Positions 1 to 64,000 of a DNA stretch of 64,000 nucleotides are shown piece by piece. The notes below the pieces were generated by a model. That model did not search any database. It was not told the origin of the DNA and worked only from the letters and a program-made list of their open reading frames with translations. A program made the position numbers and the translations under genes. Source of the DNA: an uncultured Actinomycetota bacterium (GTDB lineage: Bacteria; Actinomycetota; Actinomycetes; Mycobacteriales; Mycobacteriaceae); NCBI GenBank assembly GCA_963716505.1, contig CAVQTL010000015.1:104982-168981 (forward strand). Reading direction: 5' to 3'. How positions within the stretch are numbered: position 1 is the stretch's first letter; every line of letters begins with the position of its first letter.

Positions 1-271
1 CCGAGCTGCCGCCGCCCTCCTCGCCGAGGACATGCTCGCCGGGGCGCATTTCGGCCAGCCGGTCACGCAGCAGCCGTTCGGTTTCGGTGTCGACGATGGT
101 GACGGGGTCGGTCGGGGTGCTTTTGGCGCGCACCGCCGGGCCGGTCGATTCGCGCTGCGGTGCATCGCTGAAGACTTCCTCCCGACGGCGCCGCACGAAG
201 TCACCCGCCTCGGCCGCCAACCGCTCGGCAACCGAGCGAAGTTCCGCCGGATCGAACGCGAGTCTTTCCAC
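1..271 (-). CDS. suhB: Inositol monophosphatase SuhB, N-terminal part (runs off the window edge)
   Basis: Hand translation from GTG at 271: MERLAFDPAELRSVAERLAAEAGDFVRRRR...KSTPTDPVTIVDTETERLLRDRLAEMRPGEHVLGEEGG (IMPase motifs D-x-V-T-x-x-D and G-E-E); divergent from ppgK as for Rv2701c/Rv2702. Confidence 0.85.
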   Translation of the reverse strand, partial: MERLAFDPAELRSVAERLAAEAGDFVRRRREEVFSDAPQRESTGPAVRAKSTPTDPVTIVDTETERLLRDRLAEMRPGEHVLGEEGGGSS

Positions 272-354
272 CGGCTTATCGCAGCACAGATTGTCTCTAA
301 CCGGTTGCCCAGCACGCCTACCAAAGCAATGCGGAACTACTAGTGTGTGGGCAC

Positions 355-1164
355 ATGACCGCCACCGATTCACCCGCAGCCGATCCCAGCACCAACGGAG
401 GTTCGCAACGCAGAGGGTTCGGCGTCGACGTCGGCGGTAGCGGCGTCAAGGGGGGCCTCGTCGACCTTGACACCGGCCAGCTGATCGGTGAGCGCTTCAA
501 GCTCGCCACCCCGCAGCCCGCCACCCCCGAGGCTGTCAGCAAGACCGTCGCCGCCGTCGTCCGCGAGTTCGGCTGGACCGAGCGGGTCGGCGTGACATAT
601 CCGGGCGTGGTGGTAGACGGCATCGTGCGCACGGCGGCCAACGTCGACAAGGCCTGGATCGGATGCAACGCCAGCGAGTTCTTCGGCAAGGAACTCAACG
701 GCCAAGAGGTGACCGTGCTGAACGACGCCGACGCCGCAGGGCTGGCCGAGGAGAAGTTCGGCGCAGGCCGCGACAACACCGGCGTCATCGTCCTGCTGAC
801 GTTCGGTACCGGCATCGGGTCGGCCGTGATCCACAACGGCGTACTGCTGCCCAACACGGAGTTCGGCCACCTCGAGGTCGAGGGCAAAGAGGCCGAGCAC
901 AGGGCGGCGTCGTCGATAAAGGAGAACAAGGGCTGGAGCTACGAGCGCTGGACCAAAGAGGTGACCAAGGTGCTCGTCGCGGTCGAGAACGCGATCTGGC
1001 CCGACCTGTTCATCGCGGGCGGCGGAATCAGCCGCAAGGCCGACAAATGGATCCCGCTGCTGACGAACCGCACCCCGATCGTCGCCGCCACCTTGCTGAA
1101 CACGGCCGGAATCGTCGGAGCGGCGATGGCCTCCGAGGTGGACGTCACCGCTACTGCCAAGTAG
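355..1164 (+). CDS. ppgK: Polyphosphate glucokinase (ROK family)
   Basis: [31 protein letters not shown] and NTEFGHL motifs; upstream of sigA. ATG at 355 preferred over GTG at 343. Confidence 0.95.
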
Positions 1165-1220
1165 CCACGCCCGGGGGTGTCAAATTTGCCGCTCGGCGCG
1201 GCGTAACCCGACACTGTCGT

Positions 1221-1226
1221 TACAAT
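1221..1226 (+). promoter_or_regulatory. Candidate -10 element (TACAAT) for sigA
   Basis: Near-consensus SigA -10 hexamer about 130 bp upstream of the sigA start; not otherwise verified. Confidence 0.35.
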
Positions 1227-1357
1227 GGTCGACGGCGGCCGCGACGAGAAGGCGGCGAGTATCCCAGCAGATAATCAACGCCACATTCGACATAGCAGAC
1301 GCTTTTCGATGGTGCATGCCCCCAGACCATCGAAATCCTCATGACCGAAAGGGTGAC

Positions 1358-2884
1358 GTGGCAGCGACAAAGGCAAGCCCGGCAGCCACAAAGCCGGTGA
1401 AGCGCACCGCTACCAAGACTCCCGCGAAGAAGGCCACGGCAGCCAACGGATCCGCGCCTGCCAAACCCGCCAAGCGAGCCACCAAGGCAGCCCCGCGCAC
1501 GACCAAGACGGAAAAGGCCGCCGCCAAGACGCGCACGGCGGCCAAGCCGGCCAAGACCGCGGCAACCAAGGCGGGCCCCGCCGCCAAGGCCAAGGCCGAC
1601 GCTGCCCCGCGCAGCCGTGCCAAGAAGGCGACCGCCCCGGAGCCGACGACCACCAAGGCCGACGGCACCGAGGACGACGAGCTCGAGACCACCGACGAAC
1701 TCGACGGTGAGCCCGACGAACTCGTCGAAGAGGAGCTGGATCTCGAGGATCTCGAGGACGACGTCGCCGACGGCGACGAGGCCGGCGACAAGAAAGCCGC
1801 GGGCGACGCGAAGGCCCCCGCTGCCGCCGCTGAGGATGTGCCCGCCGCCGAGGACGATGAGATCGCCGAGCCCAGCGAGAAGGACAAGGCTTCGGGCGAC
1901 TTCGTCTGGGACGAGGAGGAATCCGAGGCGCTGCGGCAGGCTCGCAAGGACGCCGAGCTCACCGCATCGGCTGACTCGGTGCGCGCCTACCTCAAGCAAA
2001 TCGGCAAGGTCGCGCTGCTCAACGCCGAGGAAGAGGTCGAGCTGGCGAAGCGGATCGAGGCAGGGCTCTATGCCACCCAGTTGATGGTGGAGTACGCCGA
2101 GAAGGGCGAGAAGCTGCCCGCCGCTCAGCGCCGCGACATGTCCTGGATCTGTCGTGACGGCGACCGCGCCAAGAACCATCTGCTGGAAGCGAACCTGCGA
2201 CTGGTCGTCTCGCTGGCCAAGCGCTACACCGGCCGCGGCATGGCCTTCCTCGATCTCATTCAGGAGGGCAACCTCGGTCTGATCCGTGCGGTCGAGAAGT
2301 TCGACTACACAAAGGGTTACAAGTTCTCCACGTACGCCACCTGGTGGATCCGGCAGGCGATCACCCGCGCGATGGCCGATCAGGCGCGCACCATCCGCAT
2401 CCCGGTGCACATGGTCGAGGTGATCAACAAGCTCGGCCGCATTCAGCGCGAGCTGCTGCAGGATCTGGGCCGCGAGCCCACGCCGGAAGAGCTGGCCAAG
2501 GAAATGGACATCACGCCGGAGAAGGTGCTGGAGATCCAGCAGTACGCGCGTGAGCCGATCTCGCTCGATCAGACCATCGGTGACGAAGGCGATTCGCAGC
2601 TAGGCGATTTCATCGAGGACAGCGAGGCCGTTGTCGCCGTCGACGCGGTGTCGTTCACGCTGCTGCAGGATCAGCTGCAGTCGGTGCTGGAGACCCTGTC
2701 GGAGCGTGAGGCGGGCGTCGTCCGGCTGCGGTTCGGCCTGACCGACGGGCAGCCGCGCACGCTCGACGAGATCGGTCAGGTCTACGGCGTCACCCGCGAG
2801 CGGATCCGCCAGATCGAGTCCAAGACGATGTCGAAGTTGCGCCACCCCAGCCGTTCTCAGGTGCTGCGCGACTACCTCGACTGA
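1358..2884 (+). CDS. sigA: Principal RNA polymerase sigma factor SigA
   Basis: Lys/Ala-rich then acidic N-terminus; [43 protein letters not shown] and region 4 [15 protein letters not shown] start at 1358 behind GAAAGGG. Confidence 0.98.
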
Positions 2885-3003
2885 GCGACACTCCGGTCTA
2901 GTGTCATCAACGACGCGCACCGTTAACACCCCCGGCGTCATCTACGTCACAACTCGTGATTGGCGAGGACGGTGAGCAACGAACTACTCACCCTCGCTCA
3001 GCC

Positions 3004-3348
3004 AGAGCAACTCCTCGATGTTTGGCACGCCCGCATCAGCCAGCTACAGTGACCGGCTGGCCTAAACTGGGTACACAGGCCTTCAGGAGGTCTATGCCAT
3101 GAACAAGATTCTCGTCACCCTCGCCACACTCGCGATGTCGGCTGTGTTCGCTCTCGCTGGATCGGGTCAGGCCCAGGCCGATCCCGGCCTCTGTTGGAAC
3201 GGCTGGCTGTGGTCGGCCTGCGTGCAGGGACCGGGCTGGGTGGACCCGGGCTGGGTGGACTGGAACCCGGGGAACAACTGCAATCCTGGACATGGGTGTG
3301 GGGATTGGCGTCACGGCGGGAAGCATTGGTAGTAGCTAGAGCAACTCC
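3004..3348. repeat. 11-bp direct repeat AGAGCAACTCC (3004-3014 and 3338-3348) bracketing a small gene
   Basis: Exact 11-mer copies, extending to 13/14 identity (GCnAGAGCAACTCC), 334 bp apart. Confidence 0.5.
3099..3332 (+). CDS. Small secreted Trp/Gly/Cys-rich protein, unknown function
   Basis: RBS AGGAGG upstream; signal peptide MNKILVTLATLAMSAVFALAGSGQAQA-DP; mature part has 4 Cys, 8 Trp and PGWVD repeats. Confidence 0.75.
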   Translation: MNKILVTLATLAMSAVFALAGSGQAQADPGLCWNGWLWSACVQGPGWVDPGWVDWNPGNNCNPGHGCGDWRHGGKHW

Positions 3349-3734
3349 CGGCTCTCCAGCTCTTCGACCCCGGCCATGGTGATCGTGCAGACCATCCGGT
3401 TCTTGCCGGTGCACTCGCTGAGCCTCAGTGTGCCGATAAACCCGCCGGTCTCGCTTGAACCGGCGAACGTGGGCGGCAGTCTTACCGATTGCACTCGGTC
3501 TGCCACCGGGGAGACCATGGATGGCCGGCCGAGATAACTGATCAGACGTCAGCAGGTGCTGTTTGGTCCCCCGTAGGCGCCTACAGGTTCGGTCGAGTGT
3601 GTCGGCCCGCATCGAGACGCGGCGGCACCTCCGCTGCCGTCATCGGTTCAATGGGACGCCTTTCTGTGAGAAACCGCTAAGGGTGTATTAGTGCGATCCA
3701 TAACCTTCGAGCAGAGCGCCAGCGGAAAACGCGC

Positions 3735-3955
3735 TCACGGCTCGCGGCGTGTGGAGATCCGCACTGATGTGGCCCTGCGAGGCAGGTGCAGTGGGTGTTG
3801 AGCGGCGGTCCGTACACCACGGAGTCGCAGGTTCGGCAGTGCCAGGTGGTGTGTCCCCGCTGCCGTGACCGAGGCAGGCGATGTGGCCGACGAGGACTTG
3901 GTTAGCGCCGAGGGGGTGCCCGGGGCAGCGGCTGGGCGGCTGAGCTATCCACTTG
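3735..3955 (-). pseudogene. Frameshifted small Cys/His-rich (zinc-ribbon-like) protein
   Basis: Three frames join into WIAQPPSRCPGHPLGANQVLVGHIACLGHGS / GHTTWHCRTCDSVVYGPPLNTHCTCLAGP / VRISTRREP*, with indels at about 3856 (G run) and about 3768. Confidence 0.6.
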
Positions 3956-4238
3956 CGACGTCGCGATGCGTCTGCTGGAAGCGGATCGGCCCGCCACCGC
4001 GAAGGGTGACGGGCCGATTGTGAGTAGTGAAAAGGGGTGTATTCGCCGTACATTCTTTGGCACCAAAGTTGCACCGCGATGACATTGGCTGCTGCCAGCC
4101 AGGCCGCCACTCAGTCAAAGATATTTGTCTCCATAAGGCTCTGAGACGACCTGCTAAATCGCTGGTTCGCACAACGCACATCGGCCGCTAGTGCGCGACT
4201 ACCTGGACTAAGGACTCACTGCGACCGCGGGGTGTGCG

Positions 4239-4910
4239 TCAGCACGCTCCCGGGAAGTTCAGGTCGAAGGGGTCCGGGATGCAGGGTTCGTTCTGCTCGG
4301 GTGCTGGGGCCGCGGCCTCCTCAGGTGCCGGGGCCTCCTGGGGTGCAGGAGCCTCCTGGGGAGCCGGCGCAGGCTGCTCTGCCGCCACCGGCTCCGGCGC
4401 CGGAGCAGGTGCGGGTGCAGGTATTGGTCGGTCCTCAACCGGCGCACCGGGAATGCACACAAGCTCGGTGGGCGAATCCCAAGCCTGCATGTCGTGATTC
4501 TCGTACGTGAAGTTACCTGCGGGCGTGTTGTTGGGTAGGACGGCACCGCTGAGAAGCAACGGTGGGTACTTGGATCCCCTGGTCACGGTCAGATTGATCC
4601 AGTTGCCGCCCTTGTCGATGGTTCCGCTGACTCGGCCCTTCAGACTGGTGCCGTTTTGGTAGAAGGTCTCCGCAGGAGCATCAACCGTAATGCCGCGAGG
4701 GGCACTGAACTTTGTTTCGGCGTCCGTCTCCGGGTAATGAATGATCACTTCCCCGCCGGCGAACTGGTACCCCGCTGCTTCGCTGTAACAGTCGGGCGGT
4801 GCCAGCGGCGCGGGCGGCCGTGCTTGAGCAGGCGCCGGGGTGATCAGGAGCCCGACCGCAGCGGCTGTCGCTGAAGCGCCCACGAGTTTCTTGACAGTCG
4901 AGATAGCCAT
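4239..4910 (-). CDS. Secreted hypothetical protein with Pro/Ala-rich repetitive C-terminus
   Basis: Signal peptide ending APAQA; Cys-flanked domain (DC...VC); APAPQE repeats; C-terminal CIPDPFDLNFPGAC. Confidence 0.8.
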   Translation of the reverse strand: MAISTVKKLVGASATAAAVGLLITPAPAQARPPAPLAPPDCYSEAAGYQFAGGEVIIHYPETDAETKFSAPRGITVDAPAETFYQNGTSLKGRVSGTIDKGGNWINLTVTRGSKYPPLLLSGAVLPNNTPAGNFTYENHDMQAWDSPTELVCIPGAPVEDRPIPAPAPAPAPEPVAAEQPAPAPQEAPAPQEAPAPEEAAAPAPEQNEPCIPDPFDLNFPGAC

Positions 4911-4965
4911 GCCCAGGACGTTAACAACGCACGAGCGGCCAAGATATGGGGTGATTCCCTAGCTT

Positions 4966-5610
4966 CTACCCGGACTGATCGGTGGCCTCGTCCGATTTCG
5001 GGTCCACGACCTTGAAGGTGATCCGCTTGACCAGAGTCTCACCCTGAGGCAGGCAACTCGTGCCCTGATCGGCCGTGAACCCGTCGCAGTGCGGCGCGGA
5101 GAGGTTCCAGGAGACGTCGACTGTGTGGGTGCCGACCGGCAGAGGGTCGATCGACCCGAGACCTACGGTGTTGATCGCGGGCAGGCCTGGCGCCGTCGGC
5201 AAGTGCCCGGTCCAGATCTTGTTGTCGCCCGGGAACGAACGGTTGGCCTGGTATGCCGACCCCGCGTCGACGACGTACTCGATGCTCTTGAGTTTGGCGC
5301 GGAAGTCGTCCACCGGCGTGGCGAAGTCGGTGGCGAACCCCGACGGCTTCTGTTCGTATCGGCTGTCCACGGTCCACGGGACCGAAGCGGCCCACTTCTC
5401 ACCGGCGGGCACCTCCCTGCAGTCGGACGTGACGACCGCGACCGAATATCCGTACTGCTGCTTCAGCGTCTGACCACTCGACGAGACACACGGCTCGGCG
5501 GCTGCCCATTTGGCCGCTGCGGGCGGGCTCAAGACCGTGGCAGCCGTCGACAGGGTGACTGTCATTAGTAGCGCCGACCAGAGACTGCCGTTGACAGCAC
5601 GATGGGACAC
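4966..5610 (-). CDS. Secreted hypothetical protein
   Basis: GGAGG RBS 5 nt before GTG at 5610; hydrophobic leader ending AAA; four Cys; beta-rich sequence. Confidence 0.75.
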   Translation of the reverse strand: MSHRAVNGSLWSALLMTVTLSTAATVLSPPAAAKWAAAEPCVSSSGQTLKQQYGYSVAVVTSDCREVPAGEKWAASVPWTVDSRYEQKPSGFATDFATPVDDFRAKLKSIEYVVDAGSAYQANRSFPGDNKIWTGHLPTAPGLPAINTVGLGSIDPLPVGTHTVDVSWNLSAPHCDGFTADQGTSCLPQGETLVKRITFKVVDPKSDEATDQSG

Positions 5611-5681
5611 GTCGTCCTCCCCCAAAATCCCGACCCATATCGCGATGACTGGTGCAAGCGAACTCTCGGCAAACGGCCAAG

Positions 5682-6368
5682 TCAACAATTAACCACGTCG
5701 TTGATTACCTCGGCTAACTCCTTCGGCTTTGTCACCATCACGATGTGGCCTGCCGAAAGCACCCGGTGGTCGACCTCGGCGCCGACGTTGACGATCATCT
5801 GCTCGGCCAGCGCCGGCGGCACGCCCACGTCGTCGGTCAGGCTCACATACGTGAGGGGTACTCCATGTGGATAGGCGCTCAACCGCGCGTTCCACAGAAG
5901 GGGCGATTCGGGAACGAACTGCTTCCATACCTCGGCCCACTGGTCGTCGGTCATGTCGTTGGCGAAGAACAACTTCGCGCGGTCCTCGGTTGGCATCCGG
6001 GGGTCTTCGGTCGGTAAGTCGTCGCCGAAGATGACTGTGGCTGCATTCGAACCCTGCGCAGGCACGAGCGCGCCGACATAGATCAGCGCGGCCACCCGGT
6101 CCGGGTGCCTGCACGCAGTATCGGTGATGACGACACCGCCGAGCGAATGTCCGACGAGCACGAAACGAGCCATGCCGGCTCGGTCCGCGGATTCAATGAC
6201 CGCTGGTACGCAATCCTCGAGAGTCACCGTCGTGATTTCGGCCGGGCGACTTCCGCGACCCGGCAGATCGACCGCCACCGTCGGCGCGTTCAGATGCTCA
6301 ACGACTGGATCCCAGCACGCGGCCGAGAGATTTGACCCGTGCACCAGCACGATGCCATCGACGCTCAC
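5682..6368 (-). CDS. Alpha/beta hydrolase (esterase-like)
   Basis: VLVHG, VDLPGRG, nucleophile elbow GHSLGG, C-terminal SAGH. Confidence 0.9.
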   Translation of the reverse strand: MSVDGIVLVHGSNLSAACWDPVVEHLNAPTVAVDLPGRGSRPAEITTVTLEDCVPAVIESADRAGMARFVLVGHSLGGVVITDTACRHPDRVAALIYVGALVPAQGSNAATVIFGDDLPTEDPRMPTEDRAKLFFANDMTDDQWAEVWKQFVPESPLLWNARLSAYPHGVPLTYVSLTDDVGVPPALAEQMIVNVGAEVDHRVLSAGHIVMVTKPKELAEVINDVVNC

Positions 6369-6384
6369 GACAAGGTCTCGCCGA

Positions 6385-7164
6385 CTAGTGCTTCCTGGCG
6401 CGGACTTTGTATGTCGCAGGCCATGATTCGCGCGTCTCGTCCCCGGACAGCGGGATGCCCTTGCTGCCGATCCGGACGTCGAATGCCTCCTTGCCTGCGC
6501 CGACTTCGCGGTTGGCGTGTTCTTGCGCGGCGTACATCAACTGGTCGATCTCCGCTTCGGCGAATGTGACGAAGGACGTCTTGCGGACCTCGTCGTCGCC
6601 GGGAGTCATCTTCTCGGGCAGCACCCGCGACGCGAGCGCGGCCAGACCCAGCAGCGTGAACGGAATGACCCAGTAGCAGACGAAGGACAGCGGCGTCTTG
6701 GTGTCGAGAATCGTGGCGTTCCCGTACACGATCGGCGGGATCGCCGAGGACACCGTCATGCCGGCGAACGCGCCGACCCAGATCCAGGTCAACAGCGTGG
6801 TGATCCGTTTGAACACTTCGCCTTTGATCACTTCGTCAGGCTGATCGACCTCGGCGAACTCGCGCACGAACGGCCTGCCGAGCAGCACGCTGCTGAGCGC
6901 GACCAGAAAGATTCCGGCGTTGCTCAGCGGCTGCATCCACTGCTCCATGAACGACTGGCTCAGCGTGAACGTCAGAATCGCCAGCACCACAAAGGTTCCG
7001 ATGGCGCCGATTTCGAGCGTGCGGCCCGGCGTCCCCTTTACCCGCCCTATTGCGAACGACGCCACCGCGACGGCGAGAGCCACCAGCACTGCGGCCTCGA
7101 ACGGCACATTGCCGACCAGCACCCAATAGACGATCCACGGCGCGAAGCCCACCAGAATGCTCAC
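6385..7164 (-). CDS. Integral membrane hypothetical protein
   Basis: About 6 hydrophobic segments, GRPF...[12 protein letters not shown] segment, soluble C-terminal tail. Confidence 0.85.
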
Positions 7165-7224
7165 GGTGGGTCAGTGTATGTAGTCGGCTCCGCGAGGACG
7201 ACAGTCCGCACTAAATTTGTAACG

Positions 7225-7617
7225 ATGACCCAACGCCGCAATGTGTCGTCGGAATCGAAGTTCGAAGCCGAGGTCGGCTATTCACGAGCGGTGCGCGTCG
7301 GACCGTATGTGGCGGTCTCGGGAACCACCGCCGCCGGCGACACCGTCGCCGACCAGGCTCGGGAAGCATTGCGCCGCATCGAGACCGCGCTCACCGAGGC
7401 CGGCGCCTCGCTGTCCGACGTGGTGCGAACCCGGATGTTCGTCACCGACATCGCCCACTGGCGCGAGATCGGGGCAGTGCACGCAGAATTTTTCGGCGAC
7501 ATCCGTCCGGCCACGACGATGGTGGAGGTGTCCGCGCTGATCTCACCTGAGCTGATGGTGGAGATCGAGGCCGACGCCTACGTCAGCGGCGAGAACGAGC
7601 CGTCGGGCTCCGGCTGA
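7225..7617 (+). CDS. RidA/YjgF family protein (Rv2704-like)
   Basis: [42 protein letters not shown]; C-terminal part of the 6517-7617 track ORF. Confidence 0.92.
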
Positions 7618-7917
7618 TACGGCGTGACACTCGTCACAGCGCCGGACCGGCAGCGGACCGTACAGATGCGGGAAGAGCATCGACTCCGGATCCGTCGGCA
7701 CGCCCGGTTCCCAGCGGACCGGCGCGGTCAACCGGTCGGGATCGACGTGCAGCAGCACCAGGTCCGTTCGTCCCGCATAGAGCCGGTTGGCCGGCAGATG
7801 TACCTGCTCAGGCGTCGAAAGATGGATGAAACCGACCGCGTCGATGGAGTCCGGGCGGTGCTCGCCGCGATCCTGAGCGAGCCGCCAGTCGTCCTTGGCA
7901 CAGATGTGCACGAGCAT
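7578..7917 (-). CDS. DUF952 family protein (Rv2705c-like), +1 frameshift at about 7645
   Basis: [17 protein letters not shown] and FPHLYGPLP motifs; expected tail [21 protein letters not shown] is in the next frame; length 340 = 3n+1. Confidence 0.85.
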
Positions 7918-8074
7918 CTCTCCACCCTGCCCTGCCCGCAACTTCGCCGAGGGTGAAAAACGACACACCCGTATACGGCTTGGGAACAACGCTGAAAGCT
8001 GAAGCGTCTGACAGAGTGGAATTGCGTGAAACCGGGTATTAACCGGTCGCACTACGAGCAGAGACGGAGGAGCC

Positions 8075-8275
8075 ATGAACGCAACTCTGACCAGTCCCGA
8101 ACTGACCCGGGCTGATCGCTGCGACCGCTGCGGCGCCGCTGCTCGCGTACGGGCAAAGTTGCCGTCGGGCGCCGAGCTGTTGTTCTGCCAGCACCACGCC
8201 AACGAGCATGAGGCCAAGCTGATCGAACTGGCCGCCGTGCTCGAGGTCAAACCCGCCGAATCCGTCGACGCCTAA
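8075..8275 (+). CDS. Small conserved actinobacterial protein with CxxC and FCxHH motifs
   Basis: LTRADRCDRCGAAA...LLFCQHHANEH; RBS GGAG upstream. Confidence 0.85.
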   Translation: MNATLTSPELTRADRCDRCGAAARVRAKLPSGAELLFCQHHANEHEAKLIELAAVLEVKPAESVDA

Positions 8276-8332
8276 TCCACCAGCCTGCCAATCTGGGCAG
8301 GACGGCACTTCTTCAGGAATGCTTGACTGGTC

Positions 8333-9328
8333 ATGACTGACCAGCCGACCGTTTCGCGCCACCACATTTGGCACATCACGAAGCGGACGTTGTCGAAGAG
8401 CTGGGATGACTCGATCTTCGCGGAGTCCGCGCAGGCCGCGTTCTGGTGCGCGTTGTCGTTGCCACCACTGCTGCTGGGCATGCTCGGCAGCCTGGCGTAC
8501 ATCGCGCCGCTGTTCGGCCCGGAGACGCTGCCGGTGATCGAGGAGCAGCTGATCAACACCGCCAGCCACTTCTTCTCCCAGAACGTGGTGACCGAGATCA
8601 TCGAGCCGACTGTCCGCGACATCATCAGGGGCGCTCGCGGCGAGGTGGTGTCGATCGGGTTCGTCATCTCGTTGTGGGCCGGCTCGTCGGCCGTCTCGGC
8701 GTTCGTCGACTCCATCACCGAGGCACATGACCAGACCCCGCTGAGACATCCTGTGCGGCAGCGCTTCTTCGCGCTCGGTCTCTACGTGGTGATGCTGGTG
8801 ATGGCGATCGCGACCGCGCCGCTTGTCGCGCTGGGACCGTTGAAGATCGGTGAGCACATCCCCGAAAGCTGGGACAACATATTGCGTTTCGGTTATTACC
8901 CGGCGCTGATACTCGCCCTGGTGGTGTCCGTGACGTTCCTCTATCGGGTGTCGCTGCCCAAACCGCTGCCGTCGCACCGGCTGGTCCTCGGTGCGGTGTT
9001 GGCCACCGCGGTTTTCCTGATCACCACGGTCGGCTTGCGGATCTACCTGACGTACATCACCAGCACGGGATACACCTACGGCGCGCTCGCGACGCCGATC
9101 GCGTTCCTGCTGTTCGCCTTCTTCCTCGGCTTCGCGATCATGATCGGGGCCGAACTGAACGCGGCCATCGAGGAGGAGTGGCCCGCGCCCGCCACCCACG
9201 CGAAGCGGTTCAGGGGGTGGCTGGAGGAGAAGGCGGCCGAGTCACTCGAATCGTTGAACGGCAATTCGGAACCGGCGGCAGAACCCTCCACGACCGCGAC
9301 GGCCAAGGGCGACGCCGCTACTTCTTGA
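8333..9328 (+). CDS. YihY/virulence factor BrkB family membrane protein (Rv2707-like)
   Basis: SAQAAFWCALSLPP, SLWAGSS, YGALATPIAFLL and GAELNA motifs; synteny. Confidence 0.9.
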   Translation: MTDQPTVSRHHIWHITKRTLSKSWDDSIFAESAQAAFWCALSLPPLLLGMLGSLAYIAPLFGPETLPVIEEQLINTASHFFSQNVVTEIIEPTVRDIIRGARGEVVSIGFVISLWAGSSAVSAFVDSITEAHDQTPLRHPVRQRFFALGLYVVMLVMAIATAPLVALGPLKIGEHIPESWDNILRFGYYPALILALVVSVTFLYRVSLPKPLPSHRLVLGAVLATAVFLITTVGLRIYLTYITSTGYTYGALATPIAFLLFAFFLGFAIMIGAELNAAIEEEWPAPATHAKRFRGWLEEKAAESLESLNGNSEPAAEPSTTATAKGDAATS

Positions 9329-9554
9329 GCTGCTCGTAGATCCGCTTGCAGTCCGGGCACACCGGCGAGCCGGGCTTGGCCGCCTTGGTGACCGGAAACA
9401 CCTCGCCGCACAACGCGACCACGTGGCTACCCATGACGGCGCTTTCGGCGATCTTGTCCTTCTTGACGTAATGGAAGAACTTCGGGGTGTCGCTGTCAGT
9501 CCCGTCGTCGACGCGTTCGTCGGTGTCGGTGCGCTCGATGGTCTGGGTTTTCAT
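9318..9554 (-). CDS. DUF3039 family protein (Rv2708c-like)
   Basis: HYVKKDKIAESAVMG...ALCGEVF...VCPDCKRIY. Confidence 0.9.
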   Translation of the reverse strand: MKTQTIERTDTDERVDDGTDSDTPKFFHYVKKDKIAESAVMGSHVVALCGEVFPVTKAAKPGSPVCPDCKRIYEQLKK

Positions 9555-9631
9555 GGGTTCATTGTGCCCGGCAATACATCGGTAAGAAACCGATCGGTTC
9601 AACGCCCCGCAGGTGTGGAACAGTGGGACGT

Positions 9632-10030
9632 ATGAAACACGGCCAAGAGCTGGGTTTCGACGACGACGGTCGACCTGTCCTGATCACCCGTGCCGCGCCC
9701 GCCTACGAGGAGCAGCACCGCGCGCGCGTACGCAAGTACCTGACGATCATGGCGTTCCGCATCCCTGCGCTGATCCTTGCGGCGGTGGCGTATGGCGTCT
9801 GGGAGAACGGACTCGTCTCACTGGGGATCATCGTGCTGTCGATACCGTTGCCGTGGATCGCGGTGCTCATCGCCAACGACCGGCCGCCGCGCCGCGCCGA
9901 GGAGCCACGGCGGTACGCGGCACGCCGCATACCGCTGTTCCCGACCGCTGAACGGCCCGCAATCGAGCAGCGGGCAGGATCGGCGCCGCAACCCGACGGC
10001 GTCGATCGCAACGGCGACGTTCCTTCCTGA
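9632..10030 (+). CDS. DUF3099 family membrane protein (Rv2709-like)
   Basis: RVRKYLTIMAFRIP...LPWIAVLIAN; two TM segments; directly upstream of sigB. Confidence 0.9.
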   Translation: MKHGQELGFDDDGRPVLITRAAPAYEEQHRARVRKYLTIMAFRIPALILAAVAYGVWENGLVSLGIIVLSIPLPWIAVLIANDRPPRRAEEPRRYAARRIPLFPTAERPAIEQRAGSAPQPDGVDRNGDVPS

Positions 10031-10047
10031 GCGGCGTCTAGCCGTAT

Positions 10048-10064
10048 TCTCAGACGATTCTCAG
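10048..10064 (+). promoter_or_regulatory. MprA-type box TCTCAG-N5-TCTCAG upstream of sigB
   Basis: Exact hexamer direct repeat with 5-nt spacer; sigB is a known MprAB target in mycobacteria. Confidence 0.75.
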
Positions 10065-10114
10065 GTCATCGAGGCAAAACCGCTGATCAACACGTGTGAA
10101 TCGGCCGGTTCGTG

Positions 10115-10140
10115 GGAACTCTTCGAAGCAATCAAGCGTT
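10115..10140 (+). promoter_or_regulatory. SigE/SigH-type promoter (GGAAC-N17-CGTT) of sigB
   Basis: GGAAC 10115-10119 and CGTT 10137-10140; matches the known ECF-sigma control of sigB. Confidence 0.8.
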
Positions 10141-10177
10141 GTAGACCTTGACAGTTCGAGCCGAGCAGGAGGCCCCG

Positions 10178-11137
10178 ATGGCAAATGCCACACTAAGCCG
10201 CTTCGACCACGACCTGGACGCTCAGAGTCCAGCCGCTGATCTGGTGCGCGTGTATCTGAACGGCATCGGCAAAACGGCTTTGCTCAACGCCGCCGATGAG
10301 GTTGAGCTCGCAAAGCGCATCGAGGCTGGCCTTTACGCACAGCATCTGCTGGCGACCCGTAAGCGCCTGGGCGAGAACCGCAAACGCGATCTCGCAATCG
10401 TGGTGCGCGACGGCCAGAAGGCCCGCAGCCATCTGCTCGAGGCCAACCTGCGCCTCGTCGTCTCGCTGGCGAAGCGCTACACCGGCCGTGGCATGCCGTT
10501 GCTGGACCTGATCCAGGAGGGCAACCTCGGTCTGATCCGCGCAATGGAGAAGTTCGACTACGCCAAGGGTTTCAAGTTCTCCACGTACGCCACCTGGTGG
10601 ATCCGGCAGGCGATCACCCGCGGCATGGCCGACCAGAGCCGCACCATCCGGTTGCCCGTCCACCTCGTTGAGCAGGTCAACAAGCTCGCCCGCATCAAGC
10701 GGGAGATGCACCAGAACCTGGGCCGTGAGGCCACCGACGAGGAATTGGCCGAGGAATCCGGCATTCCCGCCGAAAAGATCGCCGACCTGCTCGAGCACAG
10801 CCGTGACCCGGTGAGCCTCGACATGCCTGTCGGCAGCGACGAGGAAGCCCCGCTTGGCGACTTCATCGAGGACGCCGAGGCGATGTCGGCCGAGAACGCC
10901 GTCATCTCCGAACTGCTGCACACCGACATTCGCCATGTGCTGGCCACGCTCGACGAGCGTGAGCAGCAGGTGATCCGGCTGCGGTTCGGCCTCGACGACG
11001 GCCAGCCCCGCACGCTCGACCAGATCGGCAAACTCTTCGGGTTGTCCCGGGAACGAGTGCGCCAGATCGAGCGTGAGGTGATGGCCAAACTGCGCAACGG
11101 CGAACGTGCCGACCGCTTGCGCTCCTATGCCAGCTAG
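10178..11137 (+). CDS. sigB: RNA polymerase sigma factor SigB
   Basis: [17 protein letters not shown], sigma regions 2-4, ends ADRLRSYAS; followed by ideR. Confidence 0.98.
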
Positions 11138-11150
11138 CAGCCCCTCCAGG

Positions 11151-11183
11151 AAGGCCCGCCGGTGAAAGCCGGCGGGCCTTTTT
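11151..11183 (+). terminator. Intrinsic terminator after sigB
   Basis: AAGGCCCGCCGG-TGAAAG-CCGGCGGGCCTT hairpin followed by a T run. Confidence 0.9.
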
Positions 11184-11257
11184 GCTACACGCTGACGGTG
11201 TAGAACCCCTATTCGCCCAGCTAGGCCGGTAGACTCTGGCGTGACGAAGGGTTGCTC

Positions 11258-11950
11258 ATGAACGATCTGGTCGATACCACTGAGATGTATCTGCGGACCA
11301 TCTACGACCTCGAAGAAGAGGGCGTAGTGCCGCTGCGTGCGCGCATCGCCGAGCGTCTCGAGCAGAGCGGCCCGACCGTGAGCCAGACCGTCTCCCGGAT
11401 GGAGCGCGACGGCCTCCTGCACGTCGCCGGTGACCGGCACCTGGAACTGACCGACAAGGGCCGCGCCCTGGCCGTCGCCGTGATGCGCAAGCACCGGCTG
11501 GCCGAGCGGCTGCTGGTCGACGTCATCGGGCTGCCGTGGGAGGAAGTGCATGCCGAGGCGTGCCGCTGGGAGCATGTGATGAGCGAGGACGTCGAACGGC
11601 GCCTCGTCCAGGTGCTCGACAACCCGACGGTGTCACCGTTCGGCAATCCCATCCCCGGCCTGTCCGAGCTCGGTGTCGGCAACTGGATCGGCTCCGACGA
11701 CCGCAACCTCGTGCGGCTGACCGAGCTGCCAGCCGGCTTCCCGGTTGCCGTCGTAGTGCGCCAGCTGACCGAACACGTCCAGGGTGACGTCAACCTCATC
11801 GCCCGGCTCAAGGAAGCCGGTGTGGTTCCCAACGCACGGGTGACCGTCGAAACCGGCCCCAACGGCGGAGTGATGATCGTGATCCCGGGCCACGAGCAGG
11901 TCGAGCTGCCGCACGAGATGGCGCACGCCGTGAAGGTGGAAAAGGTCTAA
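11258..11950 (+). CDS. ideR: Iron-dependent repressor IdeR (DtxR family)
   Basis: MNDLVDTTEMYLRTIYDLEEEG, HRLAERLL, EACRWEHVMS, C-terminal SH3-like domain. Confidence 0.98.
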   Translation: MNDLVDTTEMYLRTIYDLEEEGVVPLRARIAERLEQSGPTVSQTVSRMERDGLLHVAGDRHLELTDKGRALAVAVMRKHRLAERLLVDVIGLPWEEVHAEACRWEHVMSEDVERRLVQVLDNPTVSPFGNPIPGLSELGVGNWIGSDDRNLVRLTELPAGFPVAVVVRQLTEHVQGDVNLIARLKEAGVVPNARVTVETGPNGGVMIVIPGHEQVELPHEMAHAVKVEKV

Positions 11951-11971
11951 AAGGCCTCAGCCGCAACGGAA

Positions 11972-12998
11972 CTAACCTGCCCGCCGTCCGAATTCCCGTC
12001 GTTTCGGCAACTGCAGGCCGAGCCGCTTTGCGAGCCGGTATCCCGTCGCCGCGAGCTCGCGAATCTGTTCGGGCCGCATCCCTGACTGCAGCGCTGTGTC
12101 GAGCATGCCCGCCATCCGGTGCGTGGCATCGCAGCGCAGCGCCGCCTCCAGTGACACCCCGGCCAACGGTCCGTCCCCGCGGGCGTAGGCGGAGAACGCC
12201 AACAACACCAGCGCCTCGACCCGCCACGGCGTGGGAAGCGCGCGGGACAGCCCCGCCCACAGCGCCTCGGCCTGCGCGGCCTTGTCCCCCACCGCCAGTG
12301 CGTAGAGCACGTCGCGCACCTGCGGATCGGTCAAGGCGTGCGCCAGCCTGGCCATCACGGTCGCCGGCAGCTCTCTCCCCGACGCCGCCCGCGCCGCCGC
12401 CGTCATCGCTTCCTCGACGGCACCCGCCGGGTCGACCTTCGCGTCGGCCTGGCTCGCGGATCACGCCGGCCAGGGCGTCGCTTGCGGCCGCATCGGTGAC
12501 CGCGATGACCTTCTGAAGCTCCTCGCGGCGGGCGTACAGCCGTCGGCCGTCCAGTACGGCCGCCATGGCCAGCGGCGACGCTGACGGGTCGTCCACCGTG
12601 CCCCAGCTGCCGTCCAGGCAGTGCCACCGCCCGTCCGGGCCAACCGTGTCGACGATGTGGAAGTCGAGCAGCTCGATCGCGTGGCCGGCAAGGCTGTCCT
12701 TGAGCGCACTGCGAAGATCCCAGTAGTCGTCATTGCACAGGCGACAGCCGGCGCCCTCGGCGTCGACGACGACCGCGATCGCGGCGTCCGGACCTGCCGC
12801 CGCGGCGACCTCGGCGACGTGGCCTACGGAGCCGAACAGCTCCGTCGAAAGGTCAACGCGCATCACGCAACCCAATTCTCCACGGTCGATGGTCACCAGA
12901 ACGAGGGACTTTTCGGGCACGAAGCCGAGAACGGCGGGCAGCGCCGCGATCAGCGCGCCGGGTCGGTTGAGCTGGAAGTCGGAATGCGATGTCGTCAT
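11972..12998 (-). CDS. DUF4192 family protein (Rv2712c-like), +1 frameshift at about 12451
   Basis: PGALIAALPAVLGFVP in the first frame and RDVLYALA...ARGDGPLAGVSL...HRMAGML in the next. Confidence 0.85.
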
Positions 12999-13093
12999 GC
13001 CACGACAATCGGTGCCTGCGCTGACCAGTGAGCGCCATAACCGCGCAGCCGCCATGGTGCTGTGGATGAACTCGCGACTGGGTATGAATGGCT

Positions 13094-13825
13094 CTAGCGC
13101 GGAATCAGTTGGCGCACCTTGAGCACCGCATCGGTGAACAGCGTGTCCAGCGCCTGGGTGTCGGGTGTGTCGTCCGACGACCCGTGCTGCTGCCACGACG
13201 CCGTCACCCGGACGTCGTCGACCAGGGCGACCAGCGTCAGCGTCCTGGTGTCCGGCTCATCGGGGGACTTCGCAGTGACGGTCTGGTCGACCGCGTAGGT
13301 GTCATCGGCGTCCACCGGCGGTGCCGGCGGCAGATCGACGGTCACCTCCGACACCTCGTCTGCGTCCCCGCCCGCCGTGCTGGTGAACGACGGGCAGTCG
13401 ATGAGCTGGGCGACCCTGGCGCGGACCGAGGGCACCGGCCGGGTGACCGTGACGATGAGGCGGCTACCGCTTTCGTCGTCGATTCCCTGCACGGCGGCTG
13501 ACTGCTCGGCCAGCGCCGGCAGCGGCGCACATTCGGGCGGCGTCACCTCGGATCCGGCCGGGACGCCGTCGATTTCGGCGAGCACGCGGTCGACGTCCTT
13601 CGGAGGTAGCGCGGCCGCCGGATACTGCGCGGGGAATCGTGTCGGGTCGATCAGCAAGTCAGCCACCGGAATCGGCCGGGCGGGCCGGACCTGTGGGTCA
13701 CCGCCGCGCGCGGTGCCGGTGACCACTTTCGCGCAGCCACCGACCAGTACCGCGACCGTCAGCACGGCGCAACCGACAGCGGGCAGCGTCGACCCGCGCA
13801 GAACCGTGCCCACCATGGTCGCCAT
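13094..13825 (-). CDS. Putative lipoprotein, unknown function
   Basis: Lipobox LVGG-C; VTPPEC...DCPSF Cys pair typical of mycobacterial sensor-like lipoproteins. Confidence 0.8.
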
Positions 13826-13961
13826 CGTCTCACTGGCTGGTCCCTGCCGCTTTCAGGCGCGCGGCGCACGTTCTCCGACAGCCAACCCCCGCAGACGTTG
13901 TTCACCGCGTATTGACCGCGTCGGCATGCGAGATCGCCGCAATCGGCGTACACCTTCACAT

Positions 13962-15377
13962 ATGGCTTCGGTGTTGGAGTACGACCTCGTCGTGATCGGT
14001 TCGGGTCCCGGCGGGCAGAAGGCCGCCATCGCGGCGGCAAAGCTCGGCAAGTCGGTCGCCGTCATCGAGCGCGGCCGGATGCTTGGCGGCGTCTGTGTGA
14101 ACACCGGAACCATCCCGTCCAAGACGCTGCGCGAAGCGGTGGTCTACCTGACCGGCATGAGCCAGCGAGAGCTTTACGGCGCAAGCTACCGGGTCAAGGA
14201 GAAGATCACCCCCGCCGACCTGCTGGCCCGCACCACCCACGTCATCACCAAGGAGCAGGACGTGGTGCGCAGCCAGCTGATGCGCAACCGGGTCGACCTC
14301 CTCACCGGGCACGGCCGGTTCATGGACGCACACACCCTCTGCGTCGACGACCAGACTCGCGGCGAAAGGACCACTGTCCGAGGCGAATACATCGTCATCG
14401 CCACCGGCACCAAGCCGGCGCGCCCCGCCGGTGTCGAATTCGACGAGGACCGGGTGCTCGACTCCGACGGCATCCTGGACCTGAAGTCGCTCCCGACGTC
14501 GATGGTGGTGGTCGGCGCAGGCGTGATCGGCATCGAGTACGCGTCGATGTTCGCCGCGCTCGGCACGAAGGTCACCGTCGTCGAGAAGCGCGAGAACATG
14601 CTGGACTTCTGCGATCCCGAAGTCGTCGAGGCGCTGAAGTTCCATCTGCGCGACCTGGCGGTGACGTTCCGCTTCGGCGAGGAGGTGACCGCCGTCGACG
14701 TCGGCGCCGCGGGCACGGTGACGACGCTGGCCAGCGGCAAGCAGATCCCCGCGGAAACGGTGATGTACTCGGCGGGCCGCCAGGGCCAGACCGAACACCT
14801 CGACGCGGAGAACGCAGGACTGGAGATCGACAGCCGCGGGCGGATCTTCGTCGACGACCAGTTCCAGACCAAGGTCGACCACATCTACGCCGTCGGCGAC
14901 GTGATCGGCTTTCCGGCACTGGCCGCCACGTCGATGGACCAAGGCAGGCTGGCGGCGTACCACGCGTTCGGCGAGCCGGTGAAGGGCATGACCGACCTGC
15001 AGCCGATCGGCATCTATTCGATCCCCGAGGTGTCCTATGTCGGCGCCACGGAGGTCGATCTGACCCGCGACTCCATTCCGTACGAGGTCGGGGTGTCGCG
15101 GTATCGCGAGCTGGCCCGCGGCCAGATTGCAGGCGATTCGTACGGCATGGTCAAGCTGCTCGTCTCAACCGAGGACCTGCGGCTGCTCGGCGTCCACATC
15201 TTCGGGACGAGTGCCACCGAGCTGGTGCACATCGGCCAGGCGGTGATGGGCTGCGGCGGCACCGTCGAGTATCTCGTCGACGCCGTCTTCAACTACCCGA
15301 CGTTCTCGGAGGCCTACAAGGTCGCTGCACTCGACGTGATGAACAAGCTGCGCGCGCTCAGCCAGTTCCGCACCTAG
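13962..15377 (+). CDS. sthA: Soluble pyridine nucleotide transhydrogenase
   Basis: GSGPGG FAD motif, [34 protein letters not shown]; synteny with Rv2713. Confidence 0.95.
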
Positions 15378-15380
15378 ACA

Positions 15381-16157
15381 TCAGCAGTCGTCGTCGAACA
15401 CCGCCGGCGCTTCGTCACCGGGCCCGCCCGCCTCGGCACGCGTCAACAGCGCGACGACCCCGTCGTCGAACGGCGGGGAGTACGAGACGTTCTCATCGCA
15501 TCCGCCTCCGTCGAGCCCGCCGATCAACCCGATGATGGTCAGCCCGGTGGTCCATGGTGAACCACTGGTTCCATCGACAAGACCACCGCATGGCAGCAAC
15601 GGGAAGCCGCCTGGCGCCAGCTCCGTTTCGGTTTTGCAGCCGACCGGGCCGCCTCCGACACCCAGCCCGTATCCGGTGACGTTGACCACCGTGCCCGGCT
15701 TCGGCGCGGTACCGATCGCCAGCCCGCCGCCTGCCTCATCTTCGACCGTGCCGCCGCCATCGCGCGCCACTCGCAGAATTGCGAAGTCCGCCAACGGATC
15801 CTGGTTCGTCACCCATCGCGGGTCGAGGTAGATCGAGTCGACCCGCCAGACGTGGGCCGGGTCGGCGGAGTCCTTGAAGCCGGCGACGAATGTGGTGTCG
15901 ACGTCCGCGGCGACGCAGTGCGCGGCGGTGAGAATCAGGTCGCCGCCCTTCGAGTCGATCACGCCCGCGGTGCACGTATGCAGATCGCCCGCACCGAGAA
16001 ACAGCGCGCCGATCCTCGCGTCCGGCGGAACGGGAGCAGCGGTCATCCTCGTCGCCTTTGGCGGCGGGCTTGTCGCATGGATCTCCGGCGGGGCCGCTCG
16101 GCCGCAGCCGCCCGTCAACGCCAGCAGCCCGATCACCAGCACCGCCGACACCCGCAT
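15381..16157 (-). CDS. Trypsin-like serine protease lipoprotein
   Basis: Lipobox LTGG-C; catalytic motifs LTAAHC, DFAIL and GTSGSPW. Confidence 0.88.
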   Translation of the reverse strand: MRVSAVLVIGLLALTGGCGRAAPPEIHATSPPPKATRMTAAPVPPDARIGALFLGAGDLHTCTAGVIDSKGGDLILTAAHCVAADVDTTFVAGFKDSADPAHVWRVDSIYLDPRWVTNQDPLADFAILRVARDGGGTVEDEAGGGLAIGTAPKPGTVVNVTGYGLGVGGGPVGCKTETELAPGGFPLLPCGGLVDGTSGSPWTTGLTIIGLIGGLDGGGCDENVSYSPPFDDGVVALLTRAEAGGPGDEAPAVFDDDC

Positions 16158-16261
16158 GGCACCTGATCTTGCCCGATCGCAACGGCGCGGTGCCGGTTCA
16201 CGTGGACTTCAGAGCGGGCCAACCGGGCCAATGAGACACTGGAAGTCGCGGTGTTGAGGAG

Positions 16262-17263
16262 GTGGACCCAATCAGCGACGAGCACGACAAACAGGACCAG
16301 CGCTACGAGCCCGACCACAGCGGGATGTACGAGCTGGAGTTCCCGGCGCCCCAATTGTCGTCGTCAGACGGCCGCGGGCCGGTGCTGATCCACGCCCTGG
16401 AGGGCTTCTCGGACGCCGGGCACGCGATCAAGCTGTCCGCCGAGCACCTGAAGAACTCCCTGGACACCGAGTTGGTGGCGTCGTTCGCCATCGACGAACT
16501 GCTGGACTACCGGTCGCGGCGGCCGTTGATGACGTTCAAGACCGACCACTTCACCCACTACGAGGATCCCGAGCTGAGCCTGTACGCCCTGCACGACAGC
16601 GTGGGGACGCCGTTCCTGCTGCTCGCGGGCATGGAGCCGGACCTGCGCTGGGAGCGCTTCATCACGGCGGTACGGCTGCTGGCCGAACGCCTGGACGTCC
16701 GGCAGATCATCGGGCTGGGCACCATCCCGATGGCGGTGCCGCACACCCGACCGATGACGCTGACCGCCCACGCCAACAACAAGGAGCTGATCGCGGCCCA
16801 CACGCCGTGGGTCGGCGAGGTGCAGGTACCCGGCAGCGTGTCCAACCTGCTGGAGTTCCGGATGGCCCAGCACGGACACGATGTGGTCGGGTTCACCGTT
16901 CACGTGCCGCACTACCTCGCCCAGACCGACTACCCGGCCGCCGCGGAGGCGCTGCTCGTGCAGGTCGCCAAGTCCGGCTCGTTGCAGCTGCCGGTGGCCG
17001 CGCTGTCGGAGGCGGCCGCCGAAGTGGCGGCCAAAGTGGAGGAACAGGTCAGCGGGAGCACCGAGGTCGCCCAAGTGGTGGAGGCCCTTGAGCGCCAGTA
17101 CGATGCCTTCATCGCAGCCCAGGAGAACAAATCACTGCTGGCCCGCGACGAGGATCTGCCCAGCGGTGACGAACTCGGCGCCGAGTTCGAGCGCTTTCTC
17201 GCACAGCACGCCCGGGACAAGAAGAGAACGGAAGGCTTCCAAGACGGGGACGACGGCGAATAG
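16262..17263 (+). CDS. PAC2-family proteasome assembly chaperone-like protein (Rv2714-like)
   Basis: EGFSDAG, DELLDYRSRRP, PHTRP, VHVPHYLAQTDYP motifs. Confidence 0.92.
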   Translation: MDPISDEHDKQDQRYEPDHSGMYELEFPAPQLSSSDGRGPVLIHALEGFSDAGHAIKLSAEHLKNSLDTELVASFAIDELLDYRSRRPLMTFKTDHFTHYEDPELSLYALHDSVGTPFLLLAGMEPDLRWERFITAVRLLAERLDVRQIIGLGTIPMAVPHTRPMTLTAHANNKELIAAHTPWVGEVQVPGSVSNLLEFRMAQHGHDVVGFTVHVPHYLAQTDYPAAAEALLVQVAKSGSLQLPVAALSEAAAEVAAKVEEQVSGSTEVAQVVEALERQYDAFIAAQENKSLLARDEDLPSGDELGAEFERFLAQHARDKKRTEGFQDGDDGE

Positions 17264-17296
17264 CCCATCACCCGGTCCGACAACGAGGTTGGCCAC

Positions 17297-18328
17297 ATGA
17301 CAGCGCGAAAGCCACGAAAGCCCAATCTGCGTCCCGTGCGTGAGCTGACGCCCACGTTGCAGTATCGCACCATCCACGGCTACCGGCGCGCGTACCGGGT
17401 CGCCGGATCTGGTCCCGCGATACTGCTGATCCACGGGATCGGCGACAACTCCACCACATGGAGCAGCGTGCAATCCACGCTCGCCCAACGATTCACCGTC
17501 ATCGCCCCCGACCTGCTCGGCCACGGGAAGTCCGACAAGCCGCGCGCCGACTACTCCGTTGCGGCATACGCGAACGGGATGCGCGATCTGCTCAGCGTGC
17601 TCGACATCGAGCGGGTCACGGTGGTCGGGCATTCGCTCGGCGGTGGCGTCGCGATGCAGTTCGCCTACCAGTTCCCGCAATTGGTGGACCGGCTGATCCT
17701 GATCGGTTCGGGCGGGGTGACCAAAGACGTCAACTTCGCGCTTCGGATCGCCTCCCTTCCGATGGGCAGTGAGGCACTGGCGCTGCTGCGGCTGCCGCTG
17801 GTGCTGCCTGCGCTGCAGGCCTTCGGGCGCGTCGCGGGAGTCGCGATCGGCTCAACCGGCCTCGGTCGCGACCTGCCCGACATGCTGCGAATTCTCGAGG
17901 ACCTGCCCGAGCCGACCGCGTCGTCGGCATTCGCCCGCACACTACGTGCCGTCGTCGACTGGCGTGGCCAGGTGGTCACCATGCTGGACCGATGTTATCT
18001 GACGGAATCCGTTCCGGTGCAACTGATCTGGGGCTCGCGCGACTCGGTGATCCCGGCCAGCCACGCACGGCTCGCACACGCCGCAATGCCCGGCTCCCAA
18101 TTGGAGATCTTCGAGGGGTCCGGGCATTTCCCGTTCCACGACGACCCCGACCGCTTCGTGGAAATCGTCGAGCGGTTCATCGACTCGACCGAACCGGCCA
18201 CCCACGACCAGGAGATGCTGCGCAGCCTGCTGCGCAACGGCCGCGATGAGGGTGCACTCTCCGGGTCGATCGACACCCGCGTCGCGGTGCTCGATGCGAT
18301 GGATGCCGACGAACGCAGCGCCACCTGA
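17297..18328 (+). CDS. Alpha/beta hydrolase (Rv2715-like)
   Basis: [27 protein letters not shown]. Confidence 0.92.
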
Positions 18329-18363
18329 CCTGCGCCGCTCCACCACGTCGTAGCATCGGGCGC

Positions 18364-19050
18364 ATGGCCATCGACGTGACTGTGCTGCGTGTTTTCACCG
18401 ATGCGGACGGGAAGTTCGGCAACCCGCTCGGCGTCGTCGACGCGAGCACGGTGGACCCCGCCGATCGACAGCGGATCGCCACCGAATTGGGTTACAGCGA
18501 AACGATATTCATCGATGTCCCGCAGCCTGATGCGAAAACGGCGCACGCCCGGATCTTCACCCCGGCCACCGAACTCCCCTTCGCAGGTCATCCGACCGTC
18601 GGCGCGTCATGGTGGCTGCGCGACATCGGCCGCCCGGTACACACCCTCCAGGTGCCCGCCGGAGTCGTTCAGGTCGTTTACGACGACGACATGGTCGCCA
18701 TAAGGGCGCGGGCCGAATGGGCGCCGGATTTCGCGATCTACGACCTCGATTCCACCGAAGAACTCTTTGCCGCTGAACCCGACGACTACCCCGACGACGT
18801 CGAGAACTATCTGTGGACGTGGACCGACCGGGACAACGGCGTGCTGCGTTCGAGGATGTTCGCGGTCGGCCTCGGCGTGCCCGAGGACGAGGCGACCGGC
18901 GCGGCGGCGGTTCGTATCACCGACTATCTCAGCCGCGATCTCACCATCGTGCAGGGCAAGGGTTCGGTCATCCAGACCCAGTGGAGTGCCGACGGATGGG
19001 TACGGGTGGCGGGTCGGGTGGTCAACGACGGGACCAAACAGATCGACTGA
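18364..19050 (+). CDS. PhzF family protein (Rv2716-like)
   Basis: [31 protein letters not shown]. Confidence 0.92.
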
Positions 19051-19061
19051 CGCGCAGGCAG

Positions 19062-19550
19062 TCAGCCGCGGGTGGGATGGGGGGACCTCCCGCTTGCGGG
19101 GGACTCGCGGTGCGCCCGCAGCGCTTCGATCTCGCGCTCGAAGTCGTCGGCGGAGGAGAACGACCGGTACACCGAGGCGAACCGGAGGTAGGCGACCTCG
19201 TCGAGATCCCGGAGCGGACCGAGGATCGCCAGTCCGACCTCGTGACTGGGCACCTCAGGCGAGCCTGTGGCGCGCACGGTGTCTTCGACCTGCTGCGCCA
19301 GCAGGTTCAGGGCGTCGTCGTCGACCTGCCGCCCCTGGCAGGCCCGACGCACGCCCCTGATGACCTTCTCGCGGCTGAACGGCTCGGTGACACCGCTGCG
19401 CTTGACGACCGCGAGCACGGCGGTCTCGACGGTGGTGAACCGGCGTCCACACTCGGGACAGGATCTACGGCGCCGAATCGCCTGACCTTCGTCGGTTTCC
19501 CGGGAGTCGACGACCCGGGAATCGGGATGGCGGCAGAACGGACAGTGCAT
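19062..19550 (-). CDS. nrdR: Transcriptional repressor NrdR
   Basis: [37 protein letters not shown] cone, [10 protein letters not shown]; last codons come from a palindromic repeat. Confidence 0.97.
19079..19105 (-). repeat. REP-like palindromic element, copy 1 (inside the 3' end of nrdR)
   Basis: Reverse complement reads AGTCCCCCGCAAGCGGGAGGTCCCCCC, with internal hairpin CCCGC-AA-GCGGG. Confidence 0.7.
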
Positions 19551-19573
19551 GACTGCTCCTTCGCCGCGCCGAC

Positions 19574-19600
19574 AGTCCCCCGCAAGCGGGTGGGCCCCCA
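19574..19600 (+). repeat. REP-like palindromic element, copy 2 (just upstream of nrdR)
   Basis: AGTCCCCCGCAAGCGGGTGGGCCCCCA; first 17 nt identical to copy 1, in inverted orientation. Confidence 0.7.
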
Positions 19601-19755
19601 GCTTGCTTGGGGAGTGCCCCCAACCTAACTCGAACGCCTCCGAGCGTACCTTCGCGTACCGCTCGGAACCCAGCGTCCGGGTGATTGATGGCTGTCGCGC
19701 CCGCTCTCCGGCGATGGCCGTTGTGCGGCAACGCGTTTCACCGCGCACGATCCGG

Positions 19756-20226
19756 TCAGCCGACGGGTGCGATCAGGGTCTGCCCGGCGTCGAGCGACGC
19801 GGACTCGAGTTGGTTGAGTTCGCGGATGCGATCGATCACGTGCGCGACGGGCGCATCGGGTGCGACCCGATGGGCGACCTGCTGCAGCGTCTCCCCCGCC
19901 TGCACCTGGACCACGGCGAGCGTGTCGGGCACGGGCGTCGATGAGCCGGTGGTTCCGACGACCCCGCCGAACTGGGCCACCACACCGAGCCACACCGTGA
20001 TCAGCGCGGCGAGCAGGGCCAGTCCGACGGTGGTGGCGGGCGTGATCGGGCGCCTGCGGTGTGAGGCGCGCGACATCACCACGCCGGGGCCGCGGTAGTG
20101 CATGGGCGCCCCGCCCGGCCGCCGCAGGCGCTGAGGTGCGCGATGCGGCCGCCGTGCCGCAGACGGGCGGTAATGCCCCCGCAGAACCGGTGCTGCCAGG
20201 ACTTCTCGGGTGTCCAGAACTGTCAT
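19756..20226 (-). CDS. chiZ: LysM-domain membrane protein ChiZ (Rv2719c-like)
   Basis: One TM segment then LysM ([13 protein letters not shown]...IRELNQL...GQTLIAP); divergent from lexA. Confidence 0.88.
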
Positions 20227-20274
20227 CTGCCTCGCCTTCCGCTCCGCCTGTTCGCTCTTATGTTCGAACTCTAG

Positions 20275-20290
20275 TCGATCATGCGTTCGA
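20275..20290. promoter_or_regulatory. SOS box-like site near chiZ
   Basis: TCGATCATGCGTTCGA, 1 mismatch to TCGAAC-N4-GTTCGA; weaker 2-mismatch copies at 20252-20267 and 20295-20310. Confidence 0.6.
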
Positions 20291-20321
20291 TTAATAGAAC
20301 ATGTGATCGAACTGTTGCGAA

Positions 20322-20344
20322 ACGATAGAACAGGGCACCGACAA
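20322..20344 (-). promoter_or_regulatory. RecA-NDp/PafBC-type promoter of chiZ
   Basis: Minus strand reads TTGTCGGTG-N8-TATCGT, matching TTGTCRGTG-N8-TAnnnT. Confidence 0.8.
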
Positions 20345-20388
20345 ATCTCGGCGACGTCCGTCCCGGTGCCAACAGATCGCGACACGCC

Positions 20389-20404
20389 TCGAACACATGT
20401 TTGA
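20389..20404. promoter_or_regulatory. LexA (SOS) box of lexA
   Basis: TCGAACACATGTTTGA about 30 bp upstream of the lexA ATG. Confidence 0.9.
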
Positions 20405-20436
20405 TTATCGAGGCTGCGGCGACTACATTCGGCGCC

Positions 20437-21151
20437 ATGAGCGAGGACCGCACCGGCACTCAGAACAGCGCAGCAGGCCCTGACCACACCGAGGACCGCC
20501 GCGGACCCGAAAGCCTGACCGAACGGCAGCGCACGATCCTGCAGGTCATTCGCGCCTCGGTGACGACTCGTGGGTATCCCCCGAGCATCAGAGAGATCGG
20601 TGACGCCGTCGGCCTGACGTCCACGTCGTCGGTCGCACATCAGCTGCGAACGCTGGAGCGAAAGGGCTACCTGCGCCGCGATCCGAACCGGCCCCGAGCG
20701 GTCGACGTACGCGGCGCCGACGAGATGGTGGCGCCGATCGTGGGCACCGATGTGGCGGGCTCCGATGCCCTGCCGGAGCCGACGTTCGTGCCCGGTGCTT
20801 GGCCGCATCGCAGCGGGCGGCCCGATCCTCGCCGAAGAGGCTGTCGAGGACGTCTTCCCGCTACCCCGCGAGCTGGTGGGCGAGGGGTCGCTGTTCCTGC
20901 TGAAAGTCGTCGGCGACTCGATGGTCGACGCGGCGATCTGCGACGGCGACTGGGTGGTGATTCGTCAGCAGAACGTCGCCGACAACGGCGATATCGTCGC
21001 GGCGATGATCGACGGCGAGGCCACGGTGAAGACGTTCAAGCGCACCCGCGGCCAGGTATGGCTGATGCCGCACAACCCGGCCTTCGATCCGATTCCCGGC
21101 AACGATGCCGCGGTGCTCGGCAAGGTCGTCACCGTGATCCGGAAGATCTGA
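20437..21151 (+). CDS. lexA: SOS repressor LexA, +1 frameshift at about 20792
   Basis: N-domain LTERQRTIL...[10 protein letters not shown]; peptidase domain [14 protein letters not shown] and ATVK in the next frame; extra C in GTGCCCGGTG; length 715 = 3n+1. Confidence 0.95.
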
Positions 21152-21158
21152 CCCGGCT

Positions 21159-23087
21159 CTAGTCGCCCTTGACGAAGCCGTTGGCGCGGGCGAATTGCTC
21201 GTTGACGAAGTAGACCTCGGCAGGAACGTGGTCGTAGAGGTCGCTTTCCGGTCCCCAGTACAGGCCTGACTTGGTGTCCGCCTTGATCGGGTAACCGGTC
21301 GGCGCCAGATATGGATCGTCGAGCGGTAGGTGAATGGCGGTCTGTGCCCCCTCGCCGTCACTGGGGCCGGCCTCACCGTCGGGTGCCACAACGGGTTCGG
21401 GCTCGTCGAGATCGGTCTGTGGTTCGTCGAGCTCAACAGCCGAGTGGCGGCTGGAGCCCGGGTCGGATTCGGACGGGATCGGCGTCGGCGCGGTGTCGGA
21501 CTCGTCGGCCTCGGGTTCGAGTTCGGAGAACTCGTCGCTGTCATCGCTTGTCTCCTCGAACGGATCTCGACCGACCCCGCCCAACCCGTACAGCGCGGAG
21601 CCCGACGGCCGACCGTAACTCTCGGCCAGCTGCACCCTGCCGTGGTCCTCAGAACCCTCCAGCCGCAGCGCCTCCGCCTCGGCTGCGGTGTCGTGGGTGG
21701 TGTCCAGATCGAACCCGTCGTCAAGCGGATCCACGTCGCCGCCACCCCGGTTCCGGAGCGTCGCAACCAGAATCAGCCCGATCAGAACCAGCAGCGGAAT
21801 CCCGGCGAGCAGCCACCACCATGACGGGGTGAACCAGTTGCGCTCCTTGGAGTCCGACGCAGCGGCGTTGGACGCATCCGGCGGTTCATAGCCGGGCACC
21901 GTCAGGCCGGACAGGCCGGAGGCCAGGTTGGCCGGCTGGGTGCTGAACTTGTTGGTCTGCTTGTCCCAGGAGATCTCGCCGCCGGTGAATCGCTGCGAGA
22001 CGACGTCTCCGTCCTCGGTCTGGTCGGCCACCGGAGGTCCAAGTGCACCGGCCGCGCCGCCGAGCTTGTCCCATGCCGCGTTCATGGCCCCGCGGACGAT
22101 GAATGCGCCGTAGTCGGGTGTCCAGAAGATGACCGGCTTGTCTTCTGCGGAGAAGGTGCTGACCCGGCTGCCCGTCTTGAGCCCGCCGTCGGTCTCGTTG
22201 CTGGTCGGCAGCCCCAGATCGCTCTGCACGCCGCCCACGGACTCGTACTTCTTGAGGACCTGCCCGCTGACCACGTTCGCGCCGGTGGCCGGGCTGTAGA
22301 AGATCTTGCCTCCGGCGAAATCCTGGCCCGCGCCGTCCTGGCCGATCGCGTACTGCGGACCCTGTTTGACCCCGAGCGGCCCCAGCGGCCCACCGGCGGC
22401 CCGCCTGGCCGCGTTGATCGCCGACGTGGCGTCTTCGGGAATGGTCAGCCCGCCGAGCTGCCCCGCCAGATCCGGCGGCACGGTGGTGAACTCCTTGGAG
22501 GACCGGTTCCAGGTGAGCTCGCCGCCGGTGAACTTCTGCGAGACGAGGTCGCCCTTGAAGATCTCGTCCTCGGTCGGCACCCCCACCGGCCCCGCTGAGC
22601 CGCCGAGCTTGTCCCACGCCGCGTTGATCGCACCGCGTACGACGTGGGCGCCGGTGTCGGGGGTCCAGAAGATGACGGGCTTGTCGACCGCGCTGAACGT
22701 GGTGTTGCGGCTGTCCTGCGCCCGACCCGGACCCTCGTCGATCGTCGGAAAGCCCAGGTCACCGTCGCCCGGCCCACCGAGTGACTCGTACTTCTGCAGG
22801 ATCGCGCCTGTCATGATGTGCGCGCCGGTGTCCGGGGTGAAAAAGATCTTGCCGCCCGCGTAGTTCTGGCCGAAGCCACCGCCGATCGGATAGAGGCCAC
22901 CGTCGCCCGGGCCCAGCGGACCGGTGGCGCCGCCGCCGGCGTCGTACGCCCTGTTGATCGCGTCGGCGGCATCGGATTCCGGGGTCGCCACCGCAGAGGG
23001 CGCCAGCACGAGGGCCACGGCGGCAGCCAACACAGCCGCGGCCGCGCGGCCGAATACGGAGTTCAGCAGGGCACGCTCCCCATTCAT
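21159..23087 (-). CDS. LGFP-repeat membrane protein (Rv2721c-like)
   Basis: Signal peptide, repeated GGxxGxLGxPT / IFWTPxxGA units, TM helix, acidic tail, C-terminal YPIKA...GLYW domain. Confidence 0.93.
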
Positions 23088-23222
23088 CCACCCTCCCCGT
23101 GTTACGGCAGAGTCCCCCTGAAACTAGCGCGTTCGTCAGCCGTGCGTCAGATAGACACGATAACGATAGAGATATGCGGTACCCGCAGAACGGAATTTCT
23201 CGAGTGATTCTTTCGAAAGCGA

Positions 23223-24383
23223 TCAAACGCCCAGCGAGCGTCCGATGATCTCCTTCATGATCTCCGTCGTGCCGCCGTAGATGGTCTGCACCCGAGCGTC
23301 CAGATACGCCCTCGCAACGGGGTATTCCCTCATGTACCCGTAGCCACCGTGCAACTGCAGGCAGCGATCGACGAGGTACACCTGCTTCTCGGTTGAGTAC
23401 CACTTCGCCATCGCGGCCTGCTCCGCGGAGAGCTTCTCGTCGAGGTGCAGCCGGATGAACTCGTCGACCATGATGCGCACTGCCGTTGCCTCCGTGGCCA
23501 ATTCGGCCAACAGGAAGCGGCTGTTCTGCTGACTGCCAATCGGTTTGCCAAAGGCCTTGCGCTCCTTGGCGTATTGCAGCGTGTCGGTCAGCACGGCCTC
23601 CATGGCCGCGGCCGCCATCACCGCGATGTTGAGCCGCTCCTGAGGCAGGTTCTGCATGAGGTAGATGAAGCCCATGCCCTCCTCGCCGAGCAGGTTTTCG
23701 GCGGGCACCTTGACGTCGGTGAAGGACAGTTCGGCGGTGTCCTGGGCGTCCAGGCCGATCTTCTCGAGGTGCCTGCCGCGCTCGAAACCCTCCATGCCGC
23801 GCTCGACGACCAACAGGGAGAAGCCTTGCGCGCCCTTCTCGGGGTCGGTGCACGCGACGACGATCACCAGATCGGCGTTGATGCCGTTGGTGATGAACGT
23901 CTTGGCCCCGTTGAGCACGTAGTGGTCACCTTCTTTGACCGCCCTGGTCTTGATGCCCTGCAGGTCGCTGCCCGTGCCGGGCTCGGTCATGGCGATCGCG
24001 GTGATGAACTCTCCGGTGCAGAATTTGGGCAGCCAGCGCTGCTTCTGCTCCTCGTTGGCGAGGTTGAGCAGATACGGCGCGATGATGTCGTTGTGCAGGC
24101 CGAAGCCCAGCCCGCTGAACCGCCCCGCGGTCGTCTCCTCGGTCAGCACCACGTTGTATCGGAAGTCGGGGTTACCGCCGCCGCCGTACTCCTCCGGCAC
24201 CGACATACCGAGAAAGCCCTGCTTGCCGGCTTCCAGCCAGACGCCGCGGTCGACGATCTTGTCCTTCTCCCACTGGTCGTGAAACGGCGCGACATGCCGG
24301 TCGAGGAACCCGCGGTAGGACTCGCGGAACAGTTCGTGCTCGGGCTCGAAGAGGGTGCGCTCGTACTTGACGACGTTGCCCAT
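23223..24383 (-). CDS. fadE20: Acyl-CoA dehydrogenase (Rv2724c ortholog)
   Basis: AMTEPGTGSDL, GAKTFITNG, QLHGGYGYM, IYGGTTEIMK; start MGNVVKYERTLFEPEHE; synteny. Confidence 0.92.
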   Translation of the reverse strand: MGNVVKYERTLFEPEHELFRESYRGFLDRHVAPFHDQWEKDKIVDRGVWLEAGKQGFLGMSVPEEYGGGGNPDFRYNVVLTEETTAGRFSGLGFGLHNDIIAPYLLNLANEEQKQRWLPKFCTGEFITAIAMTEPGTGSDLQGIKTRAVKEGDHYVLNGAKTFITNGINADLVIVVACTDPEKGAQGFSLLVVERGMEGFERGRHLEKIGLDAQDTAELSFTDVKVPAENLLGEEGMGFIYLMQNLPQERLNIAVMAAAAMEAVLTDTLQYAKERKAFGKPIGSQQNSRFLLAELATEATAVRIMVDEFIRLHLDEKLSAEQAAMAKWYSTEKQVYLVDRCLQLHGGYGYMREYPVARAYLDARVQTIYGGTTEIMKEIIGRSLGV

Positions 24384-24431
24384 GGAGGACCTCCAGACAT
24401 CAGCGGGGGTTTGGCCACGACGATATACCAC

Positions 24432-24447
24432 CCAACCGGATGGTTGG
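24432..24447. promoter_or_regulatory. Perfect inverted repeat CCAACC-GGAT-GGTTGG, candidate operator
   Basis: Sits in the short divergent intergenic region between fadE20 and the FmdE-like gene. Confidence 0.45.
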
Positions 24448-24485
24448 TTATCGGGTGCTGGGCGGGCAGAAATAGACTTCACCGG

Positions 24486-25002
24486 GTGGACGTCACGGAG
24501 TCGCTGCAGGTCGCAGACGGTGGGCGGACGATCGCGTTCACGTTCGAGGACATGATGCGCTACCACGGCCCGCACTCTCCCGCGGGCGTGGCGATGGCGT
24601 TCAAGGTGATGCAGCGCGCGTTCGGTCGACTCTCCCCCGCCGTGCCGCCGTCGCGGAGGTCCGTGGCCGTCCGAACGGCTTTCCGCGGCCCCGGCGCGCG
24701 CGACGGGTTTGAAGTCGTCACGCGCGGCGTCACCGAAGGCCGCTACACGGTCGACCGATCCTTGTTACGCGCCGATCGCGGCCGTTTGCTCGAGGACTTC
24801 GTCTTCGAGGTGTCCATCGGGGACCGCGCGGCCACCTTGGTCCTGCGCGACGGCTTCGTCACCGACGAATTCATCGATCTGGCCCGCACCGAAAACCGGA
24901 CCTGCCGAGCAGGAGGCACAGCTCGACGAACTGAAAGTCGAACTGGCACAACGGGTGATGGCCACACCCGCAGCGGCTGTGTTCGACATCGCCGACGAGT
25001 GA
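24486..25002 (+). CDS. FmdE-like hypothetical protein, +1 frameshift at about 24903
   Basis: FEDMMRYHGPHSPAGVAMAFKVM...TAFRGPGARDGFE; tail AEQEAQLDELKVELAQRVM in the next frame; length 517 = 3n+1. The FmdE relationship is from motif resemblance only. Confidence 0.7.
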
Positions 25003-25048
25003 TACCCCCTCGCGACGTTGTGACCTGCACCACCTGAGATCGTTATGC

Positions 25049-25074
25049 GTTTAGCCGACCGCGCGATCGGGAAT
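25049..25074 (+). promoter_or_regulatory. Candidate SigF-type promoter (GTTT-N16-GGGAAT)
   Basis: Upstream of a CsbD-like stress gene; 1 mismatch to GGGTAT. Confidence 0.45.
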
Positions 25075-25113
25075 GAAACCGTCACGATCTGATTCGCTAG
25101 GAGGAATTGCGTC

Positions 25114-25353
25114 ATGGCTGACAACAACAGCGGTCCCGAAGTAGCCATCAAGGGCGTCGTCGAGGGCGTGAAGGGCAAGGCCAAGGAAGTCGCAGGCGCC
25201 GTGACCGGTCGCGATGATCTGTACCGCGAAGGCAAGGCCCAGCAGGACAAGGCTGAAGCCCAGCGCAATGCCGCCGAGAAGGAAGCCGAGGCTGAAGGCG
25301 CCCGTGCGGCCGCAAAGGTCGCCGAGGAGCGTCAGAAGGCCGAACAGGACTAA
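25114..25353 (+). CDS. CsbD-like / microaggregate-binding small protein
   Basis: KGVVEGVKGKAKEVAGAVTG.DDL..EGKAQQDKA; AGGAGG RBS. Confidence 0.88.
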   Translation: MADNNSGPEVAIKGVVEGVKGKAKEVAGAVTGRDDLYREGKAQQDKAEAQRNAAEKEAEAEGARAAAKVAEERQKAEQD

Positions 25354-25367
25354 GACACCGCGTAGGG

Positions 25368-25399
25368 AAATGGGGCGCCGAAGGGGCGCCCCATTTTTT
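25368..25399 (+). terminator. Intrinsic terminator
   Basis: AAATGGGGCGCC / GGCGCCCCATTT 12-bp stem followed by Ts. Confidence 0.88.
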
Positions 25400-25505
25400 G
25401 TGTCCGGCTACATGTCGCATCCGTCGAGAATGGGTGTCACACCCGATAGGCAGCGTCCGACCTCGAGCCCAGACTGTCATCTACAGCTCCGAGGAGGGGG
25501 TTGAG

Positions 25506-26095
25506 ATGACCGATCCACGTCGGCGATCCGAGATGGACACCTACACCGTGCGCCTGCCGCGGTGGACCCGCCCGCACGGCGACCGCAACCCACTGAAACC
25601 CGCGACCGATCGCATCGACAGCATCGTTGCAGTGCTCGCGATCGTCGTTGCGTTGCTGGCGGTGCCCGTCGCTGCAGGCGTCGGCACCGCAGTCTACAAC
25701 TCCAACCGTCAGGTCTACGCCCAACAGGCTGAGACTCGGAAGAACATCACGGCGACCGTCACCGACGACGCCGCCAAGCCAGACCTGCGGAGAGGCACGA
25801 TCCGGGTAAACGTGCGGTGGCAGTGGGCCGCAACGGAGCACATCGGCACCCTCCGAGTTCCGTCTTCGGTGAATCATGGTGACAGCGTAGCGATTTGGGT
25901 CGACGCGGACGGCAGGCTCGTCGGTGCGCCGAGGTCGACCACCACCGCGCTTCTTGATTCCGTGGTGGTGGCCGCTGCCACCTGGCTCACCGTGGCGGCG
26001 CTCGCCACCGCACTCGTCGTCGGCGTTCGCATTGTCCATCTGCGGATGCGCGACGCCGCGTGGCAACGAGGCATCGATCGCCTGTTGCGAGGCGC

Positions 26096-26099
<4 letters not shown>
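25506..26099 (+). CDS. Rv1733c-family membrane protein
   Basis: RNPLKPATDRID, two TM segments, VAIWVDADG, RDAAWQR. Confidence 0.8.
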
Positions 26100-27511
<1,412 letters not shown>

Positions 27512-27557
27512 GAGTAATCAGAAATGGTGCACGCTCGTCAGGATTCGCGCACCTGAA

Positions 27558-28430
27558 TTAATGCTGCTGCGCACGCCACCATTCCTCGGAGATCTCGCCA
27601 CCGGCCACCAGCACCGACGGGCCGCGCAGGTAGCTGCTGGCGTCGGTGACGGTGACGCTGACCTCGCCGCCGGGGATGCAGACCACCAGTGTTCCCGTCG
27701 TCGCACCCTGGTAGGCGAGCGCGGCGACGGCGGCAGCGACGGTTCCCGTTCCGCACGACCGGGTTTCGCCGACACCCCGCTCGTGTACCCGCATCGACAC
27801 CGAACCACTCGACGGTGCGGTGAGGACTTCGACGTTGACGCCTTCCGGGAACTGCGCGATGTCGAACTGCACAGGAGCGGCGACGTCCAGCGCGACCAGC
27901 TCGGCGGTGGTCAGACCGGGGTCGACGCAGGCGAGGTGCGGGTTGCCGACATCGATGGAGAGGCCGGCGAAAGGCCTGCCGCCGACAATCGCCTCGCCGG
28001 TGCCGAGCTGGTTGGTCTTGCCCATCTCGACGGTGACGTCGGCATTGGTGGCGTCCCAGCCGTGCAGCACCACCGGCCGCGGCCCGGCCAGCGAGCCGAC
28101 GACGAACTCGTCACGGCTTTCCAGCCCGGTGGCCCGCAGGTAGTGGGCGAACACCCGGACGCCGTTGCCGCACATCTGCGCGATCGAGCCGTCGGCGTTG
28201 CGATAGTCCATGTACCAGTCACCTGCTGCGACACCTTCGGGCAGCCGGTCGAAGACACCCGCGGCCGCGGCCGCAGCTGCGGTGGTCACCCGCAGCACGC
28301 CGTCGGCCCCGATCCCCCGGCGGCGGTCGCACAGGGCGGTCACCGCGGCGGGCTGAAGGGGCAGCCTGCCGTCCAGGTCGGGCAGCAGCACGAAATCGTT
28401 CTGCGTTCCGTGACCCTTCGCGAACATCAC
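27558..28430 (-). CDS. dapF: Diaminopimelate epimerase
   Basis: [40 protein letters not shown]. Confidence 0.97.
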
Positions 28431-28434
28431 CTGA

Positions 28435-29340
28435 TCAGGATACGTGCCGCCATGCCCGCAGCGTGGCCTCGACGTTGTCGGAACCCGAGCCGTCCAACCA
28501 GGTGATCCGGTGGTCGCGGCGGAACCACGACCGCTGACGTCGCACGTAGCGGCGGGTTCCGATGAACGTCGGGTCGCGCGCGGCGACACCATCGCCGCCG
28601 CCGTCGAGGTCATCGATCACCTGTGCGTACCCCAACGCGCGGGACGCGGTCACGCCGTCGCGCAGGCCCCGGCCCAGCAGCGAGCGCACCTCGTCGACGA
28701 GGCCGTCGGCGAACATCTTGTCGGTGCGCAGCTCCAGGCGCTCGTCGAGAACGGTTGTCTCCCAATCCAATCCGACGATGGCAGTATCCCACCGTGGTGC
28801 ACCGATGGTTGGCGCTGACGCTGCGAACGGCCGCCCGGTGAGCTCGACCACCTCGAGCGCCCGCACGATGCGTCTGCCGTCGGTGGCCAGGATCGAGGCG
28901 GCCGCCGCCGAGTCGACACCGACAAGCTCCTCGTGCAGCGCCGCGGCGCCGATCTCGGCCAGCCGCAGCTCCCACTTGGCCCGGACGGCGGTGTCGGTGG
29001 CGGGAAACTCCCACTCGTCGAGCAGCGACTGGATGTACATCATCGAGCCACCGACGATGATCGGCAGCGCCCCGGCGGCCGAGATCCGCTCCACGTCCGC
29101 GGCGGCGTCCCGCTGGTACCGCGCGACGGTCGCCGTCTGGGCGACGTCAAGCACGTCGAGCTGGTGATGTGGAATTCCGCCACGTTCTGCGACGGGAAGC
29201 TTCGCGGTCCCGATGTCCATCCCGCGGTAGAGCTGCATGGCGTCGGCATTCACGATCTCGCCGCCCACCCGTTCCGCCACCGCAAGGGCCAGCGCCGACT
29301 TTCCGGTCCCGGTGGGCCCGATGATCGCCAGCGGCCTCAT
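28435..29340 (-). CDS. miaA: tRNA dimethylallyltransferase
   Basis: [36 protein letters not shown]. Confidence 0.97.
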
Positions 29341-30023
29341 GGATGCCAGACGCCTGCGAAGTACCCGACGCCGTACGGCGCCCCGCGATAGAGCTCCTTC
29401 GCCGACCGTGGCGGGTGTCCTGCCAGCCCGGCCAGCACCTGGTAGGCGACCCGTCCGACGACCGGGCGCGGCAGTCGGGCCAGGGCTGCGGTGTCGCCGC
29501 CGGCCAGCGCGTCGTCGAGTGCGGCCTGCACCGGGATCGAGTCAGGGTCGTAGCCACCGGGCGCAGGCGGTGTGAGGGTGTGGACGCCGTCGGCGACGAC
29601 GAGCACACCGACGGGATCGTCGGCGCCGTCGATCTCGGTGCGCAGCCGCCTGCCGCGGTCGGTTGCCGCATCGGGGTCGTGGTCGCCGGAGTACACCCGC
29701 ACCTCGGCGCGTGCCTGCGGGTTGACCCGGCCGCGCAGCCATCCCGTCACCAGCGCACAGAGCGGCAGTTCACCGGGGGTGTCGGTGGCGCAGGCTGACA
29801 GCGCCACGCGCAGGTCGACGCCGTAGCCGGCGAACGTGCCCGTCTGCCCGGGGTCGATGACCGCGTCGGCGGGACCGACGCCGACCGTGATCCACCGCTG
29901 CGGCAGCACCGAGGCGGCCACGAAGACGGCCTCGCGCAGGTCGGCCAGCTCGGTGGCGGCCGACGCCGCGAGCTCGGGAACCATGACCGGTGCCGACGGG
30001 ACGATCGCGATGGCGCTCAGCAC
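29337..30023 (-). CDS. Conserved hypothetical protein (Rv2728c-like)
   Basis: [31 protein letters not shown]; synteny. Confidence 0.85.
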
Positions 30024-30046
30024 GCAACCAAACTAACGGGCGGGCC

Positions 30047-30919
30047 TCAGGCGGGCTGTTTGGCAGACGCCGTTACGGCCTCGCCGCGCGCCAGCGCGGC
30101 CGTCGCGACCACCATCGCGACCACCGCGACGATGAGGGTGAACCACCCCGCGTCGCCCGGATGCAGCGTTTCGCCGAGCACGACGACGCCAAGCACCGAC
30201 CCCACGAACGGCTCGGCGACCGTCATGGTCGGCAGCGACGCCGTCAACGAACCGGCCCGGAAAGACGCCTGCTGGTACGCCGTGCCTGCAATGGCGACCA
30301 GCGCCCACACGTACAGCTCGGGTGTGCGCAGCAACGCCCACAGCCCGTCGTCGAGCCGGTCCACCACACCCTTGGTCAGCACCGCGAAAATGCCCCACAG
30401 TGCGCCGGACACGAACCCCAACAGGACTGCACTCGCGGGGCCCTTGACGAAGCCGGCGCCCAGCACGCAGAGCACCAAGACGGGCCCGAGGACGACGACC
30501 ACCGCCGTCCACGTCTTCCATGAGGCGTGCGAGTGCCCCGCCGTCGGATTGCCGACTGTCACGATCACCACCACCGCGGCGGCGAGCAGCGCCGCCCACA
30601 GCCACTCCCACCGGGTCACCCGCCGATGGCCCAACCGCGCGTTGATCGGCAGCGCGAACAGCAGGGAGGTCACCAATATTGCCTGCACCAGCAGCACGGA
30701 ACCGAATCCGAGTGCCGCCGCCTGCAGCGCGAACCCGGCGGCCGCGACCAGGCTGCCCAGCCACCACCGCCCATCGCGGAGCAGCCTGGTGAACAGCTCG
30801 AGGTGGCTGACCGGTTCGTCGGTGATCTCGTGGGCAGAGCGCTGATGAATGACGTCGCCGATCGCGATGAAGAAGGCGGCGCCGAGGGCGAGCAGGGCGG
30901 CGATGTCCGCCTTGGCCAT
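30047..30919 (-). CDS. DMT-family membrane transporter (Rv2729c-like)
   Basis: About 9 TM segments; WWLGS...QAAALGFGSVLLVQAIL...FALP. Confidence 0.88.
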   Translation of the reverse strand: MAKADIAALLALGAAFFIAIGDVIHQRSAHEITDEPVSHLELFTRLLRDGRWWLGSLVAAAGFALQAAALGFGSVLLVQAILVTSLLFALPINARLGHRRVTRWEWLWAALLAAAVVVIVTVGNPTAGHSHASWKTWTAVVVVLGPVLVLCVLGAGFVKGPASAVLLGFVSGALWGIFAVLTKGVVDRLDDGLWALLRTPELYVWALVAIAGTAYQQASFRAGSLTASLPTMTVAEPFVGSVLGVVVLGETLHPGDAGWFTLIVAVVAMVVATAALARGEAVTASAKQPA

Positions 30920-31079
30920 CTCCTGACCTCCCGTCGTCGTCGGTGATGAGCCTAGGCAAATGGCGGCATCGGCGTACGGACGCCGGTCGACCTGTTTGAA
31001 TAGCGGGCGAAGCAGATGGGCGCCGCGTCGCGCGGCAGGTGCGCGGAGATGTCCGCGCGGAGGGTACGAGGAACCGAAG

Positions 31080-32466
31080 ATGACGACCAGCGAATCCGGG
31101 AGCGATGGGGGCACCTCCCCGCCGGAGGCTAGGGGGACGACCTCGGCGTCGGCGACGACCACCCCTAAACCTGCTCCCCGTCCCGGACCGCCGCGCCCAG
31201 GCCCACGGCCAGGCCCGGCGCCGTCCGCAGTCCACCACGGCGCACCCGCGGCGCTGGTCGAGCGATCCCCATCGGTACGGCCGCGTCGATCCCGACGGGA
31301 CGGTGTGGCTGATCAGCGGCGCAGGCGAACGGGTCATCGGATCCTGGCAGGCGGGCGACACCGAGGCGGCCTACGCCCACTTCGGGCGGCGATTCGACGA
31401 CCTGGACACCGAGGTCGCGTTGATGGAGAGCCGACTGACGTCGGGCACGGGCGACGCCCGCAAGATCAAGTCGGCCGCGGCGTCTCTCGCCGAAAGCCTG
31501 CCCACCGCATCGGTGCTCGGCGATGTCGACGCGCTGGCGGCGAGGCTGACGACGATCATCGAGCATGCGGACACCGCCGCTGCGGCCGACAAGGCCAAGC
31601 GGGAAGAACATCGCGCCGCTCAGACCGCCCGCAAGGAGGCACTGGCCGCCGAGGCCGAGGAGGTGGCGGGCAACTCCACCCAGTGGAAGACCGCCGGTGA
31701 CCGGCTGCGCGAAATCCTCGAGGAGTGGCGCACGATCAGCGGTCTTGACCGCAAGACCGATGACGCACTCTGGAAGCGGTATTCGGCGGCGCGGGAAGCA
31801 TTCAATCGCCGGCGCGGGTCCCATTTCGCCGACCTCGACCGCGAGCGGGCCGGTGCACGGCAGGCCAAGGAGACGTTGTGCGAGCGGGCCGAGGAACTGG
31901 CCGACTCAACCGACTGGGGTCCGACCGCGGCGGCCTTCCGCGACCTACTGGCGGAGTGGAAGGCCGTTGGCCGAGCCAGCAAGGACGTGGACGACGCGCT
32001 GTGGCACCGGTTCAAGGCCGCCCAGGACAACTTCTTCGCCGCCCGCAATGCCATTTCCGCCGAGCGTGACGCCGAGTTCCGCACCAACGCGGACGCCAAG
32101 GAGGCGCTGCTTGCGGAGGCGGAGAGGATCGACACCGGCGACCTCGACGCCGCACGCGCCGCCATGCGCACCATCGGCGACAAGTGGGACAAGATCGGCA
32201 AGGTACCCCGTGAGCGAAGCGCCGATCTGGAGCGGCGGCTGCGAGCGATCGAGAAGAAGGTGCGCGACGCGCCGTCACATCGCGTCGATCCGGAGGCCCA
32301 GGCACGCGCCGACCAATTCAGAGAGCGCGCAGAGCAATTCGAGCGGCAAGCGGAGAAGGCCGCGGCGGCGGGTCGCACGAAGGATGCCGAGGAGGCGCGG
32401 GCGAGCGCCGAGCAATGGCGGCAATGGGCGGAGGCCGCGGCCGAGGCGCTCGGCAAGAGGGGTTAG
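31080..32466 (+). CDS. DUF349 domain protein (Rv2731-like), +1 frameshift at about 31260
   Basis: Pro-rich N-terminus in one frame; [10 protein letters not shown]...IGSWQAG and repeated W..F....D.F units in the next; length 1387 = 3n+1. Confidence 0.88.
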
Positions 32467-33086
32467 GTCTTCGCCTGGCCGTCGGTGTCGGTGTCGGTGT
32501 CGGTGTTGTCGTCGAGGCTGTCCAGCAGTCCTTTGGTCTGACGCTTGGCGACGGCCCTGCGACGCTCCTCTTCGGCGGCGAGCTGCAGCGCAGTGCGGGC
32601 CCACACCGCCCTGGCCCAGTTGTAGGTCAGCACGATCACGGTGATCCAGGCGACGATCAGCCCGATACCGGGTCCCGGATGTGGTGCGGGGGCGGTCTGA
32701 CGTGACCACACCGCGAGCAGTCCCGCGAAGGACGCCACGGTGGATCCGGCCAAGGCGATCCACGCCAACGCCCAGCGCCGCGTCAGCAGGGCCAGCATCG
32801 AGAAGCCGACGCTGAACACCAACGTCAGCCAGATGAACACCCGAGACGGCAGCGACACTCCCACGCCGATCGCGGCGTCGTTGCCCGCCAGCACATCCCA
32901 GCCCATGGCGCCGCCGGTGTGCGGAAGGATGAACGTCAGCAGTAGTACGAAGACGGCGATCGCGATGACCAACGCCCTTGCGCCGGGATCGATTTCCCTG
33001 GCGACGCGGCGTTCGGCGGCCTCGATGTCGCCCTTGAAGTCTTCGAAGTCTCCGTTCTGGCCCTTGCCCGCGGTCACCTGGCACAT
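32463..33086 (-). CDS. Rv2732c-family membrane protein
   Basis: [15 protein letters not shown], four TM segments; C-terminal TDTDTDTD from (GTCGGT)x4. Confidence 0.88.
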
Positions 33087-34582
33087 CCGGTCGCGGTCGG
33101 CTCACTCGCGGGCGCGCCGATGCCGGGCATGCCAAGGCCCACCCCCTGCGGCCGCTGGGAGTCCTCATGCGCGTCTCCGGCGCGGGTGCGTCGATGCGCC
33201 AGCACTGCGCCGTCGGCGATCAGGTGGTGCGGTGCGGCGTCGGTGACGGCGGTGGTCACGATGTCCCCCGGCCGGATGTCGGCGCCCATCGGGGTGAAGT
33301 GCACAAGCCTGCCGTCGCGTGCCCGTCCGGACATCCTGGCGGTGCGGCTGTCCTTGCGTCCCTCGCCGACCGCCACCAGCAGCTCCACGGAGTGGCCGAT
33401 CTGGGCGGCGTTCTCTTCCAGCGAGATACGCTCCTGAAGGTCGATGAGGCGTTGATAGCGTTCCTGCACAACGGCTTTCGGTAGCTGCCCTTCGAGCTCG
33501 GCGGCCGGTGTGCCGGGTCGCTTCGAGTACTGGAAGGTGAATGCCGCGCTGAACCGGGCGGCCGCGACCACATCGAGCGTGTGCTGGAAGTCCTGCTCCG
33601 TCTCGCCGGGGAACCCGACGATCACATCGGTGGTGATGGCGGCGTGCGGGATGGCGGTGCGCACCTTCTCGAGGATGGACAGGTAGCGGTCGGAGCGGTA
33701 CGAGCGGCGCATGGCCCGCAGCACCCGGTCCGAACCCGACTGCATCGGCATATGAAGGGCCGGGCAGATATTCGCCGTCTCCGCCATCGCCTCGATGACG
33801 TCGTCGGTGAACTCGGCCGGGTGTGGCGAGGTGAACCGCACCCGTTCCAGCCCGTCGATCCGCCCGCATGCGCGCAGCAGCTGCGCGAACGCCCCACGGT
33901 CGCGTGGCTGCTCGGGATCGGCGAACGAAACGCCGTACGCGTTGACGTTCTGGCCGAGCAGCGTCACCTCGAGGACGCCCTGGTCGACGAGCGCCTGGAC
34001 CTCGGCAAGCACGTCACCGGGCCTGCGGTCGACCTCCTTGCCGCGTAACGCGGGCACGATGCAGAACGTGCAGGTGTTGTTGCAGCCAACCGAGATCGAA
34101 ACCCAACCGGCGTAGGCGGATTCCCGCGCAACCGGCAGATTGGACGGGAACTCCTTGAGGGCTTCGACGATTTCGACCTGCGCCGCCCTGTTGTGCCTTG
34201 CCCGGTCCAGCAACGTCGGCAGCGACCCGATGTTGTGCGTTCCGAAGACCACGTCCACCCACGGGGCTCGGCGCAGCACCGCGTCGCGGTCCTTCTGGGC
34301 CAGGCACCCGCCGACGGCGATCTGCATGTCCGGGTCGGCCTGTTTGCGCGGCACGAGGTGGCTGAGGTTGCCGTAGAGCTTGTTGTCGGCGTTCTCGCGC
34401 ACGGCGCAGGTGTTGAACACCACCACGTCGGCGTCGGCGCCCTTGTCCGCGCGCCGGTAGCCGGCCGCCTCCAGCAGGCCGGCGAGGCGTTCGGAATCGT
34501 GGACGTTCATCTGGCAGCCGTAGGTACGCACCTGATAGGTGCGTACTGCCTCGTCGGTCGCCGTCGATGTCACGATGCCCAT
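33074..34582 (-). CDS. miaB: tRNA-2-methylthio-N6-dimethylallyladenosine synthase
   Basis: TYGCQMN, NTCAVRE, radical [15 protein letters not shown] domain. Confidence 0.97.
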
Positions 34583-34665
34583 GCTACGGGCGGCAATATG
34601 GCGTTAATTGAGCGGATTCACGAGTTGAAGACAAGCTGCGCGTTCCCTGGGTAAGGTCAGCACCC

Positions 34666-35406
34666 ATGGGTACGCCGATGGTCTCGATCAAGGGCGTCAA
34701 CAAGCACTTCGGCAGTCTGCACGTGCTGAAAGACATCAACCTCGAGGTCGACCGCGGTGAGGTGATCGTCGTGCTCGGGCCGTCGGGTTCGGGCAAATCG
34801 ACGTTGTGCCGGGCCATTAATCGGCTCGAGCCCATCGACTCCGGAACCATCACGATCGACGGTGAGGTGCTGCCCGAAGAAGGCCGCAAGCTCGCTCAGC
34901 TCCGATCCGATGTCGGGATGGTCTTCCAATCGTTCAACCTGTTCGCGCACAAGACAATTCTTCAGAACGTCACCCTGGCGCCGATGAAGGTGCGCAAGAA
35001 GTCCAAGACCGAGGCCCGCGAAAAGGCGATGCAACTGCTGGAGCGGGTCGGCATCGCCAACCAGGCCGACAAGTACCCCGCGCAGCTGTCTGGCGGCCAG
35101 CAGCAGCGGGTGGCGATCGCGCGATCGCTGGCGATGAACCCGAAGGTCATGCTCTTCGACGAGCCCACCAGCGCGTTGGACCCCGAGATGATCAACGAGG
35201 TGCTGAACGTGATGACCGGCCTCGCCAAGGAGGGAATGACGATGCTGGTGGTGACCCACGAGATGGGATTCGCCAGGGGTGCCGCGAACAAGGTCATCTT
35301 CATGGCCGACGGGGCGATCGTCGAGGCGGCTGAGCCCAAGACATTCTTCGAAACCCCGCAAACAGATCGGGCCAAAGACTTTCTCAGCAAGATTCTCCAC
35401 CACTAA
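34666..35406 (+). CDS. gluA: Glutamate ABC transporter ATP-binding protein
   Basis: GPSGSGKST, LSGGQQQRV, LFDEPTSALD; operon gluABCD next to miaB/recX. Confidence 0.92.
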   Translation: MGTPMVSIKGVNKHFGSLHVLKDINLEVDRGEVIVVLGPSGSGKSTLCRAINRLEPIDSGTITIDGEVLPEEGRKLAQLRSDVGMVFQSFNLFAHKTILQNVTLAPMKVRKKSKTEAREKAMQLLERVGIANQADKYPAQLSGGQQQRVAIARSLAMNPKVMLFDEPTSALDPEMINEVLNVMTGLAKEGMTMLVVTHEMGFARGAANKVIFMADGAIVEAAEPKTFFETPQTDRAKDFLSKILHH

Positions 35407-35429
35407 CGCTCGGCGAAAGGAACTCCAAC

Positions 35430-36249
35430 ATGCCGTCCATTTCAAAGCGCGTACTGGGTGCGCTCGCGCTGGCAGTCGCGTTGCCACTGGCGGCCACCGC
35501 CTGTGGCGGCGGAGGAGGTGGCGGCGACAGCGACACGATCGTCATCGGCACGAAGTTCGACCAGCCCGGTCTGGGGCTGAAGAACCCCGACGGGACGATG
35601 AGCGGTTTCGACGTCGACGTCGCGAAGTACGTCGCCAATGAACTCGGGTTCGCGGAGGACAAGATCGAGTGGAAGGAAGCGCCGTCGGCGCAGCGCGAGA
35701 CGCTGATCCAGAACGATCAGGTCAAGTTCATCGCGGCCACCTACTCGATCACCGACGCGCGCAAGGAGAAGGTCGATTTCGCCGGGCCGTACCTGATCAC
35801 CGGGACAGAGCCTGCTGGTACGCGCGGACAACACCGACATCACCGGCGAGGCGTCGCTGCAGAACAACAAGAAGCTGTGCTCGGTGTCGGGCTCGACACC
35901 TGCGCAACGCATCAAGGACAAGTTTGCGGGTGTCCAGCTGCAGCAGTACGACACGTACTCGGCCTGTGTCGAGGCCCTCAAGAACGGCGCGGTCGATGCG
36001 GTGACCACCGACGAGGTGATCCTGGCCGGCTACGCGGCGCAGACTCCGGGCGCGTTCAAGGTGGTCGGCGGGACCTTCTCGGAGGAGAAGTACGGAATCG
36101 GCCTGAAGAAGGGCGACACCGAGCTGCAGACCAAGATCAACGACGCCATCACCAAGATGGAGCAGGACGGAGCATGGAAGGCCGCGTTCGACAAGAACCT
36201 CGGGCCTGCAGGCATCACCGCGCCGGCGCCACCACCGCTCGACAAGTAA
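35430..36249 (+). CDS. gluB: Glutamate ABC transporter substrate-binding lipoprotein, +1 frameshift at about 35805
   Basis: Lipobox ATA-C; DQPGLG, GFDVDVA, ATYSIT..R; QSLLVR...CSVSGSTPA continues in the next frame; length 820 = 3n+1. Confidence 0.9.
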
Positions 36250-36265
36250 GCGGTCACCTGCCGAC

Positions 36266-36946
36266 GTGGAAGTCTTCAGCCAGTACCAGAGCCAGATCTT
36301 CGAGGCGTTCTGGACCACGATCCAGCTGACGGTCTACTCCGCGATCGGAGCGCTGATCCTCGGCACGGCGCTGGCCGCTATGCGGCTGGCGCCCGTGCCG
36401 ATGCTCAACTGGATAGGGACGGCTTACGTCAACGTGGTGCGCAACACCCCGCTGACCTTGATCATCCTGTTCTGTTCGTTCGGCCTGTCGCAGACGCTCG
36501 GGATCACGCTGGTCGACAAGGAATCGCTGACTTCGATCGAGGACAGCAACTTCCGGCTGGCGGTACTCGGATTGACCGTCTACACCGCGGCATTCGTGTG
36601 TGAGACGGTGCGCTCCGGCGTCAACACGGTGCCGCTCGGTCAAGCCGAAGCGGCCCGGTCGTTGGGGCTGACATTCAGCCAGAACCTGCGGATCGTCCTG
36701 CTGCCGCAGGCTTTTCGCGCGGTGATCATTCCGCTGGGGTCCGTATTGATCGCGTTGACGAAGAACACCACGATCGCGTCGGCGATCGGAGTGGCAGAGG
36801 CGGCGCTGCTTATGAAGGAGATGATCGAGAACACCGCGGCTCTGGCGACGATCGGCGCGATCTTCGCAGGCGGGTTCATCATCCTGACGCTGCCGACAGG
36901 TCTGTTCTTCGGCTGGCTCGGTAAGCGATTGGCGGTGGCGCGGTGA
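36266..36946 (+). CDS. gluC: Glutamate ABC transporter permease
   Basis: VRNTPL, ETVRSG, GQAEAARSLG, LTKNTT. Confidence 0.92.
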   Translation: MEVFSQYQSQIFEAFWTTIQLTVYSAIGALILGTALAAMRLAPVPMLNWIGTAYVNVVRNTPLTLIILFCSFGLSQTLGITLVDKESLTSIEDSNFRLAVLGLTVYTAAFVCETVRSGVNTVPLGQAEAARSLGLTFSQNLRIVLLPQAFRAVIIPLGSVLIALTKNTTIASAIGVAEAALLMKEMIENTAALATIGAIFAGGFIILTLPTGLFFGWLGKRLAVAR

Positions 36947-37833
36947 GTGGTGCATCGGTTCTCTTCGACGCGCCGGGACCGCGCGCACGGGCACGGAACT
37001 GGGTGTTCAACGCGGTCACGGCGGTCGTCGTCGCGCTGGTGATCTGGGTCGTGTACTCAAAACTGAACGCAAAGGGCCAGCTAACTGCCGCGAAATGGGA
37101 ACCATTCCTGACGTCGAACCTGTGGACGACGTACATATTGCCCGGCGTACAGGGGACGCTCACCGCGGCGGCGGTATCCATCGTGCTGGCGTTGGCGCTC
37201 GGCTTCGTCCTCGGCGTGGGCAGGATGTCTTCGCACAAAGCGATCAGCTGGGTGTGCTCGGTGATCGTCGAATTCTTCCGCGCCGTGCCTGTGTTGATCA
37301 TGATGATCTTCGCGTACTTCCTGTACGCGCAGTTCGACGTCTTTCCGGCCAAGCATTTGGCGCTCGCGGGCGTCATCACGGGTCTGACGCTCTACAACGG
37401 CGCGGTCATCGCCGAGATCGTCCGCGCCGGCGTCAACGCGCTACCACGGGGGCAGTCGGAGGCCGCGTCTGCGCTGGGGCTGACGTGGGGCCAGACGATG
37501 CGGGCGATCCTGCTGCCGCAGGCGGTCACGTCGATGTTGCCGGTGTTGATATCGCAGTTGGTGGTCGTCCTCAAGGACTCCGCGATCGGCTACGTGATCA
37601 CATTCCTCGAAATGGTGCGTCAGGGCGTCCAGTTGGGCGCGGCGTACGGCAACCTCCTTCCGGCCTTGATCGTCATCGCGTTGTTGATGATCACCGTCAA
37701 CTTCGCGCTGGGCTATTTCGCGACGTGGCTAGAGGGCCGGCTACGGCGGTCCAGTCGGGGTCCGGCGCCGATGCACGCGGACGAGCCCGTCTCGCAGGGT
37801 GCGTTCGGCGCCGGCGCCGGGGGCACGATTTAA
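36943..37833 (+). CDS. gluD: Glutamate ABC transporter permease
   Basis: EFFRAVP, AEIVRAG, GQSEAASALG, LKDSA. Confidence 0.92.
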   Translation: MSGASVLFDAPGPRARARNWVFNAVTAVVVALVIWVVYSKLNAKGQLTAAKWEPFLTSNLWTTYILPGVQGTLTAAAVSIVLALALGFVLGVGRMSSHKAISWVCSVIVEFFRAVPVLIMMIFAYFLYAQFDVFPAKHLALAGVITGLTLYNGAVIAEIVRAGVNALPRGQSEAASALGLTWGQTMRAILLPQAVTSMLPVLISQLVVVLKDSAIGYVITFLEMVRQGVQLGAAYGNLLPALIVIALLMITVNFALGYFATWLEGRLRRSSRGPAPMHADEPVSQGAFGAGAGGTI

Positions 37834-37994
37834 CCCGTTGGATCTCGAGGGCATCGAACAGCAGTCCCACACCTACTGACACGACGAGCTGAACTGAGTT
37901 GAACCATCCGGGCCCTTGATTCGTGGCCCAAGTGGCTGGGTGCACTCAGTCACGCAGCCGATCGAATCACGGACACACTCACCGGGGAGTCGTC

Positions 37995-39149
37995 ATGAAT
38001 GTATCGGTCCGTTCGTATCTATCATCGGGCGTCGCAGCCGCCACAGCCACCGTCATCGTCGTGGCGCCCATGGAGGCGCAGACACCCGCCCGGCCCGAGG
38101 CGCCTCCGGTCGCACTCGCCGCACAAGTACAACCGCCACAACTGCCTGCGCTGATCGCCCAGCAGGTCTCTTTCAACACCGGCGTCGCCGTGGACTTCGT
38201 CGTGACCGGGGCGCAGTTGCTCGGTCGCCAAATCCAGGTTGGACAGGCGCTCATCGACGATGTCGGTAATGGCACACCGATTCCCGTCGCAGTCGGACGG
38301 GCGATCGCGGGATTCACGAACATCGAACTGGACGCCGGACGCGAACTCGTCGGCTTCGGCAGGGAGTTGGCGGAGTTCCAGATCCAGTTCTTCGGCAACC
38401 TAGTTTCCCAGCAACTGCCTGCGCTGCTCGCCCAGCAGGTCTCTTTCAACACCGGCGTCGCCGTGGACTTCGTCGTGACCGGGGCGCAGTTGCTCGGTCG
38501 CCAACTCCAGGTTGCAGAGGCGCTCGTCGATGATTTGGGCAATGGCACACCGATACCCGTCGCAGCCGGGCGGGCGGTCGCGGGATTCACGAACATCGAA
38601 CTGGACGCCGGCCGCGAACTCGTGGGCTTCGGCAGGGAGTTGGTGGACTTCCAGATCGAGTTCTTCGGCAACCTGGTTTCCCAGCGGCCTCCGGCCGTCG
38701 CGGCACCTGCGGAGCAGACCCGCGCAGTGAGCGCCGGTACGGTCGACGCCGTCGACGATGTGGCGAATGGCGCCATCGCCCGTCTGGCGCAGGTGGTGAA
38801 TATTCCAGTCGCGCAATCACAGTCACGTCAGACCTCGCGCACTGGGGCCTCTCCCCGAATGGACAACGTAGTGACACTCAGCCGTGAAAAGCCGAAAGCA
38901 ACCGCTGTGGATCGCGACTCGACGAGGACGGCGATGTCGAGTGCCAAGGACACCGTGCGGCGGGTCGCCCACGCGCTACGTGACGGAGTCCGGCGCAATG
39001 GCTCGCCGAGCGCGAGCGACACAGCCGACAGTCCGAATGCGAGCAGCCGGCATCAGCAGTCGCACTCCGACGTCAGCAGGAAGCTTCGACAGTTGCTCGT
39101 CCCGACTAGACCTTCCTGCGCTCGCGTTCGTTGGCCAATGCGACCTTGA
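37995..39149 (+). CDS. Secreted hypothetical protein with a duplicated 91-aa domain
   Basis: Leader [25 protein letters not shown]...VALAA typical of exported proteins in rapid growers; the 3' end overlaps recX, so the true stop is uncertain. Confidence 0.75.
38139..38684 (+). repeat. Tandem 273-bp internal duplication (2 copies)
   Basis: Copies start CAACTGCCTGCGCTG at 38139 and 38412; both encode [30 protein letters not shown]...FFGNLVSQ. Confidence 0.95.
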
Positions 39150-39636
39150 CGACGTCGAGCGCCATTGTCTGGCTGTAGCCGCGCCGGGCCAGCATGCCGA
39201 CCAGCCGCCGGGCCAGCTTGGCGTCGTCGTCGGTGAGCCGTTCGCGGCGCAGTTTGTCGTCGACCAGCTGCTCGGCGCGCTCCCGTTCGGCGCAGGCGTC
39301 GATATCGGCCAGCGCGGCGGTGATCACCTCGTTGTCGACGCCCCTGGTGCGGAGCTCGGCGGCCAAGGCGCGCTTGCCTTTTCCGGCGTTCACCCGACGC
39401 GACCGCACCCACTGCTCGGCGAAGTCGGCGTCGTCGACCAGGCCGACGGCGGTCAACCGGTCGAGTACCTGGGCGCTGACGTCGTCGGGGTAGCCGCGCT
39501 TGGTCAGCTGGCCGGCCAGCTCGGCACGGGTGCGGGCCCTCGCGGTGAGCAGGCGCAGGCAGAGCGCCCGCGCCTGCTCCTCGCGGGAGAGTTCAGCGGA
39601 CTTAGAAGTCAACGGGGGCGGGCAGGACTTCGTCAT
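39106..39636 (-). CDS. recX: RecA regulator RecX
   Basis: [35 protein letters not shown]; overlaps the recA 3' end by 35 bp. Confidence 0.95.
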
Positions 39637-42600
39637 CGGTCACCACTGCGCCAATGCCGAGCTTTTCCTTGATCTTCTTCTCGACCTCGTTGGCGATATC
39701 GACGTTTTCGATCAGGAAGGTGCGGGCGTTCTCCTTGCCCTGGCCCAGCTGCTCGCCCTCGTAGGTGAACCACGAACCGGACTTGCGGATGAAGCCCTGC
39801 TCGACACCCATGTCGATGAGCGAGCCTTCCTTGCTGATGCCCTTGCCATACAGGATGTCGAACTCGGCCTGTTTGAACGGGGGCGAGCAGTTGTGCACGA
39901 CAACCCCTTCCGCGACGAGGTTGTGCAGCTCCTCGACCTCGAGGTCGAACGTCCGTGCCCGCCGCGTTGGCAGCACTTCTCGGATCACCGAGTACCGGAG
40001 TTCCTCGGCCAACACATCACGCAAGAACTTGTCATCCAAGGCATCCGCGAGCGCCTGCACGCGATCCCGGCGGAGACGGCTGGCACCCAGAACCTGCTTC
40101 ATTCCACCACGAGGGTCCCCGGCACCTGCACCGATCATGGCCGCGGCTTCCTGTGCGGTCACGCCACGCTCGTCAAGGTAATTCAGCACGGCATCGGTCA
40201 TCTCAACGGCCAGATATGTCGCCTGCGATCCACGCCGTCGCCCCTGCATGGCTTCTGGAATCGCCTGGGTAAGAGCGATACCACGCGGCCCCCACATGGG
40301 AACCGCTTCCGCGAATGCCGTGACGTTCTCCATACCCGCGACCCGGACCTCGAATATCTGACGCTTGCTCTGGACCCGTCGGCCGTCGATGATGCTCGGC
40401 CGCTTCTGGGTCGGATCGTAGTCTCGAACGGTGCTCACGATGCCGAATCGCAGTAGCAGCCAATGGATCTGGTGTGCGAGCTGTTCAGAGGTCGTTGTGA
40501 AACCGAGCCGAAGCGCCCCGGTTTGTTCCCGGCTCACCCAGCCGTCACTCTCGAGCAGGCCGAAGAGCAGATTGCCGACAACATCGGGAGCGATATCTGG
40601 CTCGAAGAACCAGTTCGGAATCGTCTTCTCCCACGCGAGCTTGCCGTGAATACCGGCCTGCCGGCAAAGGTCGAGAACACCGTTGCGCTCACCAGGTCGA
40701 TGAGCGATCGCAATCGACATACGCCCCTGCGGATGGGCCGCACACCCGAGGGTCGCAGCGATTCGCGTCACGTCATCGATGAGTGCCTGCTGAACATTGA
40801 TGAAGTTGACCGGCGTCTTTCCTCCCACGTAGCCATCGCCTGATCAGATAGCCGAGCAGCCGGGCATGATCCGCGGAAATCGGCGCACTGTCACCGAATC
40901 CATCGAAGCGCCGCGGTTGCGCCACCCGGTCGCCCTTGCGGAGTTCCCCGGCCTGGCGCCAGCCGTACTCTGTCAGCACCTTGTGATCGGGTGTCGCCCA
41001 CACGGTTGCGCCACCGGCGATCCGCAACCCGATCACATCCTGCGTTCCCTGGTCGAACCAGGACACCACGGGCCGTGCATGCAGCGTTCCGTCCTTGGCC
41101 GCAGCCACGGCGTGAATTTGCTTCCGCCCATCGACGACATCCTCAATGCGATGCGTCATACCGGTGACCGGATCGAAGATCCGAGTGCCCTCTGCGAGGC
41201 ACTTGTTCTTGACGACCTTGACCCGGGTACGGTTGCCCACCGCGTCGGTGCCGTCCTTGAGACGTTTCAATTCGCCTGACATCCAAGCGAACTGAGGCGT
41301 AGAACTTCAAAGCCTTTCCGCCCGTTGTTGTTTCGGGCGAGTTATGCACCATAATGCCGTCAGCGAAGTAGTTGTGTGAGCCCTCGACTTCGATATCGAA
41401 TCGATTCATCGACCGAGTGTGCGGCTTAACGTGAACATCGAGCGACCCGCGCCGGCACCAAACGCTGCGTCGGTTCAACGAACTGCGGCGTAACCGATCC
41501 CTGGCCACGGAACCGCGGCAGCAGCTTGTAATCCATTGACGGCGCCATGTACGGCGCAACTATCTCCTGGAACTTCGCCGAGGCATGCGGTTGAGAACAC
41601 CAGCACTGACTTTCCGGCAGCACCTGACTGGCGCAACCGCACATCCAGACCATGGGTATCGCGCAGATAGTCACGCAGCCGCACTCGCGATCCTTCACTC
41701 ATTGCTTCCAGGCAGATCTCGATGCGGCCACTGCCACCCTCTGTGCGCTGCTGCAACCCCTTGGACCGCACGGTGAATGACCCGTCGTCCATGTACCAGA
41801 TGGCCAGAGCCAACGGGGTGAGCGCTTTCAGGTATTCCTCGGAGAGGAACTTCTTGCCGTCACCGAGGTACATCGCACGCTGCAATTCGGCAAGTTCTGG
41901 CAGCGGAGTGAAGTCGACAAACCTTGCGCCTTTTGCGTTTTCGCGGACTGAGTGCTTGATGTTGTCCATCAGTGCTGTTTTCCACTCCAGATATTCGGTC
42001 TGCTTGGCACCGTGTCCCAGCCGGAAACGCACACCGTTGCGGTCGCGACGATTGGGCGACAGGTTCCCGTCACCCATCAGCGAGCCGAGCACCACCTGGA
42101 ACTGCTGATCGCTGAGACGGTGCGGTTCAGCGGCCAACACCCGATCGCCGGCGATCAAGTCGCCGGCCTCGGTCCAGCCGGCCGGGGTGCGGATGAGATG
42201 GTTGGGGGTCGCGGCGAACTGCGACTTGCCGTTACCGCCAGACTTCTCAACCGTGAACTGCAGGAACTGTTTCGCGGGCCCGTTGTTGAACCAGTTCACC
42301 ACCTTGCGGGGAACGATCTGGTCGGTCGCCGGGTCATAGGACAGCACCTCGACGTCCATCTTTTGATTGACAATCTTGCCGATCTTCTCGGTGGTGCCGT
42401 CGGCCAACTGGACGCGAGTGGTGTAACTCACACATCCGAACATGACTCCGATTTTTTCGCGAAGCTGGTTGATGAAGATCGCGGTGGTGCCCGAATTGCT
42501 CAGCGCGCCAGTGATTTTCCGCAGTGCCTGGCTCATCAGCCGGGCCTGCAGGCCGACGTGGCTGTCGCCCATTTCACCCTCGATCTCCGCACGCGGCACC

Positions 42601-43049
42601 AACGCGGCGACCGAGTCGATGACCAGGATGTCCAGCGCGCCGGACCGGATCAGCATGTCGGCGATCTCCAGCGCCTGCTCGCCCGTGTCGGGCTGCGATA
42701 CCAGCAGCGAGTCGGTGTCCACGCCGAGCTTCTTGGCGTACTCCGGGTCCAGCGCGTGCTCGGCGTCGATGAACGCCGCGATGCCGCCGGCCGCCTGTGC
42801 GTTGGCCACCGCGTGCAGCGCGACGGTGGTCTTACCGGAGGACTCCGGGCCGTAGATCTCGACCACCCGGCCGCGCGGCAGCCCGCCGAGCCCGAGCGCG
42901 ACGTCCAGCGCGATCGAGCCGGTGGGGATGACGGAGATCGGCTGGCGCACCTCGTCACCGAGCCGCATCACCGAACCTTTGCCGTGGTTCTTCTCAATCT
43001 GCGCGAGCGCCAGCTCGAGGGCTTTCTCGCGATCAGGGGCCTGCGACAT
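39602..43049 (-). CDS. recA: Recombinase RecA precursor with two inteins; four +1 frameshifts (about 41585, 41444, 41262, 40841)
   Basis: Exteins are 205 aa (43049-42435, GPESSGKTT), 46 aa (41340-41202, SPETTTGG...KNK) and 95 aa (39889-39605, [10 protein letters not shown]...PVDF), totalling 346 aa. Stitched from five track ORFs, each shifted by +1. Confidence 0.96.
39890..41201 (-). mobile_element. RecA intein at the K251 site (M. tuberculosis type), LAGLIDADG homing endonuclease, 437 aa
   Basis: Starts [14 protein letters not shown] after KNK; block B TPDH; LLGYLIGDG and [10 protein letters not shown]; ends TFDLEV...VVHN followed by Cys; 1312 nt = 437 codons + 1. Confidence 0.95.
41341..42434 (-). 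mobile_element. RecA intein at the G205 site (M. leprae type), LAGLIDADG homing endonuclease, 364 aa
   Basis: Starts [13 protein letters not shown] after VMFG; block B TPNH; LGSLMGDG and LAIWYMDDG; ends FDIEV...MVHN followed by Ser; 1094 nt = 364 codons + 2. Confidence 0.95.
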
Positions 43050-43106
43050 GGGGTGGTCTCCCGTCCTAGGTGTTCGGTTGATCGGTTGTCGATCAAGTTG
43101 GCCGTG

Positions 43107-43129
43107 ACGCTAGAGGCCGCCACCGACAA
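43107..43129 (-). promoter_or_regulatory. recA P1, RecA-NDp/PafBC-type promoter
   Basis: Minus strand reads TTGTCGGTG-GCGGCCTC-TAGCGT. Confidence 0.85.
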
Positions 43130-43166
43130 GTCGGCCTGACCAGCATCTAGCCGTCGAACACTGCCC

Positions 43167-43189
43167 ACAGTAGACGAACACGTGTTCGA
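43167..43189 (-). promoter_or_regulatory. recA P2: SOS box plus -10 element
   Basis: Minus strand reads TCGAACACGTGTTCGT then C-TACTGT. Confidence 0.85.
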
Positions 43190-43271
43190 TTCAAGCTGAC
43201 ACGCCGATCGCACGCGGGCATACAGAAAATCGGCCTATGGTGGGGTCACCGGCTCGGCGGAGCGGACAGAC

Positions 43272-43601
43272 ATGCACGAAATGGCGATCACGCAGAGTGT
43301 TGTCGACGCGGTGTGTGAGCATGCCGCGGGACGCCGCGTGCACAGCGTGAAGCTCGAGGTCGGCGAGCTGTGCGCAGTGGTCCCCGACTCCATGCTGTTC
43401 TGCTTCGAACTTGCCACCCAGGGCACGGTCGCCGACGGCGCCCTTCTCGATCTCGACGTGCAGCCCGGCGCGGCGCGCTGCCGTACCTGTCGACAGCAGT
43501 TCGAGCTGCACGACCTGATCCTGTTGTGCCCGTGCGGAAGTGCCGACGTCGAAGTGCTGGCCGGCCGCGACCTGCGCATCCTCTCGATGGAAGTGAGCTG
43601 A
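43272..43601 (+). CDS. hypA: Hydrogenase nickel chaperone HypA
   Basis: MHEMAI, CRTC...CPCGS, GRDLRI. Confidence 0.95.
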
Positions 43602-43603
43602 CC

Positions 43604-44416
43604 ATGTGCGCGACATGCGGCTGCGGCGACGACAGCGCCGTCATCACCGTTGCGGGCCACGAGCACGAGCACCACCACGACCACAAGCACGACCACGACG
43701 GCCACACCCACACCGAGACCATCTCGCTGGAGCAGAAGGTTCTACAGAAAAACGATCTGCTCGCCGAGCAGAACCGGCAGTGGCTCGCCGGGCGCGGCAT
43801 CCTCGCGCTCAACGTGACCAGCTCACCCGGCGCGGGCAAGACGACGCTTCTCGAGCGCACCATCCGCGAGTTGACGGCCGACCGGCCCGTCGCCGTCATC
43901 GAAGGCGATCAGGAGACGTTGCTCGACGCCGAACGAATCCGCGCCGCGGGTGCGCGGGCAGTCCAGGTCAACACCGGGGCCGGCTGCCACCTCGACGCCG
44001 ACATGGTGCATCGCGCCCTGCACGCGCTCGCACCGGAATCCGGATCGCTGCTGTTCATCGAGAACGTCGGCAATCTCGTCTGCCCGGCGCTGTTCGATCT
44101 CGGCGAGCACAGCAAAGTGGTGGTCATCTCGGTGACCGAAGGTGCGGATAAGCCGCTCAAGTATCCGCACATGTTCGCCGCGGCGGGTCTCGTCATCATC
44201 AACAAGGTCGATCTGCTGCCGTATGTGGACTTCGATCTGGAGAAGTGCGCTGGCTACGCTCGCTCTGTTAACCCTGGCGTCAATATATTGCCGTTGTCCG
44301 CGACCACCGGTGAGGGTGTCCCGGCGTGGCACGAGTGGATCGATTCGCAGGCAGACGCAACGGCAAGCATATGGATGTCATTAGATTCCGTTGACAAGAC
44401 ATACGCGCCGGAGTAA
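43604..44416 (+). CDS. hypB: Hydrogenase nickel GTPase HypB
   Basis: MCATCGC, His-rich stretch, [29 protein letters not shown]. Confidence 0.96.
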
Positions 44417-44503
44417 ACCGAGAAACTAGCGCTCGAATAGACGGGCGCAAACGTCCATTGTGGCGATGGGGCTCCCAGCCCGGGCCCCGGGAAGCTGTGA
44501 CAC

Positions 44504-45559
44504 ATGCCAACTGAGGCAGCAGTCAAAGCGGAAGAAGCACTGATCCACGTTCTGTGGATCAACGCGGGGTTGAGTTGCGACGGCGATTCTGTGGCGCTGA
44601 CTGCCGCCACCCAACCCAGCATCGAGGAGATCGCCCTTGGCGCGCTCCCCGGCTTGCCGAAAATCGCCGTGCACTGGCCCCTTATCGATTTCGAGTGCGG
44701 ACCGAGCGGGGGGGCGGACGACTTCCTCGGATGGTTCTTCAAGGCCGAGCGGGGAGAATTGGACCCGTTCGTGCTGGTCGTCGAGGGTTCCATCCCGAAC
44801 GAGCAGCTCCACGACGAAGGCTACTGGTGCGGGTTCGGCAACGATCCGGCGACCGGGCAGCCGATGACGACAAGCGAATGGCTGGACCGGCTCGCGCCCA
44901 AGGCCACAGCGATCGTCGCGGTCGGAACCTGCGCGACCTACGGCGGTCTCCACGCCATGGCAGGCAACCCGACCGGAGCCATGGGTGTGCCGGACTATCT
45001 GGGGTGGGACTGGAAGAGCAAGGCGGGCATTCCGATCGTCTGCGTGCCGGGCTGCCCCGCGCATCCGGACAACATGGCCGAGACGCTGACGTACCTGCTC
45101 TACATGGCCACCGAGCAGGCCCCGATGATTCCGCTTGACGATGCGCTGCGACCGAAGTGGCTGTTCGGGGCGACCGTGCACGAGGGCTGTGACCGGGCCG
45201 GCTATTACGAACAAGGCGATTTTGCGACCGAGTACGGCTCGCCGAAATGCATTGTGAAGCTCGGCTGTTGGGGGCCTGTCGTCAAATGCAATGTGCCCAA
45301 GCGCGGCTGGATCAACGGCATCGGTGGGTGCCCGAACGTCGGCGGAATCTGCATCGGCTGCACGATGCCCGGCTTCCCGGACAAGTTCATGCCGTTCATG
45401 GACGAGCCCCCGGGCGGCACGCTCTCGTCGACCGCGTCGGGACTGTATGGGTCTTTGATCCGTCCCCTGCGTGGGATCACCGGGCGCACCCTCGACAAAG
45501 AACCGAAGTGGCGCCACCCCGGTAAGAAACTCGAAACCGGAGCGACCCGCACCTGGTAG
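44504..45559 (+). CDS. hhyS: Group 1h [NiFe]-hydrogenase small subunit
   Basis: No Tat signal; LSCDGDS (Asp in place of the second proximal-cluster Cys), GTCATYGG, VPGCPAHP, HEGCDRAG, CIVKLGCWGP, GGICIGC. Confidence 0.93.
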   Translation: MPTEAAVKAEEALIHVLWINAGLSCDGDSVALTAATQPSIEEIALGALPGLPKIAVHWPLIDFECGPSGGADDFLGWFFKAERGELDPFVLVVEGSIPNEQLHDEGYWCGFGNDPATGQPMTTSEWLDRLAPKATAIVAVGTCATYGGLHAMAGNPTGAMGVPDYLGWDWKSKAGIPIVCVPGCPAHPDNMAETLTYLLYMATEQAPMIPLDDALRPKWLFGATVHEGCDRAGYYEQGDFATEYGSPKCIVKLGCWGPVVKCNVPKRGWINGIGGCPNVGGICIGCTMPGFPDKFMPFMDEPPGGTLSSTASGLYGSLIRPLRGITGRTLDKEPKWRHPGKKLETGATRTW

Positions 45560-45650
45560 GCGGGTCGCTTCGGCGCACACGGCGGGCGTTGGCCCGGTTT
45601 GGCGAAATGCCCTGTGGCGCAGTGGACCCCAGATAGAGAGAGAATTTGCG

Positions 45651-47447
45651 ATGACAACGATCATCCCCGAGCCGTCACACGTCAAGCGCGATCCCGGCCA
45701 GCTTGTCGAGATGGCATGGGATCCCATCACCCGAATCGTCGGCAGCCTCGGCATCTACACCAAGATCGACTTCGAGAACAAAGAAGTCGTCGAGTGCCAC
45801 AGCACGTCGTCGATCTTCCGTGGCTACTCGATCTTCATGAAGGGCAAGGACCCCCGCGACGCCCACTTCATCACCAGCCGCATCTGCGGCATCTGCGGAG
45901 ACAACCACTGCACGTGTTCCTGCTATTGCCAGAACATGGCGTACGGCGTCAAGCCGCCGCACCTCGGTGAGTGGCTGATCAATCTCGGCGAAGCCGCGGA
46001 ATACATGTTCGACCACAACATCTTCCAAGAAAACCTGGTCGGCGTGGACTACTGCGAGAAGATGGTGTCGGAGACCAATCCCGGCGTGCTGGCCAAGGCC
46101 GAGAACACGCAGGCACCGAATGCCGAGGCGCACGGCTACCGGACGATCGCCGAGATAATGCGTGCACTCAATCCGTTCACGGGCGAGTTCTACCGCGAGG
46201 CGCTGCAGGTCAGCCGGTGGACGCGAGAGATGTTCTGCCTCATGGAAGGCCGCCACGTCCATCCGTCCACGCTGTATCCGGGCGGCATCGGCACCACCGC
46301 GACCATTCAGCTGATGACCGACTACATGTCGCGGCTGATGCGCTATGTCGAGTTCATGAAGAAGGTCGTGCCGATGCACGACGACCTGTTCGACTTCTTC
46401 TATGAAGCGCTGCCCGGTTACGACCAGGTGGGGCTTCGCCGCACCCTGCTCGGCTGCTGGGGCTCGTTCCAGGACCCCGAGGTCTGCAACTTCGATTACA
46501 AGGACATGGAGGCGTGGGGCAACGCCATGTTCGTCACGCCCGGCGTGGTGATCGACGGCAAGCTGCACACCCACTCGCTTGTGGACATCAACCTCGGCAT
46601 CCGAATCTTGTTGGGCCACTCGTATTACGACGACTGGACCGATCAGGAGATGTTCGTCAAGACCGACCCGCTGGGCAATCCGATTGATCGGCGCCATCCG
46701 TGGAACCAGCACACCAACCCGCGTCCGCAGAAGCGTGACCTCGACGGTAACTACAGCTGGGTGATGTCCCCACGCTGGTTCGACGGCACGGACCATTTGG
46801 CGCTGGATACCGGCGGCGGCCCGCTGGCCCGGCTCTGGTCGACGGCACTGGCCGGCCTGGTCGACATCGGCTACGTCAAGGCCACCGGCAACAGCGTGCA
46901 GATCAACCTGCCGAAGACCGCGCTCAAGGGCCCGGTTTCGCTGGAGTGGAAGGTGCCGCAGTACGGCAGCAACACGATCGAGCGCAACCGCGCCCGCACG
47001 TACTTCCAGGCCTACGCCGCCGCATGCGCACTGCATTTCGCCGAGAAGTCTCTGGTCGAGATCCGCGCAGGCCGCACGAAGACGTGGGAGAAGTTCGACG
47101 TGCCCAAGGAGGGCATCGGCTGCGGGTTCACCGAGGCGGTGCGCGGAGTGCTCAGCCACCACATGGTCATCCGCGACGGCAAGATCGCGAACTACCATCC
47201 GTACCCGCCGACACCGTGGAACGCGAATCCACGCGACAGCTACGGCACGCCCGGCCCGTACGAGGACGCTGTTCAGGGTCAGCCGATCTTCGAGGAGAAC
47301 GATCGAGAGCACTTCAAGGGCATCGACATCATGCGCACGGTGCGCAGCTTCGATCCGTGCCTGCCCTGCGGTGTGCACATGTATCTGGGCAAGGGGAAGA
47401 CGCTGGAGAGGTTGCACTCCCCCACCCAATCCGTCACCGGGGAATGA
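45651..47447 (+). CDS. hhyL: Group 1h [NiFe]-hydrogenase large subunit
   Basis: L1 SRICGICGDNH, L2 SFDPCLPCGVH, EAVRGVLSH. Confidence 0.95.
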   Translation: MTTIIPEPSHVKRDPGQLVEMAWDPITRIVGSLGIYTKIDFENKEVVECHSTSSIFRGYSIFMKGKDPRDAHFITSRICGICGDNHCTCSCYCQNMAYGVKPPHLGEWLINLGEAAEYMFDHNIFQENLVGVDYCEKMVSETNPGVLAKAENTQAPNAEAHGYRTIAEIMRALNPFTGEFYREALQVSRWTREMFCLMEGRHVHPSTLYPGGIGTTATIQLMTDYMSRLMRYVEFMKKVVPMHDDLFDFFYEALPGYDQVGLRRTLLGCWGSFQDPEVCNFDYKDMEAWGNAMFVTPGVVIDGKLHTHSLVDINLGIRILLGHSYYDDWTDQEMFVKTDPLGNPIDRRHPWNQHTNPRPQKRDLDGNYSWVMSPRWFDGTDHLALDTGGGPLARLWSTALAGLVDIGYVKATGNSVQINLPKTALKGPVSLEWKVPQYGSNTIERNRARTYFQAYAAACALHFAEKSLVEIRAGRTKTWEKFDVPKEGIGCGFTEAVRGVLSHHMVIRDGKIANYHPYPPTPWNANPRDSYGTPGPYEDAVQGQPIFEENDREHFKGIDIMRTVRSFDPCLPCGVHMYLGKGKTLERLHSPTQSVTGE

Positions 47448-47450
47448 CAT

Positions 47451-48371
47451 ATGCCGCATCGCCCGGACAATCCCGAACAAGACGCGCAGTGGCGCACGGC
47501 GGGCGATCGGATACAGAACCTCCTCGACGCCAGCGCAGTCGGTGGCGCCGTCGCGCGCGAGCGTGCGGAGCAGCTGGTCGGTGAGGTAACCGACCTCTAC
47601 GGCGCCGGCCTCGAGCGGATATTCACTATGGCTGTCCAAGCACAGCCCACGCTCGCGGACGCATTGGTGGCCGACAACCTCATCGCCAGCCTGCTGCTGG
47701 TGCACGGCTTGCATCCGCACGATGTTGAGCGGCGGATCGAGGACGCGCTGGACAGCGTGCGGCCCTACCTCGGGTCCCATGGCGGCGACGTCCATCTCCT
47801 CGAGGTCGACGAGCAGGTTGTTCGGTTGCAGTTCGCTGGCAGCTGCAAGAGCTGTCCGTCGTCGTCGGTCACCCTCGAGCTGGCCGTCGAGGACGCCGTA
47901 CGCGCTGCAGCACCGGAGATTTCGTCGATTGAGGTGGTGACCGCGGACGCGGATGCCAAACCGGCCGCGGTGATTCCGGCGGACAGCCTGATGAGCCGCG
48001 TACGCACGCAACCGCAAGGGCATATGTGGCATCCAGTGCCCGACATCGCCGAACTCGCGCCGGGAGAGGTCGGTGGGTTCGCGGTCGCGGGCACCACCGT
48101 GCTGGCCTGCCGACTCGACGACCGGCTGTTCGCTTACCGGGACCGCTGCGGAGCGTGCGGTGAGTCGCTCGCGGGCGCGGTGCTGCATCGGCGGCTGGGT
48201 TCGGCCGACGCCGTGCTGCGGTGCCCACGCTGCCATGCGCATTTCGACGTCGTGCACGCGGGTGCCTGCGTCGACGGGAACGGCTCTGCCCAGGCCCATC
48301 TCGAGCCGGTACCGCTGTTGGAGCGCGACGGAGTCCTTTCGATGGCGGTCGCCGAGGCGGTGGCGTCATGA
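47451..48371 (+). CDS. hhyE: NifU/NfuA-like plus Rieske-like Fe-S protein
   Basis: VRPYLGSHGGD, GSCKSCPSS (CxxC), then CGAC...CPRCHAHF; position matches the M. smegmatis hhy operon as I recall it. Confidence 0.8.
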   Translation: MPHRPDNPEQDAQWRTAGDRIQNLLDASAVGGAVARERAEQLVGEVTDLYGAGLERIFTMAVQAQPTLADALVADNLIASLLLVHGLHPHDVERRIEDALDSVRPYLGSHGGDVHLLEVDEQVVRLQFAGSCKSCPSSSVTLELAVEDAVRAAAPEISSIEVVTADADAKPAAVIPADSLMSRVRTQPQGHMWHPVPDIAELAPGEVGGFAVAGTTVLACRLDDRLFAYRDRCGACGESLAGAVLHRRLGSADAVLRCPRCHAHFDVVHAGACVDGNGSAQAHLEPVPLLERDGVLSMAVAEAVAS

Positions 48372-49000
48372 CGGGTGCGTATGACGTCCTGGCTCGTATC
48401 CGTGCTGCCAGGACGGCGCCACAGCCGGCAGGCGAACGGTGCGAGATGTGTTCGGAGTCGATCGCCGACGAGCACCAGCATGTGGTGAATGTCGAAGGCA
48501 GACAATTGATGTGCGTCTGCCGAGGGTGCTACCTGCTGTTCTCCGACGAACAGGCCGAGTTGCGCTATCGCGCCGTCCCCGACCGCTATCTCGTCTTCCC
48601 GGGCTTCGCGCTGGACCGGCGGCACTGGGAGGTGCTCCAGATACCGGTGGGGCTCGCGTTCATCTTCCGGAACTCGGCGCTGGACCGGACCGTGGCGTTC
48701 TACCCAGGTCCTGCAGGAGCGACAGAATCGGAGCTCGACCTGGCGGCCTGGAACGATATCCGCGCAGCCGACCCGCGGGTGGAGATGCTCGCCGACGACA
48801 CCGAGGCCGTCCTGGTGCGGGTGCCCGACGACGAAACCGCCGCGCCGCAGAGCTATCTGCTGCCCATCGACGCGTGTTACGAGTTCGTGGGCCGGCTGCG
48901 GATGTTGTGGCACGGCTTCGACGGCGGACAGCAGGTGCGGGAGTTCATCGACGAGTTCTTTGCCCTACTCGACGAACGCAGCAAGGTCGTCGCGAGATGA
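48368..49000 (+). CDS. Hydrogenase-associated hypothetical protein (DUF5947-like)
   Basis: CEMC...HQH...CVCRGC; FYPGPAGATES; PIDACYEFVG. Confidence 0.85.
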   Translation: MTGAYDVLARIRAARTAPQPAGERCEMCSESIADEHQHVVNVEGRQLMCVCRGCYLLFSDEQAELRYRAVPDRYLVFPGFALDRRHWEVLQIPVGLAFIFRNSALDRTVAFYPGPAGATESELDLAAWNDIRAADPRVEMLADDTEAVLVRVPDDETAAPQSYLLPIDACYEFVGRLRMLWHGFDGGQQVREFIDEFFALLDERSKVVAR

Positions 49001-49641
49001 CAGATGTCACGTTCGCCGTCGTCGAGGTTGAGCCGGAGCCCTATGCGGTCACCCCGATTCTGAACGCGCGACTGGGCATTGCAGCGGTCGGCGACGATCC
49101 CATCCACGCGATCGCGTTGCGCTGCCAGGTCCGCATCGAACCCATGCGACGCGGCTACTCCGAGGACGAGGGAGCGGGTCTGGTCGACTTGTTCGGGCCG
49201 CGGGAACGGTGGGCGACCACGATGCACAACTTTCAGTGGCTGCAGACCACCGCGATGGTGCAGGGATTCAGCGGCGCCACCCAGGTCAATCTCCCGCTGG
49301 AGTGCACATATGACTTCGAGGTGGCGGCCTCGAAGTATCTGCACGCCCTGCGGGACGGCGCGGTGCCGCTGCAATTCCTGTTCAGCGGAACGGTCTTCTC
49401 AAAGGGCTCGCGCGGCTTCGCGGTGCAGCAGGTGCCGTGGGATCGAGAGGACCGCTTCGAGATGCCGGTGTCGGTGTGGCGGGACCTGATGCAATCGCAC
49501 TATCCGAACACCGGTTGGCTGCGGCTGGACCAAAACACCATCGACGCCCTTGTGGCGTACCGTTCGGCGCGCGGTCTTCTCTCTCTCGACGATGCGGTCA
49601 CCACGCTCCTTGCGGCCAGCTCGACCGAGGAGCTCCGATGA
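48997..49641 (+). CDS. Hydrogenase-associated hypothetical protein (DUF6084-like)
   Basis: IALRCQVRIEP, DLFG..ERW..T, LECTYDFEV, FLFSGTVF, VPWDRE. Confidence 0.85.
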   Translation: MTDVTFAVVEVEPEPYAVTPILNARLGIAAVGDDPIHAIALRCQVRIEPMRRGYSEDEGAGLVDLFGPRERWATTMHNFQWLQTTAMVQGFSGATQVNLPLECTYDFEVAASKYLHALRDGAVPLQFLFSGTVFSKGSRGFAVQQVPWDREDRFEMPVSVWRDLMQSHYPNTGWLRLDQNTIDALVAYRSARGLLSLDDAVTTLLAASSTEELR

Positions 49642-50981
49642 CCGCCGACTGGGTTCGCGCCCGCGCCGTCGCCGACGCGGTGCTCTACGAGGGCTATCTG
49701 CTGTACCCCTATCGCGCCAACTCACGAAAGAACCAGACGCGCTGGCAGTTCGGGGTGCTCGGGCCCTCCGGCGCCGCCGAAGCCGGCATCGGCGAAGACG
49801 ACTCGCTGTCCGCACAGGTCATCGTCGCGCCGCGGACAAGGCCGACGGTGTCGGTCGTGGTGCGCTTTCTGCAGCTGCAACACCGCGGCGTCGAGAAGGA
49901 TGTGGGCGACGGCCGCTTCGAACCGGTCGAAGAGCTGGTGGCGGGATCGCAATCCTGGCTGCGGTGGGACGAGGCCATCGAACGCGAGATCTCGTTCGGA
50001 CCGCTCGACATCGAATCGGGTCTGCCGCAAACGCTTCCGATCGAGATCGACGCGGGCACCGACATCGAGACGGTCGATGGCGGAATCCTGGTCCGCACCC
50101 GTCGAGCGTTACGGGCACGGCTGAAGATCGCCGCGGAACGCGACGACGGGTTTGTCCGCCTCACGATGACGGTGCACAACACCGCTGCGTCCGCCACGGA
50201 CAAAGACGAAGCGATCGCTGTGTCACTCATCGGCACGCACCTCGTCGCCGAAGTCGCAGGCGGCGACTTCGTGTCCCTACTCGAACCACCGGCGTCGGCC
50301 GACAGCGCAGTCGCCAGGTGCCGGCACCACCGCTGCTTCCCGGTGTTGGCCGGACCGCCCGGCGACCATGCGCTGGTACTGGTTTCGCCGATCATCCTGT
50401 ACGACCACCCGGAGATTGCCGAGCAGAGCGAGGGCGCGCTGTACGACTCGACCGAGATCGACGAGATCCTCACACTGCGCATCATGACGATGACCGACGA
50501 GGAGAAGTCGGCGGCCCGCGCCACCGATCCGCTCGCCGCGCAGATCATCGACCGGTGTGACTCGATGTCGCCCGAGGCGTTGCTGAACCTGCACGGCGTG
50601 CTGCGCAATCCGCACGCCGTCGACGACTCCGCGGGCCTGATCCCCGAAGTACCCGAGGGCGTGGACTGGTGGGACCCGTTGGCCGACAACGCCGTCGCAC
50701 CCGATATCGACGCCGTGCTGGTCAATGGCATGCGGGTGAGCCGAGGTAGCCGCGTGCGGCTGCACCCGGCACGCCGGGCCGATGCGCAAGACCTGTTCTT
50801 CGCGGACAAGATCGCACGTGTCACCTCGGTGCACGAAACCGTGGACGGAGACCAACACGTCGGCGTGGTCATCGAGGACGACCCTGCCGCCGACCTGCAC
50901 GAGTGGTACGGCCGCTACCTGTACTTCGCACCCGATGAGGTCGAACCGTTGAGTGAAAGGAATCCGAAATGCAAGCAGTAG
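49638..50981 (+). CDS. Hydrogenase-associated hypothetical protein
   Basis: DAVLYEGYLLYPYR, RWQFG, SPIILYDHP, DSTEIDEILTLR; translationally coupled to both neighbours. Confidence 0.87.
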   Translation: MTADWVRARAVADAVLYEGYLLYPYRANSRKNQTRWQFGVLGPSGAAEAGIGEDDSLSAQVIVAPRTRPTVSVVVRFLQLQHRGVEKDVGDGRFEPVEELVAGSQSWLRWDEAIEREISFGPLDIESGLPQTLPIEIDAGTDIETVDGGILVRTRRALRARLKIAAERDDGFVRLTMTVHNTAASATDKDEAIAVSLIGTHLVAEVAGGDFVSLLEPPASADSAVARCRHHRCFPVLAGPPGDHALVLVSPIILYDHPEIAEQSEGALYDSTEIDEILTLRIMTMTDEEKSAARATDPLAAQIIDRCDSMSPEALLNLHGVLRNPHAVDDSAGLIPEVPEGVDWWDPLADNAVAPDIDAVLVNGMRVSRGSRVRLHPARRADAQDLFFADKIARVTSVHETVDGDQHVGVVIEDDPAADLHEWYGRYLYFAPDEVEPLSERNPKCKQ

Positions 50982-51088
50982 GTGTCACGGCCACCGTCAT
51001 AGCGGGCGTCATTGTGCTCGGTGCAGTTGTGATAGGCGTCCGCTCGCTGCCAGATCTGCAGCGGTACCTCAAGATTCGGCGCATGTAG
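50969..51088 (+). CDS. 39-aa single-TM protein missing from the ORF track
   Basis: MQAVGVTATVIAGVIVLGAVVIGVRSLPDLQRYLKIRRM*; GAAAGG RBS; overlaps the upstream stop. Confidence 0.75.
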   Translation: MQAVGVTATVIAGVIVLGAVVIGVRSLPDLQRYLKIRRM

Positions 51089-51092
51089 GCGA

Positions 51093-51586
51093 TTGCGAGG
51101 TGGTATCACGTCCCAGATTCTGGTAGCCGGTATCGGCAACATCTTCCTCGGCGACGACGGATTCGGACCCGAGGTGATGCGGCACGTACCCGAACATGTC
51201 GCGGGCCTGCGAGTCCGAGTGGTGGATTACGGAATCCGAGGCATGCACCTGGCCTACGACCTGCTCGACGGCTGCGACGCGTTGGTGCTCGTCGACGCCC
51301 TGCCCAACCGCGGGTCGCCGGGCACCCTGCACGTCTTCGAGGCCGATCATGAAACGCTCTCGGCGGGAGTCGGTTTAGATGCCCACGCGATGGATCCCGC
51401 CGCCGTGTTCGCCAGCCTCGCCGCGCTCGGCGGGAGGCGCCGTACACCGTCGTGATCGGTTGTGAGGTGGACGATATCGACGAACGGATGGGCTTGTCCG
51501 CTGCCGTCGCTGCTACCGTCCCCGACGCCGTGAAGGCGATCGAAGAAGTCGTCGGCCGCCTCGTCAATGATGCGAAGGTCGGCTGA
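51093..51586 (+). CDS. Hydrogenase maturation protease (HupD/HybD family), -1 frameshift at about 51437
   Basis: GIGNIFLGDDGFG, LVDA, LDAHAMDP; tail PYTVVIGCE...GLSAAV in another frame; length 494 = 3n+2; exact start uncertain. Confidence 0.85.
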
Positions 51587-51589
51587 ACC

Positions 51590-51844
51590 ATGTGTCTCGG
51601 AATACCCGGCCGGGTCGTCCAGATGCTGGATGGCTATGGCGGCCAACTGGCCCTTGTCGACGTGGCGGGCGAGAACCGCAAGGTCAACATCGGCATGATG
51701 CCGGAGGAGACATTCGCACCGGGTGACTGGGTGATCATCCACATGGGCTTCGTCGTCGAGAAGACCGACGAGGCGGGCGCCGACGCCGCCATGGCTGGCC
51801 TCAAGATGATGGGCAGCGGCGAGGATTTCGGGGAGTCACGATGA
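51590..51844 (+). CDS. hypC: Hydrogenase chaperone HypC, copy 1
   Basis: MCLGIPG, GDWVIIHMGF. Confidence 0.93.
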   Translation: MCLGIPGRVVQMLDGYGGQLALVDVAGENRKVNIGMMPEETFAPGDWVIIHMGFVVEKTDEAGADAAMAGLKMMGSGEDFGESR

Positions 51845-54129
51845 CCGGGCGGCGCCGGTTGCGGGTTTGCGTGCGGGGCGTCGTACAGGGCGTCGGTTTC
51901 CGGCCGTTCGTCTACACGTGTGCCGCTGCACATGCACTAAGCGGCTCCGTGCGTAACGACAGCTCCGGCGCGATCATCGAGATCGAAGGCGAAGCAACGG
52001 ATCTCGACGATTTCCTGGCCGGGCTCACGCATCGCGCCCCGCCGCTCGCTGTCATCGAATCCGTTGAGACGCAGGAAATCCCCGTCGTCGGCGGCACCGG
52101 CTTCGTGATCGCCGATACGTCGCGGTCCGACGGCGGCCGCACGCTCACCTCACCCGACGTCGCCATGTGCGCCGAGTGCGCAGCAGAACAGCGTGACCCG
52201 GCGAACCGGCGTTACCGGCACGCCTTCGTCAACTGCACCAACTGCGGTCCACGGTTCACCATCATCGCCTCGCTGCCCTATGACCGCGCGAACACCACGA
52301 TGGCCCCGTTCCCGATGTGCGCGGACTGCGCGCGCGAATACCACGATCCGGCCGATCGGCGGTTCCACGCCCAGCCGATCTGCTGCCCGAACTGCGGGCC
52401 GACACTGAGATACCGGACCGGCGACGACGGCATGACCGAAGGCGAAACGGCGCTGCGCCACGCCCGGCAATTGCTGCGCGACGGCGGCATCCTCGCCGTC
52501 AAAGGCCTCGGCGGCTACCACCTGGCCTGCGATGCCGACAACGAGTCCGCGGTCGCAGAGCTGCGGCACCGCAAGCGACGCGGAGACAAACCGTTCGCGG
52601 TGATGGTGCCCGGCCTGGCCACCGCGCACCGCATCGCCGCCGTCGACAAAGCGTCGGAACGGTTGCTTGCCGGCCCGCAGCGTCCTATCGTGCTGATGCC
52701 CCGGTCGGCGGGCGCACCAGTCGCCGCATCGGTCGCACCTCACAACCCCGATCTCGGTGTGATGCTCGCCTACACGCCGCTGCACACCCTGCTGTTCGGC
52801 CTGACCGAGGACAAACCGGGACCGTCCGTACTGGTGATGACATCGGGGAATCTCGGTGGCGAGCCGATCTGCTTCGCCGACGACGATGCGCTCGAACGGC
52901 TTTCGCATCTCGCCGACGGCTGGCTGATGCACGACCGAGCCATCCTTGTGCCGTGCGATGACTCGGTGGTGCGGGTCGTTGACGCCATGGAGCTGCCCAT
53001 CAGGCGCTCCCGCGGCTATGCGCCGATGCCGGTGGCGCTTCCGGTGCCGGTGCCATCGACGCTGGCCGTCGGCGGCGATCTCAAGAACACGTTTGCCGTC
53101 GCCGACCGGAAGTACGCCTGGCTGAGCCAGCACATCGGCGATATGGACGACCTGGCCACGTTGTCGGCGTTCGACTCCGCCGAACGGCAACTCGAATCGT
53201 TGACCGGCGTCGCCCCGGAAATCGTTGTCGCGGACTCACATCCGGGCTATCGGTCCACTGAGTGGGCGCAGCGCAATGCCGGCGAGCGACCGGTCCGATC
53301 GGTACAGCACCATCACGCACACATCGCCGCTGTGATGGCCGAGCACGGGTTGGACGGGTCACAGCGCGTGCTCGGCTTCGCGTTCGACGGAACCGGCTAC
53401 GGATCCGACGGGGCGATCTGGGGCGGCGAAGTGCTGCTGGCCGACTACAAGGGCTATCAGCGGCTGGCGCACCTGAAGTACGTTCCATTGGCCGGTGGCG
53501 ACGTCGGCGTGCTGCGGCCCTACCGGATGGCGCTGTCACATCTGTGGGCTGCCGGCCTTGACTGGGACGGCGCTCTCCCACCGGTGCGCGCATGCCCCGG
53601 TGACGAGCGCCGAATACTGCTGCACCAGCTCGAGACCGGGCTCGGCTGCGCGCCGACATCCAGCATGGGCCGGCTTTTCGACGCGGTGTCATCGCTGGTC
53701 GGCGTCCGGCAGACCGTCGCATACGAGGCCCAGGCGGCCATTGAGCTTGAAGGCATCAGCCGCGACCGTGACGCCGGTGGAGCCACGTATTCCTTCGACG
53801 TCGACGACGGCCAGTCACCGGCGGTCATCGACCCGGCTCCCGTTATCGCGGCGGTCGTCGCCGACATCCGCGCCGGCGTTGCGCAGGGGGTCATCGGAGC
53901 AAAGTTCCATCGCGCGGTCGCCGATCTGGTCGTCGACCTCGCAGCGATCGAGGACACCGGCGGCCAACCGATCGCGTTGTCCGGCGGAGTGTTCCAGAAC
54001 GTGTTGCTGCTGCGGCTGGTGCTGGACGGCCTTCGGGCCAAGGGATACCGGGTGATCACCCACCGTCTTGTTCCGCCCAACGACGGCGGTATCGCACTTG
54101 GACAGCTTCTGGTCGGGACGGCGGGGTAG
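51841..54129 (+). CDS. hypF: Carbamoyltransferase HypF
   Basis: GVVQGVGFRP, Zn fingers CAEC/CTNC/CADC/CPNC, HHHAH, DGTGYG, PNDGGIALGQ. Confidence 0.97.
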   Translation: MTGRRRLRVCVRGVVQGVGFRPFVYTCAAAHALSGSVRNDSSGAIIEIEGEATDLDDFLAGLTHRAPPLAVIESVETQEIPVVGGTGFVIADTSRSDGGRTLTSPDVAMCAECAAEQRDPANRRYRHAFVNCTNCGPRFTIIASLPYDRANTTMAPFPMCADCAREYHDPADRRFHAQPICCPNCGPTLRYRTGDDGMTEGETALRHARQLLRDGGILAVKGLGGYHLACDADNESAVAELRHRKRRGDKPFAVMVPGLATAHRIAAVDKASERLLAGPQRPIVLMPRSAGAPVAASVAPHNPDLGVMLAYTPLHTLLFGLTEDKPGPSVLVMTSGNLGGEPICFADDDALERLSHLADGWLMHDRAILVPCDDSVVRVVDAMELPIRRSRGYAPMPVALPVPVPSTLAVGGDLKNTFAVADRKYAWLSQHIGDMDDLATLSAFDSAERQLESLTGVAPEIVVADSHPGYRSTEWAQRNAGERPVRSVQHHHAHIAAVMAEHGLDGSQRVLGFAFDGTGYGSDGAIWGGEVLLADYKGYQRLAHLKYVPLAGGDVGVLRPYRMALSHLWAAGLDWDGALPPVRACPGDERRILLHQLETGLGCAPTSSMGRLFDAVSSLVGVRQTVAYEAQAAIELEGISRDRDAGGATYSFDVDDGQSPAVIDPAPVIAAVVADIRAGVAQGVIGAKFHRAVADLVVDLAAIEDTGGQPIALSGGVFQNVLLLRLVLDGLRAKGYRVITHRLVPPNDGGIALGQLLVGTAG

Positions 54130-54131
54130 CA

Positions 54132-54887
54132 ATGACCGCGCTAGACCAGCAGAAGCTGCCTGTGGGATACGCGTTGTTCGCGCGCTACGCGTTTCCGCCG
54201 AACGAACTCGGCTACTGCGGTCCCGCCGATTCCGACGTGCTGCTGCGCAGCGACAATCCGGCCGAAGTCGCGGCGCACGCCAGAGAGTTCGACGGCGCGT
54301 GGCCGTATCTGCGGGCCATCTCCGAGGCGGCAGGCATACAAGACTCGTTGGACGCCGACGTCGTGCGGAGCTACTGGGTCGGTGGGCCGCACCTGCATCG
54401 AGTCGATCCGGCGGCCCTGTTGGACAAGCTGCGCCGCACGTTCAAGGGGCAAGCGACCGGGCTGCTTTTCGAGTTGGTCCGGCCGAACGGGTCACTCGCG
54501 CATCACAGTTTCCACGTCTTCGTGGTGTACCCATGGGTGCGGTTCCTCGACCGCGACGCGGCGACCGCGCTGAAGGTGCTGCAGGACTGCCGGATCCGGT
54601 GGGGAACGGTCGAATCGGTCGAAGAAGAGCATGCGGTGATCGCAACGCGTCCCCTGACATTCGGCGTCGGCACCCTGGCGCTCGGTGAGCCAAGGTCCGA
54701 GCGGGTGCGCTGGAGCAAGGACGGCGTATCGCTGATCGGGCGGCCCACACCCGGCGACGTCGTCTCTGCGCACTGGGACTGGGCTTGTGGCGTTCTGGCC
54801 GACGACGAGTGCGCGGCACTGGCCGACGCCACGCAAACCACCCTCGCGCTCGTGAACGCCGCCCGCGACAGGGAGCGAAACCAATGA
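54132..54887 (+). CDS. Hydrogenase-associated hypothetical protein (DUF6390-like)
   Basis: FARYAFPPNELGYCGP, SYWVG, HHSFHV, CRIRWG, HWDWAC. Confidence 0.85.
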   Translation: MTALDQQKLPVGYALFARYAFPPNELGYCGPADSDVLLRSDNPAEVAAHAREFDGAWPYLRAISEAAGIQDSLDADVVRSYWVGGPHLHRVDPAALLDKLRRTFKGQATGLLFELVRPNGSLAHHSFHVFVVYPWVRFLDRDAATALKVLQDCRIRWGTVESVEEEHAVIATRPLTFGVGTLALGEPRSERVRWSKDGVSLIGRPTPGDVVSAHWDWACGVLADDECAALADATQTTLALVNAARDRERNQ

Positions 54888-55633
54888 CAGTGACCACAGA
54901 ACCGGGCGGGGGCTACGTCGACACGGGTTTGTCCGCAGACTTGGCCGCCGCAGCGCTGGACCTTGCCCGCAGGTTTCACGACGGCGCCACGCTGTGGGTG
55001 ATCTCCCCGCAATGGGAACCGCACGCGCATCACGTCGCAGTCGAGTTCGTACATCCCGTGATCATGGGAAAGCGTGCACTCCCGTCGGTGGCGCTCGTCG
55101 ATCCGGACCCGGTGGCCCAGGCCCGCGTCGCCACCCAGTCCGGCGACCTGCTGATGGCGGTGGCGTCGGCCGACGAGCCGGCGGCGATCGACGCGATGCG
55201 GCGGGCGCCCGCGTGGGGTGCGCTGACGTTGTGGATCGGGTCGGGTCCGCGCCCGCCCGCGGGCGCCGCGAACCACATCCTGTGGGTGGACTCCGACGAC
55301 CCGGTCGTGCCCGCCACCGGCCGCTTCGTCCTGCTGTATCACCTGTTGTGGGAGCTCACCCACGTCTGCTTCGAACACCCCGGCCTCCTGAAGCCCGCGG
55401 CCGATGAATGCACCGACGAAGTCTGCGTGACGTGCAGCGACGAAGGGCGTCTCGCAGAAGTGATCTCAGAGCCCGCAGATCCGCATGCGCAGGCCCTCGT
55501 TCGCACTGCCAAGGGCGAGGAATGGGCTGACGTGAGCGTGCTGGGCGACGTCGCGCCGAACGACCTGGTGCTAGTGCATGCGGGAACAGCGATCGCCCGC
55601 CTGAACGACGACGCTGAGGAGGTGAACCGATGA
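54884..55633 (+). CDS. SIS-like domain fused to a HypC-like domain
   Basis: HHVAVEFVHPVIMGKRALPS, YHLLWELTHVCFEH, then CTDEVCVTCSDEG...DLVLVHAGTAI. Confidence 0.8.
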   Translation: MTVTTEPGGGYVDTGLSADLAAAALDLARRFHDGATLWVISPQWEPHAHHVAVEFVHPVIMGKRALPSVALVDPDPVAQARVATQSGDLLMAVASADEPAAIDAMRRAPAWGALTLWIGSGPRPPAGAANHILWVDSDDPVVPATGRFVLLYHLLWELTHVCFEHPGLLKPAADECTDEVCVTCSDEGRLAEVISEPADPHAQALVRTAKGEEWADVSVLGDVAPNDLVLVHAGTAIARLNDDAEEVNR

Positions 55634-56319
55634 CGACGCAGGGCAGCGGAAGCACCGAGAGCACGGGCTTTCTGTATCCGTTCATCGAGTCGGAGGAAAC
55701 CGATGCCGGCAGCCTGCTCGACGATCTGGCCGCCTCGGCCAGGAGCAAGGCCGCCGAAAGTGCCCGCCTGCAACGGGAATCGTTGGACGAGTACGGACCG
55801 GGCCTGACCGCTGCGGGCACCGAGATGGCCGAACGGTTCCTGCGCGGCGGGCGGCTCTACACCTTGGGCAACGGCGGCAGCTCCACCGACGCGGCGACCT
55901 TGGCCTCGTTGTTCAGCCGACCTGCGCGAGGGCGGGCGGTGGCGGCGTGGTCGCTGGCTGCCGACGAGGCGGTGGTGACGGCCCTCGGCAACGACGTCGG
56001 CTTCGAGCTCATCTTCAAACGGCAGATCATCGCCCACGCCCGCGACCGTGACGTCGCCATCGCGTTGTCGACGTCCGGGAACTCCGAGGACCTGATGTCG
56101 GCCATCACCGAGGCCAAGCAGCGCGGCCTGCTGACGATCGGGTTCTCCGGCCATGACGGCGGCCGGATGGCGGTGGCCGAGGATCTCGACCACTGCTTCA
56201 CGGTGCATAGCCAGAGCATTCACCGCATCCAGGAGAGCCACGCCATACTCGGATTCCGGCTCTGGTCTGTCGCGCAAGAACACATGCCCCGTCCCCGTAA
56301 TGGAGCGCACACGTCATGA
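55630..56319 (+). CDS. GmhA-like SIS-domain protein
   Basis: GNGGSSTDA, ALGNDVGF, STSGNS, RIQESH. Confidence 0.88.
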   Translation: MTTQGSGSTESTGFLYPFIESEETDAGSLLDDLAASARSKAAESARLQRESLDEYGPGLTAAGTEMAERFLRGGRLYTLGNGGSSTDAATLASLFSRPARGRAVAAWSLAADEAVVTALGNDVGFELIFKRQIIAHARDRDVAIALSTSGNSEDLMSAITEAKQRGLLTIGFSGHDGGRMAVAEDLDHCFTVHSQSIHRIQESHAILGFRLWSVAQEHMPRPRNGAHTS

Positions 56320-57416
56320 GCACAACCGATGCGATCACTGCCGCCGAACGCGAAGACCGCGTCCTGGAGCGGATCGACAAGTTCCGCCGGCGACGCCCGC
56401 GGCTGCTCGACGAGGTGGTCACACTAGCGCACGGCGCGGGTGGCAAGTCGTCGGCCGCACTCGTCGACGCCGTGTTCCTCGAGGCGTTCCGCAACGACGA
56501 GCTAGAACAACTCGGCGACGCCGCGGGGCTGCGCACCCCATCCGGCGATCGGCTCGCGTTCTCCACCGACTCGTTTGTCGTTTCGCCGCGGCGCTTCCCT
56601 GGCGGATCGATCGGCCATGTCGCTGTGCACGGAACGATCAACGACCTCGCGGTGTCCGGCGCTCGCCCACAATGGCTGTCGGCCGCCTTCGTGATCGAGG
56701 AAGGGTTTCCGATCTCCGAGCTGCGCGAGATCGTCGCGGACATGAGCGAAGCGGCCGCCAAGGCGGGCGTACAGATCGTCACCGGTGACACCAAGGTCGT
56801 CGGGAAGGGCGCCGCCGACGGTGTCTACATCTCGACCGCGGGCGTCGGTGTGGTTCCCGAGGGCAGGCGGCTGTCGCGCGACCTCGTGCAGCCCGGCGAC
56901 AAGGTGTTGGTGTCCGGCACTATCGGCGACCACGGAATGGCGGTCATGCTGGCGCGCGGCGACCTCGCCATCGACGCCGACATCGCCTCCGACACCGCGC
57001 CCGTCCACGAACTGGTCGAGCTGCTCCTCGAGGCCGCACCGTCAACGCGGTGGATGCGCGACGCGACTCGCGGCGGCGTCGGAACGGTGTGCAACGAACT
57101 CGTCAAGGGCGCCCCGTTCGCCCTCGTCCTCGATGAGCAGAGCCTTCCCGTGGAACCGCAGGTGCTCGGCGCCTGCGACATGCTCGGCATCGACCCGCTG
57201 TACGTCGCTAACGAGGGCAAGTTCGTCGCGATCGTGGCGCCGGAGGAGGCCGACGCCGCGGTCGCCGCGATGCAGACGCACCCGCAAGGTGCCCGAGCAA
57301 CGGTCGTGGGCGAGATCATGCCCGAACCGAACGGCATTGTTGCGCTGAGGACTTCGTTCGGCGGCAGCCGGATCGTCGACATGCTTGTCGGCGACCCACT
57401 ACCGCGAATCTGCTGA
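56316..57416 (+). CDS. hypE: Carbamoyl dehydratase HypE
   Basis: LAHGAGG, STDSFVV, GDTKVV, RDATRGG, ANEGK, C-terminal PRIC. Confidence 0.97.
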   Translation: MSTTDAITAAEREDRVLERIDKFRRRRPRLLDEVVTLAHGAGGKSSAALVDAVFLEAFRNDELEQLGDAAGLRTPSGDRLAFSTDSFVVSPRRFPGGSIGHVAVHGTINDLAVSGARPQWLSAAFVIEEGFPISELREIVADMSEAAAKAGVQIVTGDTKVVGKGAADGVYISTAGVGVVPEGRRLSRDLVQPGDKVLVSGTIGDHGMAVMLARGDLAIDADIASDTAPVHELVELLLEAAPSTRWMRDATRGGVGTVCNELVKGAPFALVLDEQSLPVEPQVLGACDMLGIDPLYVANEGKFVAIVAPEEADAAVAAMQTHPQGARATVVGEIMPEPNGIVALRTSFGGSRIVDMLVGDPLPRIC

Positions 57417-57441
57417 TGAGCTTCGTGAAAGGAGTATGACG

Positions 57442-57714
57442 ATGTGTCTGGGAATCCCCGGCCAGGTGGTCGACATCGTCGACGCCGAACAGTCCCTGGC
57501 CAAGGTCGACGTCAACGGCGTCCGCCGAAACATCAGCGTGCGACTGCTCGCCGACGACAATCTACAGGTCGGCGACTGGGTGCTGGTGCATGTCGGCTTC
57601 GCGATGGCCAAGATCGACGAGCACGAGGCCAAACTGACGCTCGACCAGGTGCAGAAGATGGGCGCCGACTACGTCAATGAGATCGAAGCATTCAACTCGT
57701 CCGAGATCGCCTGA
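57442..57714 (+). CDS. hypC: Hydrogenase chaperone HypC, copy 2
   Basis: MCLGIPG, GDWVLVHVGFA. Confidence 0.93.
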   Translation: MCLGIPGQVVDIVDAEQSLAKVDVNGVRRNISVRLLADDNLQVGDWVLVHVGFAMAKIDEHEAKLTLDQVQKMGADYVNEIEAFNSSEIA

Positions 57715-57724
57715 GAGGCTTGAC

Positions 57725-58852
57725 ATGAAGTACGTCGACGAATTCCGCGACCCGGCCGCCGCACGCGCCCTGGTGAAATCGATCACCGAACTGGCGACCG
57801 GCGACCACTTCAAGTTCATGGAGGTCTGTGGCGGCCACACGCACACCATCTATCGGCACGGCATCGAACATCTGCTGCCCGAGTCGGTCGAGTTGGTGCA
57901 CGGGCCGGGCTGTCCGGTCTGCGTGATTCCGATGGGCCGGGTGGACGATGCGATGTGGCTGGCCGAACAGCCCGACATCATCTTCACCACCTTCGGCGAC
58001 ATGATGCGGGTGCCGGGCTCACGGGGCAATCTCATCGAGGCCAAGGCGCGTGGTGCGGATGTGCGCTTCGTGTACTCCCCGCTTGACGCGCTCAAGGTTG
58101 CCCTGGACCACCCCGACAAGCACATCGTCTTCTTCGCCGTCGGGTTCGAAACCACCGCACCGTCCACCGCGGTGACGCTGGTCCGGGCCCGTGCGCTCGG
58201 CGTGCGCAACTTCAGCATCTTCTGCAACCATGTCACGATCGTTCCGCCCGTCAAGGCGATCCTCGAATCGCCGGATCTGCGGCTGTCGGGCTTCCTCGGG
58301 CCCGGCCACGTGTCGACCGTTGTGGGTTTGCGGCCATACCGGTTCGTGCCCGAGGTATACGGAAAGCCGATGGTGGTAGCGGGATTCGAGCCGCTCGACA
58401 TCCTCGCGTCGGTGCACATGCTGTTGCAGCAGATCAGGGAGGGCCGCTGCGAGGTGGAAAATCAGTACACCCGTGTCGTGCGCCCGGAAGGCAACACCCA
58501 GGCGCTGAAGCTGATGGCCGAGACGTTCGAGTTGCGGCCCCATTTCGAGTGGCGCGGGCTGGGTTTCATCTCGCAGAGCGCGTTGAAGATCCATCGCGAC
58601 TACGCGGAGTTCGACGCGGAGCTCAAGTTCGACATGCCCGGCGTGCGGGTCGCCGACCCGAAGGCATGCCAATGCGGAGAGGTGCTCAAGGGCGTCATCA
58701 AGCCATGGGAGTGCAAAGTGTTCGGCACCGCGTGCACACCGGAGACACCGATCGGGACCTGCATGGTCTCTCCGGAAGGCGCCTGTGCGGCCTACTACAA
58801 CTTCGGCAGGTTGCACCGGGAGACCGCACAGCTGCTCGGTCAGCGCGGCTAG
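57725..58852 (+). CDS. hypD: Hydrogenase maturation protein HypD
   Basis: MEVCGGHTH, HGPGCPVC, GFETTAP, GTCMVSPEGACAAYY. Confidence 0.97.
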   Translation: MKYVDEFRDPAAARALVKSITELATGDHFKFMEVCGGHTHTIYRHGIEHLLPESVELVHGPGCPVCVIPMGRVDDAMWLAEQPDIIFTTFGDMMRVPGSRGNLIEAKARGADVRFVYSPLDALKVALDHPDKHIVFFAVGFETTAPSTAVTLVRARALGVRNFSIFCNHVTIVPPVKAILESPDLRLSGFLGPGHVSTVVGLRPYRFVPEVYGKPMVVAGFEPLDILASVHMLLQQIREGRCEVENQYTRVVRPEGNTQALKLMAETFELRPHFEWRGLGFISQSALKIHRDYAEFDAELKFDMPGVRVADPKACQCGEVLKGVIKPWECKVFGTACTPETPIGTCMVSPEGACAAYYNFGRLHRETAQLLGQRG

Positions 58853-58856
58853 CCAC

Positions 58857-59051
58857 TCACCACCGATCGCGCGGGACGTCGAAGTCGGCGCAGAGCGCCC
58901 GCCAGACGTCGCGTGGCTCGACGCCGTCCTCGATGGCCTGCGCGGCGGTGCGCCCGCCGAAACCGGTCAGCACATGGTCGACGAGCAGCGACCGGCCCCG
59001 AACCGGGCCGAACTGGCCGTCGACGAGCTCGTTGAATTCGGTCAGGCGCAC
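58857..59051 (-). CDS. DUF3046 family protein (Rv2738c-like)
   Basis: MRLTEF...LVDHVL...GRTAAQAIEDG..PRDVW.ALC..FDVP. Confidence 0.9.
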   Translation of the reverse strand: MRLTEFNELVDGQFGPVRGRSLLVDHVLTGFGGRTAAQAIEDGVEPRDVWRALCADFDVPRDRW

Positions 59052-59060
59052 CGGTCCAAC

Positions 59061-60233
59061 CTACGCTGACGGTGCCAGCGAATCGTGGCACACCCGTACC
59101 GGATCTGCCACGTCCGCCACGGTGGCACCTGCCGCCCTTGCGGCCTCGGCGTAGCGCGGCGAGGACAGCACCTCGGTAACCGCCGCCGCCAACGCCTCGG
59201 GCTCCAGCGGCCGGACCAGTTGCGCACTGCCCTGTCGCACAAGCCGATTCGCGATCTCCCACTGGTCGCCGCCGCCGGGCACCACCACCATCGGCACCCC
59301 GGCCATCAGCGTCTTGGACACCATGCCGTGGCCGCCGCCGCAGATCACCAGGTCGGCGGCCGCCAGCAGTTCGTCCTGACGGCCCAGTCCCACCACCGCC
59401 CACGCAGGCACGTCGACGTCGTCACCACCGAGGCGCGACACCACGACCCGCGACCCCCGCGGCAGGACGTCCCCCGGCCGCAGCGTTTCCAGCGCCACTT
59501 CGATCATGCCTCGCGCGCCGGTGACCGCAGTCGAGGGCGCCACGACGATGACGGGGCCGTCCCCGGGCGGAATCTCCAGCACGGCGTCGGTCGGTTCGAA
59601 GTGAAGCGGGCCGACGATGACTGCCTCATCAGGCCAGTCGGGCCGTGGCACCTCCAGCGCGGGAAGTGTGGCGACGAGCCGGCGCAATGGTCCGGGATCG
59701 GTTGCGGGCAAGCCGATTTCGACCCTCACTGCCGAACGCTGCCGGATACCCGCCTGCCAGGCCCGTGCGGTCAGCGTCCGCAACACGACGTCTCGCAGCC
59801 GGCCACGGATCCCGACACCGGGCGCCAGCCCGCTGCCGATCGGAGGGAGTCCCTTCGACGGCCGGTACAACGGCGCGGGGTTGAGCTCGATCCACGGAAT
59901 GGCCAGCAGCTCGGCCGCCAGCCCGCCGCAGGCGGTGATCACGTCGGAGACCACCACATCCGGCTCGAGCCCCCGCAGCACCGGCACATTCAGCACCGCC
60001 ATGCGAGCCGCGCGCTGGTGGATCTTCGCGCCTGCGTCGGTGTCGTCGTCGAGTTCGGTGGGATCCAGCCCGATGAGTTCGACGGCGTCCACGCCGACAG
60101 ACCGGGCGGTATCCAGCCATTCGGTGCCGGTCAGCAGTGTCGGTGAGTCACCCGCAGCCAGAAACCGGCGGCACAACGCCAGCGCGGGAAACGCGTGCCC
60201 GGGATCGGGGCCTGCGACCACGGCGACGCGCAT
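59061..60233 (-). CDS. GT-B glycosyltransferase (Rv2739c-like)
   Basis: GPDPGHAFP, ICGGGHG, VVPGGGDQWE. Confidence 0.92.
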   Translation of the reverse strand: MRVAVVAGPDPGHAFPALALCRRFLAAGDSPTLLTGTEWLDTARSVGVDAVELIGLDPTELDDDTDAGAKIHQRAARMAVLNVPVLRGLEPDVVVSDVITACGGLAAELLAIPWIELNPAPLYRPSKGLPPIGSGLAPGVGIRGRLRDVVLRTLTARAWQAGIRQRSAVRVEIGLPATDPGPLRRLVATLPALEVPRPDWPDEAVIVGPLHFEPTDAVLEIPPGDGPVIVVAPSTAVTGARGMIEVALETLRPGDVLPRGSRVVVSRLGGDDVDVPAWAVVGLGRQDELLAAADLVICGGGHGMVSKTLMAGVPMVVVPGGGDQWEIANRLVRQGSAQLVRPLEPEALAAAVTEVLSSPRYAEAARAAGATVADVADPVRVCHDSLAPSA

Positions 60234-60275
60234 GCGGCCACCCTGCCACAGCGCCGCGCCACTACGCTGAGGGCC

Positions 60276-60716
60276 ATGACCGCGAACACATCAGACTTGG
60301 ACACCACGGCCAACGCACGCACGGTGGAGACGTTCCTGTATGCGCTGCAGGACGAGGACTACGACGCGGCCGACGCGACGCTGGCCGACAACGTCCTGTA
60401 CCAGAACGTGGGATACACCACCATGCGCGGCCGGAAGCGCATCATCAAGCTGTTCCGTCGCGGCGCAGGCCGCGTCGGCTTCGAGGTGAAGTTCCACCGG
60501 GTCGCCGCCGACGGAAACGCGGTGCTGACGGAGCGGACCGACGCGCTCATCTTCGGCCCGCTGCGCCTGCAGTTCTGGGTGTCGGTGTGTTCGAGGTGCA
60601 CGGCGGCCAAGATCACGCTGTGGCGGGACTACTTCGACGCATTCGATTTCTTCGTCAAGGCGCCGTTGCGCGGACTCGCGGGTGTTGTCGTCCCGTCGCT
60701 GCGCCCGACGATGTAG
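60276..60716 (+). CDS. ephG: Limonene-1,2-epoxide hydrolase-like EphG, with compensating -1/+1 indels at about 60583 and 60608
   Basis: YQNVG, VLTERTD, WRDYFD; WVSVCSRCTAAKI appears where WVCGVFEVHGGKI is encoded in the shifted frame. Confidence 0.88.
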   Translation: MTANTSDLDTTANARTVETFLYALQDEDYDAADATLADNVLYQNVGYTTMRGRKRIIKLFRRGAGRVGFEVKFHRVAADGNAVLTERTDALIFGPLRLQFWVSVCSRCTAAKITLWRDYFDAFDFFVKAPLRGLAGVVVPSLRPTM

Positions 60717-60718
60717 GG

Positions 60719-61550
60719 CTAGGCCCTGCGCGAGCTGACCGAGTTCGTCGAACGCCTGCGCCCAGCCGGTCAGCCGGTCGGTGGCATTGACCAGTTCATC
60801 CCGGTAACGCTGCTGCGACATCGGCGAGCTCGACATCGGGCCGTTGTTGGCGGCCGACACCAATTGCGCTGCCGCGGTGACCATGTCGTTGTATTGGCGG
60901 GCGCCGTTGTCGAGCTGCGCGGTGAACGCGGCGATCGTCGGTGACAGGTGAGGGCGGGATCCGGGTGCGTTGGCGATCGCCCGCTCCATCGACACCACTT
61001 CGTCGGCGGTCGCCGCCATGGTCGCGGCGGACTGGTTGGCGACGGTGACCAGCTCGCGCAGCTCACCGGCGGGCAGCATCTTGCCCCGCTCCAGCACGCT
61101 GATCAGCGAGAACAGCCCGCGCTCGGATGCGGCCAGCGCGGCCATCGGTTGGCGGGCCGCAGATCCCCACGCCGGCAGCCGACGGGTGGCCCGCGACCGT
61201 TGCGGGGGCAGCGGCTCCCCGCGAAGCCAGCGGTAGCGCAGGAACGACAGCGTCGCGAGAAAGGCCGCACCGACCGCGATCGGCGCCGGGATGAACAACG
61301 CCCACGCGGGTGTGCTCCAGGACGCGATCAGCACCGTCACTCCCACCCAGATCAGGCTGGACACCGCGAAGAACAGGCCAAGGCGCAGCGCCCACTTGCG
61401 CTTGCGCAATTGCTTGGCGCGCGGATCGGCCGCCGAGCTGAGCTTCTGCGCCAGCACGTCGGACACCTCTGCGGCGGTGTCGATTCCCCGCTGCACCAGT
61501 GACCGCCATGCCTCCGGCCTGCTAGCTGTCGACCGCTGTTTCACTGCCAA
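60719..61550 (-). CDS. pspM: Phage shock envelope protein PspM (Rv2743c-like), +1 frameshift at about 60730
   Basis: DPRAKQLRKRKW, two TM segments, LTGWAQAFDEL; removing one base gives LRRA* at 60719; downstream of pspA. Confidence 0.85.
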
Positions 61551-61562
61551 CCCAGAATCCGA

Positions 61563-62387
61563 CTACTGGCCGATCGGCTTTTCGGGAATCGCCTCGGGCG
61601 TCGACGCCGGGGTCGCCGGAGCGGCCGTCCCGTGAGCCCCGGAAGCGCCCCCAGAAGGAAGAGCCTCGCCGCGCATCGAGGCGCGGATCTGCTCCAGCCG
61701 CGAATGCCCGGCCATCTGCACGCTGGCCTGCTGGACCTCCATCATCCGGCCCTGCACCGAGTTCTGTGCCAGCTCGGCTGAACCCATCGCGTTGGCGTAG
61801 CGGCGTTCGATCTTCTGACGCACCTCGTCGAGGCTCGGCGTGTTGCCCGGGGCCGCCAGTTCACTCATCGACTGCAGCGAGGCGCTCACCTGCTCCTGCA
61901 TCTTGGCCTGCTCGAGCTGGCTGAGCAGCTTGGTGCGCTCGGCGATCTTCTGCTGCAGCATCATCGCGTTCTGCTCGACCGCCTTCTTGGCCTGGCCCGC
62001 GGCCTGCAGCGCCTGATCGTGCAGGCCCTTGAGGTCTTCGACGCTCTGTTCGGCGGTCACCAGCTGCGCGGCGAAGGCCTCGGCGGCGTTGGTGTACTCG
62101 GTGGCCTTGGCGGCGTCCCCCGCGGAGGTGGCCTGGTCGGCCAGCGTCAATGCCTGACGGACGTTGACCTGCAGCTTCTCGATGTCGGCGAGCTGGCGGT
62201 TGAGCCGCATCTCCAGCTGGCGCTGGTTGCCGATGACCTGGGCCGCCTGCTGCGTCAGGCCCTGGTGCTGCCGCTGTGCATCCTCGATGGCCTGCTGGAT
62301 CTGCACCTTCGGATCGGCGTATTCGTCGACCTTTGAGCTGAACAGCGCCATCAGGTAGCGCCACGCTTTGGTGAACGGATTGGCCAT
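61563..62387 (-). CDS. pspA: Phage shock protein A (35-kDa antigen)
   Basis: [50 protein letters not shown]. Confidence 0.95.
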
Positions 62388-62468
62388 GGGTTCATTCCGC
62401 CTTCGTGTCAGAGAACTGCTTGAAGTGTGCGTATTGCCAACTTATCGGTTTCGCGCAGATCAGAACAG

Positions 62469-62801
62469 CTAGGCGACCGCCATTGACACCGCATGCGGGA
62501 TGACGACCTTGGTGGTGGCGTCGATACTGGTGGCGATCGCCGACTCGCGGGCGAACGCCTTGATCTCCGCCTGCGCCATCTCGTCGCCTGCATCGGACAG
62601 CACCCGCGACAGCGGGACCTCGAGGGCGCCGCAGATCGCGCCGAGCAGTTCGCTCGACGCCTCCTTGCGGCCGCGTTCGACCTCGGACAGATAACCAAGG
62701 CTCACCCGCGCGGCATCGGACACCTCGCGCAGCGTGCGGCCCTGGTCAATGCGGGCACGACGCAGCACGTCGCCGATAACCTCGCGCAGCAATGTCCCCA
62801 T
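62469..62801 (-). CDS. clgR: Transcriptional activator ClgR
   Basis: [46 protein letters not shown]; upstream of pspA. Confidence 0.95.
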
Positions 62802-62833
62802 CGCGCTCTCCTTCACTTGGGTGGTACTAAAGC

Positions 62834-62860
62834 AACGCCAGGGACTGCCGGGATGGTTCC
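62834..62860 (-). promoter_or_regulatory. SigE/SigH-type promoter of clgR-pspA-pspM
   Basis: Minus strand reads GGAAC-N18-CGTT about 30 bp upstream of the clgR ATG. Confidence 0.7.
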
Positions 62861-62899
62861 CGGTCGGCCGACTCTGGCGCGAATTCGTCGCCAGAGGCG

Positions 62900-63496
62900 T
62901 CACTGACCTGCGACTCGTCCTCGGGAGTCGCGGATCGCCGAAACCACGTAGTCGATGCCGGTGAGGACGGTCAGCACGATCGCGGCCGCCATCACCACCC
63001 AGGCACCGGTCAGCCACGGGCCCGAGAGCGGCAGGACGAACAGCCCGATCGCCACGGCCTGGACGAGCGTCTTCAGCTTGCCGCCGCGGCTGGCCGGGAT
63101 GACGCCGTGTCGCAGCACCGCGAAACGCAGCACCGTGACGCCGATCTCGCGGACCAGGATCAGCACCGTCACCCACCACGGCAGCTCGCCGAGCATCGAC
63201 AGGCCGATCAGGGCGGCGCCGATCAAGGTCTTGTCGGCGATCGGGTCGGCCAATCTGCCGAAGTCGGTCTCGATTCCGTAGCTGCGAGCCAGCGCCCCGT
63301 CGAACCGGTCGGTGATCACAGCGACTGCGAAGATGACGAAAGCGGTTACGCGCCATACTGTTTCGTGGCCGTCACCGGCGAACAACGCGATCAGGAACAC
63401 CGGGACCAACACCAACCGCAGCCCGGTGAGGACATTGGCGACGTTCGCGACCTTCGCCTGAGGTATCACCGGATCGGTGTGAGGTTGGCCCGACAC
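62900..63496 (-). CDS. pgsA3: CDP-diacylglycerol--glycerol-3-phosphate 3-phosphatidyltransferase
   Basis: [19 protein letters not shown]...[16 protein letters not shown]. Confidence 0.93.
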
Positions 63497-63538
63497 CGCT
63501 AAAGAATATCCGTTGCTCCAACCGATACCCTCGCACCT

Positions 63539-64000
63539 GTGGTCGATGGGCATGGTTCGCCGGCGGACGGGCTTGCGCTGCGCCGCGCCACCACGTCGGA
63601 TGTGCCCGCGATCAAGGCGCTCGTCGACATCTACTCGGGCCGCATCCTGCTGGAGAAGAACCTGGTCACCCTGTACGAGGGGGTCCAGGAGTTCTGGGTC
63701 GCCGAACGTGGCGGCGACCTCATCGGATGCGGGGCCCTGCACGTGCTGTGGGCCGACCTCGGCGAGGTGCGCACGGTGGCCGTGCATCCAAGGGTCAAGG
63801 GCCAGGGTGTCGGGCCACCTTATCGTCGACCGACTGCTCGACGTGGCTCGCGAACTGCACCTGGGACGGATCTTCGTGCTCACCTTCGAGACCGAGTTCT
63901 TCAGCAGGCACGGGTTCGCCGAGATCGAGGGAACGCCGGTCACCGCGGAGGTCTACGAGGAGATGTGCCGCTCCTACGACACCGGTGTCGCCGAGTTCCT
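63539..64000 (+). CDS. argA: Amino-acid N-acetyltransferase (Rv2747-like), partial; +1 frameshift at about 63814
   Basis: RRATTSDVPAI, ILLEKNLVTLYE, GEVRTVAV; IFVLTFET...EMCRSYD.GVAEF continues in the next frame. Confidence 0.88.
   Translation, partial: MVDGHGSPADGLALRRATTSDVPAIKALVDIYSGRILLEKNLVTLYEGVQEFWVAERGGDLIGCGALHVLWADLGEVRTVAVHPRVKGQGVGPPYRRPTARRGSRTAPGTDLRAHLRDRVLQQARVRRDRGNAGHRGGLRGDVPLLRHRCRRVP

Follow-up and report, generated by a model that had tools for sequence, protein, structure and literature searches.

The RecA inteins closest to those considered here have been tabulated in a 2015 survey (Topilina et al. 2015, Table 1). The intein of the M. tuberculosis complex (PI-MtuI) lies at site a and comprises residues 252-691, while those of M. 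leprae, M. xenopi, M. thermoresistibile, JDM601, and M. rhodesiae lie at site b and comprise residues 206-569/570; RecA of T. fusca has inteins at sites b and c2. The mycobacteria in that table are thus either a-only or b-only. An earlier analysis of the present locus made from its letters alone (the sequence-only reading) had named single mycobacterial inteins, at G205 or K251, and two inteins in T. fusca, and these statements match the same table. With respect to function, conditional splicing of the M. tuberculosis RecA intein has been documented in the native host (PMC11377839), and in M. smegmatis the two inteins of DnaB differ in splicing rate and in their responses to stress (PMC6195587).

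The locus described here lies within a stretch of 64,000 nucleotides, which we call the window. With a probability of about three in four, it holds the genuine recA of an uncultured, soil-type, Mycobacterium-like actinomycete, interrupted by two selfish class-1 inteins that would splice independently of one another, and the breaks in its reading frame would be errors of assembly.

Anatomy of the recA precursor gene

Listing of the ORFs, three-frame translation, and stitching of the fragments show that the minus strand from 43049 to 39602 encodes RecA residues 1-205, an intein of 364 aa, 46 aa of RecA, an intein of 437 aa, and a last 95 aa of RecA. (This layout becomes readable only once four single-base insertions, all inside 750 bp, are taken out.) The parts are as follows, with a slash marking splice junctions here and below.

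39602-43049, minus strand: recA precursor gene, as assembled five ORF fragments
42435-43049, minus strand: RecA N-extein, aa 1-205, C-terminal end ...KIGVMFG (loop L2), placed by stitching
41341-42434, minus strand: intein 1, RecA site b, 364 aa, CVSY...MVHN then Ser+1; LAGLIDADG_2; holds two extra bases
41202-41340, minus strand: middle extein, 46 aa, SPETTTGG...VKVVKNK; holds one extra base
39890-41201, minus strand: intein 2, RecA site a, PI-MtuI allele, 437 aa, CLAE...VVHN then Cys+1; LAGLIDADG_3; holds one extra base
39602-39889, minus strand: RecA C-extein, 95 aa, CSPPFKQ...PVDF, plus stop; Pfam RecA_C
39889-39605, minus strand: coding part of the C-extein, with the stop codon at 39604-39602, placed by stitching

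When the four extra bases are deleted, the stitched translation gives a precursor of 1147 aa plus stop and a spliced RecA of 346 aa. The spliced product contains Pfam domains RecA (4.7e-142) and RecA_C, and its best single-copy matches in the PDB are the RecA proteins of M. smegmatis and M. tuberculosis. The middle extein measures 46 aa in every public match with readable junctions (117/117). The two-intein anatomy, which lies far above chance expectation, is confirmed: the layout that the sequence-only reading had stitched from ORF fragments is reproduced exactly, its insertion sites G205/S and K251/C agree with the junctions and with the published coordinates of sites b and a, and its view that RecA must emerge from a precursor of ~1147 aa by two splicing events stands, the precursor being 1147 aa long.

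The surroundings of the gene are shared by the window and its relatives, with hypA on one side, recX on the other, and collinear flanks. A look-up by exact protein sequence gave no record for either RecX or HypA of the window.

39106-39636, minus strand: recX, intact, 176 aa, overlapping the 3' end of recA by 35 nt; same arrangement in the assemblies L001-L003
43176-43187, no strand given: palindrome GAACACGTGTTC, shaped like a LexA (SOS) box, upstream of recA at 127 nt from its start

The palindrome GAACACGTGTTC is assigned by comparison with the mycobacterial LexA motif, GAAC-N4-GTTC. Since the window has two matches to a LexA-box-like pattern against ~1 expected by chance, GAACACGTGTTC is a candidate LexA box because of its position, not because of this count. 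An Rfam scan of the window gave no matches.

Splicing and endonuclease motifs of the two inteins

The residues needed for splicing are present at each junction. The block A nucleophile stands right behind the extein residue in both elements (CVSY in intein 1, CLAE in intein 2), block B has the TxxH motif (ATPNHLI, with TPNH, in intein 1; ATPDHKV, with TPDH, in intein 2, where it aligns with the same motif of PI-MtuI), and the block F Asp, the His-Asn end, and the +1 nucleophile follow in RFDIEVEG...MVHN/S and TFDLEVEE...VVHN/C, respectively. The junctions VMFG/CVSY...MVHN/SPETT place intein 1 at residues 206-569, between Gly205 and Ser206, and the junctions VKNK/CLAEGT...VVHN/CSPPF place intein 2 between Lys251 and Cys252. 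Pfam finds Intein_splicing in both, together with LAGLIDADG_2 at full length in intein 1 (1.7e-39) and LAGLIDADG_3 in two stretches in intein 2; Intein_splicing spans each intein from end to end and scores 52.1 bits for intein 2 and 31.8 bits for intein 1, the latter under the 35.8-bit cut-off. Over residues 1-110 and 380-437, intein 2 is identical to PI-MtuI (PDB 2IMZ) at 158 of 168 positions (10 differences, ~94%, E 9.9e-93). Both elements can be classed as probable class-1 inteins that are predicted from these motifs to be competent for splicing.

Each intein also has two LAGLIDADG motifs with conserved acidic residues, LGSLMGDGN and AIWYMDDGS in intein 1 and a pair of which LLGYLIGDG is the first in intein 2; in PI-MtuI, these Asp residues are catalytic. 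In comparisons between the window and its relatives, dN/dS ranges over 0.05-0.09 in the exteins, 0.04-0.10 in intein 1, and 0.07-0.24 in intein 2, with values of 0.04-0.24 in the endonuclease domains; both inteins, endonuclease domains included, are under purifying selection. The G+C content is lower across intein 1 (0.58-0.59). Soil metagenomes contain recA alleles empty at either site, which may serve as substrates for cleavage by these endonucleases.

Occurrence of the two-intein layout

The arrangement with both sites occupied (a+b) recurs in public data. Intact orthologues of 1147 aa are found at 89-94% identity (P0001-P0005), and another of 1157 aa at 84% identity (P0006) bears the NCBI name 'intein-containing recombinase RecA [Mycobacterium sp.]'. 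Among the 117 matches with readable junctions, 81 have both junctions, HN/SPET and KNK/C[LV]A. A scan for the double-junction DNA pattern finds the layout in at least 63 GTDB species-representative genomes, four of them labelled Mycobacterium, with Mycobacterium sp. MAGs and Candidatus M. methanotrophicum among these; the 63 also include cultured carriers, such as Haloechinothrix alba DSM 45207 and two isolates of Plantactinospora. (The number 63 is a lower bound, because frameshifted copies escape the pattern; the window copy itself does not match it because of the extra base in its middle extein.) Three-intein RecA proteins exist in public data as well, as do single-intein relatives of 783 aa at 93-94% identity. 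The recA of the window is one more case of a layout that public data show for dozens of species of actinobacteria, and the rarity of double occupancy implied by the sequence-only reading is not borne out by these counts. That reading had staked its case on double occupancy not proving both common and already described: it is common, as the survey shows, and no description of the a+b RecA double intein was found in the intein literature searched.

The members of the pair have separate evolutionary histories. Against the assembly L026, intein 2 has a dS of 0.12-0.18, compared with 0.33 in the exteins and 0.76-0.83 in intein 1. Moreover, in double-intein genes the same site-a intein is found together with two or more distinct site-b lineages, one with CVSY/CFNY/CMSY starts and one with CGSWYT starts, and these are 64-70% identical.

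These data bear on whether double occupancy in the window could be a chimera, in which an allele with intein 1 only and an allele with intein 2 only were joined by the assembly across the 139-nt middle extein. Such a joint is conceivable in that the soil metagenomes searched contain many related recA variants, some of them empty at either site, that the single-intein 783-aa relatives are as close as 93-94% identity, that contigs have joints across which 1321 nt are missing (9 letters at the joint being unmatched) or 1100 nt (6 letters unmatched), and that the frame breaks sit around the junction region. However, the a+b layout is intact in six independent assemblies of the closest relatives (L001, L002, L003, L026, L044, and L051) and occurs in cultured isolates too, the window is collinear with those relatives in its flanks, and the intein-extein junctions are clean. 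A chimera is thus extremely improbable, and we treat the double occupancy as genuine.

Frame breaks in the assembled gene

The in-frame insertion that is intact in all close relatives is broken in the assembled window by four +1 shifts, at 41586/85, 41444/43, 41263/62, and 40842/41. The reading frame runs from 0 to 1 to 2 to 0 to 1, so the gene consists of five ORF fragments.

41585-41586, minus strand: frame break 1, GC[AT]GCC; relatives have one base, GCC/GCA/GCG/GCT, Ala
41443-41444, minus strand: frame break 2, GT[CG]CTC; relatives GTT/GTG/GTC/ATC
41262-41263, minus strand: frame break 3, in the middle extein, AC[GT]CTC; relatives ACC/ACA/ACG, Thr
40841-40842, minus strand: frame break 4, in the first LAGLIDADG motif of intein 2 (LLGYLIGDG), where Ile meets the Gly of GDG, AT[CA]GGC; relatives ATC GGG

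(The sequence-only reading underplayed that the gene as assembled is untranslatable and that one of the four breaks falls inside the 46-aa extein.) In frame 0, translation would end at a stop codon at 41475-41477. Programmed frameshifting or read-through is rejected on account of this stop, the lack of a slippery or conserved context, and the absence of the bases in all relatives.

Every relative is without the extra bases, and the four 1-nt insertions in the window are the sole indels when the gene is compared with three intact relatives of 3444 nt, as they are when it is compared with four to six relatives. None of the four duplicates a neighbouring base, all four are at third codon positions that vary among relatives, and at each of them deletion of either of the two adjacent bases leaves a synonymous codon. 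A random insertion fits this description with a probability of 0.27, which becomes ~0.005 for four out of four and ~0.001 for five out of five; the same synonymous-doublet signature is seen at 35805, in an unrelated gene. At each break, the assembly would have kept side by side both alleles of a synonymous third-position polymorphism, which is the proposed source of such insertions. Contigs of eight public runs could be mapped on recA; these come from relatives and cover breaks 3 and 4 only. At break 3, one base is left out in every reported spanning contig, from five independent public runs, and at break 4, contigs of two public runs leave out one base at 40838. None of the contigs reported over either break has the extra base, a result that describes the relatives and not the strain of the window.

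Frame breaks are also present elsewhere. In the search of the whole window, a third-position G+C frame plot and a stop-to-stop ORF heuristic were too noisy and were replaced by tblastn with ORFs from syntenic contigs, which revealed a further four frameshifts in other genes of the window. The genes frameshifted besides recA are lexA, with a +1 insertion at ~20792, hycI, and two others. Apparent frame changes at ~11145-11180 and ~13860 are indels in intergenic DNA, and the ORF pair 16262-17263 and 17297-18328 is two separate genes. In GTDB, recA has frame breaks in 9 of the 63 loci (eight in MAGs with MFD names, the ninth in a MAG that has a 3.0-Mb contig).

If the frameshifts were real, recA would be a pseudogene in which one inactivating insertion had been followed by three more, and the organism would live without RecA and perhaps without LexA-controlled SOS. 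The clustering of the breaks would be explained naturally by a dead gene: four are found inside 750 bp, compared with about one per 10 kb elsewhere in the compared window, and the four in 3.4 kb against ~4 in the other ~40 kb compared correspond to ~0.34 expected (Poisson P ~4e-4). In addition, the insertion in lexA fits a real loss of SOS, and a search of the run index found no run of the strain that could contradict the assembly (the best runs contain 0.11 of the recA words and 0.32 of those from the hydrogenase region next to it). However, there is no sign of relaxed selection. The window-specific substitutions, 65 synonymous and 27 non-synonymous in the whole gene and 30:16 in the part downstream of break 1, resemble those of intact relatives (73:38, 67:35, and 94:28), whereas neutral decay predicts roughly 1:3. 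The window recA has no nonsense codon and no deletion, and natural mutation would have no reason to favour four non-duplicating 1-nt insertions at synonymous third positions. Furthermore, similar breaks occur in unrelated genes of housekeeping type, and other long-contig MAGs have breaks in this same gene. Of the marks of a pseudogene, then, the disrupted frame (four +1 shifts) is found, and relaxed selection or further decay is not. A pseudogene is unlikely; consensus errors in the assembly are the most likely origin of the four frame breaks, and the gene would then be intact in the organism.

Proposed splicing of the precursor

In the intact gene, recA would be transcribed from an SOS-type promoter and translated as the 1147-aa precursor. 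Each intein would then remove itself by the standard four-step reaction, which opens with an N-S acyl shift at Cys1 and continues with trans-esterification by the +1 Ser (intein 1) or the +1 Cys (intein 2); the terminal Asn would cyclise, and an acyl shift to a peptide bond would complete the joining of the three exteins into RecA of 346 aa. The LAGLIDADG domains would account for the spread of the inteins into empty alleles. Because each intein requires only its own junction residues, two independent reactions, each at its own rate, are the default expectation, as was shown for DnaBi1 and DnaBi2, the DnaB inteins of M. smegmatis.

The sharing of the 46-aa extein could instead set an order of splicing and so create an adaptive, two-input post-translational gate on RecA, such that SOS and recombination need two signals. 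This speculation draws on the conditional splicing that the RecA intein of M. tuberculosis is documented to undergo in the native host (PMC11377839), on the different stress responses of paired inteins in one mycobacterial protein (PMC6195587), and on the maintenance of the a+b pair under purifying selection across many lineages. However, the sequence demands no order, as each intein has complete catalytic blocks; dS against L026 and the site-b lineages give the two inteins separate histories; one-intein and intein-less alleles are common; and the endonuclease domains kept in both inteins fit selfish mobility. We regard such a gate as quite improbable. Decidedly improbable, and equally speculative, is the stronger proposal that the a+b pair is retained in more than 60 actinobacterial species as a coupled gate, in which splicing of one intein awaits removal of the other; were it true, RecA activity would integrate two different stress signals through the 46-aa extein (end of L2 to KNK). 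Independent splicing of two selfish inteins is the reading that we carry forward.

Implications

The recA of the window should be annotated as a two-intein recA, and the assembly should be flagged for frameshifts in recA, lexA, hycI, and two other genes. Far from being peculiar to tubercle bacilli, the M. tuberculosis-type RecA intein is widespread among soil Actinomycetota, where it usually follows an intein of the M. leprae type at a distance of 46 residues. The intein literature searched makes no mention of this wide a+b occurrence or of a three-intein RecA. RecA proteins of the a+b type provide natural material for asking whether neighbouring inteins splice independently, and a survey of them offers a route to tracing the origin of the M. 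tuberculosis intein. The synonymous-doublet signature, for its part, may flag consensus errors in assemblies of mixed populations. If, on the other hand, the frameshifts were real, the organism would be a natural recA/lexA-defective environmental mycobacterium.

Comparison with known systems

Intein 2 resembles PI-MtuI in its insertion point (KNK/C), its Cys1, His-Asn, and Cys+1 residues, its two LAGLIDADG motifs, and a splicing domain that is ~94% identical. It differs in length (437 aa vs 440 aa for PI-MtuI), with three residues missing just past the first LAGLIDADG motif; this gap is common to the closest relatives, and the assembly L016 carries an insertion there instead. The hosts also differ, the M. 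tuberculosis complex in one case and a soil actinomycete in the other, and the host protein of intein 2 contains another intein besides. Intein 1 is like the M. leprae-type site-b inteins, to which it was matched by site and length: it has the same insertion point (G205/S), 364 aa, class-1 residues, and LAGLIDADG motifs.

Among proteins with two inteins, RecA of Thermobifida fusca YX likewise needs two splicing events per precursor and has one intein at site b, but its second intein is in the P-loop (c2), and the published coordinates put 132 aa rather than 46 between the pair. The M. smegmatis DnaB inteins (DnaBi1 and DnaBi2) are the best-studied model of a pair and also occupy one essential protein of DNA metabolism; there, however, the host protein is another one, and one member is a class-3 mini-intein without an endonuclease, in contrast to the two full-length class-1 inteins here. 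Of the same architecture are the public a+b precursors (Mycobacterium sp., 1157 aa; Haloechinothrix alba 'protein RecA', 1152 aa), which have the same 46-aa extein and junction peptides; their ORFs are intact, whereas the window copy has four +1 breaks.

The recA gene and its surroundings

As assembled, recA lies on the minus strand as five open reading frame fragments between 43049 and 39602 (ORF listing), and in a three-frame translation its coding frame shifts 0>1>2>0>1. Once four single bases are taken out, one per break (breaks 1 to 4, at 41585/86, 41443/44, 41262/63, and 40841/42), a single frame of 1147 codons with one terminal stop results. The two-intein layout claimed by the sequence-only reading holds, since this stitched frame gives precisely its lengths (205, 364, 46, 437, and 95 residues).

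Parts of the RecA precursor in the stitched translation
Minus strand: N-extein, RecA residues 1-205
Minus strand: intein 1, 364 aa, CVSY...MVHN, followed by Ser
Minus strand: middle extein, 46 aa, SPETTTGG...VKVVKNK
Minus strand: intein 2, 437 aa, CLAE...VVHN, followed by Cys
Minus strand: C-extein, the last 95 RecA residues

With both inteins removed, RecA has 346 aa and matches the Pfam domains RecA (4.7e-142) and RecA_C; the best single-copy PDB matches to it are the RecA proteins of M. smegmatis and M. tuberculosis. No second recA or further intein copy is present within the 64-kb window.

The closest contigs share the gene order of the window (hyp/[NiFe]-hydrogenase cluster, hypA, recA, recX, ABC transporter, miaB). 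A complete [NiFe]-hydrogenase cluster (43272-52000, plus strand; hypA, hypB, small and large subunits, NifU-like, DUF5947/DUF6084, hycI, hypC, and hypF) is located directly upstream of recA and is divergently transcribed; its order is common to the closest soil contigs. Upstream of recA, 127 nt from its start, is the palindrome GAACACGTGTTC, which has the form of a mycobacterial LexA box. Adjoining recX is a 408-aa ORF (37923-39149, plus strand) within which about 90 aa are repeated in tandem, with ...FFGNLVSQ present twice. Because a 293-aa homologue at the related locus L001 has two matches in the window, this repeat may be lineage-specific or else an assembly duplication.

Origin of the frame breaks

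Frame breaks are also found in other genes of the window, at about one per 10 kb outside recA.

Frameshifts outside recA
12452-12455 (12454), minus strand: +1 frameshift in a gene encoding a 372-aa protein; relatives have G/S/E at this codon; compared with syntenic contigs
About 20790-20795 (about 20792), plus strand: +1 insertion in lexA, CC>CCC; GTGCCCGGTG compared with GTG-CCGGTG in the related locus L067
35805, plus strand: +1 (GGG/A) in an SBP_bac_3 solute-binding protein gene; compared with syntenic contigs
About 51433, plus strand: -1 in hycI, the hydrogenase maturation protease gene; compared with syntenic contigs

The lexA insertion, which divides the gene into two frames, falls in a homopolymer and more likely stems from an assembly error. 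Together, the lexA and recA breaks are open to misreading as loss of the SOS system.

In alignments with three intact relatives, the window recA shows substitutions (it is 89-91% identical), and its only indels are four 1-nt insertions; the same four insertions are seen against further relatives. None of the four copies an adjacent base. Each is positioned at a third codon position that is variable among relatives, where the window reads GC[AT], GT[CG], AC[GT], or AT[CA]; whichever of the two neighboring bases is deleted, the frame is restored and the codon stays synonymous. The same signature is shown by a fifth insertion, GG[GA], at 35805 on the plus strand, in the unrelated solute-binding protein gene. 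The chance that a random insertion in recA would fit this signature is 0.27; for all four to fit it is about 0.005, and for all five about 0.001. A consensus built from mixed, closely related alleles would be expected to place insertions at synonymous sites because, as we infer, these are the sites that are polymorphic; natural mutation, in contrast, has no reason to favor them.

The substitutions also bear on whether the frameshifts are real and recA is a pseudogene in the window strain, a reading that we consider improbable. In its favor, four breaks in 3.4 kb represent about 12 times the background of the remaining compared window (about 0.34 breaks expected in recA; P of about 4e-4 by our own arithmetic), a clustering that a dead gene explains directly. 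However, strain heterogeneity, if it is higher at mobile inteins, would also give clustering among artefacts, and four independent indels without neutral decay are hard to square with a true pseudogene. Window-only substitutions number 65 synonymous to 27 non-synonymous (30:16 downstream of break 1), the corresponding changes in intact relatives being 73:38, 67:35, and 94:28, and analysis of the lineage-specific substitutions reveals no nonsense codon in the window recA.

Similar breaks are present elsewhere. In nine of the 63 double-intein loci in GTDB (L005, L009, L010, L017, L031, L036, L040, L049, and L059), the matches to inteins or exteins are spread over two or three frames; eight of these are from MFD-named MAGs, which are long-read assemblies, and one is from a MAG with a 3.0-Mb contig. 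Assemblies of this kind seem to run into trouble repeatedly at intein-bearing recA. A search of public sequencing runs found none that contains the window strain; related contigs span breaks 3 and 4 only, and the extra base is absent from all those reported there. Given the insertion signature, the normal substitution ratios, the frameshifts in other genes, and the breaks in other assemblies, we conclude, with a probability of about 0.8, that the four recA breaks are assembly artefacts. The assembly is in need of polishing.

Identity of the inteins and occurrence of the pair

Each intein has Cys1, Thr-x-x-His, the block F Asp, a terminal His-Asn, and a +1 nucleophile. In intein 1, a full-length LAGLIDADG_2 domain (Pfam, 1.7e-39) is nested within the intein splicing domain; in intein 2, the two halves of the splicing domain enclose a LAGLIDADG_3 domain that Pfam matches in two stretches. 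Intein 2 is an allele of PI-MtuI, the RecA intein of M. tuberculosis: its splicing domain (residues 1-110 plus 380-437) is identical to PDB 2IMZ at 158 of 168 residues.

The insertion points are the published RecA sites a and b (PMC4513877). In agreement with what the sequence-only reading had stated, Table 1 of Topilina et al. 2015 (PMC4513877) assigns site a (252-691) to the M. tuberculosis complex, site b (206-569/570) to M. leprae, M. xenopi, M. thermoresistibile, JDM601, M. rhodesiae, and one M. canettii strain, and sites b and c2 (the latter at the P-loop) to Thermobifida fusca; no organism in that survey has a and b both filled. In its architecture, the window RecA is a multi-intein protein that combines inteins of types already known from sites a and b.

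Protein matches to the stitched precursor include intact 1147-aa proteins (P0001-P0005, 89-94% identity), a 1157-aa protein (84% identity) named 'intein-containing recombinase RecA [Mycobacterium sp.]' by NCBI, and dozens more from Haloechinothrix, Nocardioidaceae, Streptosporangiaceae, and further Actinomycetota. Of the 120 best clusters, 117 have readable junctions: all of these have the site-a intein and a middle extein of 46 aa, and 81 have the site-b intein as well. At the DNA level, a double-junction pattern (HN/SPETT, a fixed spacer, and VKNK/C-[L/V]-A) is matched in 63 GTDB species-representative genomes, a lower bound for the layout because frameshifted copies, including that of the window, cannot fit it. 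The 63 include three MAGs labelled Mycobacterium sp. and Candidatus Mycobacterium methanotrophicum, the cultured strains Haloechinothrix alba DSM 45207 and Plantactinospora sp. B6F1 and WMMB334, and four further MAGs (L026, L051, L017, and L047) whose recA match is 84-90% identical to the window in DNA.

The rarity of double occupancy implied by the sequence-only reading is contradicted by these counts: the combination of a and b is common and already annotated in databases. The novelty claim of that reading fails in that the pair is common, although no paper describing it was found in the searchable literature, where the combination appears to be undescribed.

Five proteins of 1498-1642 aa (P0009, P0011, P0024, P0057, and P0063) have a third intein near residue 71-77 (P-loop, site c2), and loci L038, L055, L058, and L061 are also listed for a triple-intein RecA (c2, b, and a), for which no paper was encountered in the literature searched.

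Selection and mobility

Values of dN/dS (Nei-Gojobori), obtained for the window gene corrected by removal of the four extra bases against four relatives, with the endonuclease domains included, are 0.05-0.09 for the exteins, 0.04-0.10 for intein 1, and 0.07-0.24 for intein 2. Since dN/dS is low in each intein, both are under purifying selection. The inteins differ in history from the host gene: against the MAG locus L026, dS is 0.33 in the exteins but 0.12-0.18 in intein 2 and 0.76-0.83 in intein 1. Two site-b lineages occur among double-intein genes, the window type (CVSY/CFNY/CMSY) and a CGSWYT type that is 64-70% identical to intein 1 (L011, L016, L019, and L046). The latter, at 67-70% identity in mycobacterial genes, is found beside a near-identical site-a intein (88-91% identical to that of the window) in the Mycobacterium-labelled L011, L016, and L019, and beside one 77% identical in Haloechinothrix (L046), which points to independent acquisition at site b.

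Related recA alleles empty at site a or site b are present in soil metagenomes (runs X1, X3, X23, and X25), with joints at 39880>41202 and 41334>42435 that skip stretches as long as intein 2 and intein 1, respectively; homing targets therefore coexist with filled alleles. These alleles, the separate dS histories, the second site-b lineage, and the low G+C of intein 1 (0.58 versus 0.62-0.69 in its flanks) fit two independently mobile, selfish elements.

In some relatives, seen in runs X2 and X4 (organism A; joint 40138>40872) and in proteins P0072 and P0078 (912 aa), the site-a intein is without about 710 nt of its endonuclease domain. This makes it a naturally occurring mini-intein derived from the PI-MtuI type, and it suggests that the endonuclease has been lost in some site-a lineages.

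Splicing of the precursor

If the gene is intact, the 1147-aa precursor would need two class-1 splicing reactions to yield RecA, with the 46-aa middle piece acting as C-extein for intein 1 and as N-extein for intein 2. With a full catalytic set in each intein, nothing in the sequence imposes a splicing order. A regulatory role for the two-intein arrangement is conceivable by analogy, because the M. tuberculosis RecA intein has been reported to splice conditionally in its native host (PMC11377839) and because the two inteins of M. smegmatis DnaB, the best studied precedent for a two-intein precursor, splice at very different rates and differ in their sensitivities to stress (PMC6195587).

Follow-up and report, generated by a model that had tools for sequence, protein, structure and literature searches.

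Does the resemblance between the intein in an environmental mycobacterial recA gene and the one carried by RecA in Mycobacterium tuberculosis reflect the passage of the element between distant lineages, or does it reflect common membership in a widespread family? The initial annotation of the 64,000-nucleotide stretch of DNA analysed here (the window) proposed horizontal homing and a possible environmental source of the tuberculosis intein. We are fairly confident in a different overall picture: the recA gene of an environmental Mycobacterium carries two inteins, both members of known families, inherited for the most part vertically and with no special link to M. tuberculosis, and the single-base insertions that break this gene in the assembly are errors.

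Two inteins in one recA gene

The intein had been placed at positions 39890-41201, and both boundaries hold: Cys1 (tgc) begins at 41201 and the codon of the terminal Asn ends at 39890, followed by Cys+1. The strand, not given previously, is minus. Furthermore, we identified a second recA intein that had gone unmentioned, located at site b, after Gly205 (GVMFG) and before Ser+1 of SPETTTGG. The gene and its parts are as follows.

39602..43049, minus strand: recA, two-intein RecA precursor, 1147 aa after leaving out four extra bases
42435..43049, minus strand: RecA N-extein, residues 1-205, MSQAP...GVMFG
41341..42434, minus strand: intein 1 (site b), 364 aa, CVSYTT...GIMVHN, then Ser+1; two extra bases
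41202..41340, minus strand: middle extein, 46 aa, SPETTTGG...RVKVVKNK; one extra base
39890..41201, minus strand: intein 2 (site a), 437 aa, CLAEGT...VVVHN, then Cys+1; one extra base
39602..39889, minus strand: RecA C-extein, 95 aa ending PAPVDF; stop codon 39602-39604
39106..39636, minus strand: recX, intact, with a 35-nt overlap with the recA end; Pfam RecX_HTH1, RecX_HTH2 and RecX_HTH3

As assembled, recA consists of five reading-frame pieces, according to the list of open reading frames and a three-frame translation. Removal of four bases yields a single open frame with zero stops, the product of which contains the Pfam domains RecA, LAGLIDADG_2, Intein_splicing, LAGLIDADG_3 and RecA_C. 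The N-extein is 93-99% identical to those of mycobacterial relatives, and the spliced extein matches RecA of M. tuberculosis (PDB 4po1) at 91.6% identity. A NiFe hydrogenase small subunit gene and a cobW/hypB gene lie upstream of recA, and on the downstream side there are a glu-type ABC transporter and miaB, bearing out the saprophyte-type gene content (hydrogenase and glu genes) described in the initial annotation; the order hydrogenase-recA-recX-glu is common to the window and its nearest MAG relatives. No RNA genes were detected when the window was searched with Rfam and for tRNAs.

Intein 2 is inserted at VVKNK|C...VVVHN|CSPPF, residue 252 in the numbering without intein 1, in agreement with the junction at which RecA of M. 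tuberculosis is spliced (PDB 4po1). All class 1 splicing residues were found (Cys1 in CLAEG, TPDHKV in block B, and VVVHN|C), together with a LAGLIDADG_3 domain (Pfam E=2.8e-17) that has two motifs with acidic residues, the first being LLGYLIGDG. The reported likeness to the intein in RecA of M. tuberculosis is well founded: 158 of 168 residues (94%) are identical to the solved splicing domain of PI-MtuI (PDB 2imz/2in9, Endonuclease PI-MtuI), comprising 103 of 110 N-terminal and 55 of 58 C-terminal residues, and a phmmer search of the PDB with intein 2 returned 2imz with E=9.9e-93. Judged by these alignments, the match is far above chance level. In the translation quoted previously, both ends are present as described; its continuous 437-aa frame is not, and requires that one base be skipped. 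The interval spans 1312 nt, not 1311, and the 437-aa product, including GDGYVGG, is obtained only when the extra base at about 40841 is left out. As assembled, the continuous frame of intein 2 with the host gene is thus broken by this base and by three more upstream. The three-residue difference from the M. tuberculosis intein presumably lies where the initial annotation placed it (GDGYVGG versus GDGRDGWVGG), in a region missing from the PDB constructs. The length of 440 aa given for the M. tuberculosis complex intein agrees with Table 1 of Topilina 2015 (PMC4513877), where it is listed as 'a (252-691)', 440 aa.

Intein 1 contains Cys1, TPNH, HN and a LAGLIDADG_2 endonuclease domain (Pfam E=5.7e-40), and its site and size correspond to 'b (206-569)' of M. 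xenopi and JDM601 (Topilina 2015, PMC4513877). At least 576 species genomes contain site-b relatives, and the site-b intein is a common type present in hundreds of actinobacteria. Double-intein recA genes, with both b and a occupied, were found in at least 16 species, for example, Ca. M. methanotrophicum, Haloechinothrix alba and Plantactinospora.

We infer the mechanism of splicing and homing from the catalytic residues, which are conserved, and from the homology to PI-MtuI. The two mobile inteins, with their LAGLIDADG homing-endonuclease domains, interrupt recA in frame, first at b and then at a, and the precursor would be translated as one chain from which each intein is predicted to excise itself by means of Cys1, TxxH in block B, the His-Asn at its end and Ser+1 or Cys+1, with ligation of the exteins into a RecA of ~346 aa. 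The endonuclease would cut intein-free recA alleles, and repair would copy the intein in.

Single-base insertions in the window

The recA gene contains four +1 insertions within 748 bp, which the initial annotation did not mention. Frame changes were nominated by a home-made coding-frame HMM, which mislabelled the strand in places, and were then checked with Pfam or by alignment. Those in recA are the following.

41584..41586, minus strand: frameshift 1, 1-nt insertion in intein 1 (accgcATgcc), by comparison with relatives L005, L019, L155, L156 and L237
41443..41445, minus strand: frameshift 2, 1-nt insertion in intein 1, cgggtCGctcga, from alignments to relatives
41262..41263, minus strand: frameshift 3, 1-nt insertion in the middle extein, gaaacgTctcaag, from alignments to relatives
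40838..40841, minus strand: frameshift 4, 1-nt insertion within intein 2, immediately ahead of GDG in LAGLIDADG motif 1, ctgatcAggcgat

At the site of frameshift 1, the relatives are one base shorter; the extra base of frameshift 4 is the A in ctgatcAggcgatggc, at about 40841. For frameshifts 3 and 4, the extra base is absent from all soil-metagenome contigs spanning the sites and, more generally, the extra recA bases are absent in every relative and every metagenome contig that spans them. None copies the adjacent base, and none lies in a homopolymer run. One further insertion each was detected in lexA, a DUF4192 gene and a gene for a solute-binding protein, and all seven frameshifts of the window (the four in recA and those at 12450, 20793 and 35804) are of the +1 type. 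In two ENA metagenome contigs that carry a double-intein recA, intein 1 likewise contains a +1 insertion, private to each contig; these contigs bear assembler-style 'contig_N' names, with the platform not on record. Reads of the source genome were not found among the public runs, the best of which matched 12% of the words, and the four public runs compared with the window contained relatives only. Three window proteins that were looked up had no record.

Window-specific changes amount to 1N/3S in the extein and 2N/2S in intein 2, numbers not exceeding those of relatives whose recA is intact, and in the repaired recA we found no sign of relaxed selection beyond the frameshifts (stops, deletions or excess nonsynonymous changes). 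Because the repaired frame is stop-free, substitutions are few, all changes are +1 and the extra bases are absent from relatives, we read the four recA insertions and the three others as probably being consensus errors of long-read metagenome assembly, not biology.

Alternatively, recA, along with lexA, could be a true pseudogene, in which case the SOS/recombination system would have been lost and the inteins would be decaying with their host gene. The four frameshifts in recA and the one in lexA speak for such decay, as does their clustering far above a uniform rate (four of the seven within 748 bp; P about 2e-4), and naturally degenerate site-a inteins are known, namely, shortened copies of 387 aa in L044, 386 aa in L061 and 395 aa in L042, and a mini-intein with a deleted endonuclease in L237. 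However, with four bases removed, no other mark of decay is left, and four indels against about eight lineage-specific substitutions are implausible for natural decay. Furthermore, the seven lesions are all of one kind, those in recA being unlike slippage mutations; the DUF4192 and solute-binding-protein genes, which are unrelated to recA, have the same lesion; and each of the two ENA contigs has a private lesion of this type. We consider a pseudogene unlikely. It is very unlikely that all seven insertions are real, such that this would be a free-living soil mycobacterium without functional recA and lexA and without SOS/homologous recombination, with the inteins at the first step of decay. Were the insertions real, the inteins would have lost the host function that normally protects the element.

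A uniform error model does not explain the clustering of the insertions, and a local cause must be assumed; this could be, for example, mixed reads at the two junctions from relatives without one or the other intein. It also counts against the reading of the insertions as assembly errors that recA and lexA, both SOS genes, are both affected.

The site-a family and the M. tuberculosis intein

The site-a intein had been treated as a hallmark of the M. tuberculosis complex, and Table 1 of Topilina 2015 (PMC4513877) lists site-a inteins in the M. tuberculosis complex and M. canettii only. This view is out of date: of two scans, one detected site-a relatives in 111 species genomes and the other in 100. 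Within Mycobacterium, about forty further species and MAGs carry the intein at the same recA site, as do dozens of other actinobacteria. The carriers include named slow and rapid growers, among them M. celatum, M. kyorinense, M. uberis, M. pinniadriaticum, [M.] zoologicum and Ca. M. methanotrophicum, along with ~30 Mycobacterium MAGs, and the Mycobacterium copies are 84-95% identical to that of the window. Outside Mycobacterium, the identity is 79% in Haloechinothrix, ~70% in Micromonosporaceae, ~64% in Pseudonocardiaceae and 52-58% in Acidimicrobiia. We found no paper in the open-access literature that states such a site-a distribution. A candidate near-identical relative (P0119/L237, 98% over 25% of the query) was rejected, its actual DNA identity being 88-92%. 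Given that the same element is present in many Mycobacterium and other actinobacterial recA genes, the intein of the window appears ordinary and is, by sequence, a new member of the PI-MtuI family.

The class 1 splicing residues are kept in 34-35 of the 37 mycobacterial site-a copies, and the LAGLIDADG aspartate motifs in 32 of 37. Across the genus Mycobacterium, the dN/dS of the family is 0.10 in the N-splicing, 0.12 in the endonuclease and 0.11 in the C-splicing regions. The low dN/dS and the conserved aspartate motifs suggest that the function of the family is maintained.

On the broad scale, intein identity tracks host taxonomy, which suggests an old element with largely vertical descent. 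The initial annotation expected intein dS to be far below extein dS under transfer. Across 666 mycobacterial pairs, the medians are practically equal (0.594 for the intein and 0.599 for the extein; Spearman 0.43), so that, on average over the genus, intein divergence is proportional to that of the host gene, and the farther apart the hosts, the higher the intein dS tends to be (rho 0.40-0.48). For loci outside the mycobacteria, ungapped dS values proved to be alignment artefacts and were set aside. Against the 12 MAGs with the nearest inteins, however, the window shows a dS of 0.16-0.30 in the intein, 0.29-0.67 in the extein and 0.4-0.9 in flanking genes; for about a dozen MAGs, the intein thus has a dS 2-3 times below that of extein and flanks. 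Third-position differences are 0.08-0.15 over the initial 330 nt of the intein vs 0.15-0.39 in the exteins. The nearest DNA relatives of intein 2 are soil MAGs. The lowered intein dS for this dozen of MAGs makes some horizontal exchange within the genus Mycobacterium likely. Taken together, the comparisons, made with simple NG86 distances and NJ rather than a reconciled phylogeny, point to a site-a intein that is old in Actinomycetota and host-borne for the most part, with occasional exchange among Mycobacterium species. The proposal of horizontal homing thus survives as likely exchange within the genus, suggested by about 12 MAGs, and not as a specific tie to M. tuberculosis.

That tie was assessed at the protein level, over 168 of the 440 intein residues, using an M. 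tuberculosis extein sequence that agrees with PDB 4po1 at 350 of 350 residues. Over the 168 aa, the M. tuberculosis intein differs from the window at 10 positions, from L001 at 9, from L022 and L078 at 10, and from M. celatum, M. kyorinense and M. pinniadriaticum at 11 each. The window is therefore not its nearest relative, about ten species lying at 9-11 differences per 168 aa, and in the NJ tree the M. tuberculosis intein falls within a star-like mycobacterial cluster. When the species genomes were scanned with the PDB-verified N-terminal 110 aa of the M. tuberculosis intein, nothing exceeded 95%, and a degenerate pattern for the M. tuberculosis GDGRDGWVGGKT segment had no match in the genome contigs searched, among which the complex is evidently not represented. 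By the difference counts and the tree, the window is not specially connected with M. tuberculosis, and the copy of the M. tuberculosis complex appears to be one leaf of the cluster.

A specific and fairly recent homing event joining this lineage of saprophytes to the M. tuberculosis complex, with such an organism as the environmental source of the TB intein, would fit the finding that the splicing domain is more similar to M. tuberculosis than the extein is (94.0% vs 91.6% identity; 6.0% vs 8.2-8.4% protein divergence), giving an intein/extein divergence ratio of 0.73, compared with a typical mycobacterial ratio of 1.66. It would also fit the patchy distribution, in which close named relatives of the M. 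tuberculosis complex are absent from the site-a matches, and the apparent exchange within the genus for some species. The M. tuberculosis extein is the most divergent of the set, which its intein is not, and this too is a point in favor of such an event. Against it, about ten species are equally close and the star-like tree does not pair the window with M. tuberculosis, a protein divergence of 6% in the best-conserved portion of the intein cannot be called recent, and the genus average of intein dS equals that of extein dS. In addition, searches of phage and plasmid collections for a vector copy returned distant inteins alone (27% identity or less), in other genes. We regard such an event as distinctly unlikely, and favor old, mostly vertical descent with some exchange within the genus.

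A chimera, in which M. tuberculosis-like reads had been merged into a saprophyte contig, has nothing in its favor except the resemblance. The intein is 94% identical to PI-MtuI, not ~100%; it is 437 aa long, as in all mycobacterial copies outside the tuberculosis complex, not 440; in L005, L001 and L027, its alignment is colinear with that of exteins and flanks; and its closest relatives at the DNA level come from soil. The probability of a chimera is accordingly negligible, and contamination by an M. tuberculosis complex genome, raised in the initial annotation, is excluded by the 94% identity and by the contiguity of the intein with saprophyte-type flanks.

Implications and comparison with known recA inteins

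For the window itself, the consequence is small: it adds one more copy of the family, in a gene where inteins are expected. For the use of the intein as a marker, it is relevant that a recA-intein PCR was still in use in 2019 for separating tuberculosis-complex from non-tuberculous isolates (PMC6751674, citing Saves 2002). The occurrence of the element in about 40 Mycobacterium species and MAGs, with the clinically isolated M. celatum and M. kyorinense among them, and in many other actinobacteria weakens the specificity of this marker, and compounds directed against the splicing of this intein would also affect environmental mycobacteria. Furthermore, the sequences assembled here provide a data set for the question whether the ancestor of the tuberculosis complex took the element from such a pool.

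Among known systems, PI-MtuI (PDB 2IMZ, 2IN0, 2IN9, 3IFJ) and intein 2 occupy the same point, after Lys251 of spliced RecA and before Cys+1, and both have Cys1, TPDH, VVVHN, Cys+1 and two LAGLIDADG motifs with aspartates. They differ in length (437 aa in intein 2, 440 in PI-MtuI). Unlike PI-MtuI, intein 2 is located in a soil-type mycobacterium with hydrogenase and glu neighbours, shares its gene with a second intein and, as assembled, has a 1-nt insertion in LAGLIDADG motif 1.

The site-a inteins of M. celatum, M. kyorinense, M. pinniadriaticum and ~30 MAGs share with intein 2 the site, the motifs and the length of 437 aa, at 86-95% identity. The majority of these mycobacterial genomes have site a alone, whereas the window has site b too; site b is occupied beside site a, as in the window, in L005, L017, L019, L022, L023, L025, L035 and L044. 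Intein 1 belongs with the site-b RecA inteins of the M. leprae, M. flavescens, M. shimoidei and M. xenopi type, being 84-93% identical to site-b copies such as those of M. flavescens, M. shimoidei and M. rhodesiae JS60, and differs from other site-b RecA inteins by two 1-nt insertions. The recA gene of Thermobifida fusca also contains two inteins, at b and c2 (Topilina 2015, PMC4513877), whereas those in the window are at b and a.

A two-intein recA gene and its neighbourhood

The intein at recA site a in the window adds one more ordinary member to the PI-MtuI family, named for the M. tuberculosis RecA intein, and it is carried in a recA gene that contains two inteins.

Features of the recA region (window positions; recA and its parts by three-frame reading)
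43049 (ATG) to 39602 (stop), minus strand: recA
43049-42435, minus strand: RecA N-extein, 205 aa
42434-41341, minus strand: intein 1, site b, 364 aa (MFG/CVSYTT...GIMVHN/SPETTTGG)
41340-41202, minus strand: RecA middle extein, 46 aa
41201-39890, minus strand: intein 2, site a, 437 aa (VVKNK/CLAEGT...VVVHN/CSPPFKQ)
minus strand: RecA C-extein, 95 aa
37923-39149, plus strand: 408-aa ORF between the glu operon and recX

Intein 2 has both LAGLIDADG motifs and the residues needed for splicing (Cys1, TPDH, His-Asn and Cys+1), and the repaired recA product contains the Pfam domains RecA, LAGLIDADG_2, Intein_splicing, LAGLIDADG_3 and RecA_C. The initial annotation had placed an M. tuberculosis-type RecA intein at 39890-41201. 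These coordinates are exact and the element is real, but the observation is incomplete: the 1312-nt interval is not continuous in frame, a single-base insertion within it (the fourth in recA) was passed over, and the second intein was not reported.

Downstream of recA lie recX, the 408-aa repeat ORF, and then a glu-type ABC transporter and miaB; upstream are a cobW/hypB-like GTPase and the small and large subunits of a NiFe hydrogenase (43370-47447, plus strand). The GTPase-hydrogenase arrangement is also found directly upstream of recA in the related locus L155 and partly in L001, L006, L015, L027 and L072, and was not seen next to recA in M. celatum or M. kyorinense, both slow growers. By flanking sequence, the nearest relatives are soil MAGs (80-87% DNA identity). 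The 408-aa ORF contains a two-fold internal repeat of ~90 aa and has no Pfam match; its ~1.2-kb region is mostly missing from the relatives' loci, except for 83 nt that match L001.

Single-base insertions in the window

Alignment to relatives revealed four single-base insertions in recA, and a coding-frame scan of the window followed by a Pfam check identified three further frameshifts.

Frameshifts in the window (recA insertions by alignment to relatives)
~41585: recA insertion 1, in intein 1
~41444: recA insertion 2, in intein 1
41262: recA insertion 3, in the middle extein
~40841: recA insertion 4, in intein 2, directly preceding the GDG of LAGLIDADG motif 1
20329-21162, plus strand: lexA, frame change at ~20793, +1 insertion (ccc G gtg)
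11808-13196, minus strand: DUF4192 gene, frame change at ~12450, +1 insertion
35430-36250, plus strand: glu-type solute-binding protein (SBP_bac_3), frame change at ~35804, +1 insertion (ggg A cag)

The related locus L005 aligns over all 3446 nt of recA at 90.2% identity, with gaps at exactly these four insertions, and removal of the four bases yields an uninterrupted RecA precursor of 1147 aa with no stops. In lexA, the LexA DNA-binding domain is read in one frame and the S24 peptidase domain in another, and in the DUF4192 gene, Pfam profile positions 1-187 and 199-321 come from successive frames. The extra base in the solute-binding protein gene is absent from L027, L001 and L006. Both SOS regulators, recA and lexA, are broken as assembled.

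We read the insertions as consensus errors, because all seven are in the +1 direction, the extra bases in recA are not homopolymer slips, and lineage-specific substitutions in recA are few, with no nonsynonymous enrichment. Furthermore, at 40838 and 41262 the extra base is absent from all relatives and from all metagenome contigs that span the site. Two other double-intein recA loci, L155 (ENA ERZ25039531 contig_64612) and L156 (ERZ25039532 contig_16990), also support this reading: intein 1 of each has a lesion of the same type, a +1 insertion private to that locus, and each recA gene was called as two genes because of it. The names of both contigs are assembler-style, with no sequencing platform recorded. 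The error reading leaves unexplained that four of the seven frameshifts fall within 748 bp around both intein junctions (P ~2e-4); this clustering could be caused by mixed reads from relatives in which one intein is absent.

Vertical and horizontal descent

Among 37 mycobacterial sequences, the median dS was 0.594 for the intein and 0.599 for the extein (Spearman 0.43), with a 5-95% range of 0.42-1.78 for their ratio, and intein dS increased with host distance measured as recX dN (rho 0.40). These data support a vertical backbone of inheritance among the mycobacterial site-a inteins. Other comparisons point to some exchange. Between the window and the 12 MAGs with the nearest inteins, dS was 0.16-0.30 for the intein, 0.29-0.67 for the exteins and 0.4-0.9 for flanking genes, and third-position differences were 0.08-0.15 over the opening 330 nt of the intein versus 0.15-0.39 in the exteins. 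The inteins of recX-distant hosts (L016, L011 and L018) are no farther from that of the window than those of near hosts. Intein 1, with a third-position difference of 0.35 to L005, is older than its surroundings.

When protein divergence of the splicing domain is divided by that of the extein, the ratio is 0.73 for the window and M. tuberculosis, and the median is 1.18 over all M. tuberculosis pairs versus 1.66 over other mycobacterial pairs. These protein comparisons mildly suggest that the tuberculosis-complex copy of the intein postdates the split of its host; faster evolution of the M. tuberculosis extein may instead account for the low ratios.

In the intein 2 family, dN/dS is 0.12 for the endonuclease domain versus 0.10 and 0.11 for the splicing parts, so purifying selection on the endonuclease matches that on the splicing parts in strength, which fits an element still dependent on homing. 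No close copy of the intein was found in phages and plasmids. In soil metagenomes, recA joints with and without the intein are both present. Comparison of four soil runs (X1-X3 and X21) with window positions 39600-43060 identified recA contigs joining across 39880/41202 and 41334/42435, that is, intein-free alleles. In the same soils, extein depth is 10-100 times intein depth, so that occupied and empty sites coexist. The proposal of horizontal homing between distant mycobacterial lineages starts from a premise that is out of date, and its support is only partial.

Distribution of the site-a intein and likeness to PI-MtuI

Two scans of contigs, with one genome per species, detected same-site relatives of intein 2 in 111 and 100 species genomes. 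Carriers include M. pinniadriaticum, M. celatum, M. kyorinense, [M.] zoologicum, M. uberis, Ca. M. methanotrophicum, M. sp. GA-1285, M. sp. SM1 and ~30 Mycobacterium MAGs and, beyond this genus, Haloechinothrix, Micromonospora, Plantactinospora, Pseudonocardiaceae, Frankiaceae, Nocardioidaceae and Acidimicrobiia. Relative to the splicing domain of M. tuberculosis, identity declines with taxonomic distance.

Splicing-domain identity to M. tuberculosis, by group
Mycobacterium: 84-95%
Haloechinothrix: 79%
Micromonosporaceae: ~70%
Pseudonocardiaceae: ~64%
Acidimicrobiia: 52-58%

Relatives of the site-b intein occur in at least 576 species, and both inteins together in at least 16; a site-a intein in the window recA is nothing special. 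In a 2015 survey, site a was listed for no taxa other than the M. tuberculosis complex and M. canettii (PMC4513877), and we found no report of it in other taxa in the post-2015 open-access literature. The view of this intein as characteristic of the tuberculosis complex thus mirrors the literature and not today's genome data. Environmental actinobacteria commonly carry the 'TB intein'; this broader lesson is drawn from public genomes, not from the window.

Shortened site-a inteins of 386-395 aa occur naturally in L044, L061 and L042. In L237 (JGI 3300082054, a 2321-nt contig), the entire endonuclease domain is missing (...GDSAPISA/IPEATQ...), making it a natural mini-intein that resembles engineered laboratory versions.

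The M. tuberculosis-type identity of intein 2 is confirmed by its best structure match, Endonuclease PI-MtuI (2imz, E=1e-92); against the solved structures, 103 of 110 N-terminal and 55 of 58 C-terminal residues are identical (94.0%). Its insertion point corresponds to 'a (252-691)' in Topilina et al. 2015 (PMC4513877). The spliced extein is 91.6% identical (317/346) to M. tuberculosis RecA, in a sequence that matches PDB 4po1 at 350/350 residues. Over 168 aa, the window intein differs from that of M. tuberculosis at 10 positions, as do L022 and L078, with 9 differences for L001 and 11 each for M. celatum, M. kyorinense and M. pinniadriaticum. In a neighbour-joining tree, the M. tuberculosis intein falls inside a star-like mycobacterial cluster. 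At the protein level, the window intein is thus not uniquely close to that of M. tuberculosis. Nearly all mycobacterial copies have the usual length of 437 aa, from which the tuberculosis complex departs with its 440-aa form.
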